Shown here piece by piece: positions 1 to 64,000 of a DNA stretch of 64,000 nucleotides. The stretch comes from a virus (lineage: Duplodnaviria; Caudoviricetes): positions 1 through 64,000 of the IMG/VR virus record IMGVR_UViG_2675903061_000001. The stretch is one strand, 5' to 3'. Both the position numbers and the translations under genes were made by a program. Numbering within the stretch: position 1 is the first letter of the stretch; each line of letters opens with the position of its first letter. The notes under the pieces were generated by a model. The model had not been told where the DNA came from. It ran no database searches and was given only the letters and a program-made list of their open reading frames with translations.

Positions 1-654
1 CAGCAGGGGGGCGTCGGTGGCGAAGCGGAAGGACTCCACACTCTCGCCCTGGGCACGGCGGCGCATGCGGATGACGATGGAGCGGTCCATGATCGTGTCG
101 GGCAGGTCGCCGATCCCGGCCAGTGCCGCCATGGCGAAGGTGGCGAACTTCACCGGGGTGTGCTCGTTGCCGACGACCCGCAGGGCGGGCCGGTTGCGCT
201 GGTGTCCGGCGTTGAGCAGGCCGCGCAGTTCCTCGTTGCGCTCGGCCGCACGCGGGGAGCCGAAGAGGGTGTCGACTTCATCCACCAGGAGGGTGGGCGG
301 GTTCTTGGCGTCGATGGAGCGGAAGATGGCCGCGGGGCTGGCGTTGACGGTGATCAGCGGGTCGTGCACCGTCTCGATCAGCACTTCCAGCAGGCGGGAC
401 TTCCCGCACCGCTTGAGCGGGCCGACCACCGCCAGACGCGGCGCGTGCTGCCACGCCGGCTGCAGATGGGTGGCGGCCACCCACAGCGTCACCGCCGACA
501 GCGCCTCAGCGCTGGGCAGCACCACATACCGCCGCACCAGCGCGGCCAGATCATCCAGCACCCGCGCCCCATCGGCGGCGGCAACGCCTCCGTCCGGCGC
601 CTGACCGCCGAGCTGGTCCGCCTCTTCCGGAGCGCCTTCGGCGGCGTTCGTCAC
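1..654 (-). CDS. DUF3631-family P-loop protein of integrative elements (3' end outside window)
   Basis: Translated by hand from GTG at 654: MTNAAEG...LWVAATHLQPAWQHAPRLAVVGPLKRCGKSRLLEVL...FAMAALAGIGDLPDTIMDRSIVIRMRRR; Walker A-like GPLKRCGKS. Confidence 0.8.
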   Translation of the reverse strand, partial: MTNAAEGAPEEADQLGGQAPDGGVAAADGARVLDDLAALVRRYVVLPSAEALSAVTLWVAATHLQPAWQHAPRLAVVGPLKRCGKSRLLEVLIETVHDPLITVNASPAAIFRSIDAKNPPTLLVDEVDTLFGSPRAAERNEELRGLLNAGHQRNRPALRVVGNEHTPVKFATFAMAALAGIGDLPDTIMDRSIVIRMRRRAQGESVESFRFATDAPLL

Positions 655-971
655 AGGTCCGGCGTCTGCCGGGGCGGGGGAAGGGGCTGGGTGTATGTCG
701 CTGGTATGCGGGACGCCAGGAGGCGTAGGTTGCACAGGGCAGCTCCTTGTCTGGCGGCAGGGTTTGCGCACCCGTGCCGCTTGCTTCGTGGGTTTCGGGC
801 CATGCAGGGGTTTGCCGGGCCTCCGGCGTTGCGCCGCCGGAGGCCCGCCTCTTCTTCTCGACCGCGTCGCCGGAGTGCGGGCGGCGGACCAGGGACAGTA
901 CGGTCGGCGCTCGCCACAGTCCAGCGAATCTGTGTCAGCTCAGCGCAGAATCCTGAGCACCGGTCTGCCGG

Positions 972-1202
972 TTACGCGGCCAGCCCCAGCAGGGCGAGCA
1001 GGTCGGCCGTGATCACGCGATAGGTGTTGCCCAGGCGCAGGACCTTGCAGGGATACTGGCCCCGCTTGGCCAGCTCGTATCCCTTGCTCCGCCCCAGCCC
1101 GAGAGCCCGGTTGCCGGTCTCCAGGTCAACGGTGGCAGGCAGCGCCAGCAACTCCTCGCGGCCCATGCCCCGTGTCCAGCGTGTGCCAGACCTGTCGGTC
1201 AT
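972..1202 (-). CDS. Excisionase-like DNA-binding protein
   Basis: 76 aa, ELLALPATVDLETGNRALGLGRSKGYELAKRGQYP; divergent from repressor/integrase. Confidence 0.75.
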   Translation of the reverse strand: MTDRSGTRWTRGMGREELLALPATVDLETGNRALGLGRSKGYELAKRGQYPCKVLRLGNTYRVITADLLALLGLAA

Positions 1203-1283
1203 ACGTGCTCCTCACAACTGAGCCCTCGGCGAACGTGGCCCTCACGTCCGTCTCCAGGCGTCGTAACTACTGTGAATAGAGCT

Positions 1284-1304
1284 ACTGTGTCTTCATGACA
1301 CAGT
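1284..1304. promoter_or_regulatory. Palindromic operator overlapping the repressor start codon
   Basis: ACTGTGTC-ttcat-GACACAGT inverted repeat; extra CTACTGTG half-site at ~1267. Confidence 0.6.
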
Positions 1305-1996
1305 CACGCTTGGACGATGGAAGTGATGACGAAGACGATGTTCCGGAGTGGGCGGACCAGGTCCACGCCACGGTGGCCCGCGAGGTGCGGCGGCGCAGGA
1401 AGGAACTGGGCATGAGTGCTCAGGACCTGGCCAACGCGTGCGACGAGATCGGATATCCCATCCCGCGCAACGTGATCGCCAACATGGAGTCGGGCAGGCG
1501 GGCGTCCATCCCCCTGGTCGAGCTCATGGTCCTGGCGAGAGCGCTGCACACGTATCCGATCTGCCTGCTCTACCCGGTCGGGTATGTCGAGGAGGTCCAG
1601 CGCCTGCCGTTCCTCTATCCGGAGCCGACCTGGGAGGCCATGCAGTGGTTCACCGGGGACGCCACGCGCGAGGTGCACACGGAGGACGAGATGCTGCGCT
1701 GGTTCCGGGACCACATCGACCACCAGCGCATCGCCCTCGCCGCGTTGGAGAACGCGGAACGCGAGCAGTGGCGGGCCGAGACCGCGAGCAACCCGGTCCA
1801 GCGCGAAGAAGCGCTGCGCGCCCAGGCGCAGTACGCGGAACGGGCCACCCTCGCCAAGTACCGGCTCCGTCGCCTCCGCGCCTTCATCCGCGAGGACGGC
1901 GGAACCCCACCACCCCTGCCGGCAGCCCTCGCCGACGTCGACCCCCTCACCGTCGACCCCTTCACCCCTGAAACCAGCCTGGAGGACCGCCTTTGA
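1295..1996 (+). CDS. XRE-family repressor
   Basis: N-terminal HTH (VRRRRKELGMSAQDLA...NVIANMESGRR); stop overlaps integrase start. Confidence 0.85.
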   Translation: MTQSRLDDGSDDEDDVPEWADQVHATVAREVRRRRKELGMSAQDLANACDEIGYPIPRNVIANMESGRRASIPLVELMVLARALHTYPICLLYPVGYVEEVQRLPFLYPEPTWEAMQWFTGDATREVHTEDEMLRWFRDHIDHQRIALAALENAEREQWRAETASNPVQREEALRAQAQYAERATLAKYRLRRLRAFIREDGGTPPPLPAALADVDPLTVDPFTPETSLEDRL

Positions 1997-3537
1997 AGGG
2001 CTCCACCCACCGCCGCTGCTACTGCCGCGATCCCAGGACCGGGAAGCCGCTCGGCAAGAAGTGCCCCAAACTCGCCAGCCGCAAGCACGGCTACTACTCC
2101 ATCCGCCAGGAGCTGCCTCCCCGCGAGGACGGCACCCGCCGGTCCTTCAGCCGCGCCGGGTACGAGACGCTCAAGGCGGCCCAGGCCGACCTCAACCACC
2201 TCCGGGCCCTTCTCAATCTCCCGGACCCCGAGGATCCCGAGGACATTGCCCGGCTCGTGGCGCTGCTGGAGGAAGTCGCGGAGAAGAAGGCGCCTTTGCC
2301 GGATGTCGAGGAGACACGTCGGCGTCTACGGGCCGGCCTGGACCTCACGGGCCGGCACACGGTGGGCGAGTGGCTGGACCAGTGGCTGGCGTCCAAGAAG
2401 ACCCGCAGGACGACCACCAACGGCTACGCCTCCCACGTCCGTGTCCACCTCAAGCCGCAACTCGGCAACATACGCCTCGACCGACTCAACGTCGGCCACC
2501 TCGTGCGAATGTTCGACGCCATAGCCGACGCCAACGAGGTGATCGCGGCCGAGAACCTCGCCCGCCGGGAACAGATCGCGAGGTGCAAGCCCAGCAAGCC
2601 GGGACGTCCCGTGGCGACGGAGCGCGCGCGGCTCGCGGCCGAACGGGCCAAGCTCGCCACGATGCCCCCGTTCCGCCGGACAACCGGCCCCGCCACCCGC
2701 CAGGCCATCCGACGCACCCTGCGGGCAGCGCTCAACGCGGCGATCAGCCGACAGCTCATCACCTTCAACCCGGCGGCCCACGTCGAGCTGGAGTCCGGCA
2801 AGCGCCCCAAGCCCTTGCTGTGGACCGAGCAGCGGGTGGCTCGCTGGCGTATCACCGGCGAGAAACCCTCAGCCGTGATGGTCTGGACACCGGAGCAGTT
2901 CGGTGCCTTCCTCGACGCGGCCCAGGACGACCGCCTGTACGCGTTCTTCCACCTCTCCGGCACACGTGGCCTGCGGCGCGGCGAAGCAGTGGGCCAGGAC
3001 TGGACCGATGTCGACCTGGACGCGGGACTGATCACGCCATCCAAGGAGATCGTCGTCGACGGCTGGGACCCCTACGAATCCGCCCCCAAAACGGACGGCA
3101 GCGCCAGCACCATCGCCCTCGACAGCCTGAATGTCGCCGTGCTCCGCGAACACCGCAGGCGCCAGCTCAGGGAGAAGGAGGAGTGGGGGCCGGCCTGGCA
3201 GGACACCGGCAAGGTGTTCACGCGAGAAGACGGCTCCTGGCTCCACCCGGAGATGGTCTCGGACACCTTCCGCCGCATCCTCGCGGGCACCGACCTGCCA
3301 CCCATCACCCTGCGCGACCTCCGGCACGTCTCCGCGACACTCACCCACGCCGGCGGCGGTGACCTGCACACGATCAAGGAGACGCTCCGGCACTCCACGA
3401 TCACCCTGACCTCGGACACTTACACCAGCCTGCTCCCCGAGGTCGACCGGAACGCCGCCGAAGCCGCAGCCCGTCTGATCCCCCGCTCCCGGCCACCCGC
3501 AGACGAAACGGACGACGAAGAAAGCCAGTCGGCGTAA
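1993..3537 (+). CDS. int: Tyrosine recombinase/integrase
   Basis: GLRRGE, LRDLRH, LRHSTITLTSDTY catalytic motifs. Confidence 0.95.
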   Translation: MKGSTHRRCYCRDPRTGKPLGKKCPKLASRKHGYYSIRQELPPREDGTRRSFSRAGYETLKAAQADLNHLRALLNLPDPEDPEDIARLVALLEEVAEKKAPLPDVEETRRRLRAGLDLTGRHTVGEWLDQWLASKKTRRTTTNGYASHVRVHLKPQLGNIRLDRLNVGHLVRMFDAIADANEVIAAENLARREQIARCKPSKPGRPVATERARLAAERAKLATMPPFRRTTGPATRQAIRRTLRAALNAAISRQLITFNPAAHVELESGKRPKPLLWTEQRVARWRITGEKPSAVMVWTPEQFGAFLDAAQDDRLYAFFHLSGTRGLRRGEAVGQDWTDVDLDAGLITPSKEIVVDGWDPYESAPKTDGSASTIALDSLNVAVLREHRRRQLREKEEWGPAWQDTGKVFTREDGSWLHPEMVSDTFRRILAGTDLPPITLRDLRHVSATLTHAGGGDLHTIKETLRHSTITLTSDTYTSLLPEVDRNAAEAAARLIPRSRPPADETDDEESQSA

Positions 3538-3542
3538 ACCCT

Positions 3543-3584
3543 CGGTGGGGGGAGCGTCCGGGAAGCCGGGCGCTCCCCCCACCG
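3543..3584 (+). terminator. GC-rich hairpin after integrase
   Basis: CGGTGGGGGGAGCG ... CGCTCCCCCCACCG inverted repeat. Confidence 0.7.
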
Positions 3585-3671
3585 GGGTCGGCACCAAGCC
3601 GTCCGCCACCGAGAAGCACCACTTGCCCGGTTCCCGCACCCTGCGCCATCCCGCCGTGACACCCTCGGTGC

Positions 3672-4172
3672 GTGGGACGAAACAGTCAACGCCGCCGCAA
3701 TGCCCGCGCTGGGCGGAGCACCGCCGTCAGCGCCCCGGATCTCTCCGAGATCTCCCGTGTCCGAACGGCCAAACGCCTGCGGGCCGATATAGCCACCTGG
3801 CTCCAGAACCCGGAACAGGGACCAGGGGCGTCCTTCCTCGACGAAGAAGGCCCCTCCGACCCCCTGATGGTCTTCAGCACCCTCATCCACTGGCTCGTCG
3901 CGGCCCGCGAACAGATCACCGAGGAGCAGGCCCGGGAGGCCGTCCAGTGGGTCTCGGACACGCTCAGGGTCGCGCAGGACGACCTCGTGTACGCCGCCGG
4001 GCTCATCGGGCACCCCGACGCGCCTCCGGTCACCCTCAACGAGGGCATGGAGCACTACGGCGAGAACCCGTTGACCTTCGTGCTGTACATGCTGCTGCTG
4101 AGCGGCGCCCTGGTGGCCACGGTCGGCGACGGCAACCCGGACTGGCTCCGGCAGTTCGATCTGGCCGGCTGA
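3672..4172 (+). CDS. Hypothetical cargo protein
   Basis: 166 aa, typical codon usage, hydrophobic C-terminal segment. Confidence 0.65.
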   Translation: MGRNSQRRRNARAGRSTAVSAPDLSEISRVRTAKRLRADIATWLQNPEQGPGASFLDEEGPSDPLMVFSTLIHWLVAAREQITEEQAREAVQWVSDTLRVAQDDLVYAAGLIGHPDAPPVTLNEGMEHYGENPLTFVLYMLLLSGALVATVGDGNPDWLRQFDLAG

Positions 4173-4173
4173 C

Positions 4174-4311
4174 TCCGCCGCCGGCGTGGCCGCGCTCGCC
4201 ACAGTGCTGACCGCCGTGGCCGCCTCCGGCGCCGGACCGGACGGCCCGGGCCTGACCGAGACCGCGGTACCCCGCGCGTCCCGGCTGCGCGGCTACCTGG
4301 ACCGGCGGTGA
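4174..4311 (+). pseudogene. 3' fragment of phage r1t-type holin
   Basis: Reads SAAGVAALATVLTAVAASGAGPDGPGLTETAVPRASRLRGYLDRR*; no upstream holin N-terminus; GTGA-coupled to next gene. Confidence 0.7.
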
Positions 4312-4613
4312 CCGAGGCCGGGGAGGGCAGGATCGCGCAGGAGCTGGGCCGAGTCCATGACGTCCTCGATGTCCTCCGCGAGGCCGTGGGGGAGGTCAAG
4401 ACGCTGTGCGCGGTACTCGTGTCCCGGTCGGATCGCACCGAGCGGGATGTTCGTGACCTCCGGCGCGAAATGGAGGAGGAGACCGGCGCGATCCGCCAGG
4501 AGATGGAGGAGCTGAAGCGGGGCCAGTGGATACGCGTCGGATGGGCTGCCGGCGCGGGGACCGTGTTCGGCGGCGTCGGGACCTACGTCGTACAGGCTGT
4601 GCTGGGCGCCTGA
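4308..4613 (+). CDS. Phage lysis-region coiled-coil protein with C-terminal TM helix
   Basis: 101 aa; coupled to holin remnant; ends GWAAGAGTVFGGVGTYVVQAVLGA. Confidence 0.7.
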   Translation: MTEAGEGRIAQELGRVHDVLDVLREAVGEVKTLCAVLVSRSDRTERDVRDLRREMEEETGAIRQEMEELKRGQWIRVGWAAGAGTVFGGVGTYVVQAVLGA

Positions 4614-4664
4614 ACGCCCTACAGTGGCACCTCCGGGGGTCAGCCGGCGGGGTCCAACCCCGAA

Positions 4665-4706
4665 CGCCCCCCTGTCCTCCTTCGGGAGAGCAGGGGGGCG
4701 CTTTTC
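4665..4706 (+). terminator. Rho-independent terminator ending late operon
   Basis: CGCCCCCCTG..TTCG..CAGGGGGGCG followed by CTTTTCG. Confidence 0.75.
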
Positions 4707-4718
4707 GTGTGCCCGGGC

Positions 4719-4916
4719 TCAGTCGGCGCCGCCACCGCAGCACAGGCACGGGATGGACACCGGGCCGTCCTTGGTGGCCATGACGGTGACGCCGCCGCCG
4801 GGGCACCAGCCGCGGCCCGGCTGGGGCTTCCGCCGCTTCTTCTTCACCTGGTGCAGTCGGGCGCGCATCTCAGCGGCGGCGGCCGACCGCTGCTCAGGCC
4901 CTGGGCTGGTGCTCAT
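4719..4916 (-). CDS. Small Cys-containing hypothetical protein
   Basis: 65 aa, WCPGGG...CLCCGGG. Confidence 0.55.
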   Translation of the reverse strand: MSTSPGPEQRSAAAAEMRARLHQVKKKRRKPQPGRGWCPGGGVTVMATKDGPVSIPCLCCGGGAD

Positions 4917-4933
4917 GCTCGCAGCCTACGGGC

Positions 4934-5440
4934 CTAGTGGCCCGGTCCGGACCCGTTCGAGCTGGAGTCACACTGCGGGGTCTCGCACGGGTGGTCCTCG
5001 CATTTCGGCGGGAGGTGCTGGCAGTCTGCGGACACCGTGATGGTGGTGTCCGTGGACGGGCGCCACAGCTCCGGGTCCGGCGGGTAGCCGGCGGCCTCCA
5101 TGGCGGCGCGGGTGCGCTCCAGGATGTCCGTCGGGCCCGAGGCGTCACCGGGCTGCGGGACATGGTGCACATGCCGGCCGAGGTCCGCGCACAGCTGGGC
5201 GTAGGTGCGGGTGTGCAGGATCAGGGCGTGCCAGCCCTCATCGACCACCCGGGAAGGGGCCATGGTGTGCTCGGTCACCGCCGAGGTGGCCACGAACTTC
5301 AGGGCCTCGGCCACGATCCGCTCGGCGGTCTCCTGGTCCAGGCCCGGGTTGGCGCGCAGCACGGTGCCGACGACGGCCGCGAACTCCTCGGCGGTGATGA
5401 GTGCCCGGGGGTCGGCCCGGTCTACGGTAGGTGTGCTCAC
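4934..5440 (-). CDS. Glycine-rich-domain (GRDP/DUF1399-like) protein
   Basis: PSRVVDEGWHALILHTRTYAQLC...HHVP motif; RBS GAGGAGG before GTG at 5440. Confidence 0.75.
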   Translation of the reverse strand: MSTPTVDRADPRALITAEEFAAVVGTVLRANPGLDQETAERIVAEALKFVATSAVTEHTMAPSRVVDEGWHALILHTRTYAQLCADLGRHVHHVPQPGDASGPTDILERTRAAMEAAGYPPDPELWRPSTDTTITVSADCQHLPPKCEDHPCETPQCDSSSNGSGPGH

Positions 5441-5592
5441 TGCATCCTCCTCGTGAGATGTGGTGATGCACCGCCCCGGCGCCTGTTCCTGGCAGGGAGA
5501 GCGCCGGGGCGGCACGGTGCCCGTGCCGGACTTGGCACGGGAGCTGAAGGGCCGCCCGCCCGCGCCCCAGTGCAGCGGGCGGACGGCCCGGT

Positions 5593-5832
5593 CTATCGGG
5601 GGATGGCCGCGTCGCGGTCGCGCTCGGCGAGCTGCTGCTCGCCTGCGCGCGCCAGCCGTTCGGCGCACTCGGCGCAGACCAGCAGAGCGGCGGTGCCCTG
5701 GGGCAGCATCAGCGGGCCGAGCCAGTGCAGGGCGGCGGCCGTCCGGCCGCACCACAGCATGCAGGGGCCGGTCTGCTGCATGTCGGCGCCCGGCGGGCGC
5801 AGCGACGTGCGGACCCGGGCCGCGGTGCTCAT
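5593..5832 (-). CDS. Small Zn-finger-like hypothetical protein
   Basis: CMLWC...CAEC; ATGA coupling with upstream gene. Confidence 0.6.
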   Translation of the reverse strand: MSTAARVRTSLRPPGADMQQTGPCMLWCGRTAAALHWLGPLMLPQGTAALLVCAECAERLARAGEQQLAERDRDAAIPR

Positions 5833-6239
5833 GACGCGGCCGGCCCGGGCCCGGGGCTGACGGACTCCGTGGCGCCCCGGTGTGCGTCGAACAGCACGCG
5901 GGCGACGGGGCAGCCGGGTCCGTCGGTGGTGCCGCGGCAGGGGTCGCAGCGCAGGGTGTGGTCCATCAGCGCGGCCCACAGCCCGGCCCGGTCCAGGTAC
6001 CGGGCCGCGTCCTCGGGGCAGGTGTAGACGGTCCAGCCCGGCCCGCTGTTCTGATGCACGCTGCCGACCGCGATCGGGGTGTCGGTCATCTCCTTGCAGT
6101 GCGCGCACATCCGGCGGCCGGGAACCACGGGACGGGCGGGGTCGTGGCCCTCGGGGCCGTCACCGGCGGCAGCATCCGCGAGGAGTGCGCGCCGGGCGGC
6201 CTGGCCGGGTGACCGGCCGGGAAGAGATCGGGGAGACAT
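5829..6239 (-). CDS. Cys-rich hypothetical protein
   Basis: CAHC...VHQNSGPGWTVYTC, CDPC motifs; start uncertain. Confidence 0.6.
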   Translation of the reverse strand: MSPRSLPGRSPGQAARRALLADAAAGDGPEGHDPARPVVPGRRMCAHCKEMTDTPIAVGSVHQNSGPGWTVYTCPEDAARYLDRAGLWAALMDHTLRCDPCRGTTDGPGCPVARVLFDAHRGATESVSPGPGPAAS

Positions 6240-6374
6240 GGGGACGCTCCAGTGATGGGACGTGTACGGTCCGTCTCCACCGACCGTATGGGCGGCGCGA
6301 GCCACGTCTCAATGGCCAGCCGATAGCAGTCTGACCAGACCTCACGCCGAAGTGCTACAACGCCTGTTCGCGGC

Positions 6375-7538
6375 TCAGGCCCGAAGCCTGACCGCCCGGG
6401 CCAGCGCCTGCATCTGAGGCGTCAGTCTGCGCCGCCTGGCCACCACCTCGGCCATGATGTCCGTGGCATACCGCTGCTGGGACAGCCACTCAGGCGCCTG
6501 CTCCCAGATTTCCCACAGGGTTCCCACCGCCTCGTCCCGCTGCCGAAGCTGCGCCTGGGCGCTGGCGACGTCCAGCAGGTGACGCCGACCCGAGTTGCCG
6601 TTCTTGGCATCCCGGGGGATGCCCTCGGCGATGGACAGCACCTGCTCCGGCCGTTCTCGGACAGCTGCGCACTCGGCGGCCTTGTACTGCACGTTGATGA
6701 CGCTGAACGTCAACTCGGGGTCCTCCGGGTGCCCTTCCATGGCCTCGGCAGCCACCCGAGCCCACCGAAGGGCGGTACGGACTTCGCCGCGGCGGTTGTC
6801 GCGGGCCGCCGCAGCGGCGACGTACATGAGCATCCAGCCCCAGGCGGCCAACTCCTCCGGGGTGGCCCGCGTGATACGTCGCGGCTCGATCTCATCGGCC
6901 CAGCGGACCGCGAGTTCTCGGGCCTCGGCGAGCTGCCCGCGGCGGAGGTGCAGCCAGCACTGGTTCTTGACGATGGTGGCGGCCTGGGTGTGCGACTGGG
7001 CAGCGTCCAGGGTGGATTCCACGACGGTTTCGGCGATGTCGAATTGCCGGTGCTGCACGAGCACACTGCCGACGAGCTGCATCAGCCGGGTGTGCACCGC
7101 CTGCCCCTCTGGCTCCAGGCCGGCCAGCGTCTGGGCGTCACGGATGAGCGGCGGGAGGGCGGCGGCCAGCTCGGCGTATTCGGCATGCCGCGAGTGCAGT
7201 ACGGCCGCCCGGAGTGCCTGCCGAACTCCGGCGACCGAGGGGGGTTCGTCCACCGGGTCCTCGGGGCGGGTCAGTGCCCGGATCGTGGGCTGCCACATCT
7301 GTGTCGTGTCCAGGTCGGCGCCGTGCTCTGGGCCCTGGGTCATCAGCCGGGTGGTGGGGATGCGGAGCGCTCGGGCAAGTCGGTGCGCGGTCTCCAGCCT
7401 GGCGGTGCTGTGGGCTCCTTGCTCCAGCTTCCGGACGGTCGCCACGGAAACCCCGGCTGCCCTCGCCAGTTCCGTTTGCGTCAGGCCGGCGATGACTCGC
7501 GCATTGCGCAGACGCTCTCCAAAGGTGTTGCCGGGCAT
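6375..7538 (-). CDS. XRE HTH regulator with C-terminal TPR-like sensor domain
   Basis: GERLRNARVIAGLTQTELARAAGVSVATVRKLEQG; helical C-terminus ending APEWLSQQ. Confidence 0.9.
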   Translation of the reverse strand: MPGNTFGERLRNARVIAGLTQTELARAAGVSVATVRKLEQGAHSTARLETAHRLARALRIPTTRLMTQGPEHGADLDTTQMWQPTIRALTRPEDPVDEPPSVAGVRQALRAAVLHSRHAEYAELAAALPPLIRDAQTLAGLEPEGQAVHTRLMQLVGSVLVQHRQFDIAETVVESTLDAAQSHTQAATIVKNQCWLHLRRGQLAEARELAVRWADEIEPRRITRATPEELAAWGWMLMYVAAAAARDNRRGEVRTALRWARVAAEAMEGHPEDPELTFSVINVQYKAAECAAVRERPEQVLSIAEGIPRDAKNGNSGRRHLLDVASAQAQLRQRDEAVGTLWEIWEQAPEWLSQQRYATDIMAEVVARRRRLTPQMQALARAVRLRA

Positions 7539-7772
7539 GGTTCAATGCCTCTCGTCTGACCGTTCGTGGCTCGCACTTCGGACGGTACCGCCGGAGTACG
7601 GCCGGCGGGTAGCGAACGGCCCCCGCGGGATCACCCGCAGGGGCCGTTGCGCTGCGTCCGGTATAGGCGGTATAGGCGTTTCAGCCGTGGCGGTGGCGTT
7701 CGGGGTACCACCAGCCGCACACCTGGCAGTAGAACGTCTCCCAGGCCCGGCGGACGGCGGTGAAGCGGCGGT

Positions 7773-8411
7773 TCATGCGCTCTTCAACCCCTCTCGCTCG
7801 CCACTCTCGGCCCGAGAACTCCGCTGGTCAGGGCCGCTCTCGGTGGCCTGGGAGGGGCAACTCTCGCCCGGGGGAGGGGAGGCGTTGAGCAGCTGCTCGA
7901 CGGCCGCCCGTCGGACGCCGGACCGGCCCGCCACACCGGCCACCGTCAGGGACCGCTCCACAGGCACGCCGTAGTGCGCCAGGGCGGCGCGCAGCTCGGG
8001 GTCCGACAGGTGCGCGAGGGCGGGCCGATCACGCAGCCGCGCGTACAGCGGTCTCAGGTGGATGCCGTTGGCCTGGCCGATCTCGGCGAGCAGCCACCGC
8101 AGCAGCACCCGCCGGCGGGCGGCGCAGGGCACGGTCTCGGCGCGCTCCTGGCCGTCGTCCTGCGGCCAGGCTCCGGCGCGCCAGCACGCCGCCGCGTACA
8201 GGGTGGTGGCCGGCCACATCAGGGCGGGGGCGTAGTGCGCGGTGGCCAGCGCTGCCCACGCCAGGCCCAGCACGGCGGGTGAGCGGACCAGGCCGGGCGG
8301 TACCCGGTGGCCGGGCAGCCGCCCGGGCGCGGCCCAGTCCCCCAGGGCGGCCCACAGCTCGGCGTGCCCGTCCGCCAGCCGGTCCGCGGCCCGGCGGTGC
8401 CAGGCGGTCAC
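7773..8411 (-). CDS. Membrane protein with C-terminal winged-HTH-like domain (transfer/spread operon)
   Basis: Two hydrophobic helices, then GIHLRPLY...LRAALAHYGVPV...GRSGVRRAAV. Confidence 0.6.
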   Translation of the reverse strand: MTAWHRRAADRLADGHAELWAALGDWAAPGRLPGHRVPPGLVRSPAVLGLAWAALATAHYAPALMWPATTLYAAACWRAGAWPQDDGQERAETVPCAARRRVLLRWLLAEIGQANGIHLRPLYARLRDRPALAHLSDPELRAALAHYGVPVERSLTVAGVAGRSGVRRAAVEQLLNASPPPGESCPSQATESGPDQRSSRAESGEREGLKSA

Positions 8412-8908
8412 AGCAGGCCCGCGATCAGGTCGCCGGGGATGTTCACGGCCGGGGCCAGCACCACCGCGGCCCATCCGGCGATCCCGCCGGACAGCCCCAG
8501 GCAGATGCCGGTGATGATGCCGGCCGGGACGCGCCGCCCGCGCAGCTTCCCCGAGAACTTCCAGATGCCGGCCAGCACGACCGTGGCGAGGAGGACCAGG
8601 ACGTGGCCGCCGGGGGTGAGGGTGAGCGGGGAGGAGCGGGTGACGTCCGGCGCGGTGCCCCCGACGCCGTACTCAAGGGCCGCCGCCCCGGCGGTGTTGC
8701 CGCCCCACAGGGCGACTCCGGCGACGGCGCCGAGCAGGCCGCCGGTGGACAGCACGATCAGGATGCCGTAGCAGGCGGACAGCAGGTAGGGGGCGATCGC
8801 GGCGGGCTTGTGCTTGTCGCGCATCCACCAGGCCGTCAGGGTCCAGGCCAGGATGCACAGTCCGATGGTGACGCCGCCGAGGCCGACGGCGCGGGTGGTG
8901 AAGTCCAT
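8408..8908 (-). CDS. Multi-pass membrane protein (Spd-like)
   Basis: 166 aa, 4-5 hydrophobic segments, coupled operon. Confidence 0.75.
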   Translation of the reverse strand: MDFTTRAVGLGGVTIGLCILAWTLTAWWMRDKHKPAAIAPYLLSACYGILIVLSTGGLLGAVAGVALWGGNTAGAAALEYGVGGTAPDVTRSSPLTLTPGGHVLVLLATVVLAGIWKFSGKLRGRRVPAGIITGICLGLSGGIAGWAAVVLAPAVNIPGDLIAGLL

Positions 8909-8920
8909 GAGGGTGCTGCC

Positions 8921-9067
8921 TTAAGGGAGTACGGCCGCGATACCGGCGGCGCAGAGCAGGATGAAGACGGTCGTGGCGAGGACGGGGGCGACGGCGGTGC
9001 GCTCCACGGCGGCCAGGCCCAGCAGCCCGGCCGCTGCGGTCAGCGCCCACCCGATGGCGGGCCACAC
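8921..9067 (-). CDS. Small two-TM protein (not in ORF track)
   Basis: MWPAIGWALTAAAGLLGLAAVERTAVAPVLATTVFILLCAAGIAAVLP* fills the gap between operon genes. Confidence 0.65.
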   Translation of the reverse strand: MWPAIGWALTAAAGLLGLAAVERTAVAPVLATTVFILLCAAGIAAVLP

Positions 9068-9070
9068 GGG

Positions 9071-9888
9071 CTACCGCCCGGCGAGCACGGCGCGACGGAC
9101 CCGCCGGCCGTAGGAGTCCGAGGCGCCCAGGCGCGCACCGATGGCGGTTCCGGTCAGTTCCGGCTCCTCGGCGAGCCAGTTCCGGGCGCGCTCGACGTGG
9201 GCGCGGAAGCGGGTGTTCTCGCTCGGCTCGGACTCGATATCGGCGGCCCCGGAACCCGGCGCGGTTCCGCCGGTTCCGGACGTGGTTCCGGACGCGGTTC
9301 CGCCGGTTCCGGACGTGGTTCCGCACCGGTTCCGGCCGGAACCGGCGGGCGGGAAACGGCCTGGCCGAGGGCGGTTCCGCCGAAGGCCGGAGGCAGTTCC
9401 GGCAGGGGCGAGAACTCGCCCAGCACCGGCGCCTGGGCGCGCTCCAGCCGCACCGCCGGAGCCCCGGCCGGGGGCACCACCGGCAGCAGCCGCGCACCGG
9501 GCGGAACCACCGGAACCGCCACGGGTTCCGCCGGTTCCGACACCGGCCGCCCGCCGGTTCCGGCCGGAACCTCCCGCAGGGCGTGGACCCGCCACAGCAC
9601 CAGCGGAGCGATCGCCGAGACGGCAGTCACCAGGTGCCAGGTGACCGGGATCAGCCCGGCCGCCACCAGGTGCGCCGCCGCGTTCACGCCGATCATCGCC
9701 AGCACCACCGCGAACACATCCCGGTGGGCGCGCAGCGCGCGGACGGCGTAGATGTCCAGCGCCGCCGGCACCCCGGCCGCCACGATGGGACCGAACCCGC
9801 ACGCACGGGCGAGCTGGTACTCCGCCGACGCCGTCACCACGATCGCCGCACCGAGAGCGGCCCAGCCCAGCCAGTCACGGCCCTTCAC
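9071..9888 (-). pseudogene. DUF2637/Spd-like membrane protein with C-terminal HTH, frameshifted near 9250
   Basis: TM N-terminus (TASAEYQLARACGF...) in one frame; HTH-like tail (ARNWLAEEPELTGTAIGARLGASDSYGRRV) in another. Confidence 0.65.
9250..9575. repeat. Array of GGTTCCG/CGGAACC motifs in both orientations inside the Spd-like gene
   Basis: >12 copies; includes a ~33-bp tandem duplication at ~9260-9323. Confidence 0.8.
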
Positions 9889-10232
9889 CGCTCCTCCCCG
9901 GCCTGCTGGTCGAACAGGTAGCTGCCGTGGTGGATGCAGACGGGCACGCCGTCCACTTCCGTCTCGGCGGTCAGGCTCCGGTACGGCAGCCGGCCGTCGG
10001 TGACGGACTCCTCCACCGCGGCGCCGAGGAGCGCCGCCCAGGCGTGCACGTTGTCGTCGTCGGCGGCGTGGATGTCCAGCACGGTGCAATTGCGGACGGC
10101 GTCCCGGAAGGGCCCCATCGCGTAGACGGGCATGTCGGGGTGTTCGGCGATCAGGCGCCGGGCGAGGGTGCCGATGCGGAACAGCTCCACCTCGGCGGCC
10201 AGCAGGCCGGCCAGCGGGTCGCGCTCGCTCAT
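9885..10232 (-). CDS. Hypothetical protein
   Basis: 115 aa, coupled to neighbours. Confidence 0.65.
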   Translation of the reverse strand: MSERDPLAGLLAAEVELFRIGTLARRLIAEHPDMPVYAMGPFRDAVRNCTVLDIHAADDDNVHAWAALLGAAVEESVTDGRLPYRSLTAETEVDGVPVCIHHGSYLFDQQAGEER

Positions 10233-10495
10233 CGGCCCTCACCGACCCAGACGGAGGGCGGCAGCTCCAGGGCGGCCCGCAGCGCGGCCGTGGCGTCCTG
10301 GTCCCGGCCCCCGGGCCCGGTGGTCAGCCGGACGTCGCACAGCTCGGCGAACAGCCGGGCGGCGTGCGGCACGCACCCGTCCACCTCGGTGCCTCCGGCG
10401 TCCACCACCGTCACGGCGTCCGGGACGCCCAGGCACGGGGTGGGGTCACTCTCGTGCGCTGCCGAGCAGCGCTCGGGCATGGCAAGATCAGCCAT
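10229..10495 (-). CDS. Hypothetical protein, first gene of Spd-like operon
   Basis: RBS AAGGAG; CSAAHESDPTPC motif. Confidence 0.65.
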   Translation of the reverse strand: MADLAMPERCSAAHESDPTPCLGVPDAVTVVDAGGTEVDGCVPHAARLFAELCDVRLTTGPGGRDQDATAALRAALELPPSVWVGEGR

Positions 10496-10600
10496 AGCCG
10501 TCTCTCCTTGCTGTGATCAGGGAGGTTCGGTCAGGCCCCGGCCGGTGGTGAGGTCACCGAGCCGGGGCCGTCGCGCGTCCGGCGCCGTGAGGTGGCGCCG

Positions 10601-10649
10601 GGTGGCACTCCACCACAGTAGCGCGCTGCCTAGACGGTGGCAATCCACC
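10601..10649. promoter_or_regulatory. Two GGTGG-N4-CCACC operators between divergent genes
   Basis: ggtggcactccacc 10601-10614 and ggtggcaatccacc 10636-10649. Confidence 0.65.
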
Positions 10650-10665
10650 ATGCGAAGATGGCCGC

Positions 10666-10872
10666 ATGCCCCACGGAGTCCACAGGAAGCAGGCGCGGAC
10701 CTACCGCCCCGACTCGCCCGAGCTGTACGAGCGAGCCAAGGAGGCGGCGGCGGCCGTGGGCTCGGACATGAACAGCCATCTGAACGCGTTCCTGCGGTGG
10801 CTCACGCGCGAGACGGACGAGCTTCCGCCCCGGCCGCCGGCACCCGGCGCGGGGGAGAGTCCCGAATCATGA
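10666..10872 (+). CDS. Ribbon-helix-helix-like repressor
   Basis: 68 aa, RTYRPDSPELYERAKEAAAAVGSDMNSHLNAFLRW; divergent from Spd operon. Confidence 0.65.
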   Translation: MPHGVHRKQARTYRPDSPELYERAKEAAAAVGSDMNSHLNAFLRWLTRETDELPPRPPAPGAGESPES

Positions 10873-10936
10873 TCGTTTGCACTTCGAGTGAGCATCGAGT
10901 GAGCTAACGATCTTCGACACCCCTCAGGGACCACGA

Positions 10937-10969
10937 AAGCCCCGGCTCAGATTCACTGAGCTGGGGCTT
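10937..10969 (-). terminator. Hairpin downstream of tRNA 3' end
   Basis: AAGCCCC.GCTCAG attca CTGAGC.GGGGCTT. Confidence 0.7.
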
Positions 10970-10972
10970 AGC

Positions 10973-11019
10973 GGTAGGCCGTGTGGGACTCGAACCCACA
11001 ACCAACGGATTAAAAGTCC
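10973..11019 (-). other. att site: 3' half of tRNA-Lys(UUU)
   Basis: Reverse complement GGACTTTTAATCCGTTGGTTGTGGGTTCGAGTCCCACACGGCCTACC (anticodon arm, T-arm, acceptor); no D-arm upstream; integrase points at it. Confidence 0.9.
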
Positions 11020-11045
11020 TCACCACCCCGAGAAGGGTGCGTATT

Positions 11046-11190
11046 GCTCAGTGTGGGTGAGTGTGGGGGCAGGTGGAACAAGCTGGTCACGGCGCATGAG
11101 CCGGTACGTGCCGTCACCACGGTACCCGGACGCGTATGGCTCAGTGTGGGTGAGTGTGGGGGCGTTCGGCCGAGCATTGGCCGAGCAAAA
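11046..11190. repeat. att-arm repeats
   Basis: GCTCAGTGTGGGTGAGTGTGGGGGC at 11046-11070 and 11139-11163; GGCCGAGCA x2 at ~11168-11187. Confidence 0.8.
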
Positions 11191-11220
11191 GGGCCCCACC
11201 ACCTGCGGTGATGGGGCCCT
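11190..11220 (-). terminator. Hairpin terminator after integrase
   Basis: AGGGCCCCA ... TGGGGCCCT with T-run on minus strand. Confidence 0.65.
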
Positions 11221-11241
11221 CCGGCTGCACTCCAGTGTAGA

Positions 11242-12813
11242 TCAGGCAGCCTCTTCCGGCGCTGCCGGCGGCTGGCCCGGCGGCGACGTCCCGGACCGCG
11301 GCACCACCGCCGCGGCCCTCTCGGTCAGCTCCTCCTCGTACTCGGCGAACAACTCCGTATAGGTGTCGGCGGTCAGGGTGACGCTGCTGTGCCGGAGCTT
11401 CTTCTGCGCGTCATGGATGTCCCCGCCGCCGGCCTTGACCAAGGACGCCGCCCCGTGCCGCAGATCCCGCAGGCTGATCGGCGGCAGCCCGGCCCGCCGC
11501 GTCACCCGCCGATGCGCGTCGCTCAGCTCCTCCGGGTGGATCGGCTGTCCGTCCGGCCGTGTGAGCACCTTGCCGGAGTCCGTCCAGCCCGGCGTCTCCT
11601 CCTGCTCCGCCAGCTGCCGCTTGCGGTGCTCCCGGTAGGCGGCCACGGTGCCCGCGTCGATCGCGATCTCCGCCCGGCTGTCCTCCGTCTTGGGGTCGTC
11701 GTCGTAGGGCTCCCAGCCGTCCACGGTGCGCGCCGTCGTGACCGCGATCCGGCGCCGGGACAGGTGGACGTCCGCCCATGCCTGGCCGCACATTTCTCCG
11801 CGGCGTGGCCCGTGGTAGGCCATGACGTGCAGCCCCAGGTACAGCCGCTCCTCCTGGGCGGCGTCGAGGTAGGCGCCGAGCTGCTGGGGCGTCCAGACCA
11901 TGACCGGGCTGGGCACCTCGCCCGTCTCCCGCCAGTGGGCCACCCGCTCGTCGGTCCACAGCAGCCCCTTCGGGCGCCGGTGCGTAGCCAGCTCGACATG
12001 CCGCGCGGGGTTATGCGTCATGCCGGTCTCCTGCTGCCTGGCCACGCCCCAGTTGAGCGCTGCCCGCAGGGTGCGCAGAATCGCCTGCTTCGTGCCGGGC
12101 CCGGTGGTCTTCCGGTACGGCGGCATCTCCGCCAGCTTCGCCCGCTCCTCCGCCAGCCGCTTGCGCTCCTTGTCCGGCGGCCGGCCCGGCTTCCCCCACC
12201 GGGCCCGCTCCTCCTGCGCCCTGCGCTCCTCGTTCTCCGCCTGGATAATCTCGTTGTGGTCGTCGATGTCGTCGAACAGCTTCTGGCAGGCCGCGACGGA
12301 CAGCCGGTCCGCGCGGTAGTCGCCGAGGGCCGGTTTCAGGTGCAGGCGGATGTGGCCTTCGTAGCCGCGGAGCGTGGTGCGCCGCCGGTCGGCGCGCCGC
12401 TTGGCCGCCACGAAGGCGTCCAGCAGCTCGGCGACGGTCCAATGGCTGTCCAGGGCCGCGCCGCCCAGGCGTGCCCGCACCTCCTCCGGCGTGGGTATCG
12501 GGTCCCGGGCCGGCATCAGGCCCATGAGGAGGTCGCCGACCCGGCGCCGGGTGGCGTCGTCGTCTTTCTTGACGAGCTCCAGGAGCGCCCGGACCTTGCC
12601 GAGGTCCGTCTCGGCGTCGTCCTTCGTGGCGTAGCCGGTGCGCCGCCACCGGCGGCGCTTTCCCTCGGCGTCCTCCGGGAGTTCCTGGTGTATCTCGAAC
12701 CGCGCGTGACCCCGGCGGGACAGCTTCGGGCACTTCGTGCCGAGGCGTTTTCCGTCCGGGCCGCGGCACTCGCATCGCCTGTTGACGCCGCCGCCGCGGC
12801 GTGATCCGGGCAT
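11242..12813 (-). CDS. int: Prophage tyrosine integrase
   Basis: GPRRGE, LRDLRH, LRHSSVTLTADTY; same family as the 1993-3537 integrase; start chosen at ATG 12813. Confidence 0.95.
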   Translation of the reverse strand: MPGSRRGGGVNRRCECRGPDGKRLGTKCPKLSRRGHARFEIHQELPEDAEGKRRRWRRTGYATKDDAETDLGKVRALLELVKKDDDATRRRVGDLLMGLMPARDPIPTPEEVRARLGGAALDSHWTVAELLDAFVAAKRRADRRRTTLRGYEGHIRLHLKPALGDYRADRLSVAACQKLFDDIDDHNEIIQAENEERRAQEERARWGKPGRPPDKERKRLAEERAKLAEMPPYRKTTGPGTKQAILRTLRAALNWGVARQQETGMTHNPARHVELATHRRPKGLLWTDERVAHWRETGEVPSPVMVWTPQQLGAYLDAAQEERLYLGLHVMAYHGPRRGEMCGQAWADVHLSRRRIAVTTARTVDGWEPYDDDPKTEDSRAEIAIDAGTVAAYREHRKRQLAEQEETPGWTDSGKVLTRPDGQPIHPEELSDAHRRVTRRAGLPPISLRDLRHGAASLVKAGGGDIHDAQKKLRHSSVTLTADTYTELFAEYEEELTERAAAVVPRSGTSPPGQPPAAPEEAA

Positions 12814-12814
12814 T

Positions 12815-13033
12815 TCAGTTGATCTCCTCTCGCATGCTCCAGTGGCCTTCGGGGCCGGTCTGGAGGTCCGCAATACGGTTGAGGGCGTCGGCCAGGGCTT
12901 CGGTCATGTGATCGGGTCGCACGGCGAGGACGAGGCCGTCATCGGTGGTGATAGCAACGACGAGAACCCCTGGCGGGAGGTCGCTGCGGAAAGTGAACCG
13001 GCACGTGGCTCTGTAGCTGCTCTTTGTCGACAC
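12815..13033 (-). CDS. Small hypothetical protein upstream of integrase
   Basis: 72 aa; RBS GGAGG; abuts int. Confidence 0.6.
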   Translation of the reverse strand: MSTKSSYRATCRFTFRSDLPPGVLVVAITTDDGLVLAVRPDHMTEALADALNRIADLQTGPEGHWSMREEIN

Positions 13034-13130
13034 GCCTGCCTCCCTCGGGCGCGCTGCGGCTGTGCAGGGTGAGCCGCAGCACGGGTGTGCTGTTGAGGCG
13101 CCCCCCCAGGCGGATCAGACATATTGCCGC

Positions 13131-13146
13131 TGTGACACGTGTCACA
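13131..13146. promoter_or_regulatory. Perfect 16-bp palindrome upstream of int operon
   Basis: TGTGACACGTGTCACA. Confidence 0.55.
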
Positions 13147-13184
13147 CAAGAGGTTTGTCCGAACCTTACGCTCCGTGCGCTCTG

Positions 13185-13622
13185 TCAGCCCTCGTCGCTT
13201 TCGTCGCCCTCGCGCGGTCTCGGTGCCAACAGTCGCGCGAGCCGCAGGACTTGCTCTAGCGCTTCGTCGTCCAGCCGCTCCAGGTCCGGGACGATGATGC
13301 GTACTCGCTGTTGCGGCTCCCATAGAGAGGTCACCCCGTAGAACTGTGCGGCCGTAGCCGTCCGCAGCTCCTCCATGTCGAGTTCCAGCGCAACGCTCAG
13401 TCCGCGCAGCCGCCACAGCTCTGGCGGAGGGGTGCGGCCGTGCTCCAGGTCGTGCACCCAGCTCGACTTGACCCGGCGGCCAGTCTTGGGGTCGATCGCC
13501 AGCTCTTCCAGCTTGGCGAGGGATAGACCAAGGGCGCGTCGTCGTGCGCGCACGAGATCGGAGAGATCCCGGCGGTCTGTGCGCGCGGCCGGCGTGCCGT
13601 CCCGGTCGGTCATGAGGTTCAT
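13185..13622 (-). CDS. Prophage immunity repressor (XRE)
   Basis: LSDLVRARRRALGLSLAKL...SWVHDLEHGR; divergent from Cro-like gene. Confidence 0.8.
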   Translation of the reverse strand: MNLMTDRDGTPAARTDRRDLSDLVRARRRALGLSLAKLEELAIDPKTGRRVKSSWVHDLEHGRTPPPELWRLRGLSVALELDMEELRTATAAQFYGVTSLWEPQQRVRIIVPDLERLDDEALEQVLRLARLLAPRPREGDESDEG

Positions 13623-13711
13623 CCTGCCACTCCGTGGGCGTGGGGTGTCCATGGGGCGGGGGTGAGATGGGGTGCGTCCCCGCAGGTCGCGCGCATCCGC
13701 CTTTGCATGCG

Positions 13712-13860
13712 CTGGACAGAGTGTCCAGGAATTAGGACGGCCTAACAAGGGCGCACGGGCGCACGGGGGGCGACCGGCATAACTCCCCCATGGGATCCAT
13801 CCGAACTTCTGGACAGAGCGTCCGGGATTTGCCATGCTTCTACTGTCCGGATTTTCGGAT
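13712..13860. promoter_or_regulatory. Lysis/lysogeny switch operators
   Basis: CTGGACAgagTGTCCAG 13712-13728; CTGGACagagcGTCCGG 13809-13825; related TGTCCGG site at ~13844. Confidence 0.7.
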
Positions 13861-13893
13861 GACTCATCGCTTCAACCGGATGCCGAGGTTCCC

Positions 13894-14187
13894 GTGAGCA
13901 CACCCACACCCAGATACCGGCTGGTCAGCCCGGACCGGCTGCGGATGCTGATGGAGCGCACCGCCACCGGCGGCCCCATGAGCGTCCGGCAGCTCGCCGA
14001 CGCGGCCGGCGTGCAGAAGAGCACGATCGACGGCCTCCTGCACCAGCGACAGGAGACGGTCAGCGCTGACCGGGCGCATGCGATCGCCGAGGCGATCGGC
14101 GTGGATCTCCTCGTCGTCTGGCAGCCGGTCGGCCGGGTCACGGGGGATGCGCGGATCGCCTCGGCGCCGAGCGAGGTCCCGGCGTGA
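13894..14187 (+). CDS. Cro-like HTH protein
   Basis: MSVRQLADAAGVQKSTIDGLL. Confidence 0.8.
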   Translation: MSTPTPRYRLVSPDRLRMLMERTATGGPMSVRQLADAAGVQKSTIDGLLHQRQETVSADRAHAIAEAIGVDLLVVWQPVGRVTGDARIASAPSEVPA

Positions 14188-14447
14188 ACCGGCCGGAGAT
14201 GACCGTCGGCGAGCTGCTGGCGCTGCCCGCGATGGTCGAGGTCTGGCCGACCGTCGGCCGGATCTACGGCATCTCCCGCTGGCAGACGTACTACCTCGCC
14301 CGCACGGACGGCCTGCCCGTGCCGGTGCACCGGGTCGGCGAGCGGACCCTGCGCGTGCGCACCGCCGACCTGGTCGCGGATCTGGGGCTGGACTCGCTGG
14401 CCGCCATCAAGGCCGCAGCCGAGCCGGACGCGGCCGACGCCGCCTGA
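14184..14447 (+). CDS. Excisionase-like protein
   Basis: ELLALPAMV...ISRWQTYYLA; similar to 972-1202. Confidence 0.7.
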   Translation: MNRPEMTVGELLALPAMVEVWPTVGRIYGISRWQTYYLARTDGLPVPVHRVGERTLRVRTADLVADLGLDSLAAIKAAAEPDAADAA

Positions 14448-14535
14448 CACATGCAGATGGGCCCGCCGTGCGAGGGCGGGCCCGGGGTGACCCCACCCCA
14501 CTCCACCAACCAGGAAGAGAGAGAGGTAAGGCCAG

Positions 14536-14970
14536 ATGGCTGAGCTTACCCAGAAGACTCCGCCGGGGGACCGCCCGGCGCCGGACATGCAGGGCCTGCT
14601 CGGCGTGCTGGGCTGCGCGCTGGACATGACGGCCGGCATCCCGGAGGTGCAGGACCCGGACCGGGCGGCCTGGTCGATCGGCTATCGGCCGGTCGCCGGG
14701 ATCTGCGTGGAGGTGACCTTGCATGACCCGGTGTCTGTGGAGCTGCTGGAGCGGATCGCCGCCGCGCTGGGCGGTGGCGAGGTCCGGGACACGGGCACCG
14801 TGTCCGGCGCCGTGCGGCTGCACGAGGTGGCGGGGCGGCTGGGTGACATCCCGGTGCGGGTGTCCGGCTGGGTGCCGCTGCCGAGCGAGCGTGAGGCGCT
14901 GCTGGCGCGGCTGGCGGAGCTGGACGCGCGGGAGGCGGCCGGCGACGCCGGGGCGGGGGTGTCCCGGTGA
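14536..14970 (+). CDS. Phage hypothetical protein
   Basis: 144 aa, RBS present, coding-like codon use. Confidence 0.65.
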   Translation: MAELTQKTPPGDRPAPDMQGLLGVLGCALDMTAGIPEVQDPDRAAWSIGYRPVAGICVEVTLHDPVSVELLERIAAALGGGEVRDTGTVSGAVRLHEVAGRLGDIPVRVSGWVPLPSEREALLARLAELDAREAAGDAGAGVSR

Positions 14971-15112
14971 TGCCGTCGTGGGACGTGGTCGGGCGGAATC
15001 CGGAGGGCCGGGCGCGCCGGTCTTCGGCGGGGACGCGCCGGAAGAAGACGAAGCGGGCCCGCGCCCGCCAGCTCGTGGCCAGCACGCAGCAGCGGGGACA
15101 GGAGGTGTCCCG

Positions 15113-15607
15113 GTGAGTGAGCTGAGCGAGCGGGTGGCGGCCCGGCTGTACGGGCCCGACTGGCAGGCCCACCGGACGCTCCGGGTGGCGCACGGCGCGC
15201 TGGAGCTGGCGGAGCTGGCCGGGTTCCTGATCGACCCGGAGGAGGCGGAGCGGATCCGCGCGGAGGCGGTGCAGGACCTGCGGGACCAGCTCGCCGCCGC
15301 GCGCCGGACGGTGGAGGAGCAGCAGCGGGAGTTGTCCGCGCTGCGCCCCCCGCACCGGCCGGACGGCGACGCCGCGGTCTGGCGCCTGGAGCAGAACGAA
15401 CACCTCGTGGTCTGCCGCCGCACCCGGGCGGAGGCGCGCGCCGATGGCGAGTACCTGCTGGCCAAGGCCGGTGTCGCGCCGGGCGCGTCCGTGCGGTGGC
15501 GGCAGGTCGACGGCCGCACTGAGGTGCTGGAACACGTCATCGAGGGCGGCGACTGGGTGGAGACCGCGTGGCGGATCGTGTGCGAGGCGCCGGAGGTGCG
15601 GCCGTGA
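15113..15607 (+). CDS. Phage hypothetical protein
   Basis: AGGAGG RBS then GTG; MSELSERVAARLYG. Confidence 0.65.
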   Translation: MSELSERVAARLYGPDWQAHRTLRVAHGALELAELAGFLIDPEEAERIRAEAVQDLRDQLAAARRTVEEQQRELSALRPPHRPDGDAAVWRLEQNEHLVVCRRTRAEARADGEYLLAKAGVAPGASVRWRQVDGRTEVLEHVIEGGDWVETAWRIVCEAPEVRP

Positions 15608-15852
15608 TCCGCGAAGGGCTGGTCCCGCTGCTGGCCGGGGGCGGGGCGGCCGTCGTGCTGGCCGCCGAGGCGCTGCTGATCCCGCAGACGGACCGCATCA
15701 AGGCCGCCTGCGGCCGGGCCGCCGCCGGGGTGTCCCGGGCCGTGCGCACCGCCGTCGGCCTGCTGCTGTTCGAGGCCGCCGTGTTCCGGCTCGCCCACCC
15801 CGTCCACCGCCCGGCCGGCCCGGGCCACCACCGCCGAGGAGGCACACGATGA
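15604..15852 (+). CDS. Small membrane protein
   Basis: GTGA/ATGA coupling on both sides. Confidence 0.55.
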   Translation: MIREGLVPLLAGGGAAVVLAAEALLIPQTDRIKAACGRAAAGVSRAVRTAVGLLLFEAAVFRLAHPVHRPAGPGHHRRGGTR

Positions 15853-16730
15853 CGGACACCGCGCCGGCCGGGGCCACCACGGCCCCGGCCGCCGGGCCGG
15901 TCCAGCCCGGCCAGTACGACATCCCCGCCGAGCAGTACCACGCTGACCCGGTCCCGGGCGGCTCCCTGTCCTCCAGCGGAGCGCGCCAGTTGCTGGCGGA
16001 GTGCCCGGCGAAGTTCGCGCACGACCGGGCCCACGGCAGCACCGGCACGCGGGCCATGGAGTTCGGCACCGCCGCCCACACCGCCATCCTTGGCATCGGC
16101 CCGGACATCGTCCGCGTCGACGCCAAGGACTGGCGCACCAAGCAGGCCCAGCAGCAGCGCGACGCCGCCCGCGCCGAGGGCGCGGTGCCGCTGCTGGCCG
16201 CCGAGTACGACCGGCTGCTCGCCATGGCCGACGCGCTCCAGGCGCACCCCCGGGCAGCGGAGCTGTTCGCGCCGGGCGGGGAACCGGAGCAGACGTTCAT
16301 CTGGCAGGACGGCGAGACCGGGGTGTGGTGCCGCTCCCGGGTGGACTGGCTGCCTCCGGTGGGCGGCGGCCGGCTGACGCTCACGGACTACAAGACCACG
16401 GTCAGCGCGTCGCCGAGGGCGATCGCGGAGGCGGTCTACCGGTGCGGCTACCACCAGCAGGCCGCGTTCTACCTCGACGGCATCCGCGCGGTGCTGGGCG
16501 TGGACGCGGTGTTCGAGTTCGTGTTTCAGGAGAAGACGCCGCCCTACGTGGTGACGGTGGCGCGGCTGGACCTGGAGACGCTCCAGCTCGGCGCCGCCCG
16601 GAACCGGCGCGCCCGCCACATCTTCGCCGAGTGCCAGCGCACCGGCATCTGGCCCGACTGGGGCCCCGACACCCACTTCCTGTCCCTGCCGCCGTGGGCG
16701 GCGTTCCGCGACGCCGAGGAGTACCTGTGA
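15849..16730 (+). CDS. RecE/exonuclease VIII-like PD-(D/E)XK nuclease (DUF3799)
   Basis: YHAD..LSSSG, GTAAH, CRSRVDWL, DYKT, YHQQAAFY. Confidence 0.88.
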   Translation: MTDTAPAGATTAPAAGPVQPGQYDIPAEQYHADPVPGGSLSSSGARQLLAECPAKFAHDRAHGSTGTRAMEFGTAAHTAILGIGPDIVRVDAKDWRTKQAQQQRDAARAEGAVPLLAAEYDRLLAMADALQAHPRAAELFAPGGEPEQTFIWQDGETGVWCRSRVDWLPPVGGGRLTLTDYKTTVSASPRAIAEAVYRCGYHQQAAFYLDGIRAVLGVDAVFEFVFQEKTPPYVVTVARLDLETLQLGAARNRRARHIFAECQRTGIWPDWGPDTHFLSLPPWAAFRDAEEYL

Positions 16731-17692
16731 CCCTGCCTCCCCCCAAGCGTGCCGCCCAGCAGGCGGCCGACAGCAGCGAGTTCGACGGCGGCACCTTCAC
16801 CTTCCAGGCCGCCACGAAGGAACAGACCAAGGCCCGCGTGGCGCTGATGGGCGTCTCCGGGTCGGGCAAGACCTGGACCGGGCTGGCCGTCTGTCACGGC
16901 CTGGCCGCCGGCGGCCGGTTCGCCGTCATCGACACCGAGCGGGGCGCCGCAGCGAAGTACGTCGGCATCAACGGCATCACCTTCGACGCCTTGCAGATGC
17001 ACCGCTACGACCCGCGCGACCTGGTCAAGGCGCTGGCCGCCGCCGCCAAGGCGGGATACCCGGTGGTGATGGTCGACTCCCTGTCCCACTTCTGGAAGGG
17101 CACGGACGGCACCCTCGACCAGGTTGAGAAGGCCAAGCGGAAGTACGGCGGCAACAGCTTCGCGGGGTGGAAGGACGGCACCCCGATGCAGAACGACATG
17201 GTCGACGCCCTGCTGACCTACCCCGGGCACGTGGTCACCACGATGCGCTCCTACACCGAGTGGTCGCTGGAGAAGAACGAGCGCGGGGTGCTGGAGCCGG
17301 TGCGCAAGGGCACCCGGCCGGAGCAGCGCCGCGGTGTGGAGTACGAGTTCGACCTGGTGGCGTCGATGGACGTGGAGAACCGGCTGACGGTCATCAAGTC
17401 CCGCTGCCCGGCCCTGCACCGGCGGGTTGTCGAGACCCCGGACGGCACGGCGGTGGCGAAGGAGCTGCTGGCGTGGCTGGACGACGGGGCACCGGCGGCC
17501 GACCCGGCGGCCTACGTCGACCGGGCGACCGCGGAGGACGCCTCCTATGCCGGGCTGCTGGAGCTGTACCGGGAGGTGGAGGCGCGCGGCCTGCTGGCGA
17601 CGCCGATGCTGCACCCGGACACGGACGAGCCGACCAGCCTTGGCGAGTACGTCAAGGCCCGCGGCAGCGCCCTGAAGGTCGGTGAGCGGTGA
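16727..17692 (+). CDS. Sak4-like/AAA_24 ATPase (recombination)
   Basis: GVSGSGKT, IDTERG, VDSLSHFW, EYEFD. Confidence 0.85.
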   Translation: MTLPPPKRAAQQAADSSEFDGGTFTFQAATKEQTKARVALMGVSGSGKTWTGLAVCHGLAAGGRFAVIDTERGAAAKYVGINGITFDALQMHRYDPRDLVKALAAAAKAGYPVVMVDSLSHFWKGTDGTLDQVEKAKRKYGGNSFAGWKDGTPMQNDMVDALLTYPGHVVTTMRSYTEWSLEKNERGVLEPVRKGTRPEQRRGVEYEFDLVASMDVENRLTVIKSRCPALHRRVVETPDGTAVAKELLAWLDDGAPAADPAAYVDRATAEDASYAGLLELYREVEARGLLATPMLHPDTDEPTSLGEYVKARGSALKVGER

Positions 17693-18854
17693 TGCAGTGG
17701 CCGTGGGTGCGCCGGTCTCGGCTGGCGGAGGCATGGGAGGAGGCGTCGCGCGGGTGGGCTGCGGCCCGGGACGCGCGCGCGGAGGCTGCGGCAGCAGGGG
17801 ACGCGCCCACGGTGGTGCACCGGCAGCAGGAGTCCGCCGCCAGCGTGGCGGTGGACGAGGCACGGCGGCCGGACGCCGCCGAGCGGCGGGTGCGCGAGCT
17901 GGAGTCCGAGCTGGCGGTGCGGGACCGGCGGATCGAGACGCTGGAGAAGCAGTTGGCGGACGCCGTCGGCCGGGACGATGCGGCGCTGGATGCGGCCGGA
18001 GCTGCGTGGCTGGGTCACGCGGCCACTGAGTATGGGTGGCAGGCCAAGAGCGACGAGGCCGCGAAGCGGGGTGCGTCGTGAGCCCTGACGACTACGAGCG
18101 GCTGTACGACGAGGCCCGCGAGGAGCCCGCGTTCTGCAACGGCACCGAGGCTGAGGACTGGATCAGCGCGAACTGCGCCGTCTGCGTCCACGACCGCCCG
18201 GCCCGGCTCGGGGACGACACCCGGGGCTGCCCGCTGATCCTGATCTCGCTGATGGACCGGCGGCCGGTGCAGTGGCTCGACGGGCCGCGGGACGCGGAGG
18301 GCCGCTACTCCATGGCCCGGCAGTACACCTGCATCGAGTTCCGGCACGAGGACGACGAGGACCCGGAGCCGCGCCCGACCCCGGACCCGCCGGGGCAGGG
18401 CGTGCTGATGCCGCGGGAGCCGTACACGGGCGTGCGGATGCTGACGGCGCTGCCGGAGGGGGTGAGTGCCCCGTGAGGCCGGAGGCGTGGAGCCCGGAGG
18501 TCGTGGTCCTGCTGGTGGTGGTGGGCACGGTGTGTCTGGTCGCGTGGACGGTGCGGCTGCGCGCCACGGGCCGTCACCGGGCGGTCCCGGAGCCGGACCG
18601 GCCCGGCGCGACTCTCGACGCGGCCGTGCGGGATGCCCTGGACGGGGCCGTCCCCAGCAGGCCCCTTCTCACCGCGCGTGAACGGGAGGCCATCGCCGAG
18701 GCGGTCGCTGAGGCGTTCCGCAAGGGGGGTGAGGGCCGTGGCTGAGCCGACGCCCGCACCGCCCCCGCCGCCGTCCGGCTGCCCGCACGTCCGGTGCCCG
18801 GGCGCGTGCGACTGGTGCCGCGTGGAGGACGCCCTCCGGAGGGCAGAGCGGTGA
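17689..18854 (+). CDS. Four coupled small hypothetical genes (17689-18081, 18078-18476, 18473-18745, 18738-18854)
   Basis: Overlapping stop/start codons; 18078-18476 has FCNGTE..W...NC..C motif. Confidence 0.6.
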
Positions 18855-19462
18855 GCGCGGACCGCGCCCGGCGCCGCGTCATCACCTGTGCCTGCTGCGG
18901 GCAGACCGCGGCCCACCGCGGGCGCGGGTACTGCGTGGCCTGCTACACCCGCTGGGTCTACCACGGCCGTCCGGCCAGCGGGCCGCCCGCGCCCGGGGCG
19001 ACGCCACCCAAGCCCCGCGCGGCTGCGGACCTGTTCATCCCCGCACGCTGCCGCCACGGCCACGTGCTCGGCTCGGCGAACCTCCGCTTCACCCCGGCCG
19101 GGGTGCGGTACTGCCGGGCCTGCCGGGGCGACGCCGAGCGGGCGTACCGGGAGCGGCAGTTCACGGACCGCCACGAGGGCCACGACGTGATCCCGACCCG
19201 GGACGGTCGACGCTACTGCCGGACCTGCAACCGGGGCGACCACGACGTGGACGAGATCGCTGTCGAGCGCGCCGCTGGCGGCGACGCCCGTGGCATCCGG
19301 CTGACGCCTGCGGAGCGGGAAGCTGCCGTGCTCCGGCTGCGCGCCTATGGCCACCCGTACTGGCTCATTGCCGAGCGGGTCGGCTGCGCCCTGCATACGG
19401 CGTGGGCGATCTGCCACCGTAACGGGCTGACCGTGTCTCGGCGCCGGAGGGCCGCCCGGTGA
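18851..19462 (+). CDS. Multi-Zn-finger protein with C-terminal HTH
   Basis: CxxC, CRHGH...CRAC, CRTC; LTPAERE...IAERVG. Confidence 0.7.
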   Translation: MSADRARRRVITCACCGQTAAHRGRGYCVACYTRWVYHGRPASGPPAPGATPPKPRAAADLFIPARCRHGHVLGSANLRFTPAGVRYCRACRGDAERAYRERQFTDRHEGHDVIPTRDGRRYCRTCNRGDHDVDEIAVERAAGGDARGIRLTPAEREAAVLRLRAYGHPYWLIAERVGCALHTAWAICHRNGLTVSRRRRAAR

Positions 19463-19869
19463 GCGCCCCGGCCGTCGTCGAGTACCTGTACGCGATCGAG
19501 GCGGAGGGGTGGGACGGCGACGACAGCCGCTTTCACCGCCCCGCCCGGGTGCTGGAGATGCCCGTCGTCCGGCGGACCGCGCGCCGTATCTACTACCGCC
19601 GCCCCGGCCCCGGGGAGCAGATCGGCTACGTCGACCGGCAGGCGATCGAGGAGGCCGGGGAGGTGTGGCGCCGGTCGGCGGGCTGGTGGGAGCCGGACAT
19701 CCGGGTGTACCGGGACCGGCCGACCCTGCCGGACCACGGCCGGCGCCCGGATCTGGCCGCGCTGCGCGCGGAGATGGCCGCGGCGCACCCGGACCGGGGC
19801 GGCACCGAGGCGGCGTTCATCGCCGCCCGGGAGCGGTACGAGCGGGCACGCCGGAGGGCCGCCCGGTGA
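19459..19869 (+). CDS. Hypothetical protein with C-terminal mini J-domain
   Basis: LRAEMAAAHPDRGGTEAAFIAARERYE. Confidence 0.7.
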   Translation: MSAPAVVEYLYAIEAEGWDGDDSRFHRPARVLEMPVVRRTARRIYYRRPGPGEQIGYVDRQAIEEAGEVWRRSAGWWEPDIRVYRDRPTLPDHGRRPDLAALRAEMAAAHPDRGGTEAAFIAARERYERARRRAAR

Positions 19870-19990
19870 GCGCCGTCCTTCTCTTCCTGCTGCTGCCGCA
19901 TCTGACCGGGTGCCGGGCCGTGACCGCCCCCGGCCCGGCACCCCACCAACCACCCACCCACCCACCCACCCACCTGCTGAGGAGCACATC

Positions 19991-20738
19991 GTGACCACCT
20001 TCGCCGACGAGATGCCCGAGCCCTGGGTGCGGGCCCTCGCCGACCACATCGAGGCCGGCGGCTGGGGCCTCGCCGACGCCCACGAGTCCGCCATCGCCGT
20101 CCACCTCGGCGACACCGCCCGGGGCGCCCTCGGCGCGGCCGACACCGACCGCTACCTGGTCATCGGCTGGTCCGCGGCCGGAGCGGACTGGGGCCTGGCC
20201 GCGTCCCGCGGGCACGTCCCGCACCCGCAGCTGCTGCCCGGCGACACGCCGGTGCAGCTTGCCGCGGCGGTGGGGCGGCTGATGCGGACCGGCCGCGCCG
20301 AGCCGCGCGAGATCCGGCACGCCGTCCCCTACGGCGCCCCGGGCGAGGCGTGCACCTGCGAGCGCATCACGGCGTGCCGGGGCCTGATCCCGGACGCGGA
20401 CTGCCCGGAGCACGGCGACCGGCGCAACCCCGCCATGACCTGGCACTGGGAAGCGCTCTGTCCGCCCGGCGCCTGACCGTTCACCCCCTGATGAGAGGTA
20501 TGCGATGACACCCGATGAGGCCCGCGCGCAGGTGCGCTACTCCTGCCCGTCCGCCTGCGACTTCGAGGCGGTGCGGGGTGAGGACGGCGCGGTCCTCGGC
20601 TACACCTACGCCCGGACGGGCAGGCCCGACACTGATTTCGGCTGGGTGACGGCCGGCGGCCAGGTGGCGGCGGCCGGGGACTGGTACCGGTCGCAGGCGG
20701 AAGAGGTGCTGCGTCTCGCCGCCGGTGGTGCGGCGTGA
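19991..20738 (+). CDS. Two hypothetical genes (19991-20476, 20505-20738)
   Basis: RBS + start; coding-like. Confidence 0.6.
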
Positions 20739-21562
20739 GCGCCCCGGCCCGAGACGACGCCCAGGCGCACGGGACGCTGGACCTGCCGCTGGTGCCGCCG
20801 CCGGGCGGCACCGTGCTGCACTCCTCCGAGCGGGCGACCGTCATCTGGGGTGACTGCCGCGACCCCGCCGTCATCGCCGCCGTCCCGGACTGGTACGGAC
20901 TGCTGTGCACCGACCCCCCATACGGCAAAGCCTGGCACAACGGGTACCACCGGCGCGTCCCGTTCGAGCCGCTGGCCGGGGATGACGGCTCGGTGGACTG
21001 GCCCGCCGTGCTCGCCGAGTGGGTCGGCCCGACCGGCACCTACAACCAGGGCCTCGCCTCCTCCCGGCATGTCTACGTCTTCGGCTACCGCCCCGAGGCG
21101 CTGGCCGAGCCCCTGCGCCTCGGTCGCGCCGCCGCAGAGCTGATCTGGGACAAATGCAAGACCGGGCTCGGCAGCCTGGAACAACCGTGGGGGCCGGCAC
21201 ACGAGGTGCTCACCTTCGGGGTGCACACCAAGTCGCGGGCGGGCCGCGCCAAGGGGGAGGGCACCGTGGCCGCCCGGATGCGCAAAGGGTCGGTGCTGCG
21301 CGTCCCCCGGAAGAACTCCACGCAGGTCAACCGCCACCCCACGGAAAAACCGGTCGCCCTGATGCAGGAGTTGATCGAGTCCTCCACGGTGCGGGGCGAC
21401 CTGGTGGTGGACCCCTGCGCCGGGTCCGGCTCCACCGGCGTCGCCGCCGTGCTCGCCGGCCGCCGCGCGCACCTGGTGGAGATCGACCGCCGCTACGCCG
21501 AACTCGCCGCCGACAGGGTGCGCGCCGCCGAGGCCGTGGCCGCCCAGATGGACCGCCTCTAA
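20735..21562 (+). CDS. DNA N4-C/N6-A methyltransferase (beta class)
   Basis: TDPPYG, HPTEKP, DPCAGSGST. Confidence 0.92.
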   Translation: MSAPARDDAQAHGTLDLPLVPPPGGTVLHSSERATVIWGDCRDPAVIAAVPDWYGLLCTDPPYGKAWHNGYHRRVPFEPLAGDDGSVDWPAVLAEWVGPTGTYNQGLASSRHVYVFGYRPEALAEPLRLGRAAAELIWDKCKTGLGSLEQPWGPAHEVLTFGVHTKSRAGRAKGEGTVAARMRKGSVLRVPRKNSTQVNRHPTEKPVALMQELIESSTVRGDLVVDPCAGSGSTGVAAVLAGRRAHLVEIDRRYAELAADRVRAAEAVAAQMDRL

Positions 21563-21646
21563 CCCCACCGACTCCCGGCCGGGCCCGTCGCCCCCGGCCC
21601 GGCCGGGACCACCCCGCACCGACCACCACCGACCGAGGAGCACCCG

Positions 21647-24383
21647 ATGACCGACACCCCGCCGCCCGCCTACACCCGCGCCGACCTCATCGCCGAAGCC
21701 GCACGCCAGCACAAGGCGTCCACCGAGGACCCGGACTGGACCGACATCGGCGAGGCCATGGAAGGCCAGCCCATCACCCCGGCCGACTACCCGCCTGGCG
21801 TCATCCCGGCCACCTGGGACGACCTCGACCCGGACGCCCGCGAAGACGCCCAGGCCGCCATCAACAAGCTGATCTGCGGCGCGGCCGACACCTCCGAGTG
21901 GGCCGTCAACCTCGGCGCCGCTGGATTGGAGCCCTACCGGTCCATCGGTTACCGCGTGACGACCGGCGGGTGGGCTGCCGCTGTCCATCTCGCCGTTGAC
22001 CCGGGCTACCCGGAGGAGAAGCGCGCCGAGCTGCTGGCGGAGCTGACTACCGCGTTCTCGGACGTCGTGCACCGCGTGCTGGGCCTGGCCCCGGTCGCCG
22101 TCACCGAGGTGTCGCGGTGACCGCGGCGAGGAGCACCCCGATGACAACTCCGCACCTGTGGGAGATCGACCACCCCTACTACTGCACCGAGGGCAACTAC
22201 TACGCCCGTCCCTCCGAGGGACTGCACACCGAGTACGAGACCTGGCAGGACTTCCACGCCGACTGGGGCTCCCTCGACCCCGACCTGAACTTCGTGTGGC
22301 GCTGGGACTGGAAGCGCGCCGATCCGTCCCACTACGAGGACGGCGAGGAGATGCCGCCCGACCGGCTGCTCGTGTTCTGGGTCTTGCAGCGCAAGGCCAT
22401 CCTCCGCTCCACCGAGTGCACGGTCACCGAGGCCGACGAGCCGGCCGTCCGGGAGTGGCTGGCGGAGAAGGCGGAGTGGGTCCGCGCGGTCTGGGAGCCG
22501 TTCCTGCCCGTCCCGGAAGGGGCCGCGTCGTGACCGCGGCGTGGCGTGGGCGCCGCGCCGCGCGGCGCCGCCTGGCCCGGATGGACCGGCGGATCGCGAC
22601 GGAGCGGGACCCGGGCGCGCGCGGGGCGTGGCGCATGCTGCGCCGCCGCGCCGCCGAGGACCTGGAGGACCTGGACGCCGACCGCTACCGGCCGCGCCCC
22701 CGCCACTGGGCCGCGGTGGCCGCCGCTCTGGCCACCGTGCTGGCGCTGGCCGCCGGACCGGCCGCCTGCCAGCCGGACCAGACCGCCCGCCCCACACCCA
22801 CACCCACACCCGCACCCCCGCCGTCCGAGGACGCCCTCGGCGGCACCCGAGGAGACACCCCATGACCACCGCAGCCCGCTACCGCAAGAAGCCCGTCGAG
22901 ATCGAGGCGATCCACTTCGACGGCAGCAACGCCAGCGTCCTCGCCGTCATGCACTTCGTGAATGCCGGACACGGCACCCGCGAAATCAAGATCCACGCCG
23001 CCGAGGACCCGGCGAAGACCCACATCACCATCCCCACGCTGGAAGGCGACATGCGCGCCACCGCTGGCGACTGGATCGTCAGGGGCGTCAAGGGCGAGCT
23101 CTACCCCGTCAAGCCGGACATCTTCGAGGCCACCTACGAGGCCGCCACTGGTCCCGACCCTGCCGGGCACGGCCCGCTGTGGCGCCTGCTGGACTGGTCG
23201 TTCTGGGGCGCCGGGATGGGCGACACCTTCCGGGAGCCCCTGGCCGACGCCATGCTCGCGGCCATCCCCGCCGAGACGATCGCCCAGGCCGAGGCCGTGA
23301 TGGCGGAGTTCATCGAGCGGCGGCAGATCAAGAAGACCGGCGTGACGCGCTACCAAGAGCAGCGCGACGAACTGGAGCGCCTGCGCGCCGCCTTGGCCGC
23401 GCGGCCCGACCCCGCCACCGCGCTCCGGCAGGCCATCGAGGTGGCGCGCGCCACCGGCGACCGCCTCCGCGCACGCGGCTACGAAGACCGGGCATGGGGC
23501 GCCTACGGCGTCATGGAAGAACTCGGGCGCCGCCTGGCCGACGGGGCGGAGCCCGCCGCCGCCCCGGACGGCGACACCCAGCCCTGCGGCCACGACGACT
23601 ACCACGACCCCCACCCCTGGCCCGACAAGCCGCACACCTGGTGCCCCGGCCACACCAGCGGCGACGGCGGTGCGTGATGGAAGACATCGCCCTGCTCGCC
23701 GACCTCCTCGGCCTGCTGCCCACCAGCGCCGAGGACTGGGCCGTCGTCGCCGCCATCGCCGTGGTGCTCATCGTCCCGTGGGCCGTGGGCGCCGCCCTCA
23801 TCCTCGGCGCCGCCACCCACGGCCTCCTGCGGCTCCTCCACATCCGTCCGGCCGAGCCGCAGGCCGAGCCGGAGCACGCCCGGCCCGGTGCCGTGCCTCG
23901 CGAGCAACTCCTCGCTGCTATCGCCCGGGAACGCACCGCCCGCCGCCGCGCCGAGCAGCGGGCCGCAGCGCTCCTCGCAGCCCACGCCGACACCCAGCCG
24001 CTGCCCCGCGCGGAGGCCGCCTCATGAGCGACATCGCCATCACCTGTGCCTGGGTCGCCGCCGCCGGCGCCGGCTGGCTGGTCCTGTCCACCGCCTTCGG
24101 CCTGCTCCTCGGCCGCGCCATCCGCCGCAACACCGACTACTGACCCGCGCCCTGTCCCGGCGCCCATCCGGGACAGGCCACCCACCCGAAGGAGAACGCC
24201 ATGACCAACCAGCCCGAACCGCAACCGATACCGGCCCGGCCGGCCGTGTGCCCCACCTGCGGCCACCCCGCCCCCAACCCCCTCACCGGTATCCGGCCCG
24301 GCGGCGCAACCCCCACCAGCCTCCCCGGACCCACCACCCCCGTCGTGATCCCGCTCCACCACGCCCCCTTCGCACACCACTGA
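21647..24383 (+). CDS. Run of small early genes (21647-22120, 22141-22533, 22530-22865, 22862-23677, 23677-24027, 24024-24143, 24201-24383)
   Basis: Coupled ORFs; 22862-23677 starts with a YRKKPVEIEA...TLEGDM...GDWIVRG..GELYP phage domain. Confidence 0.6.
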
Positions 24384-24392
24384 GGAGACACC

Positions 24393-25385
24393 GTGAGCTC
24401 CACCACCGGCATCGAGTGGACCGATGCCACCTGGAACACCGTGACGGGCTGCACCAAGGTGTCGCCCGGCTGCGACTCCTGTTACGCCGAGACGTTCGCC
24501 GAGCGGTTCCGGGGCGTACCCGGCCACCACTTCGAGAACGGCTTCGACGTCACCCTCCGCCCCGAGCGGATCCTGCTGCCGCTGAAGTGGCGCAAGCCCC
24601 GCCGCATCTTCGTGAACTCCATGTCCGACCTGTTCCACGACCAGGTCCCGGACGAGCACATCGCCGAAGTGTTCGCCGTCATGGCCCGCACACCGCAGCA
24701 CACCTACCAGATCCTCACCAAGCGGCACGGCCGGATGCGGTCCCTGCTGTCGAACCCCACCTTCGGGCACCTCGTTGCTGAGCAAGGCCGCGCCGGCCTG
24801 ATCCGTTGCTCCGAAGACTGGATGGCGGTCGGCGCGATGCTCCTGGGCAAGCCGCTGCCGAACGTGTGGCTCGGGGTGAGCGTAGAGGACCAGAAGCGGG
24901 CTGAACTCCGTATCCCCGTGCTGCTGGAAACCCCGGCCGCCGTCCGGTTCCTGTCCTGCGAACCGCTGCTCGGGCCGGTGGACCTGACCCGCATCGCCGC
25001 TGGCTCGAAGCAGCAGCCGGACATGGTGTACGACGCGCTGGGTCAGCGGTACGGCGTGCCCGGCCGGTGGCAGGCCGCGACGTCCGCCCGGGTGGACTGG
25101 GTCATCGTCGGCGGTGAGAGCGGCAGGGCAGCGCGCCCCATGAGCCCGGACTGGGCCCGCTCCCTGCGCGACCAGTGCGCCGACGCCGGAGTGCCCTTCC
25201 TGTTCAAGCAGTGGGGGGAGTACGCGCCGACCGGCTACATGGCGATCGGTCGCACGGAGCCGGGCCGCGTCCACGTCGGCGACCCGCTCGACGAGCTCGG
25301 CCACCGCTGGGAGATGCGGCGCCTCGGCAAGCACCGCGCCGGCCGTGAACTCGACGGCCGCACCTGGGACCAGTACCCCGCCTGA
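24393..25385 (+). CDS. DUF5131 (phage Gp37/Gp68) family protein
   Basis: IEWTDATWN..TGCTKVSPGCDSCYA, FVNSMSDLFH, WVIVGGESG, FKQWG. Confidence 0.92.
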   Translation: MSSTTGIEWTDATWNTVTGCTKVSPGCDSCYAETFAERFRGVPGHHFENGFDVTLRPERILLPLKWRKPRRIFVNSMSDLFHDQVPDEHIAEVFAVMARTPQHTYQILTKRHGRMRSLLSNPTFGHLVAEQGRAGLIRCSEDWMAVGAMLLGKPLPNVWLGVSVEDQKRAELRIPVLLETPAAVRFLSCEPLLGPVDLTRIAAGSKQQPDMVYDALGQRYGVPGRWQAATSARVDWVIVGGESGRAARPMSPDWARSLRDQCADAGVPFLFKQWGEYAPTGYMAIGRTEPGRVHVGDPLDELGHRWEMRRLGKHRAGRELDGRTWDQYPA

Positions 25386-25456
25386 CCCGCCGTTGGCCGC
25401 CCCCGCCCGAATCGGGGGCGGCCACCACCACCGTACCCACCACCCCGGAGGACACC

Positions 25457-26107
25457 GTGAACACCACCACCGCCGCGCCGCTGATCTCACTGGACACGGA
25501 AACAACCGGCCTGGTCCCGGGCCACCACATGCCCTGGGAAATCGCGATCATCCGCCGCGAACCCGACGGCACCGACACCGAGCACCTCTTCCAGATCCGG
25601 CCCTCCGATGCCCACCTCCGCCACGTCGCCGACCCCGAATCCCTCAAGATCAACCGGTTCGCCGAGCGGTTCGCCATCCCCGACGGCCACGATGCCGCCG
25701 ACATGCTCACCGGCAACAGCCCGGCCCCTCTCAGCTTCTTCGAAGCCTGCGCCCGCATCCACGCCCTCCTGTCCGGCGCCGTGGTCATCGGCTCCAACCC
25801 CAGCTTCGACACCGCCCACCTCAGCCACCTCCTGGGCGTCGGACCCGGCCGCCCCGAACCGTGGCACTACCGCGTCGTGGACGTCGCCGACCGCGCCGCC
25901 GGCTACCTGACCGGCCTCGGCCCGCAGCGGTCCGGCCTGACACCGCCGAAGCACGCCACGCTGATCACCCCGCCGTTCTCCTCCAAGGCCCTGTCCCGCG
26001 CCGTAGGCGTCGAACCCCCCGGCGACGGCGACGCCCACACCGCCCTCGCCGACGCGAAGTGGGCGATGGCTGTCTACGACGCGGTCACCGCTGGGGGTGC
26101 ACGGTGA
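25457..26107 (+). CDS. DEDDh 3'-5' exonuclease
   Basis: SLDTETTGL, NPSFD, HTALADA. Confidence 0.85.
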   Translation: MNTTTAAPLISLDTETTGLVPGHHMPWEIAIIRREPDGTDTEHLFQIRPSDAHLRHVADPESLKINRFAERFAIPDGHDAADMLTGNSPAPLSFFEACARIHALLSGAVVIGSNPSFDTAHLSHLLGVGPGRPEPWHYRVVDVADRAAGYLTGLGPQRSGLTPPKHATLITPPFSSKALSRAVGVEPPGDGDAHTALADAKWAMAVYDAVTAGGAR

Positions 26108-27017
26108 CCCAGCTCCAGATGCCGTTCACCCCCGACGGCGCCCTCGACCCCACCCTCGGCGAGCACGCCAAACAGGCCGGCATGGCCCAAGCCGAAGCCG
26201 CCACCGACCCCGACTGGGCCGCCACCTGCGACGAAGCCATAGAGGAAATGGCCCGCCGCGGCCAGCCGTTCCAGGCCAGCGACCTCGTCCGCGCCGGACT
26301 CGTCGGCGAACCCGATGACCACCACAGGTGGGGAGCCCGCTTCGGCCTCGCCGCCCGCCGCGGCGTCATCGAGCACCACCACGCCGACAAGTCGGGCCGC
26401 GCGACCTCCCGCCGCAGCCTCCTCAACACGTGGATCGGCACCGACACCTACCGCCAGCAGGCCGCCCGGGCCGAGGCCGGTGAGGGGAGGGCCGCCTGAT
26501 GACCACAGACCGCTGCCGCAACGGCCACCCCCGCACACCCGAAACCGTCCGCATCACCAAACAAGGCTGGCGGATCTGCCGCACCTGCGCCACCGAGCAG
26601 CGCGCCCGCCAGCACGCCTGGCGCCTCAACAAGAACCGCGCCCGCCGCAACCGCGAGTTCGACCGCCGCCACACCGGCCACCAAACGCGCCTCGACACCC
26701 TCGGACGCCGCCGCTGCCTGGACTGCTCCACCAACCGCAGCGATCCCCGCATCCACGCCGCCGCCACCGCCCTGCGCGGGCTGCTCACCGCTGCCGAGAT
26801 CGCCGACGTCCTCGCTATCTCGGAGCGGACCGTCAATCGCATCCACGCCCGCGCAAAGACCACCGCCACCGCGCCGGTACCGGCACCGCCCGAGCCCGAC
26901 GAGGACGACGTCGACCTGGTCGCCGTGCGCCGCTGGATCGCCGGCGACACCACCATCCCCCTCACCCGGCCCGAACGCATCACCGCCGCCCACCTCATCT
27001 GGAAGGACGCCGCCTGA
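26104..27017 (+). CDS. Two hypothetical genes (26104-26499; 26499-27017 with CRNGH Zn-finger + HTH)
   Basis: Coupled; AAEIADVLAISERTVNR HTH. Confidence 0.6.
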
Positions 27018-28513
27018 TGTACCGCCACGACAACCACATCTGCACCCTGACGGACCTGTTCTGCGGCGCCGGCGGCTCCTCCACCGGCGCAATCCAGATC
27101 CCCGGCGTCCAGGTCATCATGGCCGCCAACCACTCCCGGCACGCCATCGACACCCACCAGGCCAACCACCCCAACACCCGACACGACTGCGCCGACATCT
27201 CCCAAGTCGTCCCCCAGCGCTACCCCCGCACCGACATCCTGTGGGCGTCCCCCGAGTGCACCAACCACTCCGTCGCCAAAGGCAAGAGCCGGGACCACGG
27301 CGAATGGAACGACGGCCTGTTCGCCCCCGACGGCACCAACGAAGCAGAGATCCGCTCCCGCGCCACCATGTGGGACGTCCCCCGCTTCTGCGAAGCCCAC
27401 AACTACAGCCTGGTCATCGTCGAAAACGTCGTCGACTCCCGCTGGTGGGGACCCAAGACCCGGCCCGGCGCCATCTACGACTCGTGGCTGTACACCATGA
27501 AGCACGGCCTCGGCTACGCACACCGCGCCGTGTACCTCAACAGCATGTTCGCCGCCGCGGCCGGCGACCCCGCGGCCCAGTCCCGCGACCGCAAGTACGA
27601 CGTGTTCTGGCTCCCAGACCAGGTCAAGCACGCCCCCGACTTCGACAAGTGGCTGCGCCCCACCGCCGTCTGCCCCATGCACGGCCCAATCCGCGCGATC
27701 CAGGCATGGAAAACCACAAGGGTGTGCACGCCGGCCAACCCCTGGGGCCGGTACGGCAAGACAGGCCAGTACCTGTGGCGCTGCCCTCAGGTCGCCTGCC
27801 GCAACTCGGTCGTCACCCCGGCCGTCCGCCACGCCGCCGAGATCATCGACTGGGGGCTGCCCGCCAGGACCATCGGGGAACGCAAGGGCACCAGCGACGA
27901 GCTCGCGCCCAACACCCTGCGCCGCATCACCGCCGGGTACAAGAAGTTCTCCCGCCCGTTCCTCGTGCCCAACGAGGGCCGCGAGAAGCCCCCGATGGAC
28001 ATCCTGGAGCCGCTGCGCACCGTCACCACCCGCAACGAGACCGGGGTGGCGCTGCCGCCCTACGTGGTCGAGCTGCGCGGCGGCGGCTCCTCCCACCGGG
28101 CCGTCACCGAACCACTGTCCACCGTCACTGCCGGGGGCAACCACCACTTTCTGGTGACCGCCCCCGACATGGTCCTGCCGTACTACAGCAGCAGCATCGC
28201 CCGGCCGGCCACCGAGCCGCTCGGCACGGTGACCACGACGGAAGGGCACGCCGCGATCTACGGCGGCCCGGTGCGGTCGGTGGACGACTGCCGCTACCGG
28301 ATGCTGGAGCCGCACGAGTACCAGGCCGCGATGCACTTCCCGGCGGACTACATCCTCACCCCCCGCGACAAGCGGACCAAGGTCAAGATGCTGGGCAACG
28401 CCGTTACCCCGAACGCGGCCCGGGACCTGGTCGCCATGGCCGTCGAGGCGCTGACCGGGCAGGAGCTGGAGCCCGCCGCACCGCCCACGGCCGCGGTGGG
28501 GGTGGCGGCGTGA
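27017..28513 (+). CDS. DNA cytosine-5 methyltransferase
   Basis: DLFCGAGG, WASPEC, ENV, QSRDR, LGNAV. Confidence 0.93.
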   Translation: MYRHDNHICTLTDLFCGAGGSSTGAIQIPGVQVIMAANHSRHAIDTHQANHPNTRHDCADISQVVPQRYPRTDILWASPECTNHSVAKGKSRDHGEWNDGLFAPDGTNEAEIRSRATMWDVPRFCEAHNYSLVIVENVVDSRWWGPKTRPGAIYDSWLYTMKHGLGYAHRAVYLNSMFAAAAGDPAAQSRDRKYDVFWLPDQVKHAPDFDKWLRPTAVCPMHGPIRAIQAWKTTRVCTPANPWGRYGKTGQYLWRCPQVACRNSVVTPAVRHAAEIIDWGLPARTIGERKGTSDELAPNTLRRITAGYKKFSRPFLVPNEGREKPPMDILEPLRTVTTRNETGVALPPYVVELRGGGSSHRAVTEPLSTVTAGGNHHFLVTAPDMVLPYYSSSIARPATEPLGTVTTTEGHAAIYGGPVRSVDDCRYRMLEPHEYQAAMHFPADYILTPRDKRTKVKMLGNAVTPNAARDLVAMAVEALTGQELEPAAPPTAAVGVAA

Positions 28514-28764
28514 CGACGGCAACCACCACCGCACACAACCGCACACGCCGGCCGGTCACCGCCACCGCCTGGCTGACCGTCCACCTCGGCACCACCACCC
28601 GCACCGGCACCTGGCACCCGCGGCCCCGCTGGATCACCCCGCCGGCCGCCGACTACCGGTGCCGCTGCGGATGGCACGACACCGCCGCCGGAGACGCCGT
28701 GGCGGCGTTCGCCGCAGAGGTCCGCGGCCGGCACGCCAGCCAGTGCAAGGCGGTGCGGCGATGA
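28510..28764 (+). CDS. Small Zn-binding hypothetical protein
   Basis: ADYRCRCGW...HASQC. Confidence 0.55.
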   Translation: MTTATTTAHNRTRRPVTATAWLTVHLGTTTRTGTWHPRPRWITPPAADYRCRCGWHDTAAGDAVAAFAAEVRGRHASQCKAVRR

Positions 28765-28766
28765 CG

Positions 28767-29069
28767 TCAGGACTCGGCGCCAGCGCCTTCCTCGTGGATC
28801 AGCTCGAGCAGCCGGTCGTAGAGCGACTTCGCGACCGCTCCGCGCTGCTCGTCGGTCAGGTCCCCAAGCGCCCGGGCGATCGCCTCGGCCGCCTGCCGGT
28901 CCCGCTTCGCCTGCTCGTAGAAGGCATAGCTGACGAGGACGGCGGCTTCCTTGCCGCGGTTCATGAGGATCGTGGGTTCGCCGGCGAACCGGGCGCGCGC
29001 GATGACCTCTCCGAGGACGTTGCGGGCCTCGGCGATCTTCGCGCGGTGCTCGGTGCGGGGCGTGGTCAT
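28767..29069 (-). CDS. Phd/YefM-type antitoxin-like DNA-binding protein
   Basis: IAEARNVLGEVIARARFAGEPTILMNRGKEAAVLVS. Confidence 0.8.
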   Translation of the reverse strand: MTTPRTEHRAKIAEARNVLGEVIARARFAGEPTILMNRGKEAAVLVSYAFYEQAKRDRQAAEAIARALGDLTDEQRGAVAKSLYDRLLELIHEEGAGAES

Positions 29070-29224
29070 GGCTACAGCGTAGCGGATTCGCTACAGACCA
29101 CAACATCGCCAATTCGCTTTCTTAGCTATGATGGGCATGTGAGGGTTCGCGAGGCGCCGCCTCCCTGACCTGCAATTCGACTCGCCCGCAAACCCTCAGC
29201 CCCACCCCCGAGAGAAGGACGCAC

Positions 29225-30127
29225 GTGAGCCTCGACGCCATGCACTGGGTGTGGAACCACTCCCAGACGCGAGGGAACGCCCGCCTGGCCCTGCTCTTCG
29301 TAGCGGACCAGGTGCGTACCCCGGCGTGCGAGGTGCGCGTCAGCGTGGCCGACCTCATGTGCGCGCTGAACGCCTCCAGGAACACCGCGAGGGAGGCGAT
29401 CCGGGCGGCCGAGGAGACCGGGGAACTGGAGACGATCGAGCCGGCATCGGGTCGCCGCGCGGCGCTGTACCGGCTCCCGAAGGCGGTCGGGCACGTCCAG
29501 CCGAGCTCTCGTAGAGGGTCAGAACTTGACCCTCTAGAAAACCGTAGAGGGTCAGAACTTGACCCCCTACGGCCCGGCCCCTCCCCCCGTAGAGGGTCAG
29601 AACTTGACCCCCTAGAAAACCGTAGAGGGTCAACTTTCGACCGTAGAGGGTCAGAACTTGACCCCCCTTACCCACACCCAACTACTAACCAGCAAGCAGG
29701 CACGGGCGCGGGTGAGGCCAGCAGCGACCAGACGGACGTCTTCACCGTCTGCGGTCCGCTCATCCAGGCGATGACCGACGCCGGGATCACCGTCTCCTGG
29801 GACATGTCCACCGAGCAGTGGATGGAGACCGTCCGCGTCGTCCAGCGCGCCGGTGTCGACGCCATGGTCGAGTTCGCCCTCAAGACGATGCCGACCGCCA
29901 AGACGCCGGTCCGGTTCGCCAAGTTCTTCCTCGCCGCCGGATGGCGCGGCCTGCCCCCGGCCAGCGCCCGTCAGCCGTCGCAAGCCCGAATGCCCCGTTC
30001 GCTGCCGCCGCATTGCGGTGAGTGCGACCCGGACACCCGCCTCCGCTCCGGCGAGACACCCGACGGATTCCGCGTCGTCGCCCCCTGCCCCGACTGCCAC
30101 CCGAACCGTGAAGGAGCCGCCGCGTGA
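29225..30127 (+). CDS. Phage replication initiator (lambda O-like layout)
   Basis: N-terminal wHTH (WVWNHS...ARLALL), internal iterons, followed by DnaB. Confidence 0.85.
   Translation: MSLDAMHWVWNHSQTRGNARLALLFVADQVRTPACEVRVSVADLMCALNASRNTAREAIRAAEETGELETIEPASGRRAALYRLPKAVGHVQPSSRRGSELDPLENRRGSELDPLRPGPSPRRGSELDPLENRRGSTFDRRGSELDPPYPHPTTNQQAGTGAGEASSDQTDVFTVCGPLIQAMTDAGITVSWDMSTEQWMETVRVVQRAGVDAMVEFALKTMPTAKTPVRFAKFFLAAGWRGLPPASARQPSQARMPRSLPPHCGECDPDTRLRSGETPDGFRVVAPCPDCHPNREGAAA
29510..29664. repeat. Iterons / replication origin
   Basis: CGTAGAGGGTCAGAACTTGACCC at 29510, 29543, 29588, 29642, plus a variant at 29621; each holds the GGGTCA-N5-TGACCC inverted repeat; locally AT-richer. Confidence 0.9.
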
Positions 30128-31566
30128 GCCACCAGTACGCCGCCGAGCCCGGCTACGCCCCCGCCGGACCCGAGCCCGACATGGAGCCGGAGCTGGCCGC
30201 TCCGGCGCTGCGGATACCGCGGGACGAGGCCGCCGAGAAGGCGGTCCTGGGCGCCATGCTCATCTCCCCGGCCGCCGTCAACGACGCCGAGGACGTCCTC
30301 GGCGACGGCAGAGCCTTCCGCCACTCCTCCGCCGCCCACCCGCTGATCTACCGGGCGATCCTCGCCGTCCACGGCCGCCCGGGAGTGGACGCCGACCCCA
30401 TCACCGTCGCCGACCAGCTCCGCGCCACCGGCGACCTCGACCGCGCAGGCGGACCCGGCTACCTCCACCGCCTCGCCGGGGAGGTGTCCACCGCCGCGAA
30501 CTGCGCCTACTACGCCGAGATCGTGCAGGACAAGCACCGCCTCGCGGAGATTCTCGCCGTGGCGATGCGCACCATCGGCCGGGTCCACGAGGCCGGGGCC
30601 GAGCCGGAGCAGATCCTGGACGAGCTGACCACCGAGTGCCACGCCCTGCTCGCGGCGAACGCCGGCCAGACCGAGAAGCTGTCCGTGGCGGACCGGTGGG
30701 AGGGCTTCGTTGACGAGCTCTCCGCCGGTAAGGACCCGGACGCCATGGACACCCCGTGGCCCGACCTCAACGACAAGATCGTCTTCAAGCCGAAGGAGCT
30801 GGCGGTCGTCGGCGCCGCGACCGGCGGCGGCAAATCCATCCTGGGGCTGAACCTCGGCGCGCACGTCGCGCTGCGCCGCGGCCAGCCGGCCGCGGTGTTC
30901 TCCATGGAGATGTCCGGCAAGGAACTCCTCGCCCGCCTCACCGCGGCCGAGGCCGAGGTCGACCTGAGCCACCTGATCCACCGGCGCCTCACCGACTCCG
31001 ACTGGCAGCGCATCGCCCGTGTCGAGGAGCGGATGCGGAACGCCCGGCACTTCATCCTCGACGACCAGCCCGGGTTGACCGTCGGGAAGATCCGGGCCCG
31101 GGTGCGGTGGATGACGGCGCAGGGCATGCGGCCGGGCCTGGTGGTCGTGGACTACATGCAGCTCATCACCCCCGAGGCCACACGCTCGGAGGCGTCACGG
31201 GCGCAGGAGGTCGCGAAGATCTCCCGGGGTTTGAAGCTGCTGGCGGCCGAGGCCGACGTGCCGGTGATCGCCCTGGCCCAGTTCAACCGCGCCTCCGTGG
31301 GGCGCAAGCCGCAGGTCACCGATTTCAAGGACTCCTCGCAGATCGAGCAGGACGCCAGCGTGATCCTCCTGCTGCACCGGCCGCTGGCCGAGGACGGCTC
31401 GGATGTCGGGGAGCGGGCCGGGGAGGTCGACGTGATCGTCGGCAAGAACCGCAACGGCCCGCAGGGCACCGAGATCCCGCTCGCGTTCCAGGGCCGGTTC
31501 GGCCGGCTGTCCTCCCTCGCCCCGAAGTCTTGGGCTCCGACCGACGCCATTGGAGGCGCAGCATGA
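30124..31566 (+). CDS. dnaB: Replicative DNA helicase, DnaB family
   Basis: AEKAVLGAML, GAATGGGKS, FSMEM, VDYMQL, LAQFNR, IEQDA, KNRNG. Confidence 0.93.
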   Translation: MSHQYAAEPGYAPAGPEPDMEPELAAPALRIPRDEAAEKAVLGAMLISPAAVNDAEDVLGDGRAFRHSSAAHPLIYRAILAVHGRPGVDADPITVADQLRATGDLDRAGGPGYLHRLAGEVSTAANCAYYAEIVQDKHRLAEILAVAMRTIGRVHEAGAEPEQILDELTTECHALLAANAGQTEKLSVADRWEGFVDELSAGKDPDAMDTPWPDLNDKIVFKPKELAVVGAATGGGKSILGLNLGAHVALRRGQPAAVFSMEMSGKELLARLTAAEAEVDLSHLIHRRLTDSDWQRIARVEERMRNARHFILDDQPGLTVGKIRARVRWMTAQGMRPGLVVVDYMQLITPEATRSEASRAQEVAKISRGLKLLAAEADVPVIALAQFNRASVGRKPQVTDFKDSSQIEQDASVILLLHRPLAEDGSDVGERAGEVDVIVGKNRNGPQGTEIPLAFQGRFGRLSSLAPKSWAPTDAIGGAA

Positions 31567-33001
31567 CGACGACCCACAATCCGCTGCCCGTGCTGGGTCT
31601 GTGCCCGGTGTGCGAGGGCGAGGCCCGCATCCGCAAGACCGGCCGCCTGTACGCGCACCGCTGCGCCGGCGACGGCCGCCCGCCCGCCGCGCTGCTGACG
31701 CCGACGTTCGCCCACTGGCTCCACGCCCAGATCACCCGCCGCGACCCCCACGTCAACCCGGTCACCGCCCTGGCTGTGCGGGAGTTCCACGGCTGCAGCC
31801 GTCGCCGCTCGCCGGCGGATGTGCCGTGGTCCACCGCGGAGGAGCTGCACACCGAGATCCACGCCCGCAGCCGGACCGCGGGCGCGGGGCCGTGCTGGTG
31901 GCTGTGCGACGACATCGCCCGTGCCGGAGAGATCCACGCCGGGCTGCTGGCGCAGGTGGGTGGTGGGTCGTGACGGACAACTGCCCGCGGTGTGGCCGGA
32001 AGGCCGCCGCGACCCCGCGCGGCCGGCAGGTCCGCGCCCGCTACCGCTGCCCGCGCGGCCACACCTGGACCACCAGCTACGACCGCGCCGCCTACGGCTT
32101 GACCGACGACACCCCACCCGCCCACTGGACCACCGCCCTGGCCGACACCGAGGAGACCCGCTGATGAGCACCACCCGCCCCAGCGCCGCATTCGACCCGG
32201 CCGCGCCGCTGAACACCCGGCCCGGCATGCCGCTCGGCCACCGCAGCTTCGGCGCCCACTACGACCCGGCATCGACACAGCGCGTCATCGGCCGCCACGT
32301 CTACGTCTTCCGGCGCCTGCCCGGGCGGCTGGATGTGTGGCGCAGCGAGCTGCGGGACGCCCGCGGCGGCTACCGGTGGACCCTCGCCCACCGGTTCGCG
32401 ACGGCCGGGAAGGCGGACCGCTGATGGCCGCCGCGGAGTTTCCGCTGCGGGTGCGGCTGTACGGCGGGCGGCTGGTCCACGCGGGGCGGGAGACGTCGGT
32501 GACCCGCCTCGTCCTCGGGTGCGGCGCGAATGCCGACGCCGCGTCCCGTGCCCCGCTGCTCCTGCCGTCCGGCACGGCGGTCACCTGCCGCCGCTGCGAA
32601 GCCCGAGAGGACGCCGCCTGATGACCCGTGGATACGGCCGCACGCGGGGCTACCGCCCGCAGGACAGCGAACTGCGCCCCGGCAAGACCGTCGTGCCGTT
32701 CGGCGAACGCACCACCATCTGCCCCGCCTGCCGCAAACACAAGCACGCGTCGTGCTGGGCGCACATGGCCGCGCTCGGCATCGGCGGCGAGGACGGCTGC
32801 CCCTGCGGCTGCCACGAGCCGCTGGACGAGCCCGAGCTGACGGACGAGGCGATCGACGATATGGCCGCCCACGGCACGCTCGCCGAGCACGTCAAGGCGC
32901 GGAAGGCGTGGGCTCTCGGCAGCGGCCCGGCGCACTTCGGCGAGCCGTGCCGCCGCTGCGCCGCCGCAGCAGCCGTCCGCACCGCCGGAGGTGCCCGGTG
33001 A
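31563..33001 (+). CDS. Five small coupled genes (31563-31973, 31970-32164, 32164-32424, 32424-32621, 32621-33001)
   Basis: TGATG/GTGA overlaps; Cys-rich. Confidence 0.55.
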
Positions 33002-33834
33002 AGCCGCCCGTGCCGTACTTCGGCTCCAAAGCCCGCGTCGCCGACTGGATCGCCAGCCTGCTCCCCCCGCACCGGCACTACGTCGAGCCCTACGCCGGCG
33101 GCCTGTCGGTGCTGCTCGCCAAGACGCCCTCGGTGATGGAGACCGCCAACGACCTCGACCACGAGCTGGTCACCTTCTGGCGCGTGCTGCGGGACCGGCC
33201 GGCCGAACTGCTGCGCGCTTGCATGCTCACCCCGCACTCCCGCGCCGAACTCGCCGCCGCGCACGAGCCCGCACCGCCCGGCGACGACCTGGAGCTCGCG
33301 CGCCGCATCTGGTGCCGCCTCGCCCAGGGCCGGGCCGGGACGCTGCGGAACACCGGCTGGCGGCACTACATCGACCCCGCCGGGTCGGCGACCGGCATGC
33401 CCGGCTACATGGCCGCCTACCGTGACCGGCTCGCCGCAGCTGCGGAGCGGCTGGCCGCGGTATCGCTGGAATGCCTGCCCGCTCTGGAGATCATCCGCAA
33501 GTACGGCGCCGCCGAAAACGTGCTGCTGTACGTCGACCCGCCGTACCTGGGCAGCACCCGCCCGTGGTCGAACTACCGGTGCGAGATGCGGGGCGAGGGA
33601 GAGCACCGGGAGCTCGCGGCCGCGTTGGCCGGCTGTTCCGCGGCGGTGGTGCTGTCGGGCTACGACTCGCCGCTGTACGCGGAGCTGTACGCGGGCTGGC
33701 ACCGGGCGGAGCGCCGGACGATGACCGGCAATGCGACCCGCGGTGACAAGGGCCGGGTCGAGGTCCTGTGGTCGAACCGGCCGCTCACCGTGCCGGAGCC
33801 GGCCGCCCTGTTCGCGGCAGAGGCCGCCCGATGA
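32998..33834 (+). CDS. DNA adenine methyltransferase (Dam/D12 class)
   Basis: PYFGSK, YVEPYAGG, YVDPPY, EVLWSN. Confidence 0.92.
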   Translation: MKPPVPYFGSKARVADWIASLLPPHRHYVEPYAGGLSVLLAKTPSVMETANDLDHELVTFWRVLRDRPAELLRACMLTPHSRAELAAAHEPAPPGDDLELARRIWCRLAQGRAGTLRNTGWRHYIDPAGSATGMPGYMAAYRDRLAAAAERLAAVSLECLPALEIIRKYGAAENVLLYVDPPYLGSTRPWSNYRCEMRGEGEHRELAAALAGCSAAVVLSGYDSPLYAELYAGWHRAERRTMTGNATRGDKGRVEVLWSNRPLTVPEPAALFAAEAAR

Positions 33835-35611
33835 CCTACGCAAGCGTGCCCGCCCCGGGGGTATCGGGGCGGGCGCCCACCTACCACACCACACCGGAGG
33901 ACCTGATGCCCGAGTACTACCCGAACGGGGGCGCGGCGCAGGGCGCTGCGATGGAGCACAACGCCCGCCTCGCCGCCCGCACCCGCCACACCGGCCCCGC
34001 CACGCCGCCCCAGGGCGGCTCTGAGCGCCCCGCAGCCCCTCCGGTGACCAACGAGACGTCCGGGGCCGGGAACGGCCCTCAGGCGGGCGCTGAGCGCCTC
34101 GGCGACCACCGCTGCGGCAACTGCGATGGCATCGACCCCGCCTCGTGCGCCCTCCGGGGCACTCAGCCGCCGTCTGGCGGCCCCACAGCCCTCCCGGCGG
34201 ACGTGGAGCCGCACGAGGGCGCCCCGGGCCGTCAGACGGGCGCTGAGGCGCTCACGGTCGCCGATTTCCCCGGGCGGCCCGGCGTCGCCCTGATCACCCT
34301 CCGCGCCGTCGAGTACGTCGACACCCAGCCCGGCACCGTCGAGATCGGCCTCGACACCGCCGTGATCCCCGAACTCCGCGCCGCTCTCGCCCAGCACGGC
34401 CGTCCCGCCGGTGGCCTGGACTATCTGGTCGGCCGGCTGCTGCGCGCGGCCGACGCCTGGGAGCGGCGGTTCCCCGACGCCGTCCGCACCGCGACCGTGG
34501 CCGACGCCGTCCGCGCCATGGCCGAAGCCGCCCTCGCGCGCCGCGACACCACCGACCCGTCGCCGGACGTACAGGGCCGCTGCCCCGCCTGCGGCAAGCC
34601 GTCGCTGTTCCTCGGCGCGGGCGGCCACGTCACGTGCCGCCGCCTCGACTGCCCCAACCCCAGCGCAGCCGACGACCTGCTCCACGCCGGACCGCAGCCG
34701 GACCCGGCCACGCTGACGGACGTCATGGCCGGCCTGCACCGGCTCGTCGCCGACTGGGAAACCACGCCCGGCACCGTCTCCTACGCCGCCGCGGCCGGAG
34801 CCCTCCGCCTCGCCCTCACCCGCACCCAGGAGACCCGCCGTGCCTGAACCCGAGAACACCCCACGCCAGCACGTCGAGTGGTTTGTGCAGGAGCAAATGC
34901 CCGATGGCACGTGGGATCAGGCATCCCGTGCCATCCTCGACCGCCCGGCCGCCGAATACCGCAGAGAGCGGCTGGCCGACCGCTACGCCGGCGTGCGGTT
35001 CCGGGTCGCCCGCCGCACCACCACGGTCCTGATGGAGCCCGAGCCCGACGACAGCGTCACCGTCCGCCCGACCCGCTACGAGGTGAGCCTGCTGCCGCCC
35101 GGCCACGACGCCTACCCGCACTACCGGCTGTGGGTTGAGGAGCTCGACCGGTACGGGTGGACGGTCCACGACGGGCACGCCTGCCTCGGCGCCGTTGACG
35201 ACGACGGGCGCCTGTGGTGGTCCATCGGCACCAGCGTGTACGGCCGCGACGACGCCTGGACCGCCCGCTACCGCCACCCGGACCTGGACACGGCGCTGCG
35301 CCTCGCGGTGGCCGCCGCACCCCACCTCAACGTCAACGTCCGCACCGCCGCACAGGTACTCGCGGACGCAAAGGAAACCCGCCATGCCTGACACCCCGCG
35401 CCCCGGAGACGTCTACCACTCCTGCGACCCCCGCGGTGGACCCAGCATCCGCATCGAGTCCATCGACCACACCGGCCGCTACGCACACATCGTCGACGCC
35501 GCCACAGGCAAACGCCGCCGCCGCATCCTCCTCACCGCACTCCACGACAGCCCGACCACCCACACCGGCCGGCCCCGCCGCACCGGCTACGCCTTCGAGG
35601 AGCGTCCGTGA
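33831..35611 (+). CDS. Hypothetical genes (33831-34847, 34840-35391, 35384-35611)
   Basis: Coupled ORFs; first appears mosaic. Confidence 0.6.
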
Positions 35612-36042
35612 CCGACTTCCGCCTGATCATCACCGGCTCCCGCGACTGGACCGACACCGCAGCCATCCGCGACGCCCTCGACTACGCCATGTGCTACATC
35701 CAGGAACGCCGCCTCGTCGTCGTGCACGGAGCCTGCCCCACCGGAGCAGACCGGCACGCCGACCAGCTCGCCCGGCAGATGCGCGCCCGGGGCATGCCCG
35801 TGGACATCGAGCCCCACCCGGCCGTCGGGCACCCCACCGAGGATTTCGGCCCCTGGCCCGGGGCGGGGCCACGCCGTAACGCCCACATGATCGCGTTGGG
35901 TGCGGACGCCTGTTACGCGTTCATCCGCCCCTGCGCCAAGCGGCGCTGCCGCCATCCGGGGCCGCACGGCTCTCACGGCGCCACCGGATGCGCCGACCGA
36001 GCGGAAGCCGCCGGGATCCTCGTGCGGAGGTGGACCGCATGA
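35608..36042 (+). CDS. YspA-like SLOG (DUF2493) protein
   Basis: IITGSRDW, VVHGACPTGAD, AGPRRN. Confidence 0.8.
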   Translation: MTDFRLIITGSRDWTDTAAIRDALDYAMCYIQERRLVVVHGACPTGADRHADQLARQMRARGMPVDIEPHPAVGHPTEDFGPWPGAGPRRNAHMIALGADACYAFIRPCAKRRCRHPGPHGSHGATGCADRAEAAGILVRRWTA

Positions 36043-36281
36043 GCAGCCCGGCCCCGGAACAGCAGGAGCGTCCGGTGTGCGCGGACTGCCGCCGGCCGCT
36101 CGTGGACCCCGCGTCCGTCGCGGCCGGCCGGGGCCCGGTGTGCGCCGCGAAACACCACCCCGCCGCCCGCGCACCGCAGGCGCGCCGCGCCGCTGCCGTT
36201 CCGGGGCCGGGCCAGACCTCGCTGCCCATCGCCGCGCAGACCGCCATCACCACCCTGCACATCAACCGGAGCTACCTGTGA
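36039..36281 (+). CDS. DUF6011-like Zn-finger protein
   Basis: CADCRRPLVDPASVAAGRGPVC. Confidence 0.7.
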   Translation: MSSPAPEQQERPVCADCRRPLVDPASVAAGRGPVCAAKHHPAARAPQARRAAAVPGPGQTSLPIAAQTAITTLHINRSYL

Positions 36282-36712
36282 GCCGCACCCACCTCAGCCC
36301 ACGCCAACGCCAAGTCCTCACCCGCATCGCCCACGGCGCCACCTACCGGCAAGTCGCCACCGAACTCGGCGTCAAGGAAGCCACCGTCCGCGGCCACGTC
36401 CACCGCATCCTGACCGACCTCGGCGCCAACTCCTCCGCCCACGCCATCCACATCGCCCACCAGCGCGGACTCCTCGACACCACCGAGCGGCCAGCCGCCC
36501 GGTACGCCACCGAGCTGCTCCTCACCGCGCAGGGCCTGACCGCTGAGCAGGTCGCAGACCGCCTCGGCATCACCCGCGGCGCGGCAGACGACCGCCTCCG
36601 GCAGGCCCGGCGCCTCCTCCGGGCGCGCACGATCGCGCACGCGATCGCCCTCGCCATCCGCTCCGGCCTCGTCCATCCCGACCAGATCACCGAACAGGAC
36701 ACCGCCGCATGA
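36278..36712 (+). CDS. Tandem LuxR-type HTH regulator
   Basis: LSPRQRQVL...VATELGVKEATVRGHV; second HTH QGLTAEQVADRLGI. Confidence 0.8.
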   Translation: MSRTHLSPRQRQVLTRIAHGATYRQVATELGVKEATVRGHVHRILTDLGANSSAHAIHIAHQRGLLDTTERPAARYATELLLTAQGLTAEQVADRLGITRGAADDRLRQARRLLRARTIAHAIALAIRSGLVHPDQITEQDTAA

Positions 36713-39676
36713 CCGACAAACTGGCCGGCCCGGATCTCCTCCGCGCCGCATCCGCACGCCTCCGCCAGCTCGCCGACGCTGCCACCGAAGGGCCGTGGAG
36801 CACCCGATGGAACGGCCAGGACTACGAACTGGTCGGCGCGGGCGAGGTGATCGTCTCCTGGCTCTACACCGTCTCCACCACCGAGCCGCACGCCAGCCAG
36901 CAGCGTGCCGAGTGCGACACCGCGGACGCCGACTACATCGCCGCCATGCACCCGGGCGTCGGCACCGCGCTGGCCGACTGGCTGGACTCAGTCGCGGATG
37001 AGGCCGACCGGCACGCCGCCGGAGGGTGGGGCAACGACGCCACCGAAATCACCGACGGCCACCCGATCACCCTTGCCCGCCAGATCCTCAACACCAAGGA
37101 GTCGAAATGACCGCCCTTCCCCGCCGCTTCCACCTCCACCGCACCGTCGATGTCACCGGAGCCAGCGGCACCGGCCGCGTAGCCGACGGCGTGATGTGGC
37201 CCGACGGCACCGTCAGCATCCGCTGGCGCGGCCCCCGACCCTCCACCGTCACCTGGAACAACCTGGCCGACGCCGAACACGTCCACGGTCACGGCGGCCA
37301 CACCACGATCGTCTGGGACGACCCCGAACCCGCGCCGGACATCTACCTCGGCTCCCCTGGCTGCCCCCATTGCCCCGACGGGCACACCCCGCCCGAACAC
37401 GGCCAGCCCTGGGTCGCCCACGTCGGCCCCGAACGCGACAGCGACGGCCAGCCCACCCACATCCACGTGCAGCGGTCCGGCCTCGCCCACGTCGCCGACT
37501 CCGACGCCCAGTGGGCCGCCGACCGACTCAACGGCACCGCGCCGTGACCGCGCCTGGCCGCCTGCCGCTGCGCCCCGGCCGGCCCCTCGTCCACCGCCGC
37601 CCCAACGGCGCCTGGGGCCGGACCTGCCACTGCGCCGGACGAGGCCCCCTCCACGCCACCACCAGCGAAGCCCACAACCTCCCCTGGTGGGTGGCACTCG
37701 CCGCCGCCCTCGACCACGCCACCCACCGACACCCGGAGCAGCCGATGAGCATCTACGCCTCCTACCCCGGCATCAGCGACGACCCCGACAGCCCCACCGG
37801 CCCGCCCTGGATCTACCAGGGCTCTCACGTCCTCCCGCACGAAGACGACCCCCGCGGCGGCGGCGTCGGACTCGCCGGCATCCCCCCGCACATCACCCGC
37901 GACGGCCGCGACGACCGGTCCGAAAACGAACTCCCGCACCCCTGGCTGCGGCTGTCCCTGGACATGCTGCCGACGGACGACCCGGCGGTCGTCCTCAACC
38001 CGGCGCAGGTGAGGGAACTCATCGCCCAGCTCACCGGCTGGCTCGGCGCCGTCGAGCCCGGCCGGCACATCTACCTGTCCACGTCCTGTCTCCACGGCCG
38101 GCACGGCCGCTGCTCCGCCCCCACCGCCACCAGCGACCACGGCGAGACCTGGACCAAAACCCCCTCCGTTTGCAAGTTCTGCAAATCCCCTTGCGTCTGT
38201 CCCTGCCACCCGAAGGGCCGGACGTGACCTACCTGCTGCTCGCCACCGCCGTCCTATACGCCGCCCGCCACCTTGCCACGGTGGAGCACCGGCACGCCGG
38301 GGCCGCCCCGGCGCCCGACGCCGGACAGTACGCCGTCGGCGCCGTCTACGGCCTCGGCGCCGCCCTCGTCTGGCCCGCCACCCTCCTCACCCACGCCACA
38401 CGCCGAACCGCACCCACGAAGGACACCTGCCAGTGACCGCCACACCCGACTTCGCCGAAACCCACCGCGCCCTCATCGCCGAGCACCTCGGAATCTCACC
38501 CGACGCCGCATGGGCCGGCATCCACTCCCGCGCCGCCAGCATCCGCCGGGCGCTGAACGGCGCCACCCTCCGTGCTTCCAGGGCTGAGAAGAAACTGCTC
38601 CGCGTCCGTCGCCTGGTCGCCGAGGTCCGCAACGAGCGCAAGGCGCAAGGTCTCAGCGTGGACGGAGTCATTCAGCGCCTTGAGGACATCCTCGGCGATC
38701 CCGAGCGGCTCCGGCCAGTGCCGGAGCCCACCGTCGAGACCCTGCCGCCGGCCGACATCGCCGCAGACCTCCGCGACCTGGCCGCCCACGCCCTCAACCC
38801 CCAAGTCACACGGGGCGAGCTGAACGCCCGGCTGCGCACGCTCTCCGACATCGCCCGCGGCCATGAGCCGGTCCACTACACCGCGCCGGGCGAGTGCGGT
38901 CCGGAGTGCTCGGAGGCGCACACCTACACCGGGCCGTGCGCGGCCCGCAGCGCCAGCACCGAGCCGCCGGCCCCGGCCGCCAGCACGAACCTGCCGCCCG
39001 CCGCCCCCGGCCACACCTTCACCGTCGAGTACGGCGGCGGGGAGCGCCGCCAGCTCGACTGGACCACCGCATGGACCATGGACGGCACCGCCCGCGCCAC
39101 CTGCACATGCGGGCTGGACACCGGATGGACGAGGTACGACACCGCCCACGCGATCGTGCGCCTCCACCTCCCCGACCACTGGCCGGCCGCGCCGCTCACC
39201 GCCGACCAGCTCGGCCGCCTGATGCGCGCCGCCGAACGCGGAGGCGACGACGGCAAATGGCACGACATCGGCGAGCCGTGGCGCGAGCACTACCGGCAGC
39301 ACGCCGCCTACCTGCTGGAACGCCTCCACATCACCCCGAAGGAGGGCTGAGCCATGGACACACTCGCCCTGATCAACGTCGGCGCCCCGTGTCCCCTGTG
39401 CGAGCAGCTCATTCCGCTGCCGTTCACCCACCACACCACCGAGGCCACCCGGTACGGCGCCGCAACCGCAGCCCAGGTAGACCCCGCGCCACTGTTCGAC
39501 CACATCAACACCGAGCACACCGAGGAGCAGCCCCGATGACCTACATCGACGACACCCGCAATGCACTCGCCGCCAAACCCCCCGGCGAGGCCCCCGAACT
39601 GCTGGACCTGTACACACTGCTCACGCTGGTCAAGGGCCCAGCCGTCACTTGCCCCAACTGCCTCAACCTGCTCTGA
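36709..39676 (+). CDS. Run of small mosaic genes (36709-37110, 37107-37547, 37544-38227, 38224-38436, 38433-39350, 39354-39539, 39536-39676)
   Basis: Overlapping stop/start codons, RBSs. Confidence 0.55.
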
Positions 39677-39746
39677 CCCAGGCGCCCGGCCGACCCCGCC
39701 GGCCGGGCACCCGCACCCGCCCGACCCGCGCCATCCGGAGCCGACC

Positions 39747-40541
39747 ATGACCACCCCGCCCACCACCGAACCGGCCGCCGCGCCCCGCTGCGTCGCCTGC
39801 AACCGCCGCCTCCACCCCACCCAAGCCACACGCTGGGCATGCGACGACTGCGAGACCCAGGCACGCGAACACCTCGGCGACATCCCCCGCTACTACCGCG
39901 CCGTCACCACCGCCCCCGTCGCACTCGGCTCCAACTGGGGCGCCGCACTCGGCACCACCATTCCCGGCTCCCGAACCCCGCCCGGCTTCGACCCCGGCAC
40001 AGCCGACCTCGCCAGCCACGACCCCGTCGGCATCCTCCCCGCCCTCCACCAGGCGGTGCAGGACTGGGTACGCGCCGCCCGCGACACCGGCACCGCCCTG
40101 GAGCCGCCTGCGGGCCCGCCCTCGCCGCTCGCCCGAGTGGCCGTGTACTGCCGGTGGCTGCGCTGGCACCTGAACTGGGCCTGCGGCAACGTCCCCGACA
40201 TCGACCGCCTCCTCCGCGCCGCCGCCGATGCGCACCGGCAACTCCGCCCCCGCGCCACCGGTGAACGGCCTGAGCGCGTCATATGGCGCGCCTGCCCGTG
40301 TGGAGGGCGTATCGGGTGGCGCCTGTCCAAGGACCGGTACCGGTGCGCCGTCTGCGGCACCGCCTACACCCGCGACACCGCCCGCGACCTCCCCCCGGCC
40401 CCCCGCACCAGAGCCGCCGCCGTCGACGTCGGCATGACCGAGATCCCTGTCAGCGACATCCCGCTGTGCAGTGACCTCTACGACTTCTGGCCCTACGCAA
40501 GGCCCGGGTGGAGCGCGCCCTGGCGCCTCCTCGACCAGTAG
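39747..40541 (+). CDS. Zn-finger phage protein (possible late transcription factor)
   Basis: CVAC..CDDC N-terminus, CPCGG..CAVCG C-terminus; last gene of early arm. Confidence 0.6.
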   Translation: MTTPPTTEPAAAPRCVACNRRLHPTQATRWACDDCETQAREHLGDIPRYYRAVTTAPVALGSNWGAALGTTIPGSRTPPGFDPGTADLASHDPVGILPALHQAVQDWVRAARDTGTALEPPAGPPSPLARVAVYCRWLRWHLNWACGNVPDIDRLLRAAADAHRQLRPRATGERPERVIWRACPCGGRIGWRLSKDRYRCAVCGTAYTRDTARDLPPAPRTRAAAVDVGMTEIPVSDIPLCSDLYDFWPYARPGWSAPWRLLDQ

Positions 40542-40616
40542 TCGGTCCTCGCGCAGGCCGTGCGCGGCACGAAGCGAGTCCCCGCCGGCACCCGCGGCGG
40601 GGACTCGCCCGATACG

Positions 40617-41021
40617 TCAGAAGATCACGCCGGCCGTCGCCGCGCGCAGCACGCCCACCTTGTCCGCCAGCGCTGCGAGGAGCCGCTCGGCCGCCGGCAG
40701 GTCCAGTTCCGCCGCATCCCCCGTCGGGTCCGTCACCAGTAGCCGAGGCCCGTGGCCGGGGGACCACCACAGTTCCACGCCCACCCCCGGAGCGACCGAA
40801 TCGAGCGGGGAGAAGTGCCCGATGTCGCCGAGCTCGGCCACGCGTTGTCCCTCATGGTCCACCCTGCACCACGACGGGCACGCGACCAGCGTCGGCACCC
40901 CAGCGACCAGGACCGTCACCGTCCGCGGAACAGCCTGCGATCCTTCAGGGTGCGCCGCCGTGCCGTGTTCCGTGCCCCCGGCTGGGTCACGCCAGGACAC
41001 TAGACCCCCTGCTACCGTCAT
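40617..41021 (-). CDS. DUF6907-like hypothetical protein
   Basis: CPSWCRVDH...DIGH motif; RBS GGAG before ATG 41021. Confidence 0.6.
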   Translation of the reverse strand: MTVAGGLVSWRDPAGGTEHGTAAHPEGSQAVPRTVTVLVAGVPTLVACPSWCRVDHEGQRVAELGDIGHFSPLDSVAPGVGVELWWSPGHGPRLLVTDPTGDAAELDLPAAERLLAALADKVGVLRAATAGVIF

Positions 41022-41168
41022 AGTCGACTCCGTCTCTTTGAGCTGGGACGAGTTGTTCAGCGGGCTGCGAACCCGCTGGTTCTTGCGGCGGCCGGGTGTT
41101 GGTAGCACCCGGCCGCCGTGCAGCCTGGCGACGAGAGCACGGTGGCAGCCGTGGATACCGAAACGCCA

Positions 41169-41233
41169 GGACATTCAGGTGGACATTTCCAATGTCCGGT
41201 CAGATGTCCGGTCACATGGCGTGACCGGACATC
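41169..41233. promoter_or_regulatory. Cluster of GGACAT/ATGTCC inverted repeats
   Basis: GGACATT-tcc-AATGTCC 41181-41197; GATGTCCGGTCAC-atggc-GTGACCGGACATC 41203-41233. Confidence 0.6.
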
Positions 41234-41700
41234 CAGGGGAACCGTAACCGTCCGCGTGATCAGGCCAAGGTCGCACCGGCGGAACATCGACACCATCAGA
41301 ACATGGGAATTCTCGTGAAAGTCCAGTTCAACTAGACAAGGCAACCTCCCCACCTGCGCGGACAACCCCCGGATGTCTCCTGAAAAGTGACTTTGGGGGT
41401 GCGTGACGATGGCCGAATCGCAACGCATACCAGCCTAGGCGCCGACCGTCATCCACAGGCTGGAATCGGAAGGGTCTCACGCAGCCCTCTGGCCAGCCGA
41501 TTTGACACATCCGTTAGGCTTCTGGCGCCCCTCCGTATTGCCAGAAAGCTCGCCTCGACCCGCCAGTACAGGCCGGATCTCGTCGTGGCCCCGCCGAATC
41601 GGCAGTGCAGGCTCGTCCGCTGCTTCGGGCATGGGTATCCCTCCTTGGAGCTACGCCAAGCTTCCGGAAGTCACCTGCTCCGCGTAGCATCGAGTGTGGC

Positions 41701-41718
41701 CACTTCTTCGGAGAAGTG
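41701..41718. promoter_or_regulatory. GntR/Kor operator upstream of regulator
   Basis: CACTTCT-tcgg-AGAAGTG; identical 16-mer recurs at 42634. Confidence 0.75.
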
Positions 41719-41789
41719 CAAGGGATTCGCAGAAGTCGCACCCCAGCGAGGAGGCCGATAGCATCTCCGGAGAACCAAGGGAGGACGTT

Positions 41790-42539
41790 TTGGCAGGTGA
41801 TCAGCGGCGCAAGGCGCTCCGGCACGAGGCGATCGCTGCGGATCTGAGCAGCCGCATCGCGAGCGGCGGCCTCCGCCCCGGGCAGAAGCTGCCCAGCGAG
41901 AAGCACCTCATGGAGCACTACGACGTCTCCCGGACCACCCTCCGCCAGGCCCTGGACAATCTCCGGGCAACTGGGCTCATCGAGAGCCGACAGGGGGCCG
42001 GCATCACGGTCCGGGCCTTCCGGCCCATCAGGCGCTCGGCCGCACAGCGTCTGTCCCAGGAGGTCTGGGGAGAAGGCAAGTCCATCTGGGATGCCGAACT
42101 GGAGGATCGGCCGTGGCGGGTGGATGTCGAGGTGGACGAGGTGGTCCCGCCTCCTCGCGTTGCGCGGATCTTCGAGTCCGATGGGCCCGTCTGCCGCCGC
42201 AGCCGCCACTTCTACGTCGAGGACAAGCCCGTTCAGCACGCCGTCTCCTACCTGCCGGCCAGTCTCGTGGCGGGGACGCAGATCACCCAGCGGGATACCG
42301 GGCCTGGGGGCGTGTATGCCCGGCTCGCCGAGATCGGCCGCCGTCCCACCCGCTTCCGTGAAGAGGTGCGAGCCAGGATGCCGTCGGTCACGGAGACCGC
42401 TGAACTGTCCCTCTCGCCTGGCACGCCCGTATTCGACATCACCCGTATTGCAGCGGACGACGAGGGACGCCCCGTCGAAGTCAACGAGATGCTCTTGGAC
42501 GGCGGAAGCTACATCCTGGACTACGTCTTCTCCGCCTGA
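41790..42539 (+). CDS. GntR/UTRA transcriptional repressor (KorSA/TraR-like)
   Basis: KLPSEKHLMEHYDVSRTTLRQAL, GLIESRQGAG, UTRA tail; TTG start after GGAGG. Confidence 0.9.
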   Translation: MAGDQRRKALRHEAIAADLSSRIASGGLRPGQKLPSEKHLMEHYDVSRTTLRQALDNLRATGLIESRQGAGITVRAFRPIRRSAAQRLSQEVWGEGKSIWDAELEDRPWRVDVEVDEVVPPPRVARIFESDGPVCRRSRHFYVEDKPVQHAVSYLPASLVAGTQITQRDTGPGGVYARLAEIGRRPTRFREEVRARMPSVTETAELSLSPGTPVFDITRIAADDEGRPVEVNEMLLDGGSYILDYVFSA

Positions 42540-42557
42540 ACCGCAGCACCCCCCTGT

Positions 42558-42586
42558 GGCCCCCGGTCTCCTGACCGGGGGCTTTG
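42558..42586 (+). terminator. Rho-independent terminator
   Basis: GCCCCCGGTC tcct GACCGGGGGC TTT. Confidence 0.75.
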
Positions 42587-42633
42587 TCGTTTCAGCTCAT
42601 GCGGTCCGAGTAAGAGCGGCTACAGCGAACTGG

Positions 42634-42691
42634 ACTTCTTCGGAGAAGTAGGCTTCACTGGCAATGCGCAGGGGAACTCCTCCGAAGGAGT
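42634..42691. promoter_or_regulatory. Two GntR/Kor operators upstream of transfer operon
   Basis: ACTTCTTCGGAGAAGT 42634-42649; ACTCCTCCGAAGGAGT 42676-42691. Confidence 0.75.
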
Positions 42692-42726
42692 GCGCCCCGC
42701 CATGCCACGCCCAGACAGGAGCCACC

Positions 42727-42939
42727 GTGTCCAGCTCGAAACCCACAGCTCCGGAGAGGATGCTCCGCGCCCGGGAGGTCGCCGAACAGCTCCGGGTGCA
42801 CGTGTCCACCGTCTACCGGCTGACCGAGTCGGGACGTCTCCGCGCGCACCAGATCGGCGAGGGTGCACGGCGCCGACGTGGTCTGCGCATCCCCGAGTCG
42901 GCCGTGGCGGACTTCCTCGACGACTCACGCGTCGCCTGA
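42727..42939 (+). CDS. HTH_17/excisionase-like DNA-binding protein
   Basis: MLRAREVAEQLRVHVSTVYRLTESGRL. Confidence 0.8.
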   Translation: MSSSKPTAPERMLRAREVAEQLRVHVSTVYRLTESGRLRAHQIGEGARRRRGLRIPESAVADFLDDSRVA

Positions 42940-43020
42940 ACAGAAAAGCCCTGGCCGGAGATAGCAGCTCCGGCCAGGGCCAGTGACCTGCCTCACCTCG
43001 GAGAAGACAAGGAGATCACT

Positions 43021-44933
43021 GTGCAGCGTACCGCCGCACCCACCCCGCAGGGCACCCCCACGCCCATCCCCGAGCCCCTCGCCCAGCGCATCCTCAACCG
43101 CATCGGCACCAGCACCAGCACCACCGCCCGCGCCCTCATCACCGGCATCGTCCGCATCGAAGCCCGCCGCTGGTGGCGCGACAACGCCACCGTGCCGCAC
43201 ATGCCCCCGCCCGAGGGAGGCGGCTACTGGGACGACCACGACCGCAGGCTCGACCAGCGCATCGCCGTCGCCCAGGCCGAGCAGGCCGCCGAGGCCGCCG
43301 TCCAGCCCCTCGTCGACCACCTCCACGCCACCCTCCCCGTTATCAACACCCGCGCCCAGTACCACACCGCCGTCCTCGACACCCTCACCACCCCGGCGGT
43401 GGCCGCATGAGCACCCAGCCCGTGACCCCGGAGCCCGAGCTCCCCGTTCCGCACGCGGCTTCCCCGTCCGGTATCCGCCGCCGCATCGCCACCCCGCCCC
43501 CCGGGGCCCTCGCCGAACAGCGGCACCTCCTCGACGAGCACGACACCGCGTTCGCCTCCCTCGCCCCCGGCCACCCCAACGGAGGCACCCGATGAGCGCT
43601 CTGTTCTGCGGCGACACCGCCGCCACCGACCTCGGCCGCCGACGCCGCGCCGCAGTCACGATCGCCGACCTCGCCGACGACCAAGCCGCCCACGAGCGCG
43701 CAACAATCCTCCACGCCTGGCTCGCCGCCCAGGGCAACCCGGCCGCCGAAATCCGCGCCATGGCCGCCGCCACCCAGTACGACGCCCAGCACCCCGACGA
43801 CGACTCCCTCGCCGAGGAACTCGCCGCCACCACCGCCGGAGACGACGCGACGGAGGCGGCAGCATGAAGAACCTGTTCCGCCGCACCACCCCCGCGCCGG
43901 CCACCGAGCCCTGGCCCAACGGCGTCATCGCCCGCTACCTCACCCTCGCCAGCGCGACCGTGGACATCCACGACAACGAGACGGCGGCCTGCACCGGCTG
44001 CGGCAACGACCTCACCCTCGGCGCAGAAAGCGCACTCCGCGCCTGGGCCCAGACCCACGCCGAGAAATGCCGCGCCCTGCCCCGATGGGAGGTGGCCCCG
44101 TGATCGGCCGCCGCCGCACGCCGGAGCCGTGTGAGGCACTCGCCGCCGAAGAGCAGGCCCGAGGCGACAACACCGCCGCGTTCCTCGCCTCCATCACCGG
44201 CAACCCCGGCTACAGCCCCACCACCCTCGACGCCTACCGGGCCAGCATCCAGGACGCCTTCGGCAACGCCGCCGCCGCGACCGCCCAGCCTGCCGACGTG
44301 CCGCGCAAGAAGCGGTGGGGCCAGTGACCTTCGAATGCCCCGCGTGCGGGACCCGCACCGCGCACCCCGTCACCTGCGGCGGATGCGGCGCACCCCGCCC
44401 CCACTAGCCACCCCTCCCACCGCCGCCCGCCGGGCCCCACACCCACACCCGGCGGGCGGCCACCCCACCGCCCAGGAGACCGCCGTGCCCACCCACAAGA
44501 TCAACGAATCCGCCGCCGGATACCACGCCGGCACCACCGTCTCCGTCCGCCCCCTGCGCACCCTGCCAGGCGGCCTGACCGAGGTCCAGGTCGAGGACTG
44601 CGGCACCGCCCTGCGGCAGGGCCAGACCCTCACCGTCCCCACCACCGAGATCCGCCCCTGGTGGTGGCGGCCGTGATCCCCACCGCAGAGCACCGCGCCG
44701 GCCAGGCGCTGCTGGACCGGCTCCACACCGCGCCCCTGTGGCGCCTGCTCCTCGCGGTCCCCGTCCTGCTGGTCCTGATCGCTCTCGCCTCCGCCGCTCT
44801 CGCCGTCGCCGTGTTCGGGCTCGTCGGCTGGCGGCTGCTGCTCTACGCCACGACCGAAACCACCCCCGCCACCGAACCGGCCGCCCGGGGGGCCCACACC
44901 CGCTACCGCACTGAGGAGGTGCCCGCCACATGA
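43021..44933 (+). CDS. Small genes of transfer operon (43021-43410, 43407-43595, 43592-43867, 43864-44103, 44100-44327, 44485-44676, 44673-44933)
   Basis: Coupled ORFs of the type seen in Streptomyces plasmids; last one has TM helices. Confidence 0.6.
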
Positions 44934-46237
44934 CCACCATCACCGCCGCCAACGGCACCGCTCCCGCCCCCGCCTCCGAGCACCCGGCCCCCGGCACCGA
45001 GCCGTCCGAGGCCGAACTCGCCTCCTACACTCTCGCCGCCGCCCGGGCTGAGGCGATCCGACGCGAGGCCGAAGCCGCCGCCGAGGCCCAGCGGATCCGC
45101 GCGGAGGGAGAGGCCGAAGCCGCCCGCATCAAGGCTGCCGAGGAAGCCGAGCGGCAGCGCCTCGCGAACGAGCGCGCCGCGATGCGCCTGGAGAAGGAAC
45201 GAGCCGACCACGAAGCCCGCATGGCGGAGGCCCGCGCCCGCAAGGCCGCAGCCGAAGCCGCCGCCGCCGAGCAGCGGCAGGCCGCCGAGAAGCAGGCCGC
45301 CGCCGAAGCCGCCGCCGCACAGAAGACCGAGAAGGCCGCCACCCGCTGGCGCCGCACCGCGATGGGCTTCTACGCCCTGTGCGCCGCCGTGGCACTGCCC
45401 GTGCAGATGGCCGCCTTCTACGACCCCTACCGCATGTACCTGCTGCTGGCCCCCGTGCTGATCGAGGTGAGCGCGCTCGTCGTCCTCATCGGCGCCGCCG
45501 CCGCGGTCACCGACCGGCGCCCGCACTGGCACTACCGGCTCATCGCCTGGGGCTGCGCCTTCGTCGCCGCCGGCATCAACTTCACCCACGGGCTGGAGGC
45601 GTTCGACACGGCGACCGCCGTCGGCACCGCGATCGCGTCGATCGCCGGGCCCGGCATCTGGGACCTGCATGAGCACGGCCGGATCCGGGCGCGGGACGGC
45701 AAGCTGTCCTGGACTCAGCGCCGCGCCGCCCGCACCGCGGCCAAGGCCGAGGCGAAGCGCCGCGCGGAGGAGAGCGCCCGCGCCGAGGCCGAGAAGCAGG
45801 CCGCCGAGGAGGCCGCCCGCGCCCGCGCCACCGAGCTCGCCGCGCAGCGGCAGGAGTCGTACCCCGAGGAGTGGAAGCGCGCCCTGGAGCTGGCCGCCGC
45901 CCTCGGCGAAACCGACGTCACCGACACCGTGTGGGCCCGCGCCTGGGACGACCTGCACGCCCTGCCGCCCGGGCAGACCGTGGACTCCATCCGGGGCCGG
46001 AACCAAGCCGCGCGCCGTGTCATCGCCGCCAAGTCCGAGGCCCCCGGAGAGACCCCGCGCAAGATCACGTCGGGGCAGGTCGCCACCCAAATGCCCACCC
46101 CCCGAACACGCGCACGCACCGGCCCCAAGCCCACCCCGCCCGTGCGGCGCCGCGGCGACACCCCCCGCTACTCCACCGGAGCCCGCCGCGCCGCCTCCAT
46201 CACCGCCAAGCAGGCCACCCAGAAGGAAGACAAGTGA
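44930..46237 (+). CDS. Spd-like coiled-coil membrane protein (DUF2637-like)
   Basis: Ala/Glu/Arg coiled coil, four TM segments, second coil, basic tail. Confidence 0.75.
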   Translation: MTTITAANGTAPAPASEHPAPGTEPSEAELASYTLAAARAEAIRREAEAAAEAQRIRAEGEAEAARIKAAEEAERQRLANERAAMRLEKERADHEARMAEARARKAAAEAAAAEQRQAAEKQAAAEAAAAQKTEKAATRWRRTAMGFYALCAAVALPVQMAAFYDPYRMYLLLAPVLIEVSALVVLIGAAAAVTDRRPHWHYRLIAWGCAFVAAGINFTHGLEAFDTATAVGTAIASIAGPGIWDLHEHGRIRARDGKLSWTQRRAARTAAKAEAKRRAEESARAEAEKQAAEEAARARATELAAQRQESYPEEWKRALELAAALGETDVTDTVWARAWDDLHALPPGQTVDSIRGRNQAARRVIAAKSEAPGETPRKITSGQVATQMPTPRTRARTGPKPTPPVRRRGDTPRYSTGARRAASITAKQATQKEDK

Positions 46238-46431
46238 CCGCCCCCGCCGGCCGCCGGCCGACCCTTCCCGTCATCGTCGTCCCCGCCGCCGCCGCGGCCG
46301 CCGGGACCGCCGCCTTCGGGCTCGTACCCGCCCTCGGCCTGCTCGCCGCCCTCGCCGCATCCGCAGCCCTCATCCTCGCCGGACTCGCCATCGCCGCGAT
46401 CCCCGCCGCCGTCGCCCGCTTCCGCCGCTGA
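46234..46431 (+). CDS. Small hydrophobic Spd-like protein
   Basis: Two TM helices directly before traB. Confidence 0.6.
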   Translation: MTAPAGRRPTLPVIVVPAAAAAAGTAAFGLVPALGLLAALAASAALILAGLAIAAIPAAVARFRR

Positions 46432-46446
46432 CCCCGGAGCCACACC

Positions 46447-48564
46447 ATGTCCCAGCCCGCCGAGATGCCCCAGGACGCCGAGGTGTACGACCTCACCACC
46501 CGCCTCCCGCACCCCACCGCCGGGACCGCGCCGGTCATCAAGGAGCCCGCCCCGCCCGCCCGCCGCGACATCCCCGCGGCACTGCGGGGAGCCGCCTACA
46601 CCACCGCCGTCGGCACCGGCCACGCCCTCGGCACCGCCTGGGACTACCTCCGCGCCCGCGACGCCTCCTACGCCATCCACCTCGCCCACCAGGCCCTCGA
46701 AGACCTCCGCCGCCAGATCAACGCGGGCCAGATGGAGCCGGACGAAGGCCGCGCAGCAGTGCAGGAGCGCCGCACCGAGCTGGAACGCCTCCGCGCCGAA
46801 CGCAAAGCCCTGCGCCGCGAACGCCTCCGCGAACCCGGCACCGTCACCTGCCTGTCCAGCGCCGCCTTCTACATCGGCCTGGCCGCCGGCGCGGTCGACG
46901 CGTTCGGCGCCCTCACCCTCGCCCCCTGGCTCACCATCCCGGCCCTCGCCGCCTGGCTCGCCGGACGCCGCGCCCTCACCCGCCGCAACACCCTCCCGCG
47001 GGTCGTGCCCGGCCAAGTCGTCAACACCCGCGACGAACCGCAGCACACCGCGATCGACGGGGACACCACCCGTACCGACGCAGACACAACGGCCTCTGAC
47101 GACGCCCGTATCGTCGCCGCCCTCCGCGACATCAAACTCATCACCGACGCCCAGAGCATCCGGCCGATCGGCATCCCCCACCAGGACGAGCACGGCAACA
47201 CCATCACCGAGTTCACCCTCCCGCCCGGCATCGTGTGCGAAACCCTCCAGCGCAAGGCCAAGCCCTTCGCCGGCGCCCTCGGCCTGTCCGCCGACCGCAT
47301 CGACATCGCCCAAGGCGACGCCGAAGGCGACGTCCGGCTGTGGATCGCCACCCGGCCCCCCTTCTCCGGACCCGCCCCAGCCTCCCCCCTCACCACGGCC
47401 GACCGCTGGTCCGTATGGAACGGCGTCCCCTTCGCCACCACCCGCAAGGGCGAGCGCAAGACCCTCCAGCTCCTGTGGTCGTCGATGCTGTTCGGCGGCG
47501 CCCAGGGCTACGGCAAGACCACCGCCATGCGCCTGCCCGCCGCCGCAGGCGTCCTCGACCCCCACTGCCGCCCCCTGCTCGCCGACTTCAAGGGCGGCGC
47601 CGACTGGGAGGAGATGGAGCAGGTCGCCCACACCGCGATCATCGGCGCCGACCCCGACGCCATCGACGCCTTCATCGCCCTCATCGACGACCTCATCGAC
47701 GAGATGGACCGCCGCTTCGCCGCGATCCGCGCCATGCCCAAGGCCAAGCGGCCCGACATGCGCATCACACCCGCCATGGCCCGCGAACACAACATGCCGA
47801 CCATGCTGCTCCTCATCGACGAACTCCAGGAAGCCTTCGGCGCGATCGCCGCCCGGGGCGCCGACAAGGAGACCGGCACCCCGCCCGGGAAGAAGCAGCT
47901 GGAGCTGCTGGTGGAGAAACTTGCCCGGCTCATCCGCCGCGGCCGGGCCTGCGGCCTCATCGTCATCGCCTCCGGGCAGCGGCCCGACGCCGACAGCGTG
48001 CCCACCGCCTTCCGCGACGTCATCCTCACCCGCTACAGCGTGCACACCGTCGACGACACCAGCTCCGACATGATCCTCGGCTCCGGAGCGGCCCGGCAGG
48101 GCGTATCAGCCGCCGGGATCGGCCGGATCGGGGTCGGCGCCCTCATGGAGCCCTCCGGCGGTGAACTCGTCCAGCCCGACCTGATCACCCCGCAGCAGTT
48201 CGAGGCCATCTGCGCCCGCGGCCGGGAACTGCGGGCCGAGGCAGGCACCCTGACCGGCCACGCCGCCGGGCAGACCGGCGACCGGCCGGCCGGACTGCTG
48301 GGCCTGCTGCTGGCCGTGTTCGCCGCTGCCGGAGATCCGGAGTACCTGCGCACTCCCGACCTGCTGGCCGGGCTCACCGCCCGGGAGCCGGAGCCGTGGG
48401 CGGCCGTGGCCGCCGGGGACCCGCGGGCGGCTGGCCGGGAGCTGCGCGAGGCCCTCACCGCCGCCCTCCCGCCAGGCCGGACGCTGGCGCCGGTCGAGCG
48501 TTCCTGGGGCCGCGGCTACCTCCTCACCGACGTCCGCGCCGCCGCCGGGATTGCCACGAAATGA
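46447..48564 (+). CDS. traB: TraB-like FtsK/SpoIIIE conjugative DNA translocase
   Basis: TM segment, Walker A GGAQGYGKT, DFKGG, Walker B LLIDELQE, RRGRACG..SGQRP, C-terminal wHTH ending GRGY. Confidence 0.9.
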   Translation: MSQPAEMPQDAEVYDLTTRLPHPTAGTAPVIKEPAPPARRDIPAALRGAAYTTAVGTGHALGTAWDYLRARDASYAIHLAHQALEDLRRQINAGQMEPDEGRAAVQERRTELERLRAERKALRRERLREPGTVTCLSSAAFYIGLAAGAVDAFGALTLAPWLTIPALAAWLAGRRALTRRNTLPRVVPGQVVNTRDEPQHTAIDGDTTRTDADTTASDDARIVAALRDIKLITDAQSIRPIGIPHQDEHGNTITEFTLPPGIVCETLQRKAKPFAGALGLSADRIDIAQGDAEGDVRLWIATRPPFSGPAPASPLTTADRWSVWNGVPFATTRKGERKTLQLLWSSMLFGGAQGYGKTTAMRLPAAAGVLDPHCRPLLADFKGGADWEEMEQVAHTAIIGADPDAIDAFIALIDDLIDEMDRRFAAIRAMPKAKRPDMRITPAMAREHNMPTMLLLIDELQEAFGAIAARGADKETGTPPGKKQLELLVEKLARLIRRGRACGLIVIASGQRPDADSVPTAFRDVILTRYSVHTVDDTSSDMILGSGAARQGVSAAGIGRIGVGALMEPSGGELVQPDLITPQQFEAICARGRELRAEAGTLTGHAAGQTGDRPAGLLGLLLAVFAAAGDPEYLRTPDLLAGLTAREPEPWAAVAAGDPRAAGRELREALTAALPPGRTLAPVERSWGRGYLLTDVRAAAGIATK

Positions 48565-48566
48565 TC

Positions 48567-48710
48567 CACGCGACGGGCACGCGACACCACGCGACGGTGC
48601 AGGTCAGCGACGCGACACCCCACGCGACACCCGGCGCGCCGACGCGACGCCATCGCATGACCAGAGCCCTGCATCGCATGCCCATCGCGTCCCTGACCAG
48701 CAGCGTCGCA
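48567..48710 (+). repeat. clt-like array of 8-bp direct repeats
   Basis: (C/G)ACGCGAC at 48567, 48578, 48588, 48609, 48621, 48641; inverted TCGC variants 48651-48710. Confidence 0.8.
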
Positions 48711-48764
48711 TCCCGCGCCGCCGCCCATCCCATGCCCAAACCCGTACAAACCGGAGGCCCGCCG

Positions 48765-49289
48765 ATGAGCCAGCCCACGCCCTACGAGACCCCCGCCTAC
48801 ACCATCACCACCGCCCCCGACACCCCCGGCACAGCCCTGACACCCGCCTCCGGCCACGCCCCGGCCCTGGCGCCCGGCACCCAGGTCGTCACCCTCCCCA
48901 CCGGCGAACACGCCCTCGCCCACCTCCACCCCGGGCCACCCGAACCCGCCCCGCCCCAGGCCGCCCAGCCCATCCCCGCCTGGGCCAAGGGCACCGCCCT
49001 CGTCACCGGCGCCGCAGGAGCCGGCATCGGAGCCGCATCCGCCGGCCTCTCCCTCCTCGTGCCCACCCTCACCAGCGCGGCCCCCGCCCTGGCGGCCCCC
49101 GCCCTGGCGGCTGCCGGCCTCGGTGTCGCCGCGGCCGGAGCCGGGATCGCCGCCGCAGCCCGAGCACTCCGCGCCCCCACCACCCCGACTGCTGACACCG
49201 GCCCCGACATCGCCGTCGCCACCGCCCACGGACGCGGCCCCCTCGGCCGCCGCATCACCGCAACCGCAACCGCCACCATCCGAAAGTAG
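48765..49289 (+). CDS. SpdD-like membrane protein
   Basis: Pro-rich N-terminus then Gly/Ala TM hairpin, downstream of traB. Confidence 0.6.
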   Translation: MSQPTPYETPAYTITTAPDTPGTALTPASGHAPALAPGTQVVTLPTGEHALAHLHPGPPEPAPPQAAQPIPAWAKGTALVTGAAGAGIGAASAGLSLLVPTLTSAAPALAAPALAAAGLGVAAAGAGIAAAARALRAPTTPTADTGPDIAVATAHGRGPLGRRITATATATIRK

Positions 49290-49299
49290 GAGAACCGCC

Positions 49300-52126
49300 A
49301 TGCCCACCGACTACCTGGCCCAGTACCGGCAGGCCATCACCGACGGCAACCACGACTTCGCCCGCACCATCCTCACCACAGCCGTCAGCGCCGCCCAGGC
49401 CGGAGCCATCGGCCCCCACCAGATCCGGGCCCTGGTCGAAGAAGCCAAGGCCAACCCCCCGAAGTGACCCCAGAGAGGAAACCAACCGCCATGGGATGGA
49501 CCATCCCGCATATCGCCGGACGCACCAACCTCCGCCCCTACTCCTTCGTCGCCGACTCCCTGGACATCTTCCAGAAGTCGGCCCGCACCGACAGCGAGCG
49601 CGAAGCCCTGCGCGTACTGCGGGCCCCCATGACCCCGGGCCACCCCGACTTCAGCAACGGCTACCACCAGTACGACCCCGGCCAGGCCGCGCAAATCCGT
49701 GACGGACTCCGTAGCCTCCGCCTCGGGCTGTTCACCAGCAAGGACGTCAAGACCTTCCGGGACCAGCTCGCCGACGCCGCCGACAAGGCCGCCAAGTCGG
49801 GCCGCCCGTGGGAATGGGACTGACCGTGCTGTTCCGCGACCCCGACCGCCGCGCCGCCCGCCGCTTCGCCAAGACGGCGAAGATCGGCACCACCTACTAC
49901 TACGCCGCCACCGTCCACCTCTACCCGCCCTTCGGGGACATGCGGCTCCTCGACACCATCGTCTTCGACCGCCGGCACATCCTCGACGGCACCCCCTCCC
50001 GGGGCGCCTTCTCCGCCGAGAGCTACTGGCTCACCTGCGGCCCGCTCTACGCCAACCGCAACGACCCCGCCATCCGCAACCTCAAGACCATCAAGGAGTG
50101 GGAAGCCGAAGCCGCCGCCCGCTCCGACGCCTACGCCCGCTCCGGAGCGCTCGACCGCGACCTCGCCAAACAACTCGCCGCCTACCGCACCAACCGCGAC
50201 AAAGCCCTCGCCACCGCCGCCCACTGACCAGACGCCCAACCCCCGGCCCGCACCACACGGTGCGGGCCACCCGCACTGCGGAACAATGAGCACATGGAAC
50301 CCCGCCTCTACGCCGCCGCCCGGACCGGCACGACGCCCGAGGAGATCACCCGGGCCGTCTGCCGAGAGCTGGCCGACTACCTGGACGAGGAGCACGCCCT
50401 GTATGCGGCCACGCTCACCTCCAGCCGCAACGGCGCCCGCGATCCCGGCCCGGGTGACCACGCACACCTCGGCGCCATCACCCAGGCTGCGGAACTGATG
50501 CGCCGCGTCGGAGACGAGAGGATGCCGTCATGAACCAGACCCCGCCACCCGACAACGCCGCCGCCATGGCAATGACCGCCTACACCCTCGGCCGCGCCCT
50601 CTACACCGCAGCCCTCCGCGGCGGCGTCTCGGAGACAGTCCGGGACCGGATGATGAAGCCACGCCCCGGGGACCTGGTCATCGAGGTCACCGCCTTCCAC
50701 ACCCAGCTCGACCCGGACGGCATCGGCCGACTGGTGAGTATCCAGGGAACGCCCGAGATGCCGGAGCGGTACGTCGTCGAACCGCTGCACCGGCCAGGCA
50801 CCCAGCAGGGGTGGCGGAACGCGACGTTCGCGGCGGTGCCGGACCAGCCGAGTGCGGAACGGTGGGCCGAAGGAGGGGAGCCGTCATGAACCTCGACGAG
50901 ATCATCCGCCGCACCAACCGAGACGGCCAGCACACCGTGCACGACTACCGGACCCAAACCCTCGGCCACGCCTGCACCGTCAACCGGCGCATCCACGACG
51001 GCCACTACAACGTCACCGGCTTCGGCCCCATCCTCGGCCCACGCCCCAGCATCGGCGACTACGTCATCATGCCAGGCAGCACCGGCGGCCTGTTCTGCGG
51101 CAGGATCGAAACCCTGGACCTGCGCATGAACCCCGACGACATGTGGTTCGCCACCATCAGCAAGCAGCCCGACCCGCCCTGGATGAAGGACCCCGAATGA
51201 CCGACACCCTGATCGAGTTCTTCCATGACCGCGCCCGACCCTGACAAGGACCTGGACGCCTGGATCAGCGAGCACCTCGCCCGGCCCGAGGTCGCCGCCC
51301 GAATGCACGACGAGCTCCTCGCCACCCTCCATGCCGACCGGAACCAGCCCCCCGAACCGCCCCCGGCCACCACGATGCCCATGCCGGAGTTCCCCCGCTT
51401 CGGCGTGGCCCGGTACCGGTGCCCGCGCGGCTGCGGATGGTCGCACGACGAACCCACCGACCCCGGTCCGTCCGCGCTGATCCCCCCGGCCGACCCCCGG
51501 GAACTGGGCGCGATGCTCACGCTGAACGCGGAGGCGCGTAGCCTGGCGTACCAGGCCCGGGTGGAGGCGGCCATCGCCCGGCACTACGCCGAAACACACC
51601 CCGGAGCCAGCCCATGACCGACGATCCGACCGCCGCTCTGATCGCCTTCATCCGCGGCCGCCTCGACGAACGAGAGCAGCGCGCCCAGCGCCAGCGCCGT
51701 GTACGGGACTTCTACCGCGAGCCGTGCCCCCGCTGCGGGCGCCCCGCCGATGGCTTCGGCAGCGCCATCGACGAGGGCGCCGCCGCCCGGATCACCCACC
51801 AGGGCGACCCGCTCGGGTGCGCGCTCACCGCCGAGGAGTGGGCCGCGTTCGGTGACGGCGGACCCACCCCGGAGGCCACCGCGCAACTGCGGGAGACCGA
51901 GGTCGACCGAAGCCTGCTCCAGGAGTACCAGAACCTGCTGAGCGCCCAGCAAGAGAACGCCCGCGAGACCGCAGAACAAGGCGAACACGACACCCTCCGC
52001 GGCGAGGCCGACTACATCGCCGCCGGCCTCCGCGTACTGGAGCGATGGGCGTGGCGCAAGGCCGCCATCTGGGCAGACCACCCTGACTACCAGCCCGCAG
52101 CGGACACCACAATCCCCGAGAGTTGA
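49300..52126 (+). CDS. Run of small hypothetical genes (49300-49467, 49491-49823, 49826-50227, 50294-50533, 50530-50889, 50886-51200, 51225-51617, 51614-52126)
   Basis: Coupled ORFs; last resembles DUF6221 (LIAFIRGRLDE...WADHPDY). Confidence 0.6.
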
Positions 52127-52204
52127 CGCCCTCACCTGCGCCAACGTATCGTGACGTTGAATCGGCAGACTCGCGCCTAGGGCCACCCCCACCGGGTGGC
52201 CCTT
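52123..52204 (+). promoter_or_regulatory. Putative late promoter followed by terminator hairpin
   Basis: TTGACG-N18-TATCGT, then AGGGCCACCC..GGGTGGCCCTT. Confidence 0.55.
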
Positions 52205-52226
52205 CGTCGTTCCCGGGGAGGTGACC

Positions 52227-52469
52227 ATGCCCCCCATCCTCATCGACATCAAAGCCGCCGCATGGCAAGCCGGCAGACCCGAATCCACCATCCGCTGGTG
52301 GGCCCACACCGGCCGCATCACCACCCACCGCCTCGGACCCGGCCGCGGCCAAGTCCGCTACGACGCCGACGAAATCCCCATCGCCGTCCGCGACGAACAC
52401 AACGCCGACGTCATCCTCGTGCCATGCAAGCCGCCCCCACTCCCGGAACGGCAGCCCGCCGCTGCCTGA
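52227..52469 (+). CDS. MerR-like small HTH protein
   Basis: AAAWQAGRPESTIRWWAHTGRI...RYDADEI. Confidence 0.7.
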   Translation: MPPILIDIKAAAWQAGRPESTIRWWAHTGRITTHRLGPGRGQVRYDADEIPIAVRDEHNADVILVPCKPPPLPERQPAAA

Positions 52470-52800
52470 ACCCCGCGCCCCCATCCCCTCGGGGCGCGGC
52501 CGGTGCCCTTGGCCCTCCCCACGCCGGGCACCAGCTCCCCGCCCCCAGGGGTGGCGGCGGGGAGCACAACCCTCTCTCCCGCTGCCCGGCGATGGGGCAG
52601 AGAGCCTCCCTGGGGCCGTGTTCGAGCCCATGCGCGCGCAGCGACCGGGCAGCGGGCACCAGCCCATGGCTCCGACGACCGATGGACACCACAGGCACCA
52701 ACCGATCAAGACCCCGCGTCGGGCGACCGACACGGAACACACCATCCGGCAGGGTGGGCGGGAGACGGTGGGGCGCCCGAAACCGAGGGCGCCCCACCGT
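52470..52800 (+). ncRNA. Structured non-coding region (stacked hairpins, tRNA-like relic)
   Basis: At least five stem-loops; GTTCGAG loop at 52620. Confidence 0.35.
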
Positions 52801-52856
52801 CACAGAACAGCAACACCCCCCACACCACGACACCCAGTTCGGCATCGTGGGGCGGC

Positions 52857-53351
52857 ATGACACACCCGCAACAGCCCACCCCGCCCGGACAGTGGAAACC
52901 CGCACCGCCACCCCGGAAGAACCGCTGGCCCCTCATCATCGGCCTCGGCATCTTCCTCGCCTTCGCAGCCTTCGGCGGCATCCTCGAACTCACCGGCAAC
53001 AGCGACGACGACACGTCCGCCGGCCAAGACACCACCGAGACCCCGCCGAAAGACGTCCCCGACTACACCGTCGTAAGCAAAGAGACCGAGGGCAACCAGC
53101 GCACCATCATCATCGAGGTCAACCACACCAAGAACCTCGACCTCATCTTCGAAGACGCCATCGCCGACCTCACCGACAACGCCGGCTACATCGTCCAACT
53201 CAACTGCACCACCGGAGCAACCGAACACGTCGACAACCGCCTCGCCAACGGCTGGTACGCCATCGGCAACATCGGCAGGGCAACCACCGGCCTGGACGAC
53301 GGCGAGACAAAGTTCGAGATCAACGACGGCCGGAGTTGCCCCGCGACGTAA
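52857..53351 (+). CDS. Single-pass membrane/secreted protein (moron; possible superinfection exclusion)
   Basis: RKNRWPLIIGLGIFLAFAAFGG TM, acidic extracellular domain with two Cys. Confidence 0.7.
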   Translation: MTHPQQPTPPGQWKPAPPPRKNRWPLIIGLGIFLAFAAFGGILELTGNSDDDTSAGQDTTETPPKDVPDYTVVSKETEGNQRTIIIEVNHTKNLDLIFEDAIADLTDNAGYIVQLNCTTGATEHVDNRLANGWYAIGNIGRATTGLDDGETKFEINDGRSCPAT

Positions 53352-53371
53352 CCCCCGGGGAGGTGGTGGCC

Positions 53372-53743
53372 GTGGGCACCTGGCAAGAAGGCCCCACCTC
53401 CCGCAGGACCCACCCCAGACCCCAGGGATGGAAGACCCTCCGGCAGGAGATCCTCAACCGCGACCAGCACCGCTGCACCTGGATCGACGACGGCCAGCGC
53501 TGCACCGCCCGCGGCACCGACGTCGACCACATCGGCAACCCCAACGACCACACCCCGGACAACCTCCGCACCCTCTGCGGCCCCCACCACCGCCGCCGAA
53601 CAGCCCTCCAAGCCAGAGCCGCACGCGGAGAAACACCCCCGCGGAAACGCCCCCGCGACCCCCACCCAGGGCTGCTCACCACCGAGACAAGGCTCGACCG
53701 CATGCGGCGCGAAGCAGCGAAGCGTTACGAGCCGCCGTTCTGA
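53372..53743 (+). CDS. HNH endonuclease (packaging-associated)
   Basis: ILNRDQHRC...DVDHI...NLRTLCGPHH. Confidence 0.88.
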   Translation: MGTWQEGPTSRRTHPRPQGWKTLRQEILNRDQHRCTWIDDGQRCTARGTDVDHIGNPNDHTPDNLRTLCGPHHRRRTALQARAARGETPPRKRPRDPHPGLLTTETRLDRMRREAAKRYEPPF

Positions 53744-53944
53744 CCTGCATGCATGCCGCACAGGGGTGGGGGGTGACCCACCCCTCCCCCCACGCGGGCC
53801 CACGGTGCGGCATAGCCGGTCGCGGTGGGTACGGGTCTCCCACCTGGGGCGATGTCGGAGGGTGATTGACCTTCTGCGGCGCTCACGGATGGTGGTGCAG
53901 GTCGGTGGCTCTACTCGTAACGCGTCATGGGGTAGACTGGGGGC
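53744..53944. other. Probable cos/genome-end region
   Basis: Non-coding gap right after HNH; abrupt C-rich to G-rich strand switch; exact cut site not determinable. Confidence 0.55.
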
Positions 53945-54556
53945 ATGCAGGTTACGGAGCGTGCGGGTTGCCGGAGGTGCGGAGGTCCGCTGCCGGTGGC
54001 CGGGCGCGGTCCGGTGCCGGTGTTCTGCTCGGGGGCGTGCCGTCAGGCGGCGTACCGGGAGTGGAAAGCGGCTGAGGCGCTGCCGCAGGAGTTGACCGCG
54101 CGGCGCCGGTGGGTGCGGCGGGACGAGAGCAAGCGTCCGGTGCGTGCGGACAACGGGCGGCCGGCGTCGGTGACGAATCCGTTCGACCGCACGACGTTCC
54201 CGAAGGCGTCCCGCTCGCGGCACGGTGTCGGGCTGGGGTTCGTGCTGGACGCGGGTGACGGTCTGGTGTGTGTGGACCTGGACCATGCCCTCGGCACCGA
54301 CGGGCGGCCGCTGCCGTGGGCGCGGGAGATCCTGGACCGCTGCCCGCCGACGTTCGTTGAGGTGTCGCCGTCAGGGACGGGCCTGCACATCTGGGGGCGT
54401 GGCCGTGTGCGGCAGGGGCGGCGTATCCGCCGCGCGGACGGGGCGGGGATCGAGGTGTACGGGGACGGACGCTATATCGCGGTCGGGCGCCGGTTCGGTC
54501 GGGCGCCGCTGCGCGTGGCCGACCTGACGGAACTGGTGGCCGAGCTGACGGAGTGA
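53945..54556 (+). CDS. Stand-alone primase-polymerase (AEP) domain with N-terminal Zn finger
   Basis: CRRC..FCSGAC; GFVL, VDLDH, EVSPSGTGLHIW, IEVY. Confidence 0.8.
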   Translation: MQVTERAGCRRCGGPLPVAGRGPVPVFCSGACRQAAYREWKAAEALPQELTARRRWVRRDESKRPVRADNGRPASVTNPFDRTTFPKASRSRHGVGLGFVLDAGDGLVCVDLDHALGTDGRPLPWAREILDRCPPTFVEVSPSGTGLHIWGRGRVRQGRRIRRADGAGIEVYGDGRYIAVGRRFGRAPLRVADLTELVAELTE

Positions 54557-54707
54557 GGCTTCCGGCGGGTGCTGCCCGTCGGGTTGTTGATTGAGGAGGG
54601 CCGCCCACGGCGGCCCTTTGTCGTGTAGGCGCCCGCCGTTGATCCCGGCGGGTAGGAAGCCCCGGTGGTCTCCAGGCACCGGGGCTTCCGCATTCCCTGG
54701 AGGCTCC

Positions 54708-55463
54708 ATGTCCTGGAAGTGCAGAAATGACAGACGCTTCACCACGCTGCGGCACTACGCCGTGGTCTCCCTCGAGGGTGACGTCCCCAAGGTCTTGGGA
54801 TGCGTCGAGTGCGACTGGGGAGACCTTGTGGACGGAGGCCTGGAGGAAGACACAACCCCGGGGGAAGCTCTGCCCCGGCATCGGCCAGACCGATGCACTG
54901 CTCCTACTCAGTATGGCGCCCGGTGCCAGGCTCAGGCGTGGTCGAACGGCAGATGCCACCGCCATGACCGCGATTTCTGGGAGAGGGCATACAGGGGTTT
55001 CCGGTCTCCATGGAGCGCAATCTCGATGCCGGAGGCGTATCGCGAGGTATTCATCCGGGCAATCAGGGATGCCGGGCTCGTCGCTGACGAGCAGCAGGTG
55101 ACCCGAGAGACTTTTGAGTCGGCGAGGAGCCGCCGTCACGGTTCGGTGGTCTACTTCGTGGAGCGCGAGGGGTTCATCAAGATCGGCACAACTAGGGATC
55201 TCCGGGGGCGGTTGGCGGCATTGGAGCAGGGCGGCGTGCTGATGCCCGACGGCGTGCCGCCGGGGCCGGTCACACTGCTCGCCACCACCCTGGGAGACCG
55301 GGACGTGGAATCTGGCTATCACACCCGCTTCCGTCGTCAACGCGTGAAAGGCGAGTGGTTTCGCCCCAGCAAGGCGCTGCGCCACCTCATCGAAGACCTC
55401 CAGCGGGCTGAGCAGCAAGGGCGCCCAGACGTACTGGACGAGGCATTGGCTGCGATGGCATAG
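54708..55463 (+). CDS. GIY-YIG / T5orf172-like nuclease domain protein (moron)
   Basis: VVYFVE...IKIGTT...RLAAL...H..F...R.KGEWF; lower GC. Confidence 0.75.
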   Translation: MSWKCRNDRRFTTLRHYAVVSLEGDVPKVLGCVECDWGDLVDGGLEEDTTPGEALPRHRPDRCTAPTQYGARCQAQAWSNGRCHRHDRDFWERAYRGFRSPWSAISMPEAYREVFIRAIRDAGLVADEQQVTRETFESARSRRHGSVVYFVEREGFIKIGTTRDLRGRLAALEQGGVLMPDGVPPGPVTLLATTLGDRDVESGYHTRFRRQRVKGEWFRPSKALRHLIEDLQRAEQQGRPDVLDEALAAMA

Positions 55464-55476
55464 GGGGTGAGTGGCT

Positions 55477-55914
55477 ATGGCCGGGTTCGGTCCCCCGCCG
55501 TCGGAGAACAAGCGGCGGCGGAACGCGGACACCTTCGAAGGCTTCGAGACCACCGTCCCCACCGACAGCGGCGAGGAACTGCGCGGCCCCGAGCTGCCGC
55601 ACGCGGCGCTGTACGGGCCGCAGACCATCGCCTGGTACGACACCTGGCGCCGCTCCCCCCAGTCCGCGGCGTTCCTGCCCACGGACTGGCAGCGGCTGCT
55701 CATGCTCGCCCCGCTGGTGGACGCCTACTTCCTCGAACCCAGCACGAAGCTGCTGGCGGAGATCCGGCTGAACGAGGGCCTCCTCGGGGCGACGCACACC
55801 GACCGGCTGCGGGCCCGTATCAAGGTGGAGGCGCCGAAGCCGAAACCCGCGGCCCCGCCGGCCGGGGTCGCTGACCTGACGTCGCGCCGTCGTCGGCTGA
55901 CCGATGCCTCGTGA
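55477..55914 (+). CDS. terS: Terminase small subunit
   Basis: WRRSPQ..TDW, AEIRL.E..LGAT..DRLR; overlaps terL. Confidence 0.85.
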   Translation: MAGFGPPPSENKRRRNADTFEGFETTVPTDSGEELRGPELPHAALYGPQTIAWYDTWRRSPQSAAFLPTDWQRLLMLAPLVDAYFLEPSTKLLAEIRLNEGLLGATHTDRLRARIKVEAPKPKPAAPPAGVADLTSRRRRLTDAS

Positions 55915-57625
55915 GCTGGTCCGGCACCCGGACCACTCGCGGCGCCGGTCGCTGGGGGTGGCGCTGGCGTTCATCGAGTGGTTCTGCGTGCACGGCCCCG
56001 GTGATGTGCAGGGCGTGCCGCTGCACCCGCGGCACGGCGGGGAGTGCCTTCCGCTGGACGACGAGTTCGCCGGGCTGATCCTGGACTGCTACGCGCTGGA
56101 CGAGACAGGGCGCCGGCTGTACGACACGGTGGCGATTTCCCGGGCGAAGGGCCGCGCGAAGTCGGAGCTGGCCGGGTTCGTGTCGCTGGCGGAGGCGTTC
56201 GGCCCGGTGCGGTTCTGCGGGTGGGCCGAGGGCGGCGAGCAGTACGAGTGGCGGGACTTTGTCTACGAGTACGAGCCCGGGGAGCCGATGGGGCGGCCGG
56301 TGACGTATCCGTTCATCCGGTGCCTGGCCACGGAGGAGTCGCAGAGCGGGAACACCTACGACAACATCCTGTTCAACCTGGAGCACGGCCCTCTGGCGGA
56401 GGATCTGCCGTCGGGCACGGCCGGCGTGACGCGGATCTTCCTCCCCGGCGGCGGGGAGGTGCGCCCCTCGACGGCGGCTGCGGCCTCGCGGGACGGCGGG
56501 AAGGAGACCCTCGCGGTCTTCGACGAGCCGCACCTGTACACCCAGCCGGAGCTGCGGCAGATGTACCGCACGGTGGACCGGAACCTGCGCAAGCGGAAGG
56601 CTGCGGAGCCGTGGGCGCTGCTCACCTCGACGATGTACCAGCCGGGCGAGAACAGTGTGCTGGAGAAGTTGCATGAGCGGGCGAAGCTGATCGCTGAGGG
56701 CAAGACCCGCGGCCGGCGGCTGATGCTGGACCACCGCGAGGCGCCGGCGGATGTGGACCTGACCGACCGGGAGCAGATGCGGGCCGCGCTGCGGGAGGTG
56801 TACGGGCCGTTCGCAGGCGCGCTGGACCTGGACGGGATCATCGAGTCGGAGTTCTGGAACATCGAGAAGGACCCCGAGGAGTCCCGGCGGTACTTCTTCA
56901 ACCAGCCCACCGCCGCGAGGGATGCGTGGACGACGCACCCGGCGTGGGCGGCGTGCACGGACGTGGAGCTGGTGGTGGCGGACGGCGCGCCGATGGTGAT
57001 GTTCTTCGACGGCTCGAAGTCTGATGACGCCACGGGCCTGGTCGGGTGCGATGTGGAGACCGGGCACGTCATGACGCTGGCGTGCTGGGAGAAGCCACGC
57101 GGCCAGGACGGCGAGGGCTGGGAGGTGGACCGGACGGATGTGGACCGGGTCGTGCGGCAGGTCTTCGCCGAGCGGAACGTGGTCGCCTTCTTCGGCGATG
57201 TGAAGGAGTTCGAGTCCTACATCGACACCTGGGGCCAGGACTTCGGCGAACGTCTGCTGATCCACGCCACGGCCGGCCGCTACGCGCACCCGGTGGCGTG
57301 GGACATGCGGGGCCGGGTGCGGGAGTTCACGGCGGCGTGCGAGCGGATGGAAGTGGACATCCGGGAGCGGGACGTCACTCACGACGGGGACAGCCGGTTG
57401 CAGCGGCATGTGCTGAACGCCCGCAGGCGGCCGAACCGGTACGGGGTGAGCGTCGCGAAGGAGTCCCGGGACTCCCCGCACAAGATCGACCTGGCGGTGT
57501 GCGCGATCGGAGCGCGGATGGCGCGGCGGATGCTGCTCGCCTCGCCGGAATGGGCCAAGCATCAGGCGGCGCAGACGAAGAAGCGCCGGGGTGAGCGGGG
57601 CACGAGGGCATTCGGCTGGAGGTGA
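55904..57625 (+). CDS. terL: Terminase large subunit
   Basis: SRAKGRAKS, VFDEPH, FDGSKSDDATGL, KIDLAV. Confidence 0.93.
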   Translation: MPRELVRHPDHSRRRSLGVALAFIEWFCVHGPGDVQGVPLHPRHGGECLPLDDEFAGLILDCYALDETGRRLYDTVAISRAKGRAKSELAGFVSLAEAFGPVRFCGWAEGGEQYEWRDFVYEYEPGEPMGRPVTYPFIRCLATEESQSGNTYDNILFNLEHGPLAEDLPSGTAGVTRIFLPGGGEVRPSTAAAASRDGGKETLAVFDEPHLYTQPELRQMYRTVDRNLRKRKAAEPWALLTSTMYQPGENSVLEKLHERAKLIAEGKTRGRRLMLDHREAPADVDLTDREQMRAALREVYGPFAGALDLDGIIESEFWNIEKDPEESRRYFFNQPTAARDAWTTHPAWAACTDVELVVADGAPMVMFFDGSKSDDATGLVGCDVETGHVMTLACWEKPRGQDGEGWEVDRTDVDRVVRQVFAERNVVAFFGDVKEFESYIDTWGQDFGERLLIHATAGRYAHPVAWDMRGRVREFTAACERMEVDIRERDVTHDGDSRLQRHVLNARRRPNRYGVSVAKESRDSPHKIDLAVCAIGARMARRMLLASPEWAKHQAAQTKKRRGERGTRAFGWR

Positions 57626-57628
57626 CCC

Positions 57629-59032
57629 GTGCTGCTGGAGACGAAGAAGGAGGTTGAGGAGGCCGCGGGCCGTCTGACCGAGGCGCATCAGGCGGAGAAG
57701 CGGCGCCTGGACCCGATCCACGCGGCGGTGCGGGGCGAGGACAACGCGCTGTACGTGCCGCAGAAGGCGACCGAGGAGTACAGGCGGATTGTTGAGCAGT
57801 CCCGGTTCAATGTGCTGCCGCTGGTGATCACGCAGCTTGCGCAGGCGCTGTTCGTGGACGGCTACCTCACCGGGGACGGGAAGCGGTCGCCGGTGTGGGA
57901 GGCGGTGTGGCAGCCGAACCGGATGGACGCCAGGCAGGGCGGCCTGTACCGGTCGGCGATCGAGTACGGGGCGTCGTATGCGCTGGGCCTGCCCGGGGAC
58001 CCGGTGCCGGTGATCACGCCGCTGTCGCCGCGGCGGTGCACCGCGCTGTACGAGGACCCGGTCAATGACGAGTGGCCGGAGCTGGCGCTGGTTTTCGGGC
58101 CGAAGGTCAAGGTCGGGGAGGGGTGGGCGCGCAAGGCGCGTCTGTTTGACGAGCAGCAGGCGCACCCGATGCTGGTGGGCGAGTCGGGAGCGCGGCCGGC
58201 GCCGGGTGAGAAGCCGAAGAAGCACGGGCTGGGTGTGGTGCCGCTGGTGCGGTATCTGGACAGCCTGGAGGACTTGGACGACGGGCCGTGCGGCAAGGTG
58301 GAGCCGCTGGTCCCGGTGCAGCGGCAGCTCAACCAGACGACGTACTCCCTGTTGATGGCGCAGCACTACGGGGCGTTCCGGCAGCGGTGGGTCACGGGGA
58401 TGCTGGTGCAGGAGGACGCCGACGGCAATCCGCGTGAGCCGTTCGATGTGGGCGTGGACCGGATGCTGCACGCGGAGGAGGCGACGGCGAAGTTCGGCGA
58501 CTTCGCCGAGACCAGCCTGGACGGCTACCTGAAGTCGCGTGAGGCGGCGCTGCTGTTCATCGCCTCGGTGGCGCAGATCCCCCCGCACAACCTGATCATC
58601 GGATCCGGCATCTCCAACATCTCGGCGGAGGCGCTGGCCGCCCTGGAGGCAGGCCACCGTCAGGATGTGGCTGAGCACCAGCAGTCGTTCGGCGAGTCGA
58701 CCGAGCAGCTGATGCGGCTGTGCGGGCGGGCGATGGGCGATGAGGCGGCGTGGAAGGACACCTCCGGGCAGGTGATCTGGCGCGACACGACGCCGAGGTC
58801 GCTGGCGCAGGTCGCGGACGCCTGGGGCAAGGTGGCGCAGATGCTAGGTGTGCCGCCGCGGGCGTTGTGGTCGCGTTTGCCGGGGGTGACGCAGCAGGAC
58901 GTGCGGGCGTGGGAGCGGATGGCGGACGAGCAGGACGCGCTGCTGAACTTGGAGCAGATGTTCCGCGAGGACGCCGAAGGCTCGCCGGCCGGTGAGCCGG
59001 AGCCGGAGCCCGCGCCGTCGGCGGCCGGCTGA
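57629..59032 (+). CDS. Portal protein (SPP1 gp6-like)
   Basis: WQPNRMDARQ, AFRQRWVTG, NISAEAL, WRDTTPRS; position after terL. Confidence 0.9.
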   Translation: MLLETKKEVEEAAGRLTEAHQAEKRRLDPIHAAVRGEDNALYVPQKATEEYRRIVEQSRFNVLPLVITQLAQALFVDGYLTGDGKRSPVWEAVWQPNRMDARQGGLYRSAIEYGASYALGLPGDPVPVITPLSPRRCTALYEDPVNDEWPELALVFGPKVKVGEGWARKARLFDEQQAHPMLVGESGARPAPGEKPKKHGLGVVPLVRYLDSLEDLDDGPCGKVEPLVPVQRQLNQTTYSLLMAQHYGAFRQRWVTGMLVQEDADGNPREPFDVGVDRMLHAEEATAKFGDFAETSLDGYLKSREAALLFIASVAQIPPHNLIIGSGISNISAEALAALEAGHRQDVAEHQQSFGESTEQLMRLCGRAMGDEAAWKDTSGQVIWRDTTPRSLAQVADAWGKVAQMLGVPPRALWSRLPGVTQQDVRAWERMADEQDALLNLEQMFREDAEGSPAGEPEPEPAPSAAG

Positions 59033-59754
59033 TGCCGTCGCCGGAGGCGCAGGCCCTGACCCGCACCTATCGGCAGCGGGTGCTGGACATTGCGGGGCTG
59101 ATCGGCCGCAGGCTGCGGACGGTGGCGCTGGCCGCCGACACCGACGACATTGACAGCTGGTGGGACCGGGTGGCGCCGCGGGTGCAGCAGGAGATCCTGA
59201 CCGGGGCGTCGGCGCTGGCGGTGCTGGCGCGCAGATATCTGGTGGCGCACGCAGAGATCGAGGGCGTCGTGCTGGAGCCGGTGGTGGTGGATCCGCCGGG
59301 CCGGCCGCAGATCGCCGCCTCGACGCGGGTGACAGGGCCGGTGGCGTTCAAGACCCACATGTCGGCGACAGGGTCGGCGCCGGGTTCGGTGCGGACGATG
59401 GCGTCGCAACTGTCGGGCTCGGGGCAGCGGCTCGCGATGGAGGGCGCCCGGGAGACGGTGATGCGCACCTTCGCCGAGCGCGATGAGATCGCCGGGTGGC
59501 GCCGTGTCGCCTCGGGGTCGCCGTGCGCGTTCTGCCTGATGCTGGTGGGCCGCGGGGCGGTGTACTCGAAGAGGACTGCGGATTTCCAGTCGCATGACCG
59601 GTGCGCGTGCACGCCGGAGCCGCTGTACCGGCGGGAGGACGAGCCCGCTGAGGTGCGCAGGTTGCAGCGGCAGTGGCGGGAGGCCACGGCCGGGACATCG
59701 GGCAACGCGGCGATCGCCGCGTGGCGTGCCTACGTGGCGGACCAGCGGCAGTAG
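59032..59754 (+). CDS. MuF-like minor head / capsid maturation protein
   Basis: WRRVASGSPCAFCLML..RG..Y, HDRCAC. Confidence 0.8.
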   Translation: MPSPEAQALTRTYRQRVLDIAGLIGRRLRTVALAADTDDIDSWWDRVAPRVQQEILTGASALAVLARRYLVAHAEIEGVVLEPVVVDPPGRPQIAASTRVTGPVAFKTHMSATGSAPGSVRTMASQLSGSGQRLAMEGARETVMRTFAERDEIAGWRRVASGSPCAFCLMLVGRGAVYSKRTADFQSHDRCACTPEPLYRREDEPAEVRRLQRQWREATAGTSGNAAIAAWRAYVADQRQ

Positions 59755-59788
59755 TTGAGACTTCCCCGCCCAGACCGGGGCGGGGTGC

Positions 59789-59850
59789 GTGGACGGCCAG
59801 CGCACAAGTGGCCGGTGCGGTGTGGACGGCCAGCGCCATGAAGTGGCCGG
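59789..59850 (+). repeat. Tandem hairpin repeat upstream of scaffold gene
   Basis: GTGGACGGCCAGCGC-N2/4-AAGTGGCCGG x2. Confidence 0.7.
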
Positions 59851-59871
59851 GAGTCAGGAGAAACGGAACGG

Positions 59872-60468
59872 ATGAGTACACCCACCGAGACGCCGCCTGC
59901 GCCGGAAGGGCAGCAGGGCGGCGGCAGCCCGCCGGAGCCTGCGCCGCAGCCGGAGCCTCCGAAGCCGGGGCCGCCTCCGGGGCAGACGTACACACAGGCC
60001 GACCTGGACCGGATCGTGCGGGAGCGCCTGGCCCGGGAGCAGAAGAAGGCATCCGACCGGTACGGCGACTACGACGACCTGAAGGCCAAGGCGGCCCGGC
60101 TGGCCGAGCTGGAAGAGGCCCAGCAGTCCGAGCAGGAGAAGCTCGCCAAGCGCCTGGAGAAGGCAGAGAAGGACCGGAAGGCCGCCGAGGAACGCATCGC
60201 GCAGATGGAGATCGAGGCGCTGCGTTCCCGGATCGCGGCGGAGAAGGGCCTGACTCCGATACAGGCTGCGCGGCTGCGCGGCACCACGGAGGAGGAGATC
60301 ACCGCGGACGCGGACGATCTCCTCGCCGCTTTCAAGCCGCCGGAGCCTCCCGCTTCGGCGCCACAGGGCCGGCCGCTGGAGTCGCTTTCTCCGGGGTCGA
60401 TCCCGGCGGCCGGTGACACGCCGACCGACATGAACGAGTGGATGCGCGCCAGGTCCCGCAATGGGTAG
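59872..60468 (+). CDS. Capsid scaffolding protein
   Basis: TQADLDRIVRERLARE, DYDDLKAKA, RLRGTTEEEI.ADA. Confidence 0.88.
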   Translation: MSTPTETPPAPEGQQGGGSPPEPAPQPEPPKPGPPPGQTYTQADLDRIVRERLAREQKKASDRYGDYDDLKAKAARLAELEEAQQSEQEKLAKRLEKAEKDRKAAEERIAQMEIEALRSRIAAEKGLTPIQAARLRGTTEEEITADADDLLAAFKPPEPPASAPQGRPLESLSPGSIPAAGDTPTDMNEWMRARSRNG

Positions 60469-60574
60469 CCGCGGCCGCAGCCACACCTACCTGTAGTCGG
60501 CCGGGCGCTGTCCCGGCCTCCGTCCCATGACCCCGCCACTGAGCGGGGTTTTCGCATGTTTGGAGGTTGGGGCT

Positions 60575-61549
60575 GTGGCCCTCACCAGTGACTCTGACCT
60601 GCTTCCCATCGAATGGGCGCAGGACGTCATCAAGGAGATGAGCAAGTCCTCGGCAGTGCTGGGCCTGTCGCGGCGCCGCACGATGACCACGCGGCAGCAG
60701 CGGCTTCCCGCGACCGCAGTGCTGGCCGACGCCTACTGGGTCGGCTCCGGGGACAACGACTTCACCGACCTGAAGCAGCAGACCAACGCCGAGTGGAACG
60801 GCGTGAACCTGATCGTGGAGGAGCTCGCCTGCCTGGTCGGCATCCCCCACGCCTACGAGCAGGACAACTCCTTCCCCGTGTGGGAGGAGGTGCGTCCGCA
60901 GATCGTGGAGGCGATGGGCAAGCGTCTGGACGCGGCCGCCCTGTTCGGGGTGGGCAAGCCTTCCACTTGGCCGGCGGCGATCCTGCCGTCGATCGTGGCG
61001 GCCGGGCAGACGGTGGAGCGCGGCACCGAGGACGACCTGGCGGCGGACATCGCCGAGTCGGCGCGGGTGCTGAAGCAGCAGGGGTTCCGCACCACCGGGT
61101 GGGCGGCCGAGCCCGGGTTCCACTGGGAACTGGTGGGGCTGCGGTCGCTGGACGGCGCGCCGATCTACCAGCCGAACCTGTCGGGGCCGATCAATCAGGG
61201 CCTGTACGGGCTGCCGCTGGTGGAGGTGGAGAACGGGGCGTGGCTCACCACGACTGACGCCTCGGTGATCCACGGGGACTGGTCCAAGTCGATCGTCGGT
61301 ATCCGGCAGGACATCACCTTCACTCGGCACGACTCCGGCGTGATCGGCGACTCCTCCGGCAACATCGTGTTCAACGCGATGCAGCAGGACGCGACGATCT
61401 GGCGTGCGGTGTTCCGGGTGGCGTGGGCTCGCGCGAACCCGGCGACCCGGACCGGTGACCAGCCGGGCGAGTCCGGTGACAACTCCCCGTCCTCGGAATC
61501 CTCGCCGGCGAAGTTCCCGTGGGCGGCCGTGGTGCCGGCCGGCTCGTGA
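60575..61549 (+). CDS. Major capsid protein (HK97 fold)
   Basis: LLPIEW..DVIK, AYWVG, RLDAAALFG, GDWSK...GIRQDITF. Confidence 0.9.
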   Translation: MALTSDSDLLPIEWAQDVIKEMSKSSAVLGLSRRRTMTTRQQRLPATAVLADAYWVGSGDNDFTDLKQQTNAEWNGVNLIVEELACLVGIPHAYEQDNSFPVWEEVRPQIVEAMGKRLDAAALFGVGKPSTWPAAILPSIVAAGQTVERGTEDDLAADIAESARVLKQQGFRTTGWAAEPGFHWELVGLRSLDGAPIYQPNLSGPINQGLYGLPLVEVENGAWLTTTDASVIHGDWSKSIVGIRQDITFTRHDSGVIGDSSGNIVFNAMQQDATIWRAVFRVAWARANPATRTGDQPGESGDNSPSSESSPAKFPWAAVVPAGS

Positions 61550-62229
61550 CGACGCATCTGGTGGTGGGCGCAGGAGAGGTGGGCACTGCGGTGCACGCGG
61601 TGCTGTCCTGCGCCCACGACGCCCTCATCCGAGACATCGAGCCGGTGCCTGTGGGGGCGGAGGTGCTGCACGTGTGCTTCCCCTGGTCGGAGGATTTCGC
61701 TGCGCAGGTCAAGGCGTATGCCGACGAGCACGGTGCCGGCCTGGTGGTGGTGCATTCCACCGTGCCGCCCGGGACGTGCGATCCGCACGGGTGGGTGCAT
61801 TCCCCGGTTCGGGGGCGGCATCCGCACCTGGCGCCGGCCCTGCGCGCGTTCATCAAGCACTTCGGCGGCCACCACGCCGCCGAGGCCGCGCAGGCCTGGG
61901 AGGACGCGGGCGTCCGCACCCGCGTGCACACGCTGGCCGCCGACACCGAGGCGGGGAAATTGTGGGAGCTGGTCCAGTTCGGTGTGCAGGTGCGGGTGGA
62001 GAAAGCCATCCATGCGTGGTGTGCCGAGAGAGGGCTGGACGCCGATGTGGTGTACCGGCAGATGGCCGAGACCTACAACGACGGCTACGCCGACCTCGGC
62101 GAGCACCGGTTTCTGCGGCCGGTGCTGGCCCACATGCCCGGCGATATCGGGGGGCACTGCGTGCGGCCCATGGCCGCGCTGCTCGATCACCCCCTGGCCG
62201 AGATGGTGACCCGTGGCCTCGATTCCTGA
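61546..62229 (+). CDS. Truncated UDP-glucose/GDP-mannose dehydrogenase-family enzyme
   Basis: Rossmann VVGAGEVG, HSTVPPGT, TEAGKL, catalytic-type GGHC. Confidence 0.75.
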   Translation: MTTHLVVGAGEVGTAVHAVLSCAHDALIRDIEPVPVGAEVLHVCFPWSEDFAAQVKAYADEHGAGLVVVHSTVPPGTCDPHGWVHSPVRGRHPHLAPALRAFIKHFGGHHAAEAAQAWEDAGVRTRVHTLAADTEAGKLWELVQFGVQVRVEKAIHAWCAERGLDADVVYRQMAETYNDGYADLGEHRFLRPVLAHMPGDIGGHCVRPMAALLDHPLAEMVTRGLDS

Positions 62230-62881
62230 GGTGCTTCACCGTATCTGGCTGGATGACCCGATGCCGCCGGAGTTCGAGGAGTACGGGCGGCGCTGGGCCG
62301 AGCTGCACCCGGGGTGGGAGATCCGGGAGTGGCGCAGCTCGGCCGAGCTTCCGGTGCTGGCCACCCAGGACCTGTTCGACGCCGCGCGCGAGGTGTGTCC
62401 GCGGGACTGGAAGCGGTTCCAGGCGGACCTGCTGCGCCTGGAGCTGCTGGACCAGTATGGCGGGGTGTATGTGGACACCGATGTGCAGCCGCTGCGGCCG
62501 CTCGGGCCGCTGCTGGCGCAGGTCGGAGACCAGGCGTTCGTGCCGTGGTCGCCGAACCGGGGCGCGGGCGGGCGCAGGCTGCTGACGCAGTGCGTGCTCG
62601 GTGCGCCGCCGGGGCACCGGTGGATCCGGGCGTGCATCGCCGGCATCCCCGACGCGGTCAGCCGGTACCGGGGGCGTCCGTTGGCGCAGATGGTCGGCCC
62701 GCACCACGTCACCCGCGTGTGGGAGCAGAACCCGCAGGGCGTGACGGTGCTGGACGAGGAGCTGTTCGGGCCGCAGAGCAACCGCGCGCGGGACCGCGGG
62801 CAGGCCCCCGACCTGTCGCGGTCCTACGCGTGGCACCGGTGGGCGAACACCCGGGACCGGCGGCGGGGAGGTGTGCGATGA
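62213..62881 (+). CDS. GT32/DXD-motif glycosyltransferase
   Basis: IPEVLHRIW, ADLLRLELL..YGGVYVDTDV, GP, YAWHRW. Confidence 0.9.
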   Translation: MASIPEVLHRIWLDDPMPPEFEEYGRRWAELHPGWEIREWRSSAELPVLATQDLFDAAREVCPRDWKRFQADLLRLELLDQYGGVYVDTDVQPLRPLGPLLAQVGDQAFVPWSPNRGAGGRRLLTQCVLGAPPGHRWIRACIAGIPDAVSRYRGRPLAQMVGPHHVTRVWEQNPQGVTVLDEELFGPQSNRARDRGQAPDLSRSYAWHRWANTRDRRRGGVR

Positions 62882-63828
62882 CGTCGTATCAGCCTGTGTG
62901 GCGCGGCGGGCAGGCCGTCGCCGAAGGGGAGCGGGAGTGCGCGGACCGGTGGGAGCCGATCCGCGAAGTCCTCGCCGCCGTGGAGCAGCCGTTCACGGTG
63001 CTGGACCTGGGCGCGGCGCAGGGCTACTTCTCGGCCCGGGCGGCGGAGGAGTTCGGCTGCCGCGTCTCCGCGATCGACTCCGACCGGGCGGTTGCGCAGG
63101 CGGCCAGTTCGCTGGTCACGCCGTATGTGCGGCGCGTCGACGCCTCCGGCCTGCGGCACATGGCCCGGCACGATGTGGTGCTGGCGCTGTCGGTGCTGCA
63201 CCACTTCGGCGACTGGCGTGCGGTGCTGCGGCAGGTGCGTGCCTGCCGGCGCTGGGCGGTGGTGGAGGTGCCGCACCCGGGCGAGCGGTGGCTGCGCTCG
63301 GCCGCCGCCCGGCACCAGCTGGCCGCGATTCATGACGCGGTCGCCGCGGTGGCCGAGCGCAGGCTGGGCGAGTTCGAGCGCACCGGCCGGGACGGCTCGC
63401 GGCACATGCGGCCGATGTACCTGCTGCGCGGCACCGTCCGCACGGTGGAGGGCGAGGTGTTCGGCGGCTCGGGCACCTGCTCGCGCAAGCTGCGCCCGCA
63501 CCTCCACGCCGCGGGCCTGGACCGGGAGCTGGGCTACCAGCCGTTCCCGGGCAGCCTGAACCTGCGCTGCAAGGAGCCGCCCGTCCTGGGGGCGCCGGCG
63601 GTGAACTGGCCCGGCCGCGTCGGCGGCAAGAGCCGGCCGTACTGGTTCTGGGAGGCGTGGGTCGGGAAGCTCGCGGTCCACGCCATGGACCCGGCCGGCC
63701 GCGGACACGGCCCCGACTGCATTGAGGTCGTCGCCCCCGTCCGTCTGCGGGACCGGCTGTCCCTGGCCGACGGCGACACCGTCCGCCTGGACGTCGAGAC
63801 CACCGAGAAGGGAGCGGACCATGGTTGA
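62878..63828 (+). CDS. Class I SAM methyltransferase fused to CTP-dependent riboflavin kinase-like (DUF120) domain
   Basis: VLDLGAAQGYFS, LSVLHH; C-terminal GEVFGGSG, LGYQPFPGSLN, IEVVAPVRLRDRLSLADGDTV. Confidence 0.8.
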   Translation: MTSYQPVWRGGQAVAEGERECADRWEPIREVLAAVEQPFTVLDLGAAQGYFSARAAEEFGCRVSAIDSDRAVAQAASSLVTPYVRRVDASGLRHMARHDVVLALSVLHHFGDWRAVLRQVRACRRWAVVEVPHPGERWLRSAAARHQLAAIHDAVAAVAERRLGEFERTGRDGSRHMRPMYLLRGTVRTVEGEVFGGSGTCSRKLRPHLHAAGLDRELGYQPFPGSLNLRCKEPPVLGAPAVNWPGRVGGKSRPYWFWEAWVGKLAVHAMDPAGRGHGPDCIEVVAPVRLRDRLSLADGDTVRLDVETTEKGADHG

Positions 63829-64000
63829 CCGCTGGTCCCTGTCCCCGGCCGAGCGGGCCGCGCGGCGGGAGCGGGTGCGCCGCCGCGCCGCCGCCCGCGA
63901 CGCGCGGGTGCCGGAGGGCAAGACCTACACCCTACGCAAGCACCGCAAGTCCTTTCAGATGTGGGCGTGGCCGGGGAAGATCGCGGCCTGCCTGGAAGCC
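63821..64000 (+). CDS. Next coupled gene (partial; function not determinable)
   Basis: MVDRWSLSPAERAARRERV...KIAACLEA, open to window end, overlaps previous stop. Confidence 0.6.
   Translation, partial: MVDRWSLSPAERAARRERVRRRAAARDARVPEGKTYTLRKHRKSFQMWAWPGKIAACLEA

Follow-up and report, generated by a model that had tools for sequence, protein, structure and literature searches.

What would a prophage make of a protein in which a methyltransferase is joined to a kinase domain whose fold, to our knowledge, is known only from archaeal riboflavin kinases? The gene lies in the 64,000-nucleotide stretch of DNA analysed here (the window), which belongs to a prophage carried by a bacterial genome of 6.48 Mb, and its methyltransferase half resembles that of WbdD, the enzyme that caps the polymannose O antigen of Escherichia coli O9a with methyl phosphate. 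We know of methyl-phosphate capping only from a few Gram-negative O antigens, made by one enzyme type, WbdD. We propose, at about an even chance of being right, that the fusion protein is a bifunctional glycan kinase/phosphate-methyltransferase of a prophage virion-glycosylation cassette.

The open reading frame of the fusion protein (P0001) has a GC3 of 0.90-1.00 in frame along its entire length (Table 1). Its ATG shares the letters ATGA at 62878-62881 with the stop of the upstream glycosyltransferase gene, and its final 8 nt overlap the ATG (63821) of the gene that follows. The AF2 model of the protein is of high confidence (pLDDT 92.9, pTM 0.91), with residues 312-316 disordered. All motifs quoted in the sequence-only reading are in the translation (YQ, RECADR, PFTVLDLGAAQGYFS, LSVLHH, G.V.GG.G, LGYQPFPGSLN, IEVVAP..LR, and DGD.V.), and its assignment of two domains, a WbdD-like methyltransferase and a RibK fold, is borne out by Pfam, by profile comparison with the PDB, and by structure alignment.

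Table 1. Features of the capsid-to-fusion region, in window coordinates
Feature	Position	Strand	Remarks
Major capsid protein	60527..61549	+	phrog_10, 3.8e-32
Short Rossmann protein, GxGxxG motif	61519..62229	+	Start uncertain (GTG at 61519 or later)
DXD glycosyltransferase	62213..62881	+	PF04488, 45.6 bits
Fusion gene, 316 aa	62878..63828	+	WbdD-type SAM methyltransferase + RibK-like kinase domain
N-domain, aa 1-185	62878..63432	+	Class I methyltransferase, WbdD type
C-domain, aa 186-316	63433..63825	+	Cradle-loop-barrel kinase domain, PF01982
FkbM-family methyltransferase, start only	63821..64000	+	Runs past window end; full gene L004:1823-2545, 240 aa

The genes run in the order capsid, Rossmann protein, DXD glycosyltransferase, fusion, FkbM methyltransferase, phrog_854 glucosyltransferase, and head-tail adaptor, followed by genes for Hc1, the tail terminator, and the major tail protein. 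Those of the cassette form part of the late structural operon, and their starts and stops overlap. The setting is one of glycan synthesis, with a glycosyltransferase on either side of the fusion, downstream of the capsid gene and upstream of that for the head-tail adaptor. The FkbM gene product matches PF05050 (1.6e-11) and TIGR01444 (74.3 bits, cut-off 37.7). The Rossmann protein scored below threshold against the N-domains of nucleotide-sugar dehydrogenases (13.7 bits for a cut-off of 27 and 15.4 bits for a cut-off of 189.8), and a homologue of it was found in one of 25 viral fusion loci (L031). The capsid protein carries a Ser-rich stretch near its C terminus that could be a glycan acceptor.

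These 25 full-length fusion loci are on IMG/VR viral contigs, and they contain a DXD glycosyltransferase no more than about 1.2 kb away in 23 cases, a phrog_854 glycosyltransferase in 17, an FkbM methyltransferase in 9, and an upstream portal gene in 11; in a low-GC locus (L039), the fusion comes after GT4-type, GT2/Anp1, and methyltransferase genes. The fusion is found in 51 protein clusters at 90% identity, and its ESM Atlas cluster has 51 members, 91% of them viral. By megablast, none of 50,697 phage records matched window positions 54000-64000, and a search of genome contigs returned only two Halobacillus loci that match the N-domain alone. When the proteins of 401 genomes of the same class were searched, the window's own genome was the only one with the fusion, and the 9 remaining hits were generic methyltransferase matches (E about 1e-6, aa 24-140). 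Among the 50 BFVD Foldseek matches listed, all were to the methyltransferase domain and none was a RibK-like viral model. The claim that such a fusion is undescribed in phages stands insofar as a literature search found no paper on a fusion of a riboflavin-kinase fold with a methyltransferase, and none whose title or abstract concerns a WbdD encoded by a phage, but the 25 contigs show that it is not confined to this prophage. Of the papers that mention DUF120, none has the fusion as its subject to judge by its title, and one names DUF120 in a list of genes from 5 cyanophage genomes; a single sentence of a preprint proposes that an Asgard virus has a WbdD-like methyltransferase.

The same phospho-methyl chemistry might instead be directed at a host cell-envelope glycopolymer, leading to lysogenic conversion, superinfection exclusion, or a lytic change of receptor. 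The element is a prophage, and WbdD itself acts on a lipid-linked polysaccharide, as stated in a passage of PMC3482155, both of which are in line with such a target. We nevertheless regard it as decidedly improbable, because the genes are embedded in the late structural operon, because this position recurs in the viral contigs (those with a portal gene upstream) and in mycobacteriophage LittleE, and because the cassette showed no gene for membrane anchoring, a flippase, or a transporter.

The N-domain is a methyltransferase of the WbdD type. Pfam places Methyltransf_23 over aa 30-135 (36.2 bits), and WbdD was the best methyltransferase match of the single sequence against the PDB (phmmer, E of 0.007). 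With a profile of the 28-sequence family, the match to WbdD rose to an E value of 6e-10, with profile positions 4-185 aligned to WbdD 16-210, and the next methyltransferase followed at 2.4e-5. WbdD was likewise the nearest solved structure to the AF2 model (VIA-align Z of 19.3, rmsd of 2.3 Å over 179 residues, 24% identity), ahead of the next non-WbdD methyltransferase at a Z of 15.6. The motif order that had been given for WbdD (YQ, RDCNQR, VLDLGCAQGFFS, LSVFHH) proved to be the order in the aligned WbdD chains.

Fusion residues Y4, R19, C21, R24, H108, H109, and R178 correspond to WbdD Y16, R31, C33, R36, H132, H133, and R203. Excerpts of PMC3482155 state that the Y16F, H132A, H133A, and R203A substitutions in WbdD abolish methylation and leave phosphorylation in place, that phosphate at position 3 of mannobiose is the sole target of the methyltransferase, and that R31, C33, N34, Q35, R36, F194, D195, and H197 line a sulphate pocket. 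R19, R24, H108, H109, and R178 are invariant in all 28 family members, as are D43 and G45 of motif I, while Y4 and C21 are conserved in at least 90%; among 13 diverse relatives of the N-domain, all keep the Tyr, both Arg, the first His, and the last Arg, and 12 keep the equivalent of H133. Judged by these aligned positions, the N-domain retains the residues by which mutagenesis defines the phosphate-methyltransferase of WbdD. In the pocket, R31, C33, and R36 are the only three of the eight residues with clear counterparts; in place of F194 and D195 the fusion has F166 and E167, and N34, Q35, and H197 have given way to A22, D23, and T169.

These lost pocket residues would suit a different reading, in which the two domains tailor the glycan separately: the methyltransferase would O-methylate a sugar hydroxyl, and the RibK-like domain would phosphorylate elsewhere or only bind a nucleotide or nucleotide-sugar, so that no methyl phosphate would be made. 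The WbdD of serotype O8 reportedly methylates a hydroxyl with no prior action of a kinase, and the FkbM gene gives the cassette a second methyltransferase, which makes methylated sugars plausible. Such separate tailoring is at odds with the invariance or near-invariance of the seven WbdD equivalents, and we consider it unlikely.

The N-domain signature alone is no proof of a glycan substrate, since methyltransferase-only relatives (about 180 aa) with the same signature residues occur in non-glycan, IbrA/ParB-like contexts. They sit between PAPS-reductase/DUF3440 and ParB_N genes (L046 and L041), a gene pair that we take to be linked to DNA-related functions, and the scanned ORFs flanking them (3 in L046, 4 in L041) include no glycosyltransferase. 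In a Halobacillus relative of the N-domain, the fused region gave no Pfam match and carries a motif that we presume to be ParB-like. Such relatives lend some weight to a non-glycan phosphate as the substrate, either on a phosphoprotein (capsid phospho-Ser/Thr) or at a nucleic acid terminus. For the fusion itself this seems to us very improbable in view of the glycosyltransferase neighbours in nearly all of its viral loci, of the fusion of the kinase clade to GT2, GT4, and DXD glycosyltransferases, and of the sugar-related neighbours of a viral relative, L049, all described here.

The C-domain matches PF01982 over aa 210-306 (Pfam, 45.5 bits, E of 8.9e-12, cut-off of 25). In the PDB, the single sequence found MJ0056 (phmmer, E of 9.4e-6), and the 28-sequence family profile found RibK/RbkR at 4e-15 to 7e-15. 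Whether this half aligns to the RibK fold had been named as a check, and it does so above the Pfam cut-off and in structure, with MJ0056 bound to CDP and FMN (2vbv) aligning to model residues 184-310 (VIA-align Z of 16.1, rmsd of 2.1 Å, 127/134 residues). In taRbkR, according to excerpts of PMC5397151, the CTP/Mg site consists of G102, G104, G106, T131-L132-N133, L202, and R203, with E195 as catalytic base, and the flavin contacts include Y109, Y115, and F165, of which Y115 is absolutely conserved in RibK/RbkR. Fusion residues G197, G199, S226-L227-N228, E283, L290, and R291 correspond to taRbkR G102, G104, T131-L132-N133, E195, L202, and R203. Across 76 methyltransferase-fused domains, a set that pools close relatives and whose counts are thus not independent, G102 is kept in 76, G104 in 74, N133 and E195 in 75 each, and R203 in 74, and T131 is Ser in 73 and Thr in 3. 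The conservation of these catalytic residues argues against a mere binding module, as separate tailoring would allow. One position of the phosphate loop departs from this pattern, G106 being replaced (by C, N, or H) in 76/76.

The acceptor pocket has been remodelled. In a control set of 28 RbkR-like domains, all three flavin-contact columns are aromatic in 28/28: the Y109 column holds Tyr in 26 and Phe in 2, the Y115 column Tyr in all 28, and the F165 column Phe in 15 and Tyr in 13. In the 76 fused domains, the first of these columns becomes mainly K (31), N (9), S (8), H (6), and F (5); the second becomes H (26), F (18), and Y (11); and the third becomes T (14), G (14), R (13), K (10), and S (7), so that its five most frequent residues, which account for 58/76 domains, include no aromatic one. 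P0001 has K204, H210, and S252 at the three positions. The equivalents of P185 and of Y190 (as H/Y) are retained, the latter at MAFFT column 277, which holds H/Y in archaeal domains. Other residues have become nearly invariant in fused as against RbkR-like domains, namely, Y255 (68/76 versus 0/28), W258 (73/76 versus 1/28), H268 (72/76 versus 7/28), and R275 (63/76 versus 4/28). By these columns, the C-domain keeps the predicted kinase machinery but not the flavin pocket.

A true riboflavin kinase, which would serve as an auxiliary metabolic gene for making FMN or, together with the methyltransferase, in a route to a methylated flavin, is what the PF01982 score, the fold, and the catalytic residues would lead one to expect, and some sources name the homologues "CTP-dependent riboflavin kinase." We reject this reading and find it barely credible: the domain scores far below the equivalog cut-offs (33.2 bits against 168 for the NCBIfam RibK equivalog NF040694, and 29.8 bits against 279 for PRK14165/NF010762), the flavin-contact columns have changed as described, and the cassette neighbours are all glycan enzymes, with no riboflavin gene among them. 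A genuine riboflavin-linked architecture, in which wHTH, RibK, and DHBP synthase domains follow one another, is seen in P0084 and differs from that of the fusion. The public name of the homologues is likely a mis-annotation.

The company kept by the C-domain points to glycans instead. When 20 multidomain relatives of the C-domain, together with L040, were scanned for partner domains, 5 of the 20 carried a glycosyltransferase (GT2 in P0072, P0092, and P0138, the last with a sub-threshold PF01982 score; GT4 in P0165; DXD in P0169), and 10 carried a methyltransferase, in reverse order in P0187; one (P0057) carried an extra FkbM domain. L040 combines a methyltransferase, two PF01982 domains, and a GT2 in one protein of 768 aa. 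In a FastTree of 196 short PF01982 domains, P0001 falls in a clade that has good support and comprises 49 fused and 2 stand-alone domains. A single clade of all fused kinase domains is not supported by this poorly resolved tree, in which the fusion label needs 11 changes and 92/193 inner branches are unresolved; only the core of 49 + 2 is supported.

The same methyltransferase clade is also found with other kinases. L049, a viral protein of 317 aa that matches WbdD in two stretches (E of 7.6e-11), joins the methyltransferase to a WbdD-type kinase loop and adjoins genes for a GDP-mannose 4,6-dehydratase and a GT8, and in 45/45 matching mycobacteriophage records, a small APH-like kinase neighbours the methyltransferase; in the mycobacteriophages examined in detail, the kinase gene directly precedes the methyltransferase gene, and glycosyltransferases flank the pair. 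This recurrent pairing with a kinase of one or another fold is a further point against separate tailoring. It also sustains part of the earlier idea that a RibK-like kinase "replaces" that of WbdD, although the word is too strong: L036 carries the fusion and also, directly upstream of an FkbM gene, a gene whose product is homologous to the small kinase of mycobacteriophages (39% identity, E of 7e-27), which means that the RibK-like domain is not simply a substitute for the small kinase. Strict exclusivity of the two is ruled out by this one locus of 25, and no small kinase was found at an E value below 0.1 in the retrieved flanks of the other 24 loci or in those of the window. For separate tailoring, the second kinase beside the FkbM gene of L036 is a favourable sign, as it suggests that kinases and methyltransferases are not paired one to one.

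For the proposed kinase/phosphate-methyltransferase, we envisage that the C-domain acts as an NTP-dependent kinase, with CTP expected by homology only, and phosphorylates a hydroxyl of the glycan built by the neighbouring glycosyltransferases, which would probably be carried by the capsid and perhaps by the tail-tube protein. The N-domain would then methylate the glycan phosphate with SAM to give a methyl-phosphate group. What is inferred in this scheme is the acceptor and the donor nucleotide, the sequence of the two steps, the product, and the virion as the target. The proposal draws on the N-domain fold and catalytic residues, the C-domain residues, the gene context, the domain fusions, the other kinase partners, and the viral cluster; we count against it L036, the methyltransferase-only relatives, the lost pocket residues, the G106 change, and the poorly resolved tree.

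A broader claim, which we hold tentatively and at somewhat less than an even chance, is that the viral PF01982 clade is a glycan kinase, that virions of phages of high-GC and some low-GC hosts bear methyl-phosphate O-glycans, and that the WbdD-type phosphate methyltransferase has independently recruited kinases of at least three unrelated kinds (WbdD-type protein-kinase-like, small APH-like, and RibK-like), to which a ParB-like module in the IbrA/ParB-linked relatives may add a fourth. If this is true, the two-step chemistry of WbdD also operates in phages of Gram-positive, high-GC hosts by way of a different kinase fold, which would be a clear case of non-orthologous recruitment, and the PF01982/RibK cradle-loop barrel gains its first function beyond riboflavin phosphorylation, with its first non-flavin substrate. 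It would also predict an addition of 94 Da on hexose on phage capsids, which is easily measured, and would bear on the shielding of virions from antibodies by glycans and on the design of phage therapy.

Among known systems, the closest is E. coli O9a WbdD (4azs/4ax8/4uw0), with which the fusion has in common the N-terminal YQ and C-terminal RPMY elements, the placement of the methyltransferase N-terminal to a kinase in one polypeptide, and a glycan-synthesis locus. The kinase of WbdD is eukaryotic-like, whereas that of the fusion is an unrelated cradle-loop barrel, and Pfam finds no Pkinase or APH match in the fusion. WbdD exceeds 550 aa, has a C-terminal coiled coil, and is encoded in an ABC-transporter O-antigen locus, whereas the fusion gene is part of a phage structural operon. 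The role of chain terminator put forward in the sequence-only reading is hypothetical, as the shorter fusion protein lacks a coiled coil and nothing was seen that would suggest coupling of the WbdA type or to an ABC transporter. L049 may be described as a viral "mini-WbdD" that resembles the fusion in its methyltransferase clade, in all signature residues, in its C-terminal kinase module, and in its glycan-enzyme neighbours, but its C terminus matches the catalytic loop of the WbdD kinase (residues 344-381 by chain index) and not PF01982. On the kinase side, MJ0056/RibK (2vbv) and Thermoplasma acidophilum RbkR (5trd/3cta) share with the fusion the fold, the Gly-rich phosphate loop, S/T-L-N, the catalytic Glu, and L-R; in contrast to them, the fusion has its flavin aromatics and G106 replaced, is joined to a methyltransferase, and is viral and set among glycosyltransferases.

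The mycobacteriophage cassettes, LittleE gp15-18 (cluster J) and DeadP gp101-103 and gp106 (cluster F), encode a methyltransferase homologous to the fusion (38-40% identity over aa 3-147; phrog_9361, 2.6e-29). In LittleE, as in the prophage, the cassette directly follows the major capsid gene, glycosyltransferases flank it, and a kinase gene adjoins the methyltransferase. The mycobacteriophage kinase differs in being a separate APH/protein-kinase-like protein of 167 aa (PF01636, 28.6 bits), the LittleE methyltransferase differs in being fused to a GT2, and the 45 mycobacteriophage records match P0001 only within aa 3-147 and thus give no match to the C-domain at an E value of 1e-5 or below. 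Passages in PMC11256854 and PMC13445384 cite Freeman et al. 2023 for virion glycosylation in Che8 and its relatives, on capsid or tail-tube proteins. The cassette described here shares with such actinobacteriophage virion-glycosylation cassettes the placement of glycosyltransferases amid structural genes.

The protein encoded by the fusion gene consists of two domains, and all of the motifs that the sequence-only reading had quoted occur in its 316-aa translation. Pfam placed class I methyltransferase families over residues 30-135 and PF01982 (CTP-dep_RFKase/DUF120) over residues 210-306 (45.5 bits, cut-off 25). When the PDB was searched with the single protein, the archaeal riboflavin kinase MJ0056 was matched at 9.4e-6 and the top methyltransferase was E. 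coli WbdD (0.007). A profile built from 28 full-length homologues gave 4e-15 to 7e-15 for the riboflavin kinases RbkR/MJ0056 and 6e-10 for WbdD, the latter over the whole methyltransferase domain (profile 4-185, WbdD 16-210) and four orders of magnitude better in E value than the second methyltransferase. An AlphaFold2 model built on the 28-homologue alignment (pLDDT 92.9, pTM 0.91) was compared by VIA-align, which put WbdD at the top (Z 19.3 with 2.3 A rmsd over 179 residues; second family 15.6) and aligned MJ0056 with bound CDP and FMN (2vbv) to model residues 184-310 (Z 16.1, rmsd 2.1 A, 127/134 residues); Foldseek agreed. The proposed fusion of a WbdD-like methyltransferase half to an archaeal RibK-fold half is thus confirmed.

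The window, which covers bases 2-64001 of a contig of 233,732 bp, comes from a bacterial genome of 6.48 Mb and about 72% GC, and at the right end of the window lies the late operon of a prophage. Between about 24 kb and 54 kb GC skew is negative; from 54 kb it is positive, a flip that fits the change from minus- to plus-strand genes where the late operon begins. Since the gene order runs from the capsid through the cassette to the head-tail adaptor, the fusion is the third of five sugar-related genes placed between capsid and connector genes, and start/stop overlaps flank it on both sides. The short Rossmann protein (227-236 aa, GxGxxG) resembles the N-domain of nucleotide-sugar dehydrogenases below threshold only and lacks the C-terminal half typical of those enzymes. 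Directly before its C terminus the capsid protein carries a Ser/Pro/acidic low-complexity run (61440-61549), which, by analogy with reports on mycobacteriophages, is a plausible candidate for an O-glycan acceptor.

Features of the late operon in and just beyond the window, and related genes at other loci
Sequence	Feature	Coordinates	Remarks
Window	Portal	57629-59032	phrog_104, 3.7e-105
Window	Head gene	59032-59754	
Window	Probable scaffold gene	59872-60468	
Window	Major capsid protein	60527-61549	phrog_10, 3.8e-32
Window	Short Rossmann protein	61519-62229	
Window	DXD glycosyltransferase	62213-62881	PF04488, 45.6 bits
Window	Fusion gene	62878-63828	+ strand
Past window edge, 1st	FkbM-family methyltransferase		Its ATG overlaps the last 8 nt of the fusion gene
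Past window edge, 2nd to 6th	phrog_854 glucosyltransferase, head-tail adaptor, Hc1 (head closure), tail terminator, major tail protein		
L005	Halobacillus relative	5248-6564	
L036	Small kinase homologue	10190-10645	
L040	Methyltransferase-PF01982-GT2 protein	7818-10124	768 aa
L041	Methyltransferase-only ORF	8004-8546	
L046	Methyltransferase-only ORF	7995-8543	
L049	'Mini-WbdD'	7995-8948	317 aa

A word-indexed protein search returned 53 proteins, 51 of which have a methyltransferase family together with PF01982 in precomputed Pfam annotation (296-515 aa, 39-100% identity); most homologues of the fusion are unnamed, and some are labelled 'CTP-dependent riboflavin kinase' or 'SAM-dependent methyltransferase'. 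The ESM Atlas cluster of the fusion comprises 51 members, of which 91% are viral. Of 401 same-class genomes, only the window's own contains the fusion. In IMG/VR, 34 loci were matched, 25 of them with a full-length fusion. At these 25, where the cassette proteins of the window served as tblastn queries to count neighbours, the DXD glycosyltransferase lies at most about 1.2 kb from the fusion, on either side, in 23, the phrog_854 glycosyltransferase is found at 17, the FkbM methyltransferase at 9, an upstream portal gene at 11, and a homologue of the Rossmann protein at one (L031). The two loci lacking the DXD gene are L039 (33% GC), in which GT4-type, GT2/Anp1 and methyltransferase genes precede the fusion, and L040 (57% GC), whose protein joins the methyltransferase to two tandem PF01982 domains (95.4 bits over two stretches) and a C-terminal GT2. 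By eye, both PF01982 copies of the L040 protein show the G-x-G, S/T-L-N, Glu and L-R motifs. None of 50,697 phage records matched beyond the N-domain, and literature searches yielded no description of the fusion; cyanophage PF01982 genes are listed without study in Table 2 of one paper (PMC3037559), and a WbdD-like methyltransferase of an Asgard virus is mentioned, without study, in one sentence of a preprint.

According to the description of RbkR in PMC5397151, its CTP site comprises G102, G104, G106, T131, L132, N133, L202 and R203 and its FMN site Y109, Y115, F165, P185, Y190 and E195; conservation is absolute for Y115 and E195, and E195 probably serves as the base. We gathered 196 PF01982-like domains, assigned their architecture by HMMs of both fusion halves, and compared 76 methyltransferase-fused with 28 wHTH-type (RbkR-like) domains in one MAFFT alignment, in which the residue counts pool close relatives and are non-independent. 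The 28 archaeal controls behaved as in the RbkR paper (Y115 Y in 28/28; Y109 Y26/F2; F165 F15/Y13). The fused domains keep G102 (76/76), G104 (74/76), E195 (75/76), L202/R203 (R74/K2) and P185 (71/76), and their T-L-N motif appears as S-L-N (S73/T3, L75, N75). Their flavin-contact columns are altered at Y109 (K31, N9, S8, H6, F5), Y115 (H26, F18, Y11) and F165 (T14, G14, R13, K10, S7), G106 is glycine in none of the 76, and four residues of the window protein are new: Y255 (68/76 vs 0/28), W258 (73/76 vs 1/28), H268 (72/76 vs 7/28) and R275 (63/76 vs 4/28). In spite of this pooling the pattern is clear, with the phosphotransfer machinery retained and the acceptor pocket rebuilt with Trp, Tyr, His and Arg, and we infer that Y255, W258, H268 and R275 may line a sugar site. 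Riboflavin kinase identity was rejected for the C-domain, given the changed flavin contacts and scores of 33.2 and 29.8 bits with the NCBI RibK equivalog models (cut-offs 168 and 279); it has the RibK kinase fold, probably with another substrate than riboflavin.

A search of 1.84 billion proteins with the C-domain gave 194 representatives at E<=0.001. Among 20 multidomain relatives scanned with Pfam, ten contain a methyltransferase (in reversed order in P0187, with an additional FkbM domain in P0057), one contains TPR repeats, four have PF01982 alone, and one, P0084, has a genuine riboflavin architecture (wHTH, RibK and DHBP synthase). Five are joined to a glycosyltransferase, namely GT2 in P0072, P0092 and P0138 (PF01982 sub-threshold there, 20.3 bits), GT4 in P0165 and the DXD family in P0169, and such fusions are Rosetta-stone evidence for what would be a glycan substrate. 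The stand-alone PF01982 proteins P0056, P0059, P0060 and P0063 (126-130 aa) are 42-56% identical to the window C-domain and nearer to it than any archaeal RibK (P0056, 56%); these may be split forms of the fusion.

Other kinases also accompany the methyltransferase. The 45 phage records that match the window protein are all mycobacteriophages, with the match confined to residues 3-147. Downstream of the LittleE capsid gene come genes for a glycosyltransferase, a kinase of 167 aa, a methyltransferase-GT2 fusion and a second glycosyltransferase; DeadP has the order kinase, methyltransferase, glycosyltransferase; this mycobacteriophage kinase is APH/protein-kinase-like (PF01636 28.6 bits, and PDB matches). 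The L049 'mini-WbdD' (41% GC) combines an N-half matching the WbdD methyltransferase with a short kinase module matching the catalytic loop of the WbdD kinase (two stretches, overall E 7.6e-11), and its gene lies between GDP-mannose 4,6-dehydratase (362 bits) and GT8 genes, adjoining the large terminase. Three kinds of kinase are thus associated with one methyltransferase clade, as RibK-like, APH-like and WbdD-type partners are all seen, and this diversity fits a coupled reaction in which phosphorylation precedes methylation. Replacement of one kinase by another, as originally proposed, is not strict, since locus L036 carries, besides the fusion and a DXD glycosyltransferase, a gene homologous to that for the small kinase of mycobacteriophages (39% identical to DeadP gp101, E 7e-27), with an FkbM gene directly downstream of it. 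RibK-like and small APH-like kinases can therefore coexist, and L036 suggests two separate kinase/methyltransferase pairs within one phage. The phylogeny of the short kinase domain was weakly resolved.

Eight IMG/VR loci (L041-L048) match the N-domain only. The translated ORFs of L041, L042, L044, L046 and L047 are methyltransferase-only proteins of 180-182 aa with the full WbdD signature, and L048 has one of 187 aa. In L041 and L046, the two whose neighbours were scanned, the gene follows a PAPS-reductase/DUF3440 (IbrA-like) gene; the next gene in L046 scores just below the ParB_N cut-off (25.8 vs 26.3 bits), and no glycosyltransferase was found in the flanking ORFs scanned (three in L046, four in L041). 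The Halobacillus relative has its methyltransferase fused to an N-terminal region with a GGQHR-type motif, which we take to be ParB-like; Pfam gave nothing in that region. The methyltransferase-only loci are a non-glycan context, in which a ParB-like module might, as pure speculation, supply the phosphate. As signature-bearing relatives occur in IbrA/ParB-like contexts, the signature by itself is no proof of a glycan acceptor. The main rival explanation, which we consider rather unlikely, is that the methyltransferase and kinase domains carry out independent tailoring.

The best-supported explanation, which we hold with moderate confidence, is that the fusion is a phage-encoded WbdD-like phospho-methyl glycan-tailoring enzyme with a RibK-fold kinase; it might terminate chains, use CTP as donor and act on the virion. 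For WbdD, PMC3482155 describes a methyltransferase whose only substrate is phosphate at position 3 of mannobiose, and in which Y16F, H132A, H133A and R203A abolish methylation and leave phosphorylation; its sulphate-filled pocket, unusual among methyltransferases, is formed by R31, C33, N34, Q35, R36, F194, D195 and H197. With WbdD, the 31P signal of the phospho-sugar reportedly moves upfield once SAM is added. With this numbering confirmed in the HMMER alignment ('YQ' Y16-Q17, 'RDCNQR' 31-36, 'HH' 132-133, R203 of 'RPMY'), WbdD Y16, R31, C33, R36, H132, H133 and R203 have as counterparts in the window protein Y4, R19, C21, R24, H108, H109 and R178. All 28 family members have R19, R24, H108, H109 and R178, at least 90% have Y4 and C21, and in the alignment of 13 remoter relatives all keep the tyrosine, both arginines of the motif, the first histidine and the last arginine, and 12 have the C33 and H133 equivalents. 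WbdD N34, Q35 and H197 are without conservation in the fusion family, and F194 and D195 are matched by F and E in the window protein. Because the equivalents of Y16, H132, H133 and R203 are kept and those of N34, Q35 and H197 are not, the N-domain bears the catalytic signature of a phosphate-directed methyltransferase, with a pocket only partly like that of WbdD.
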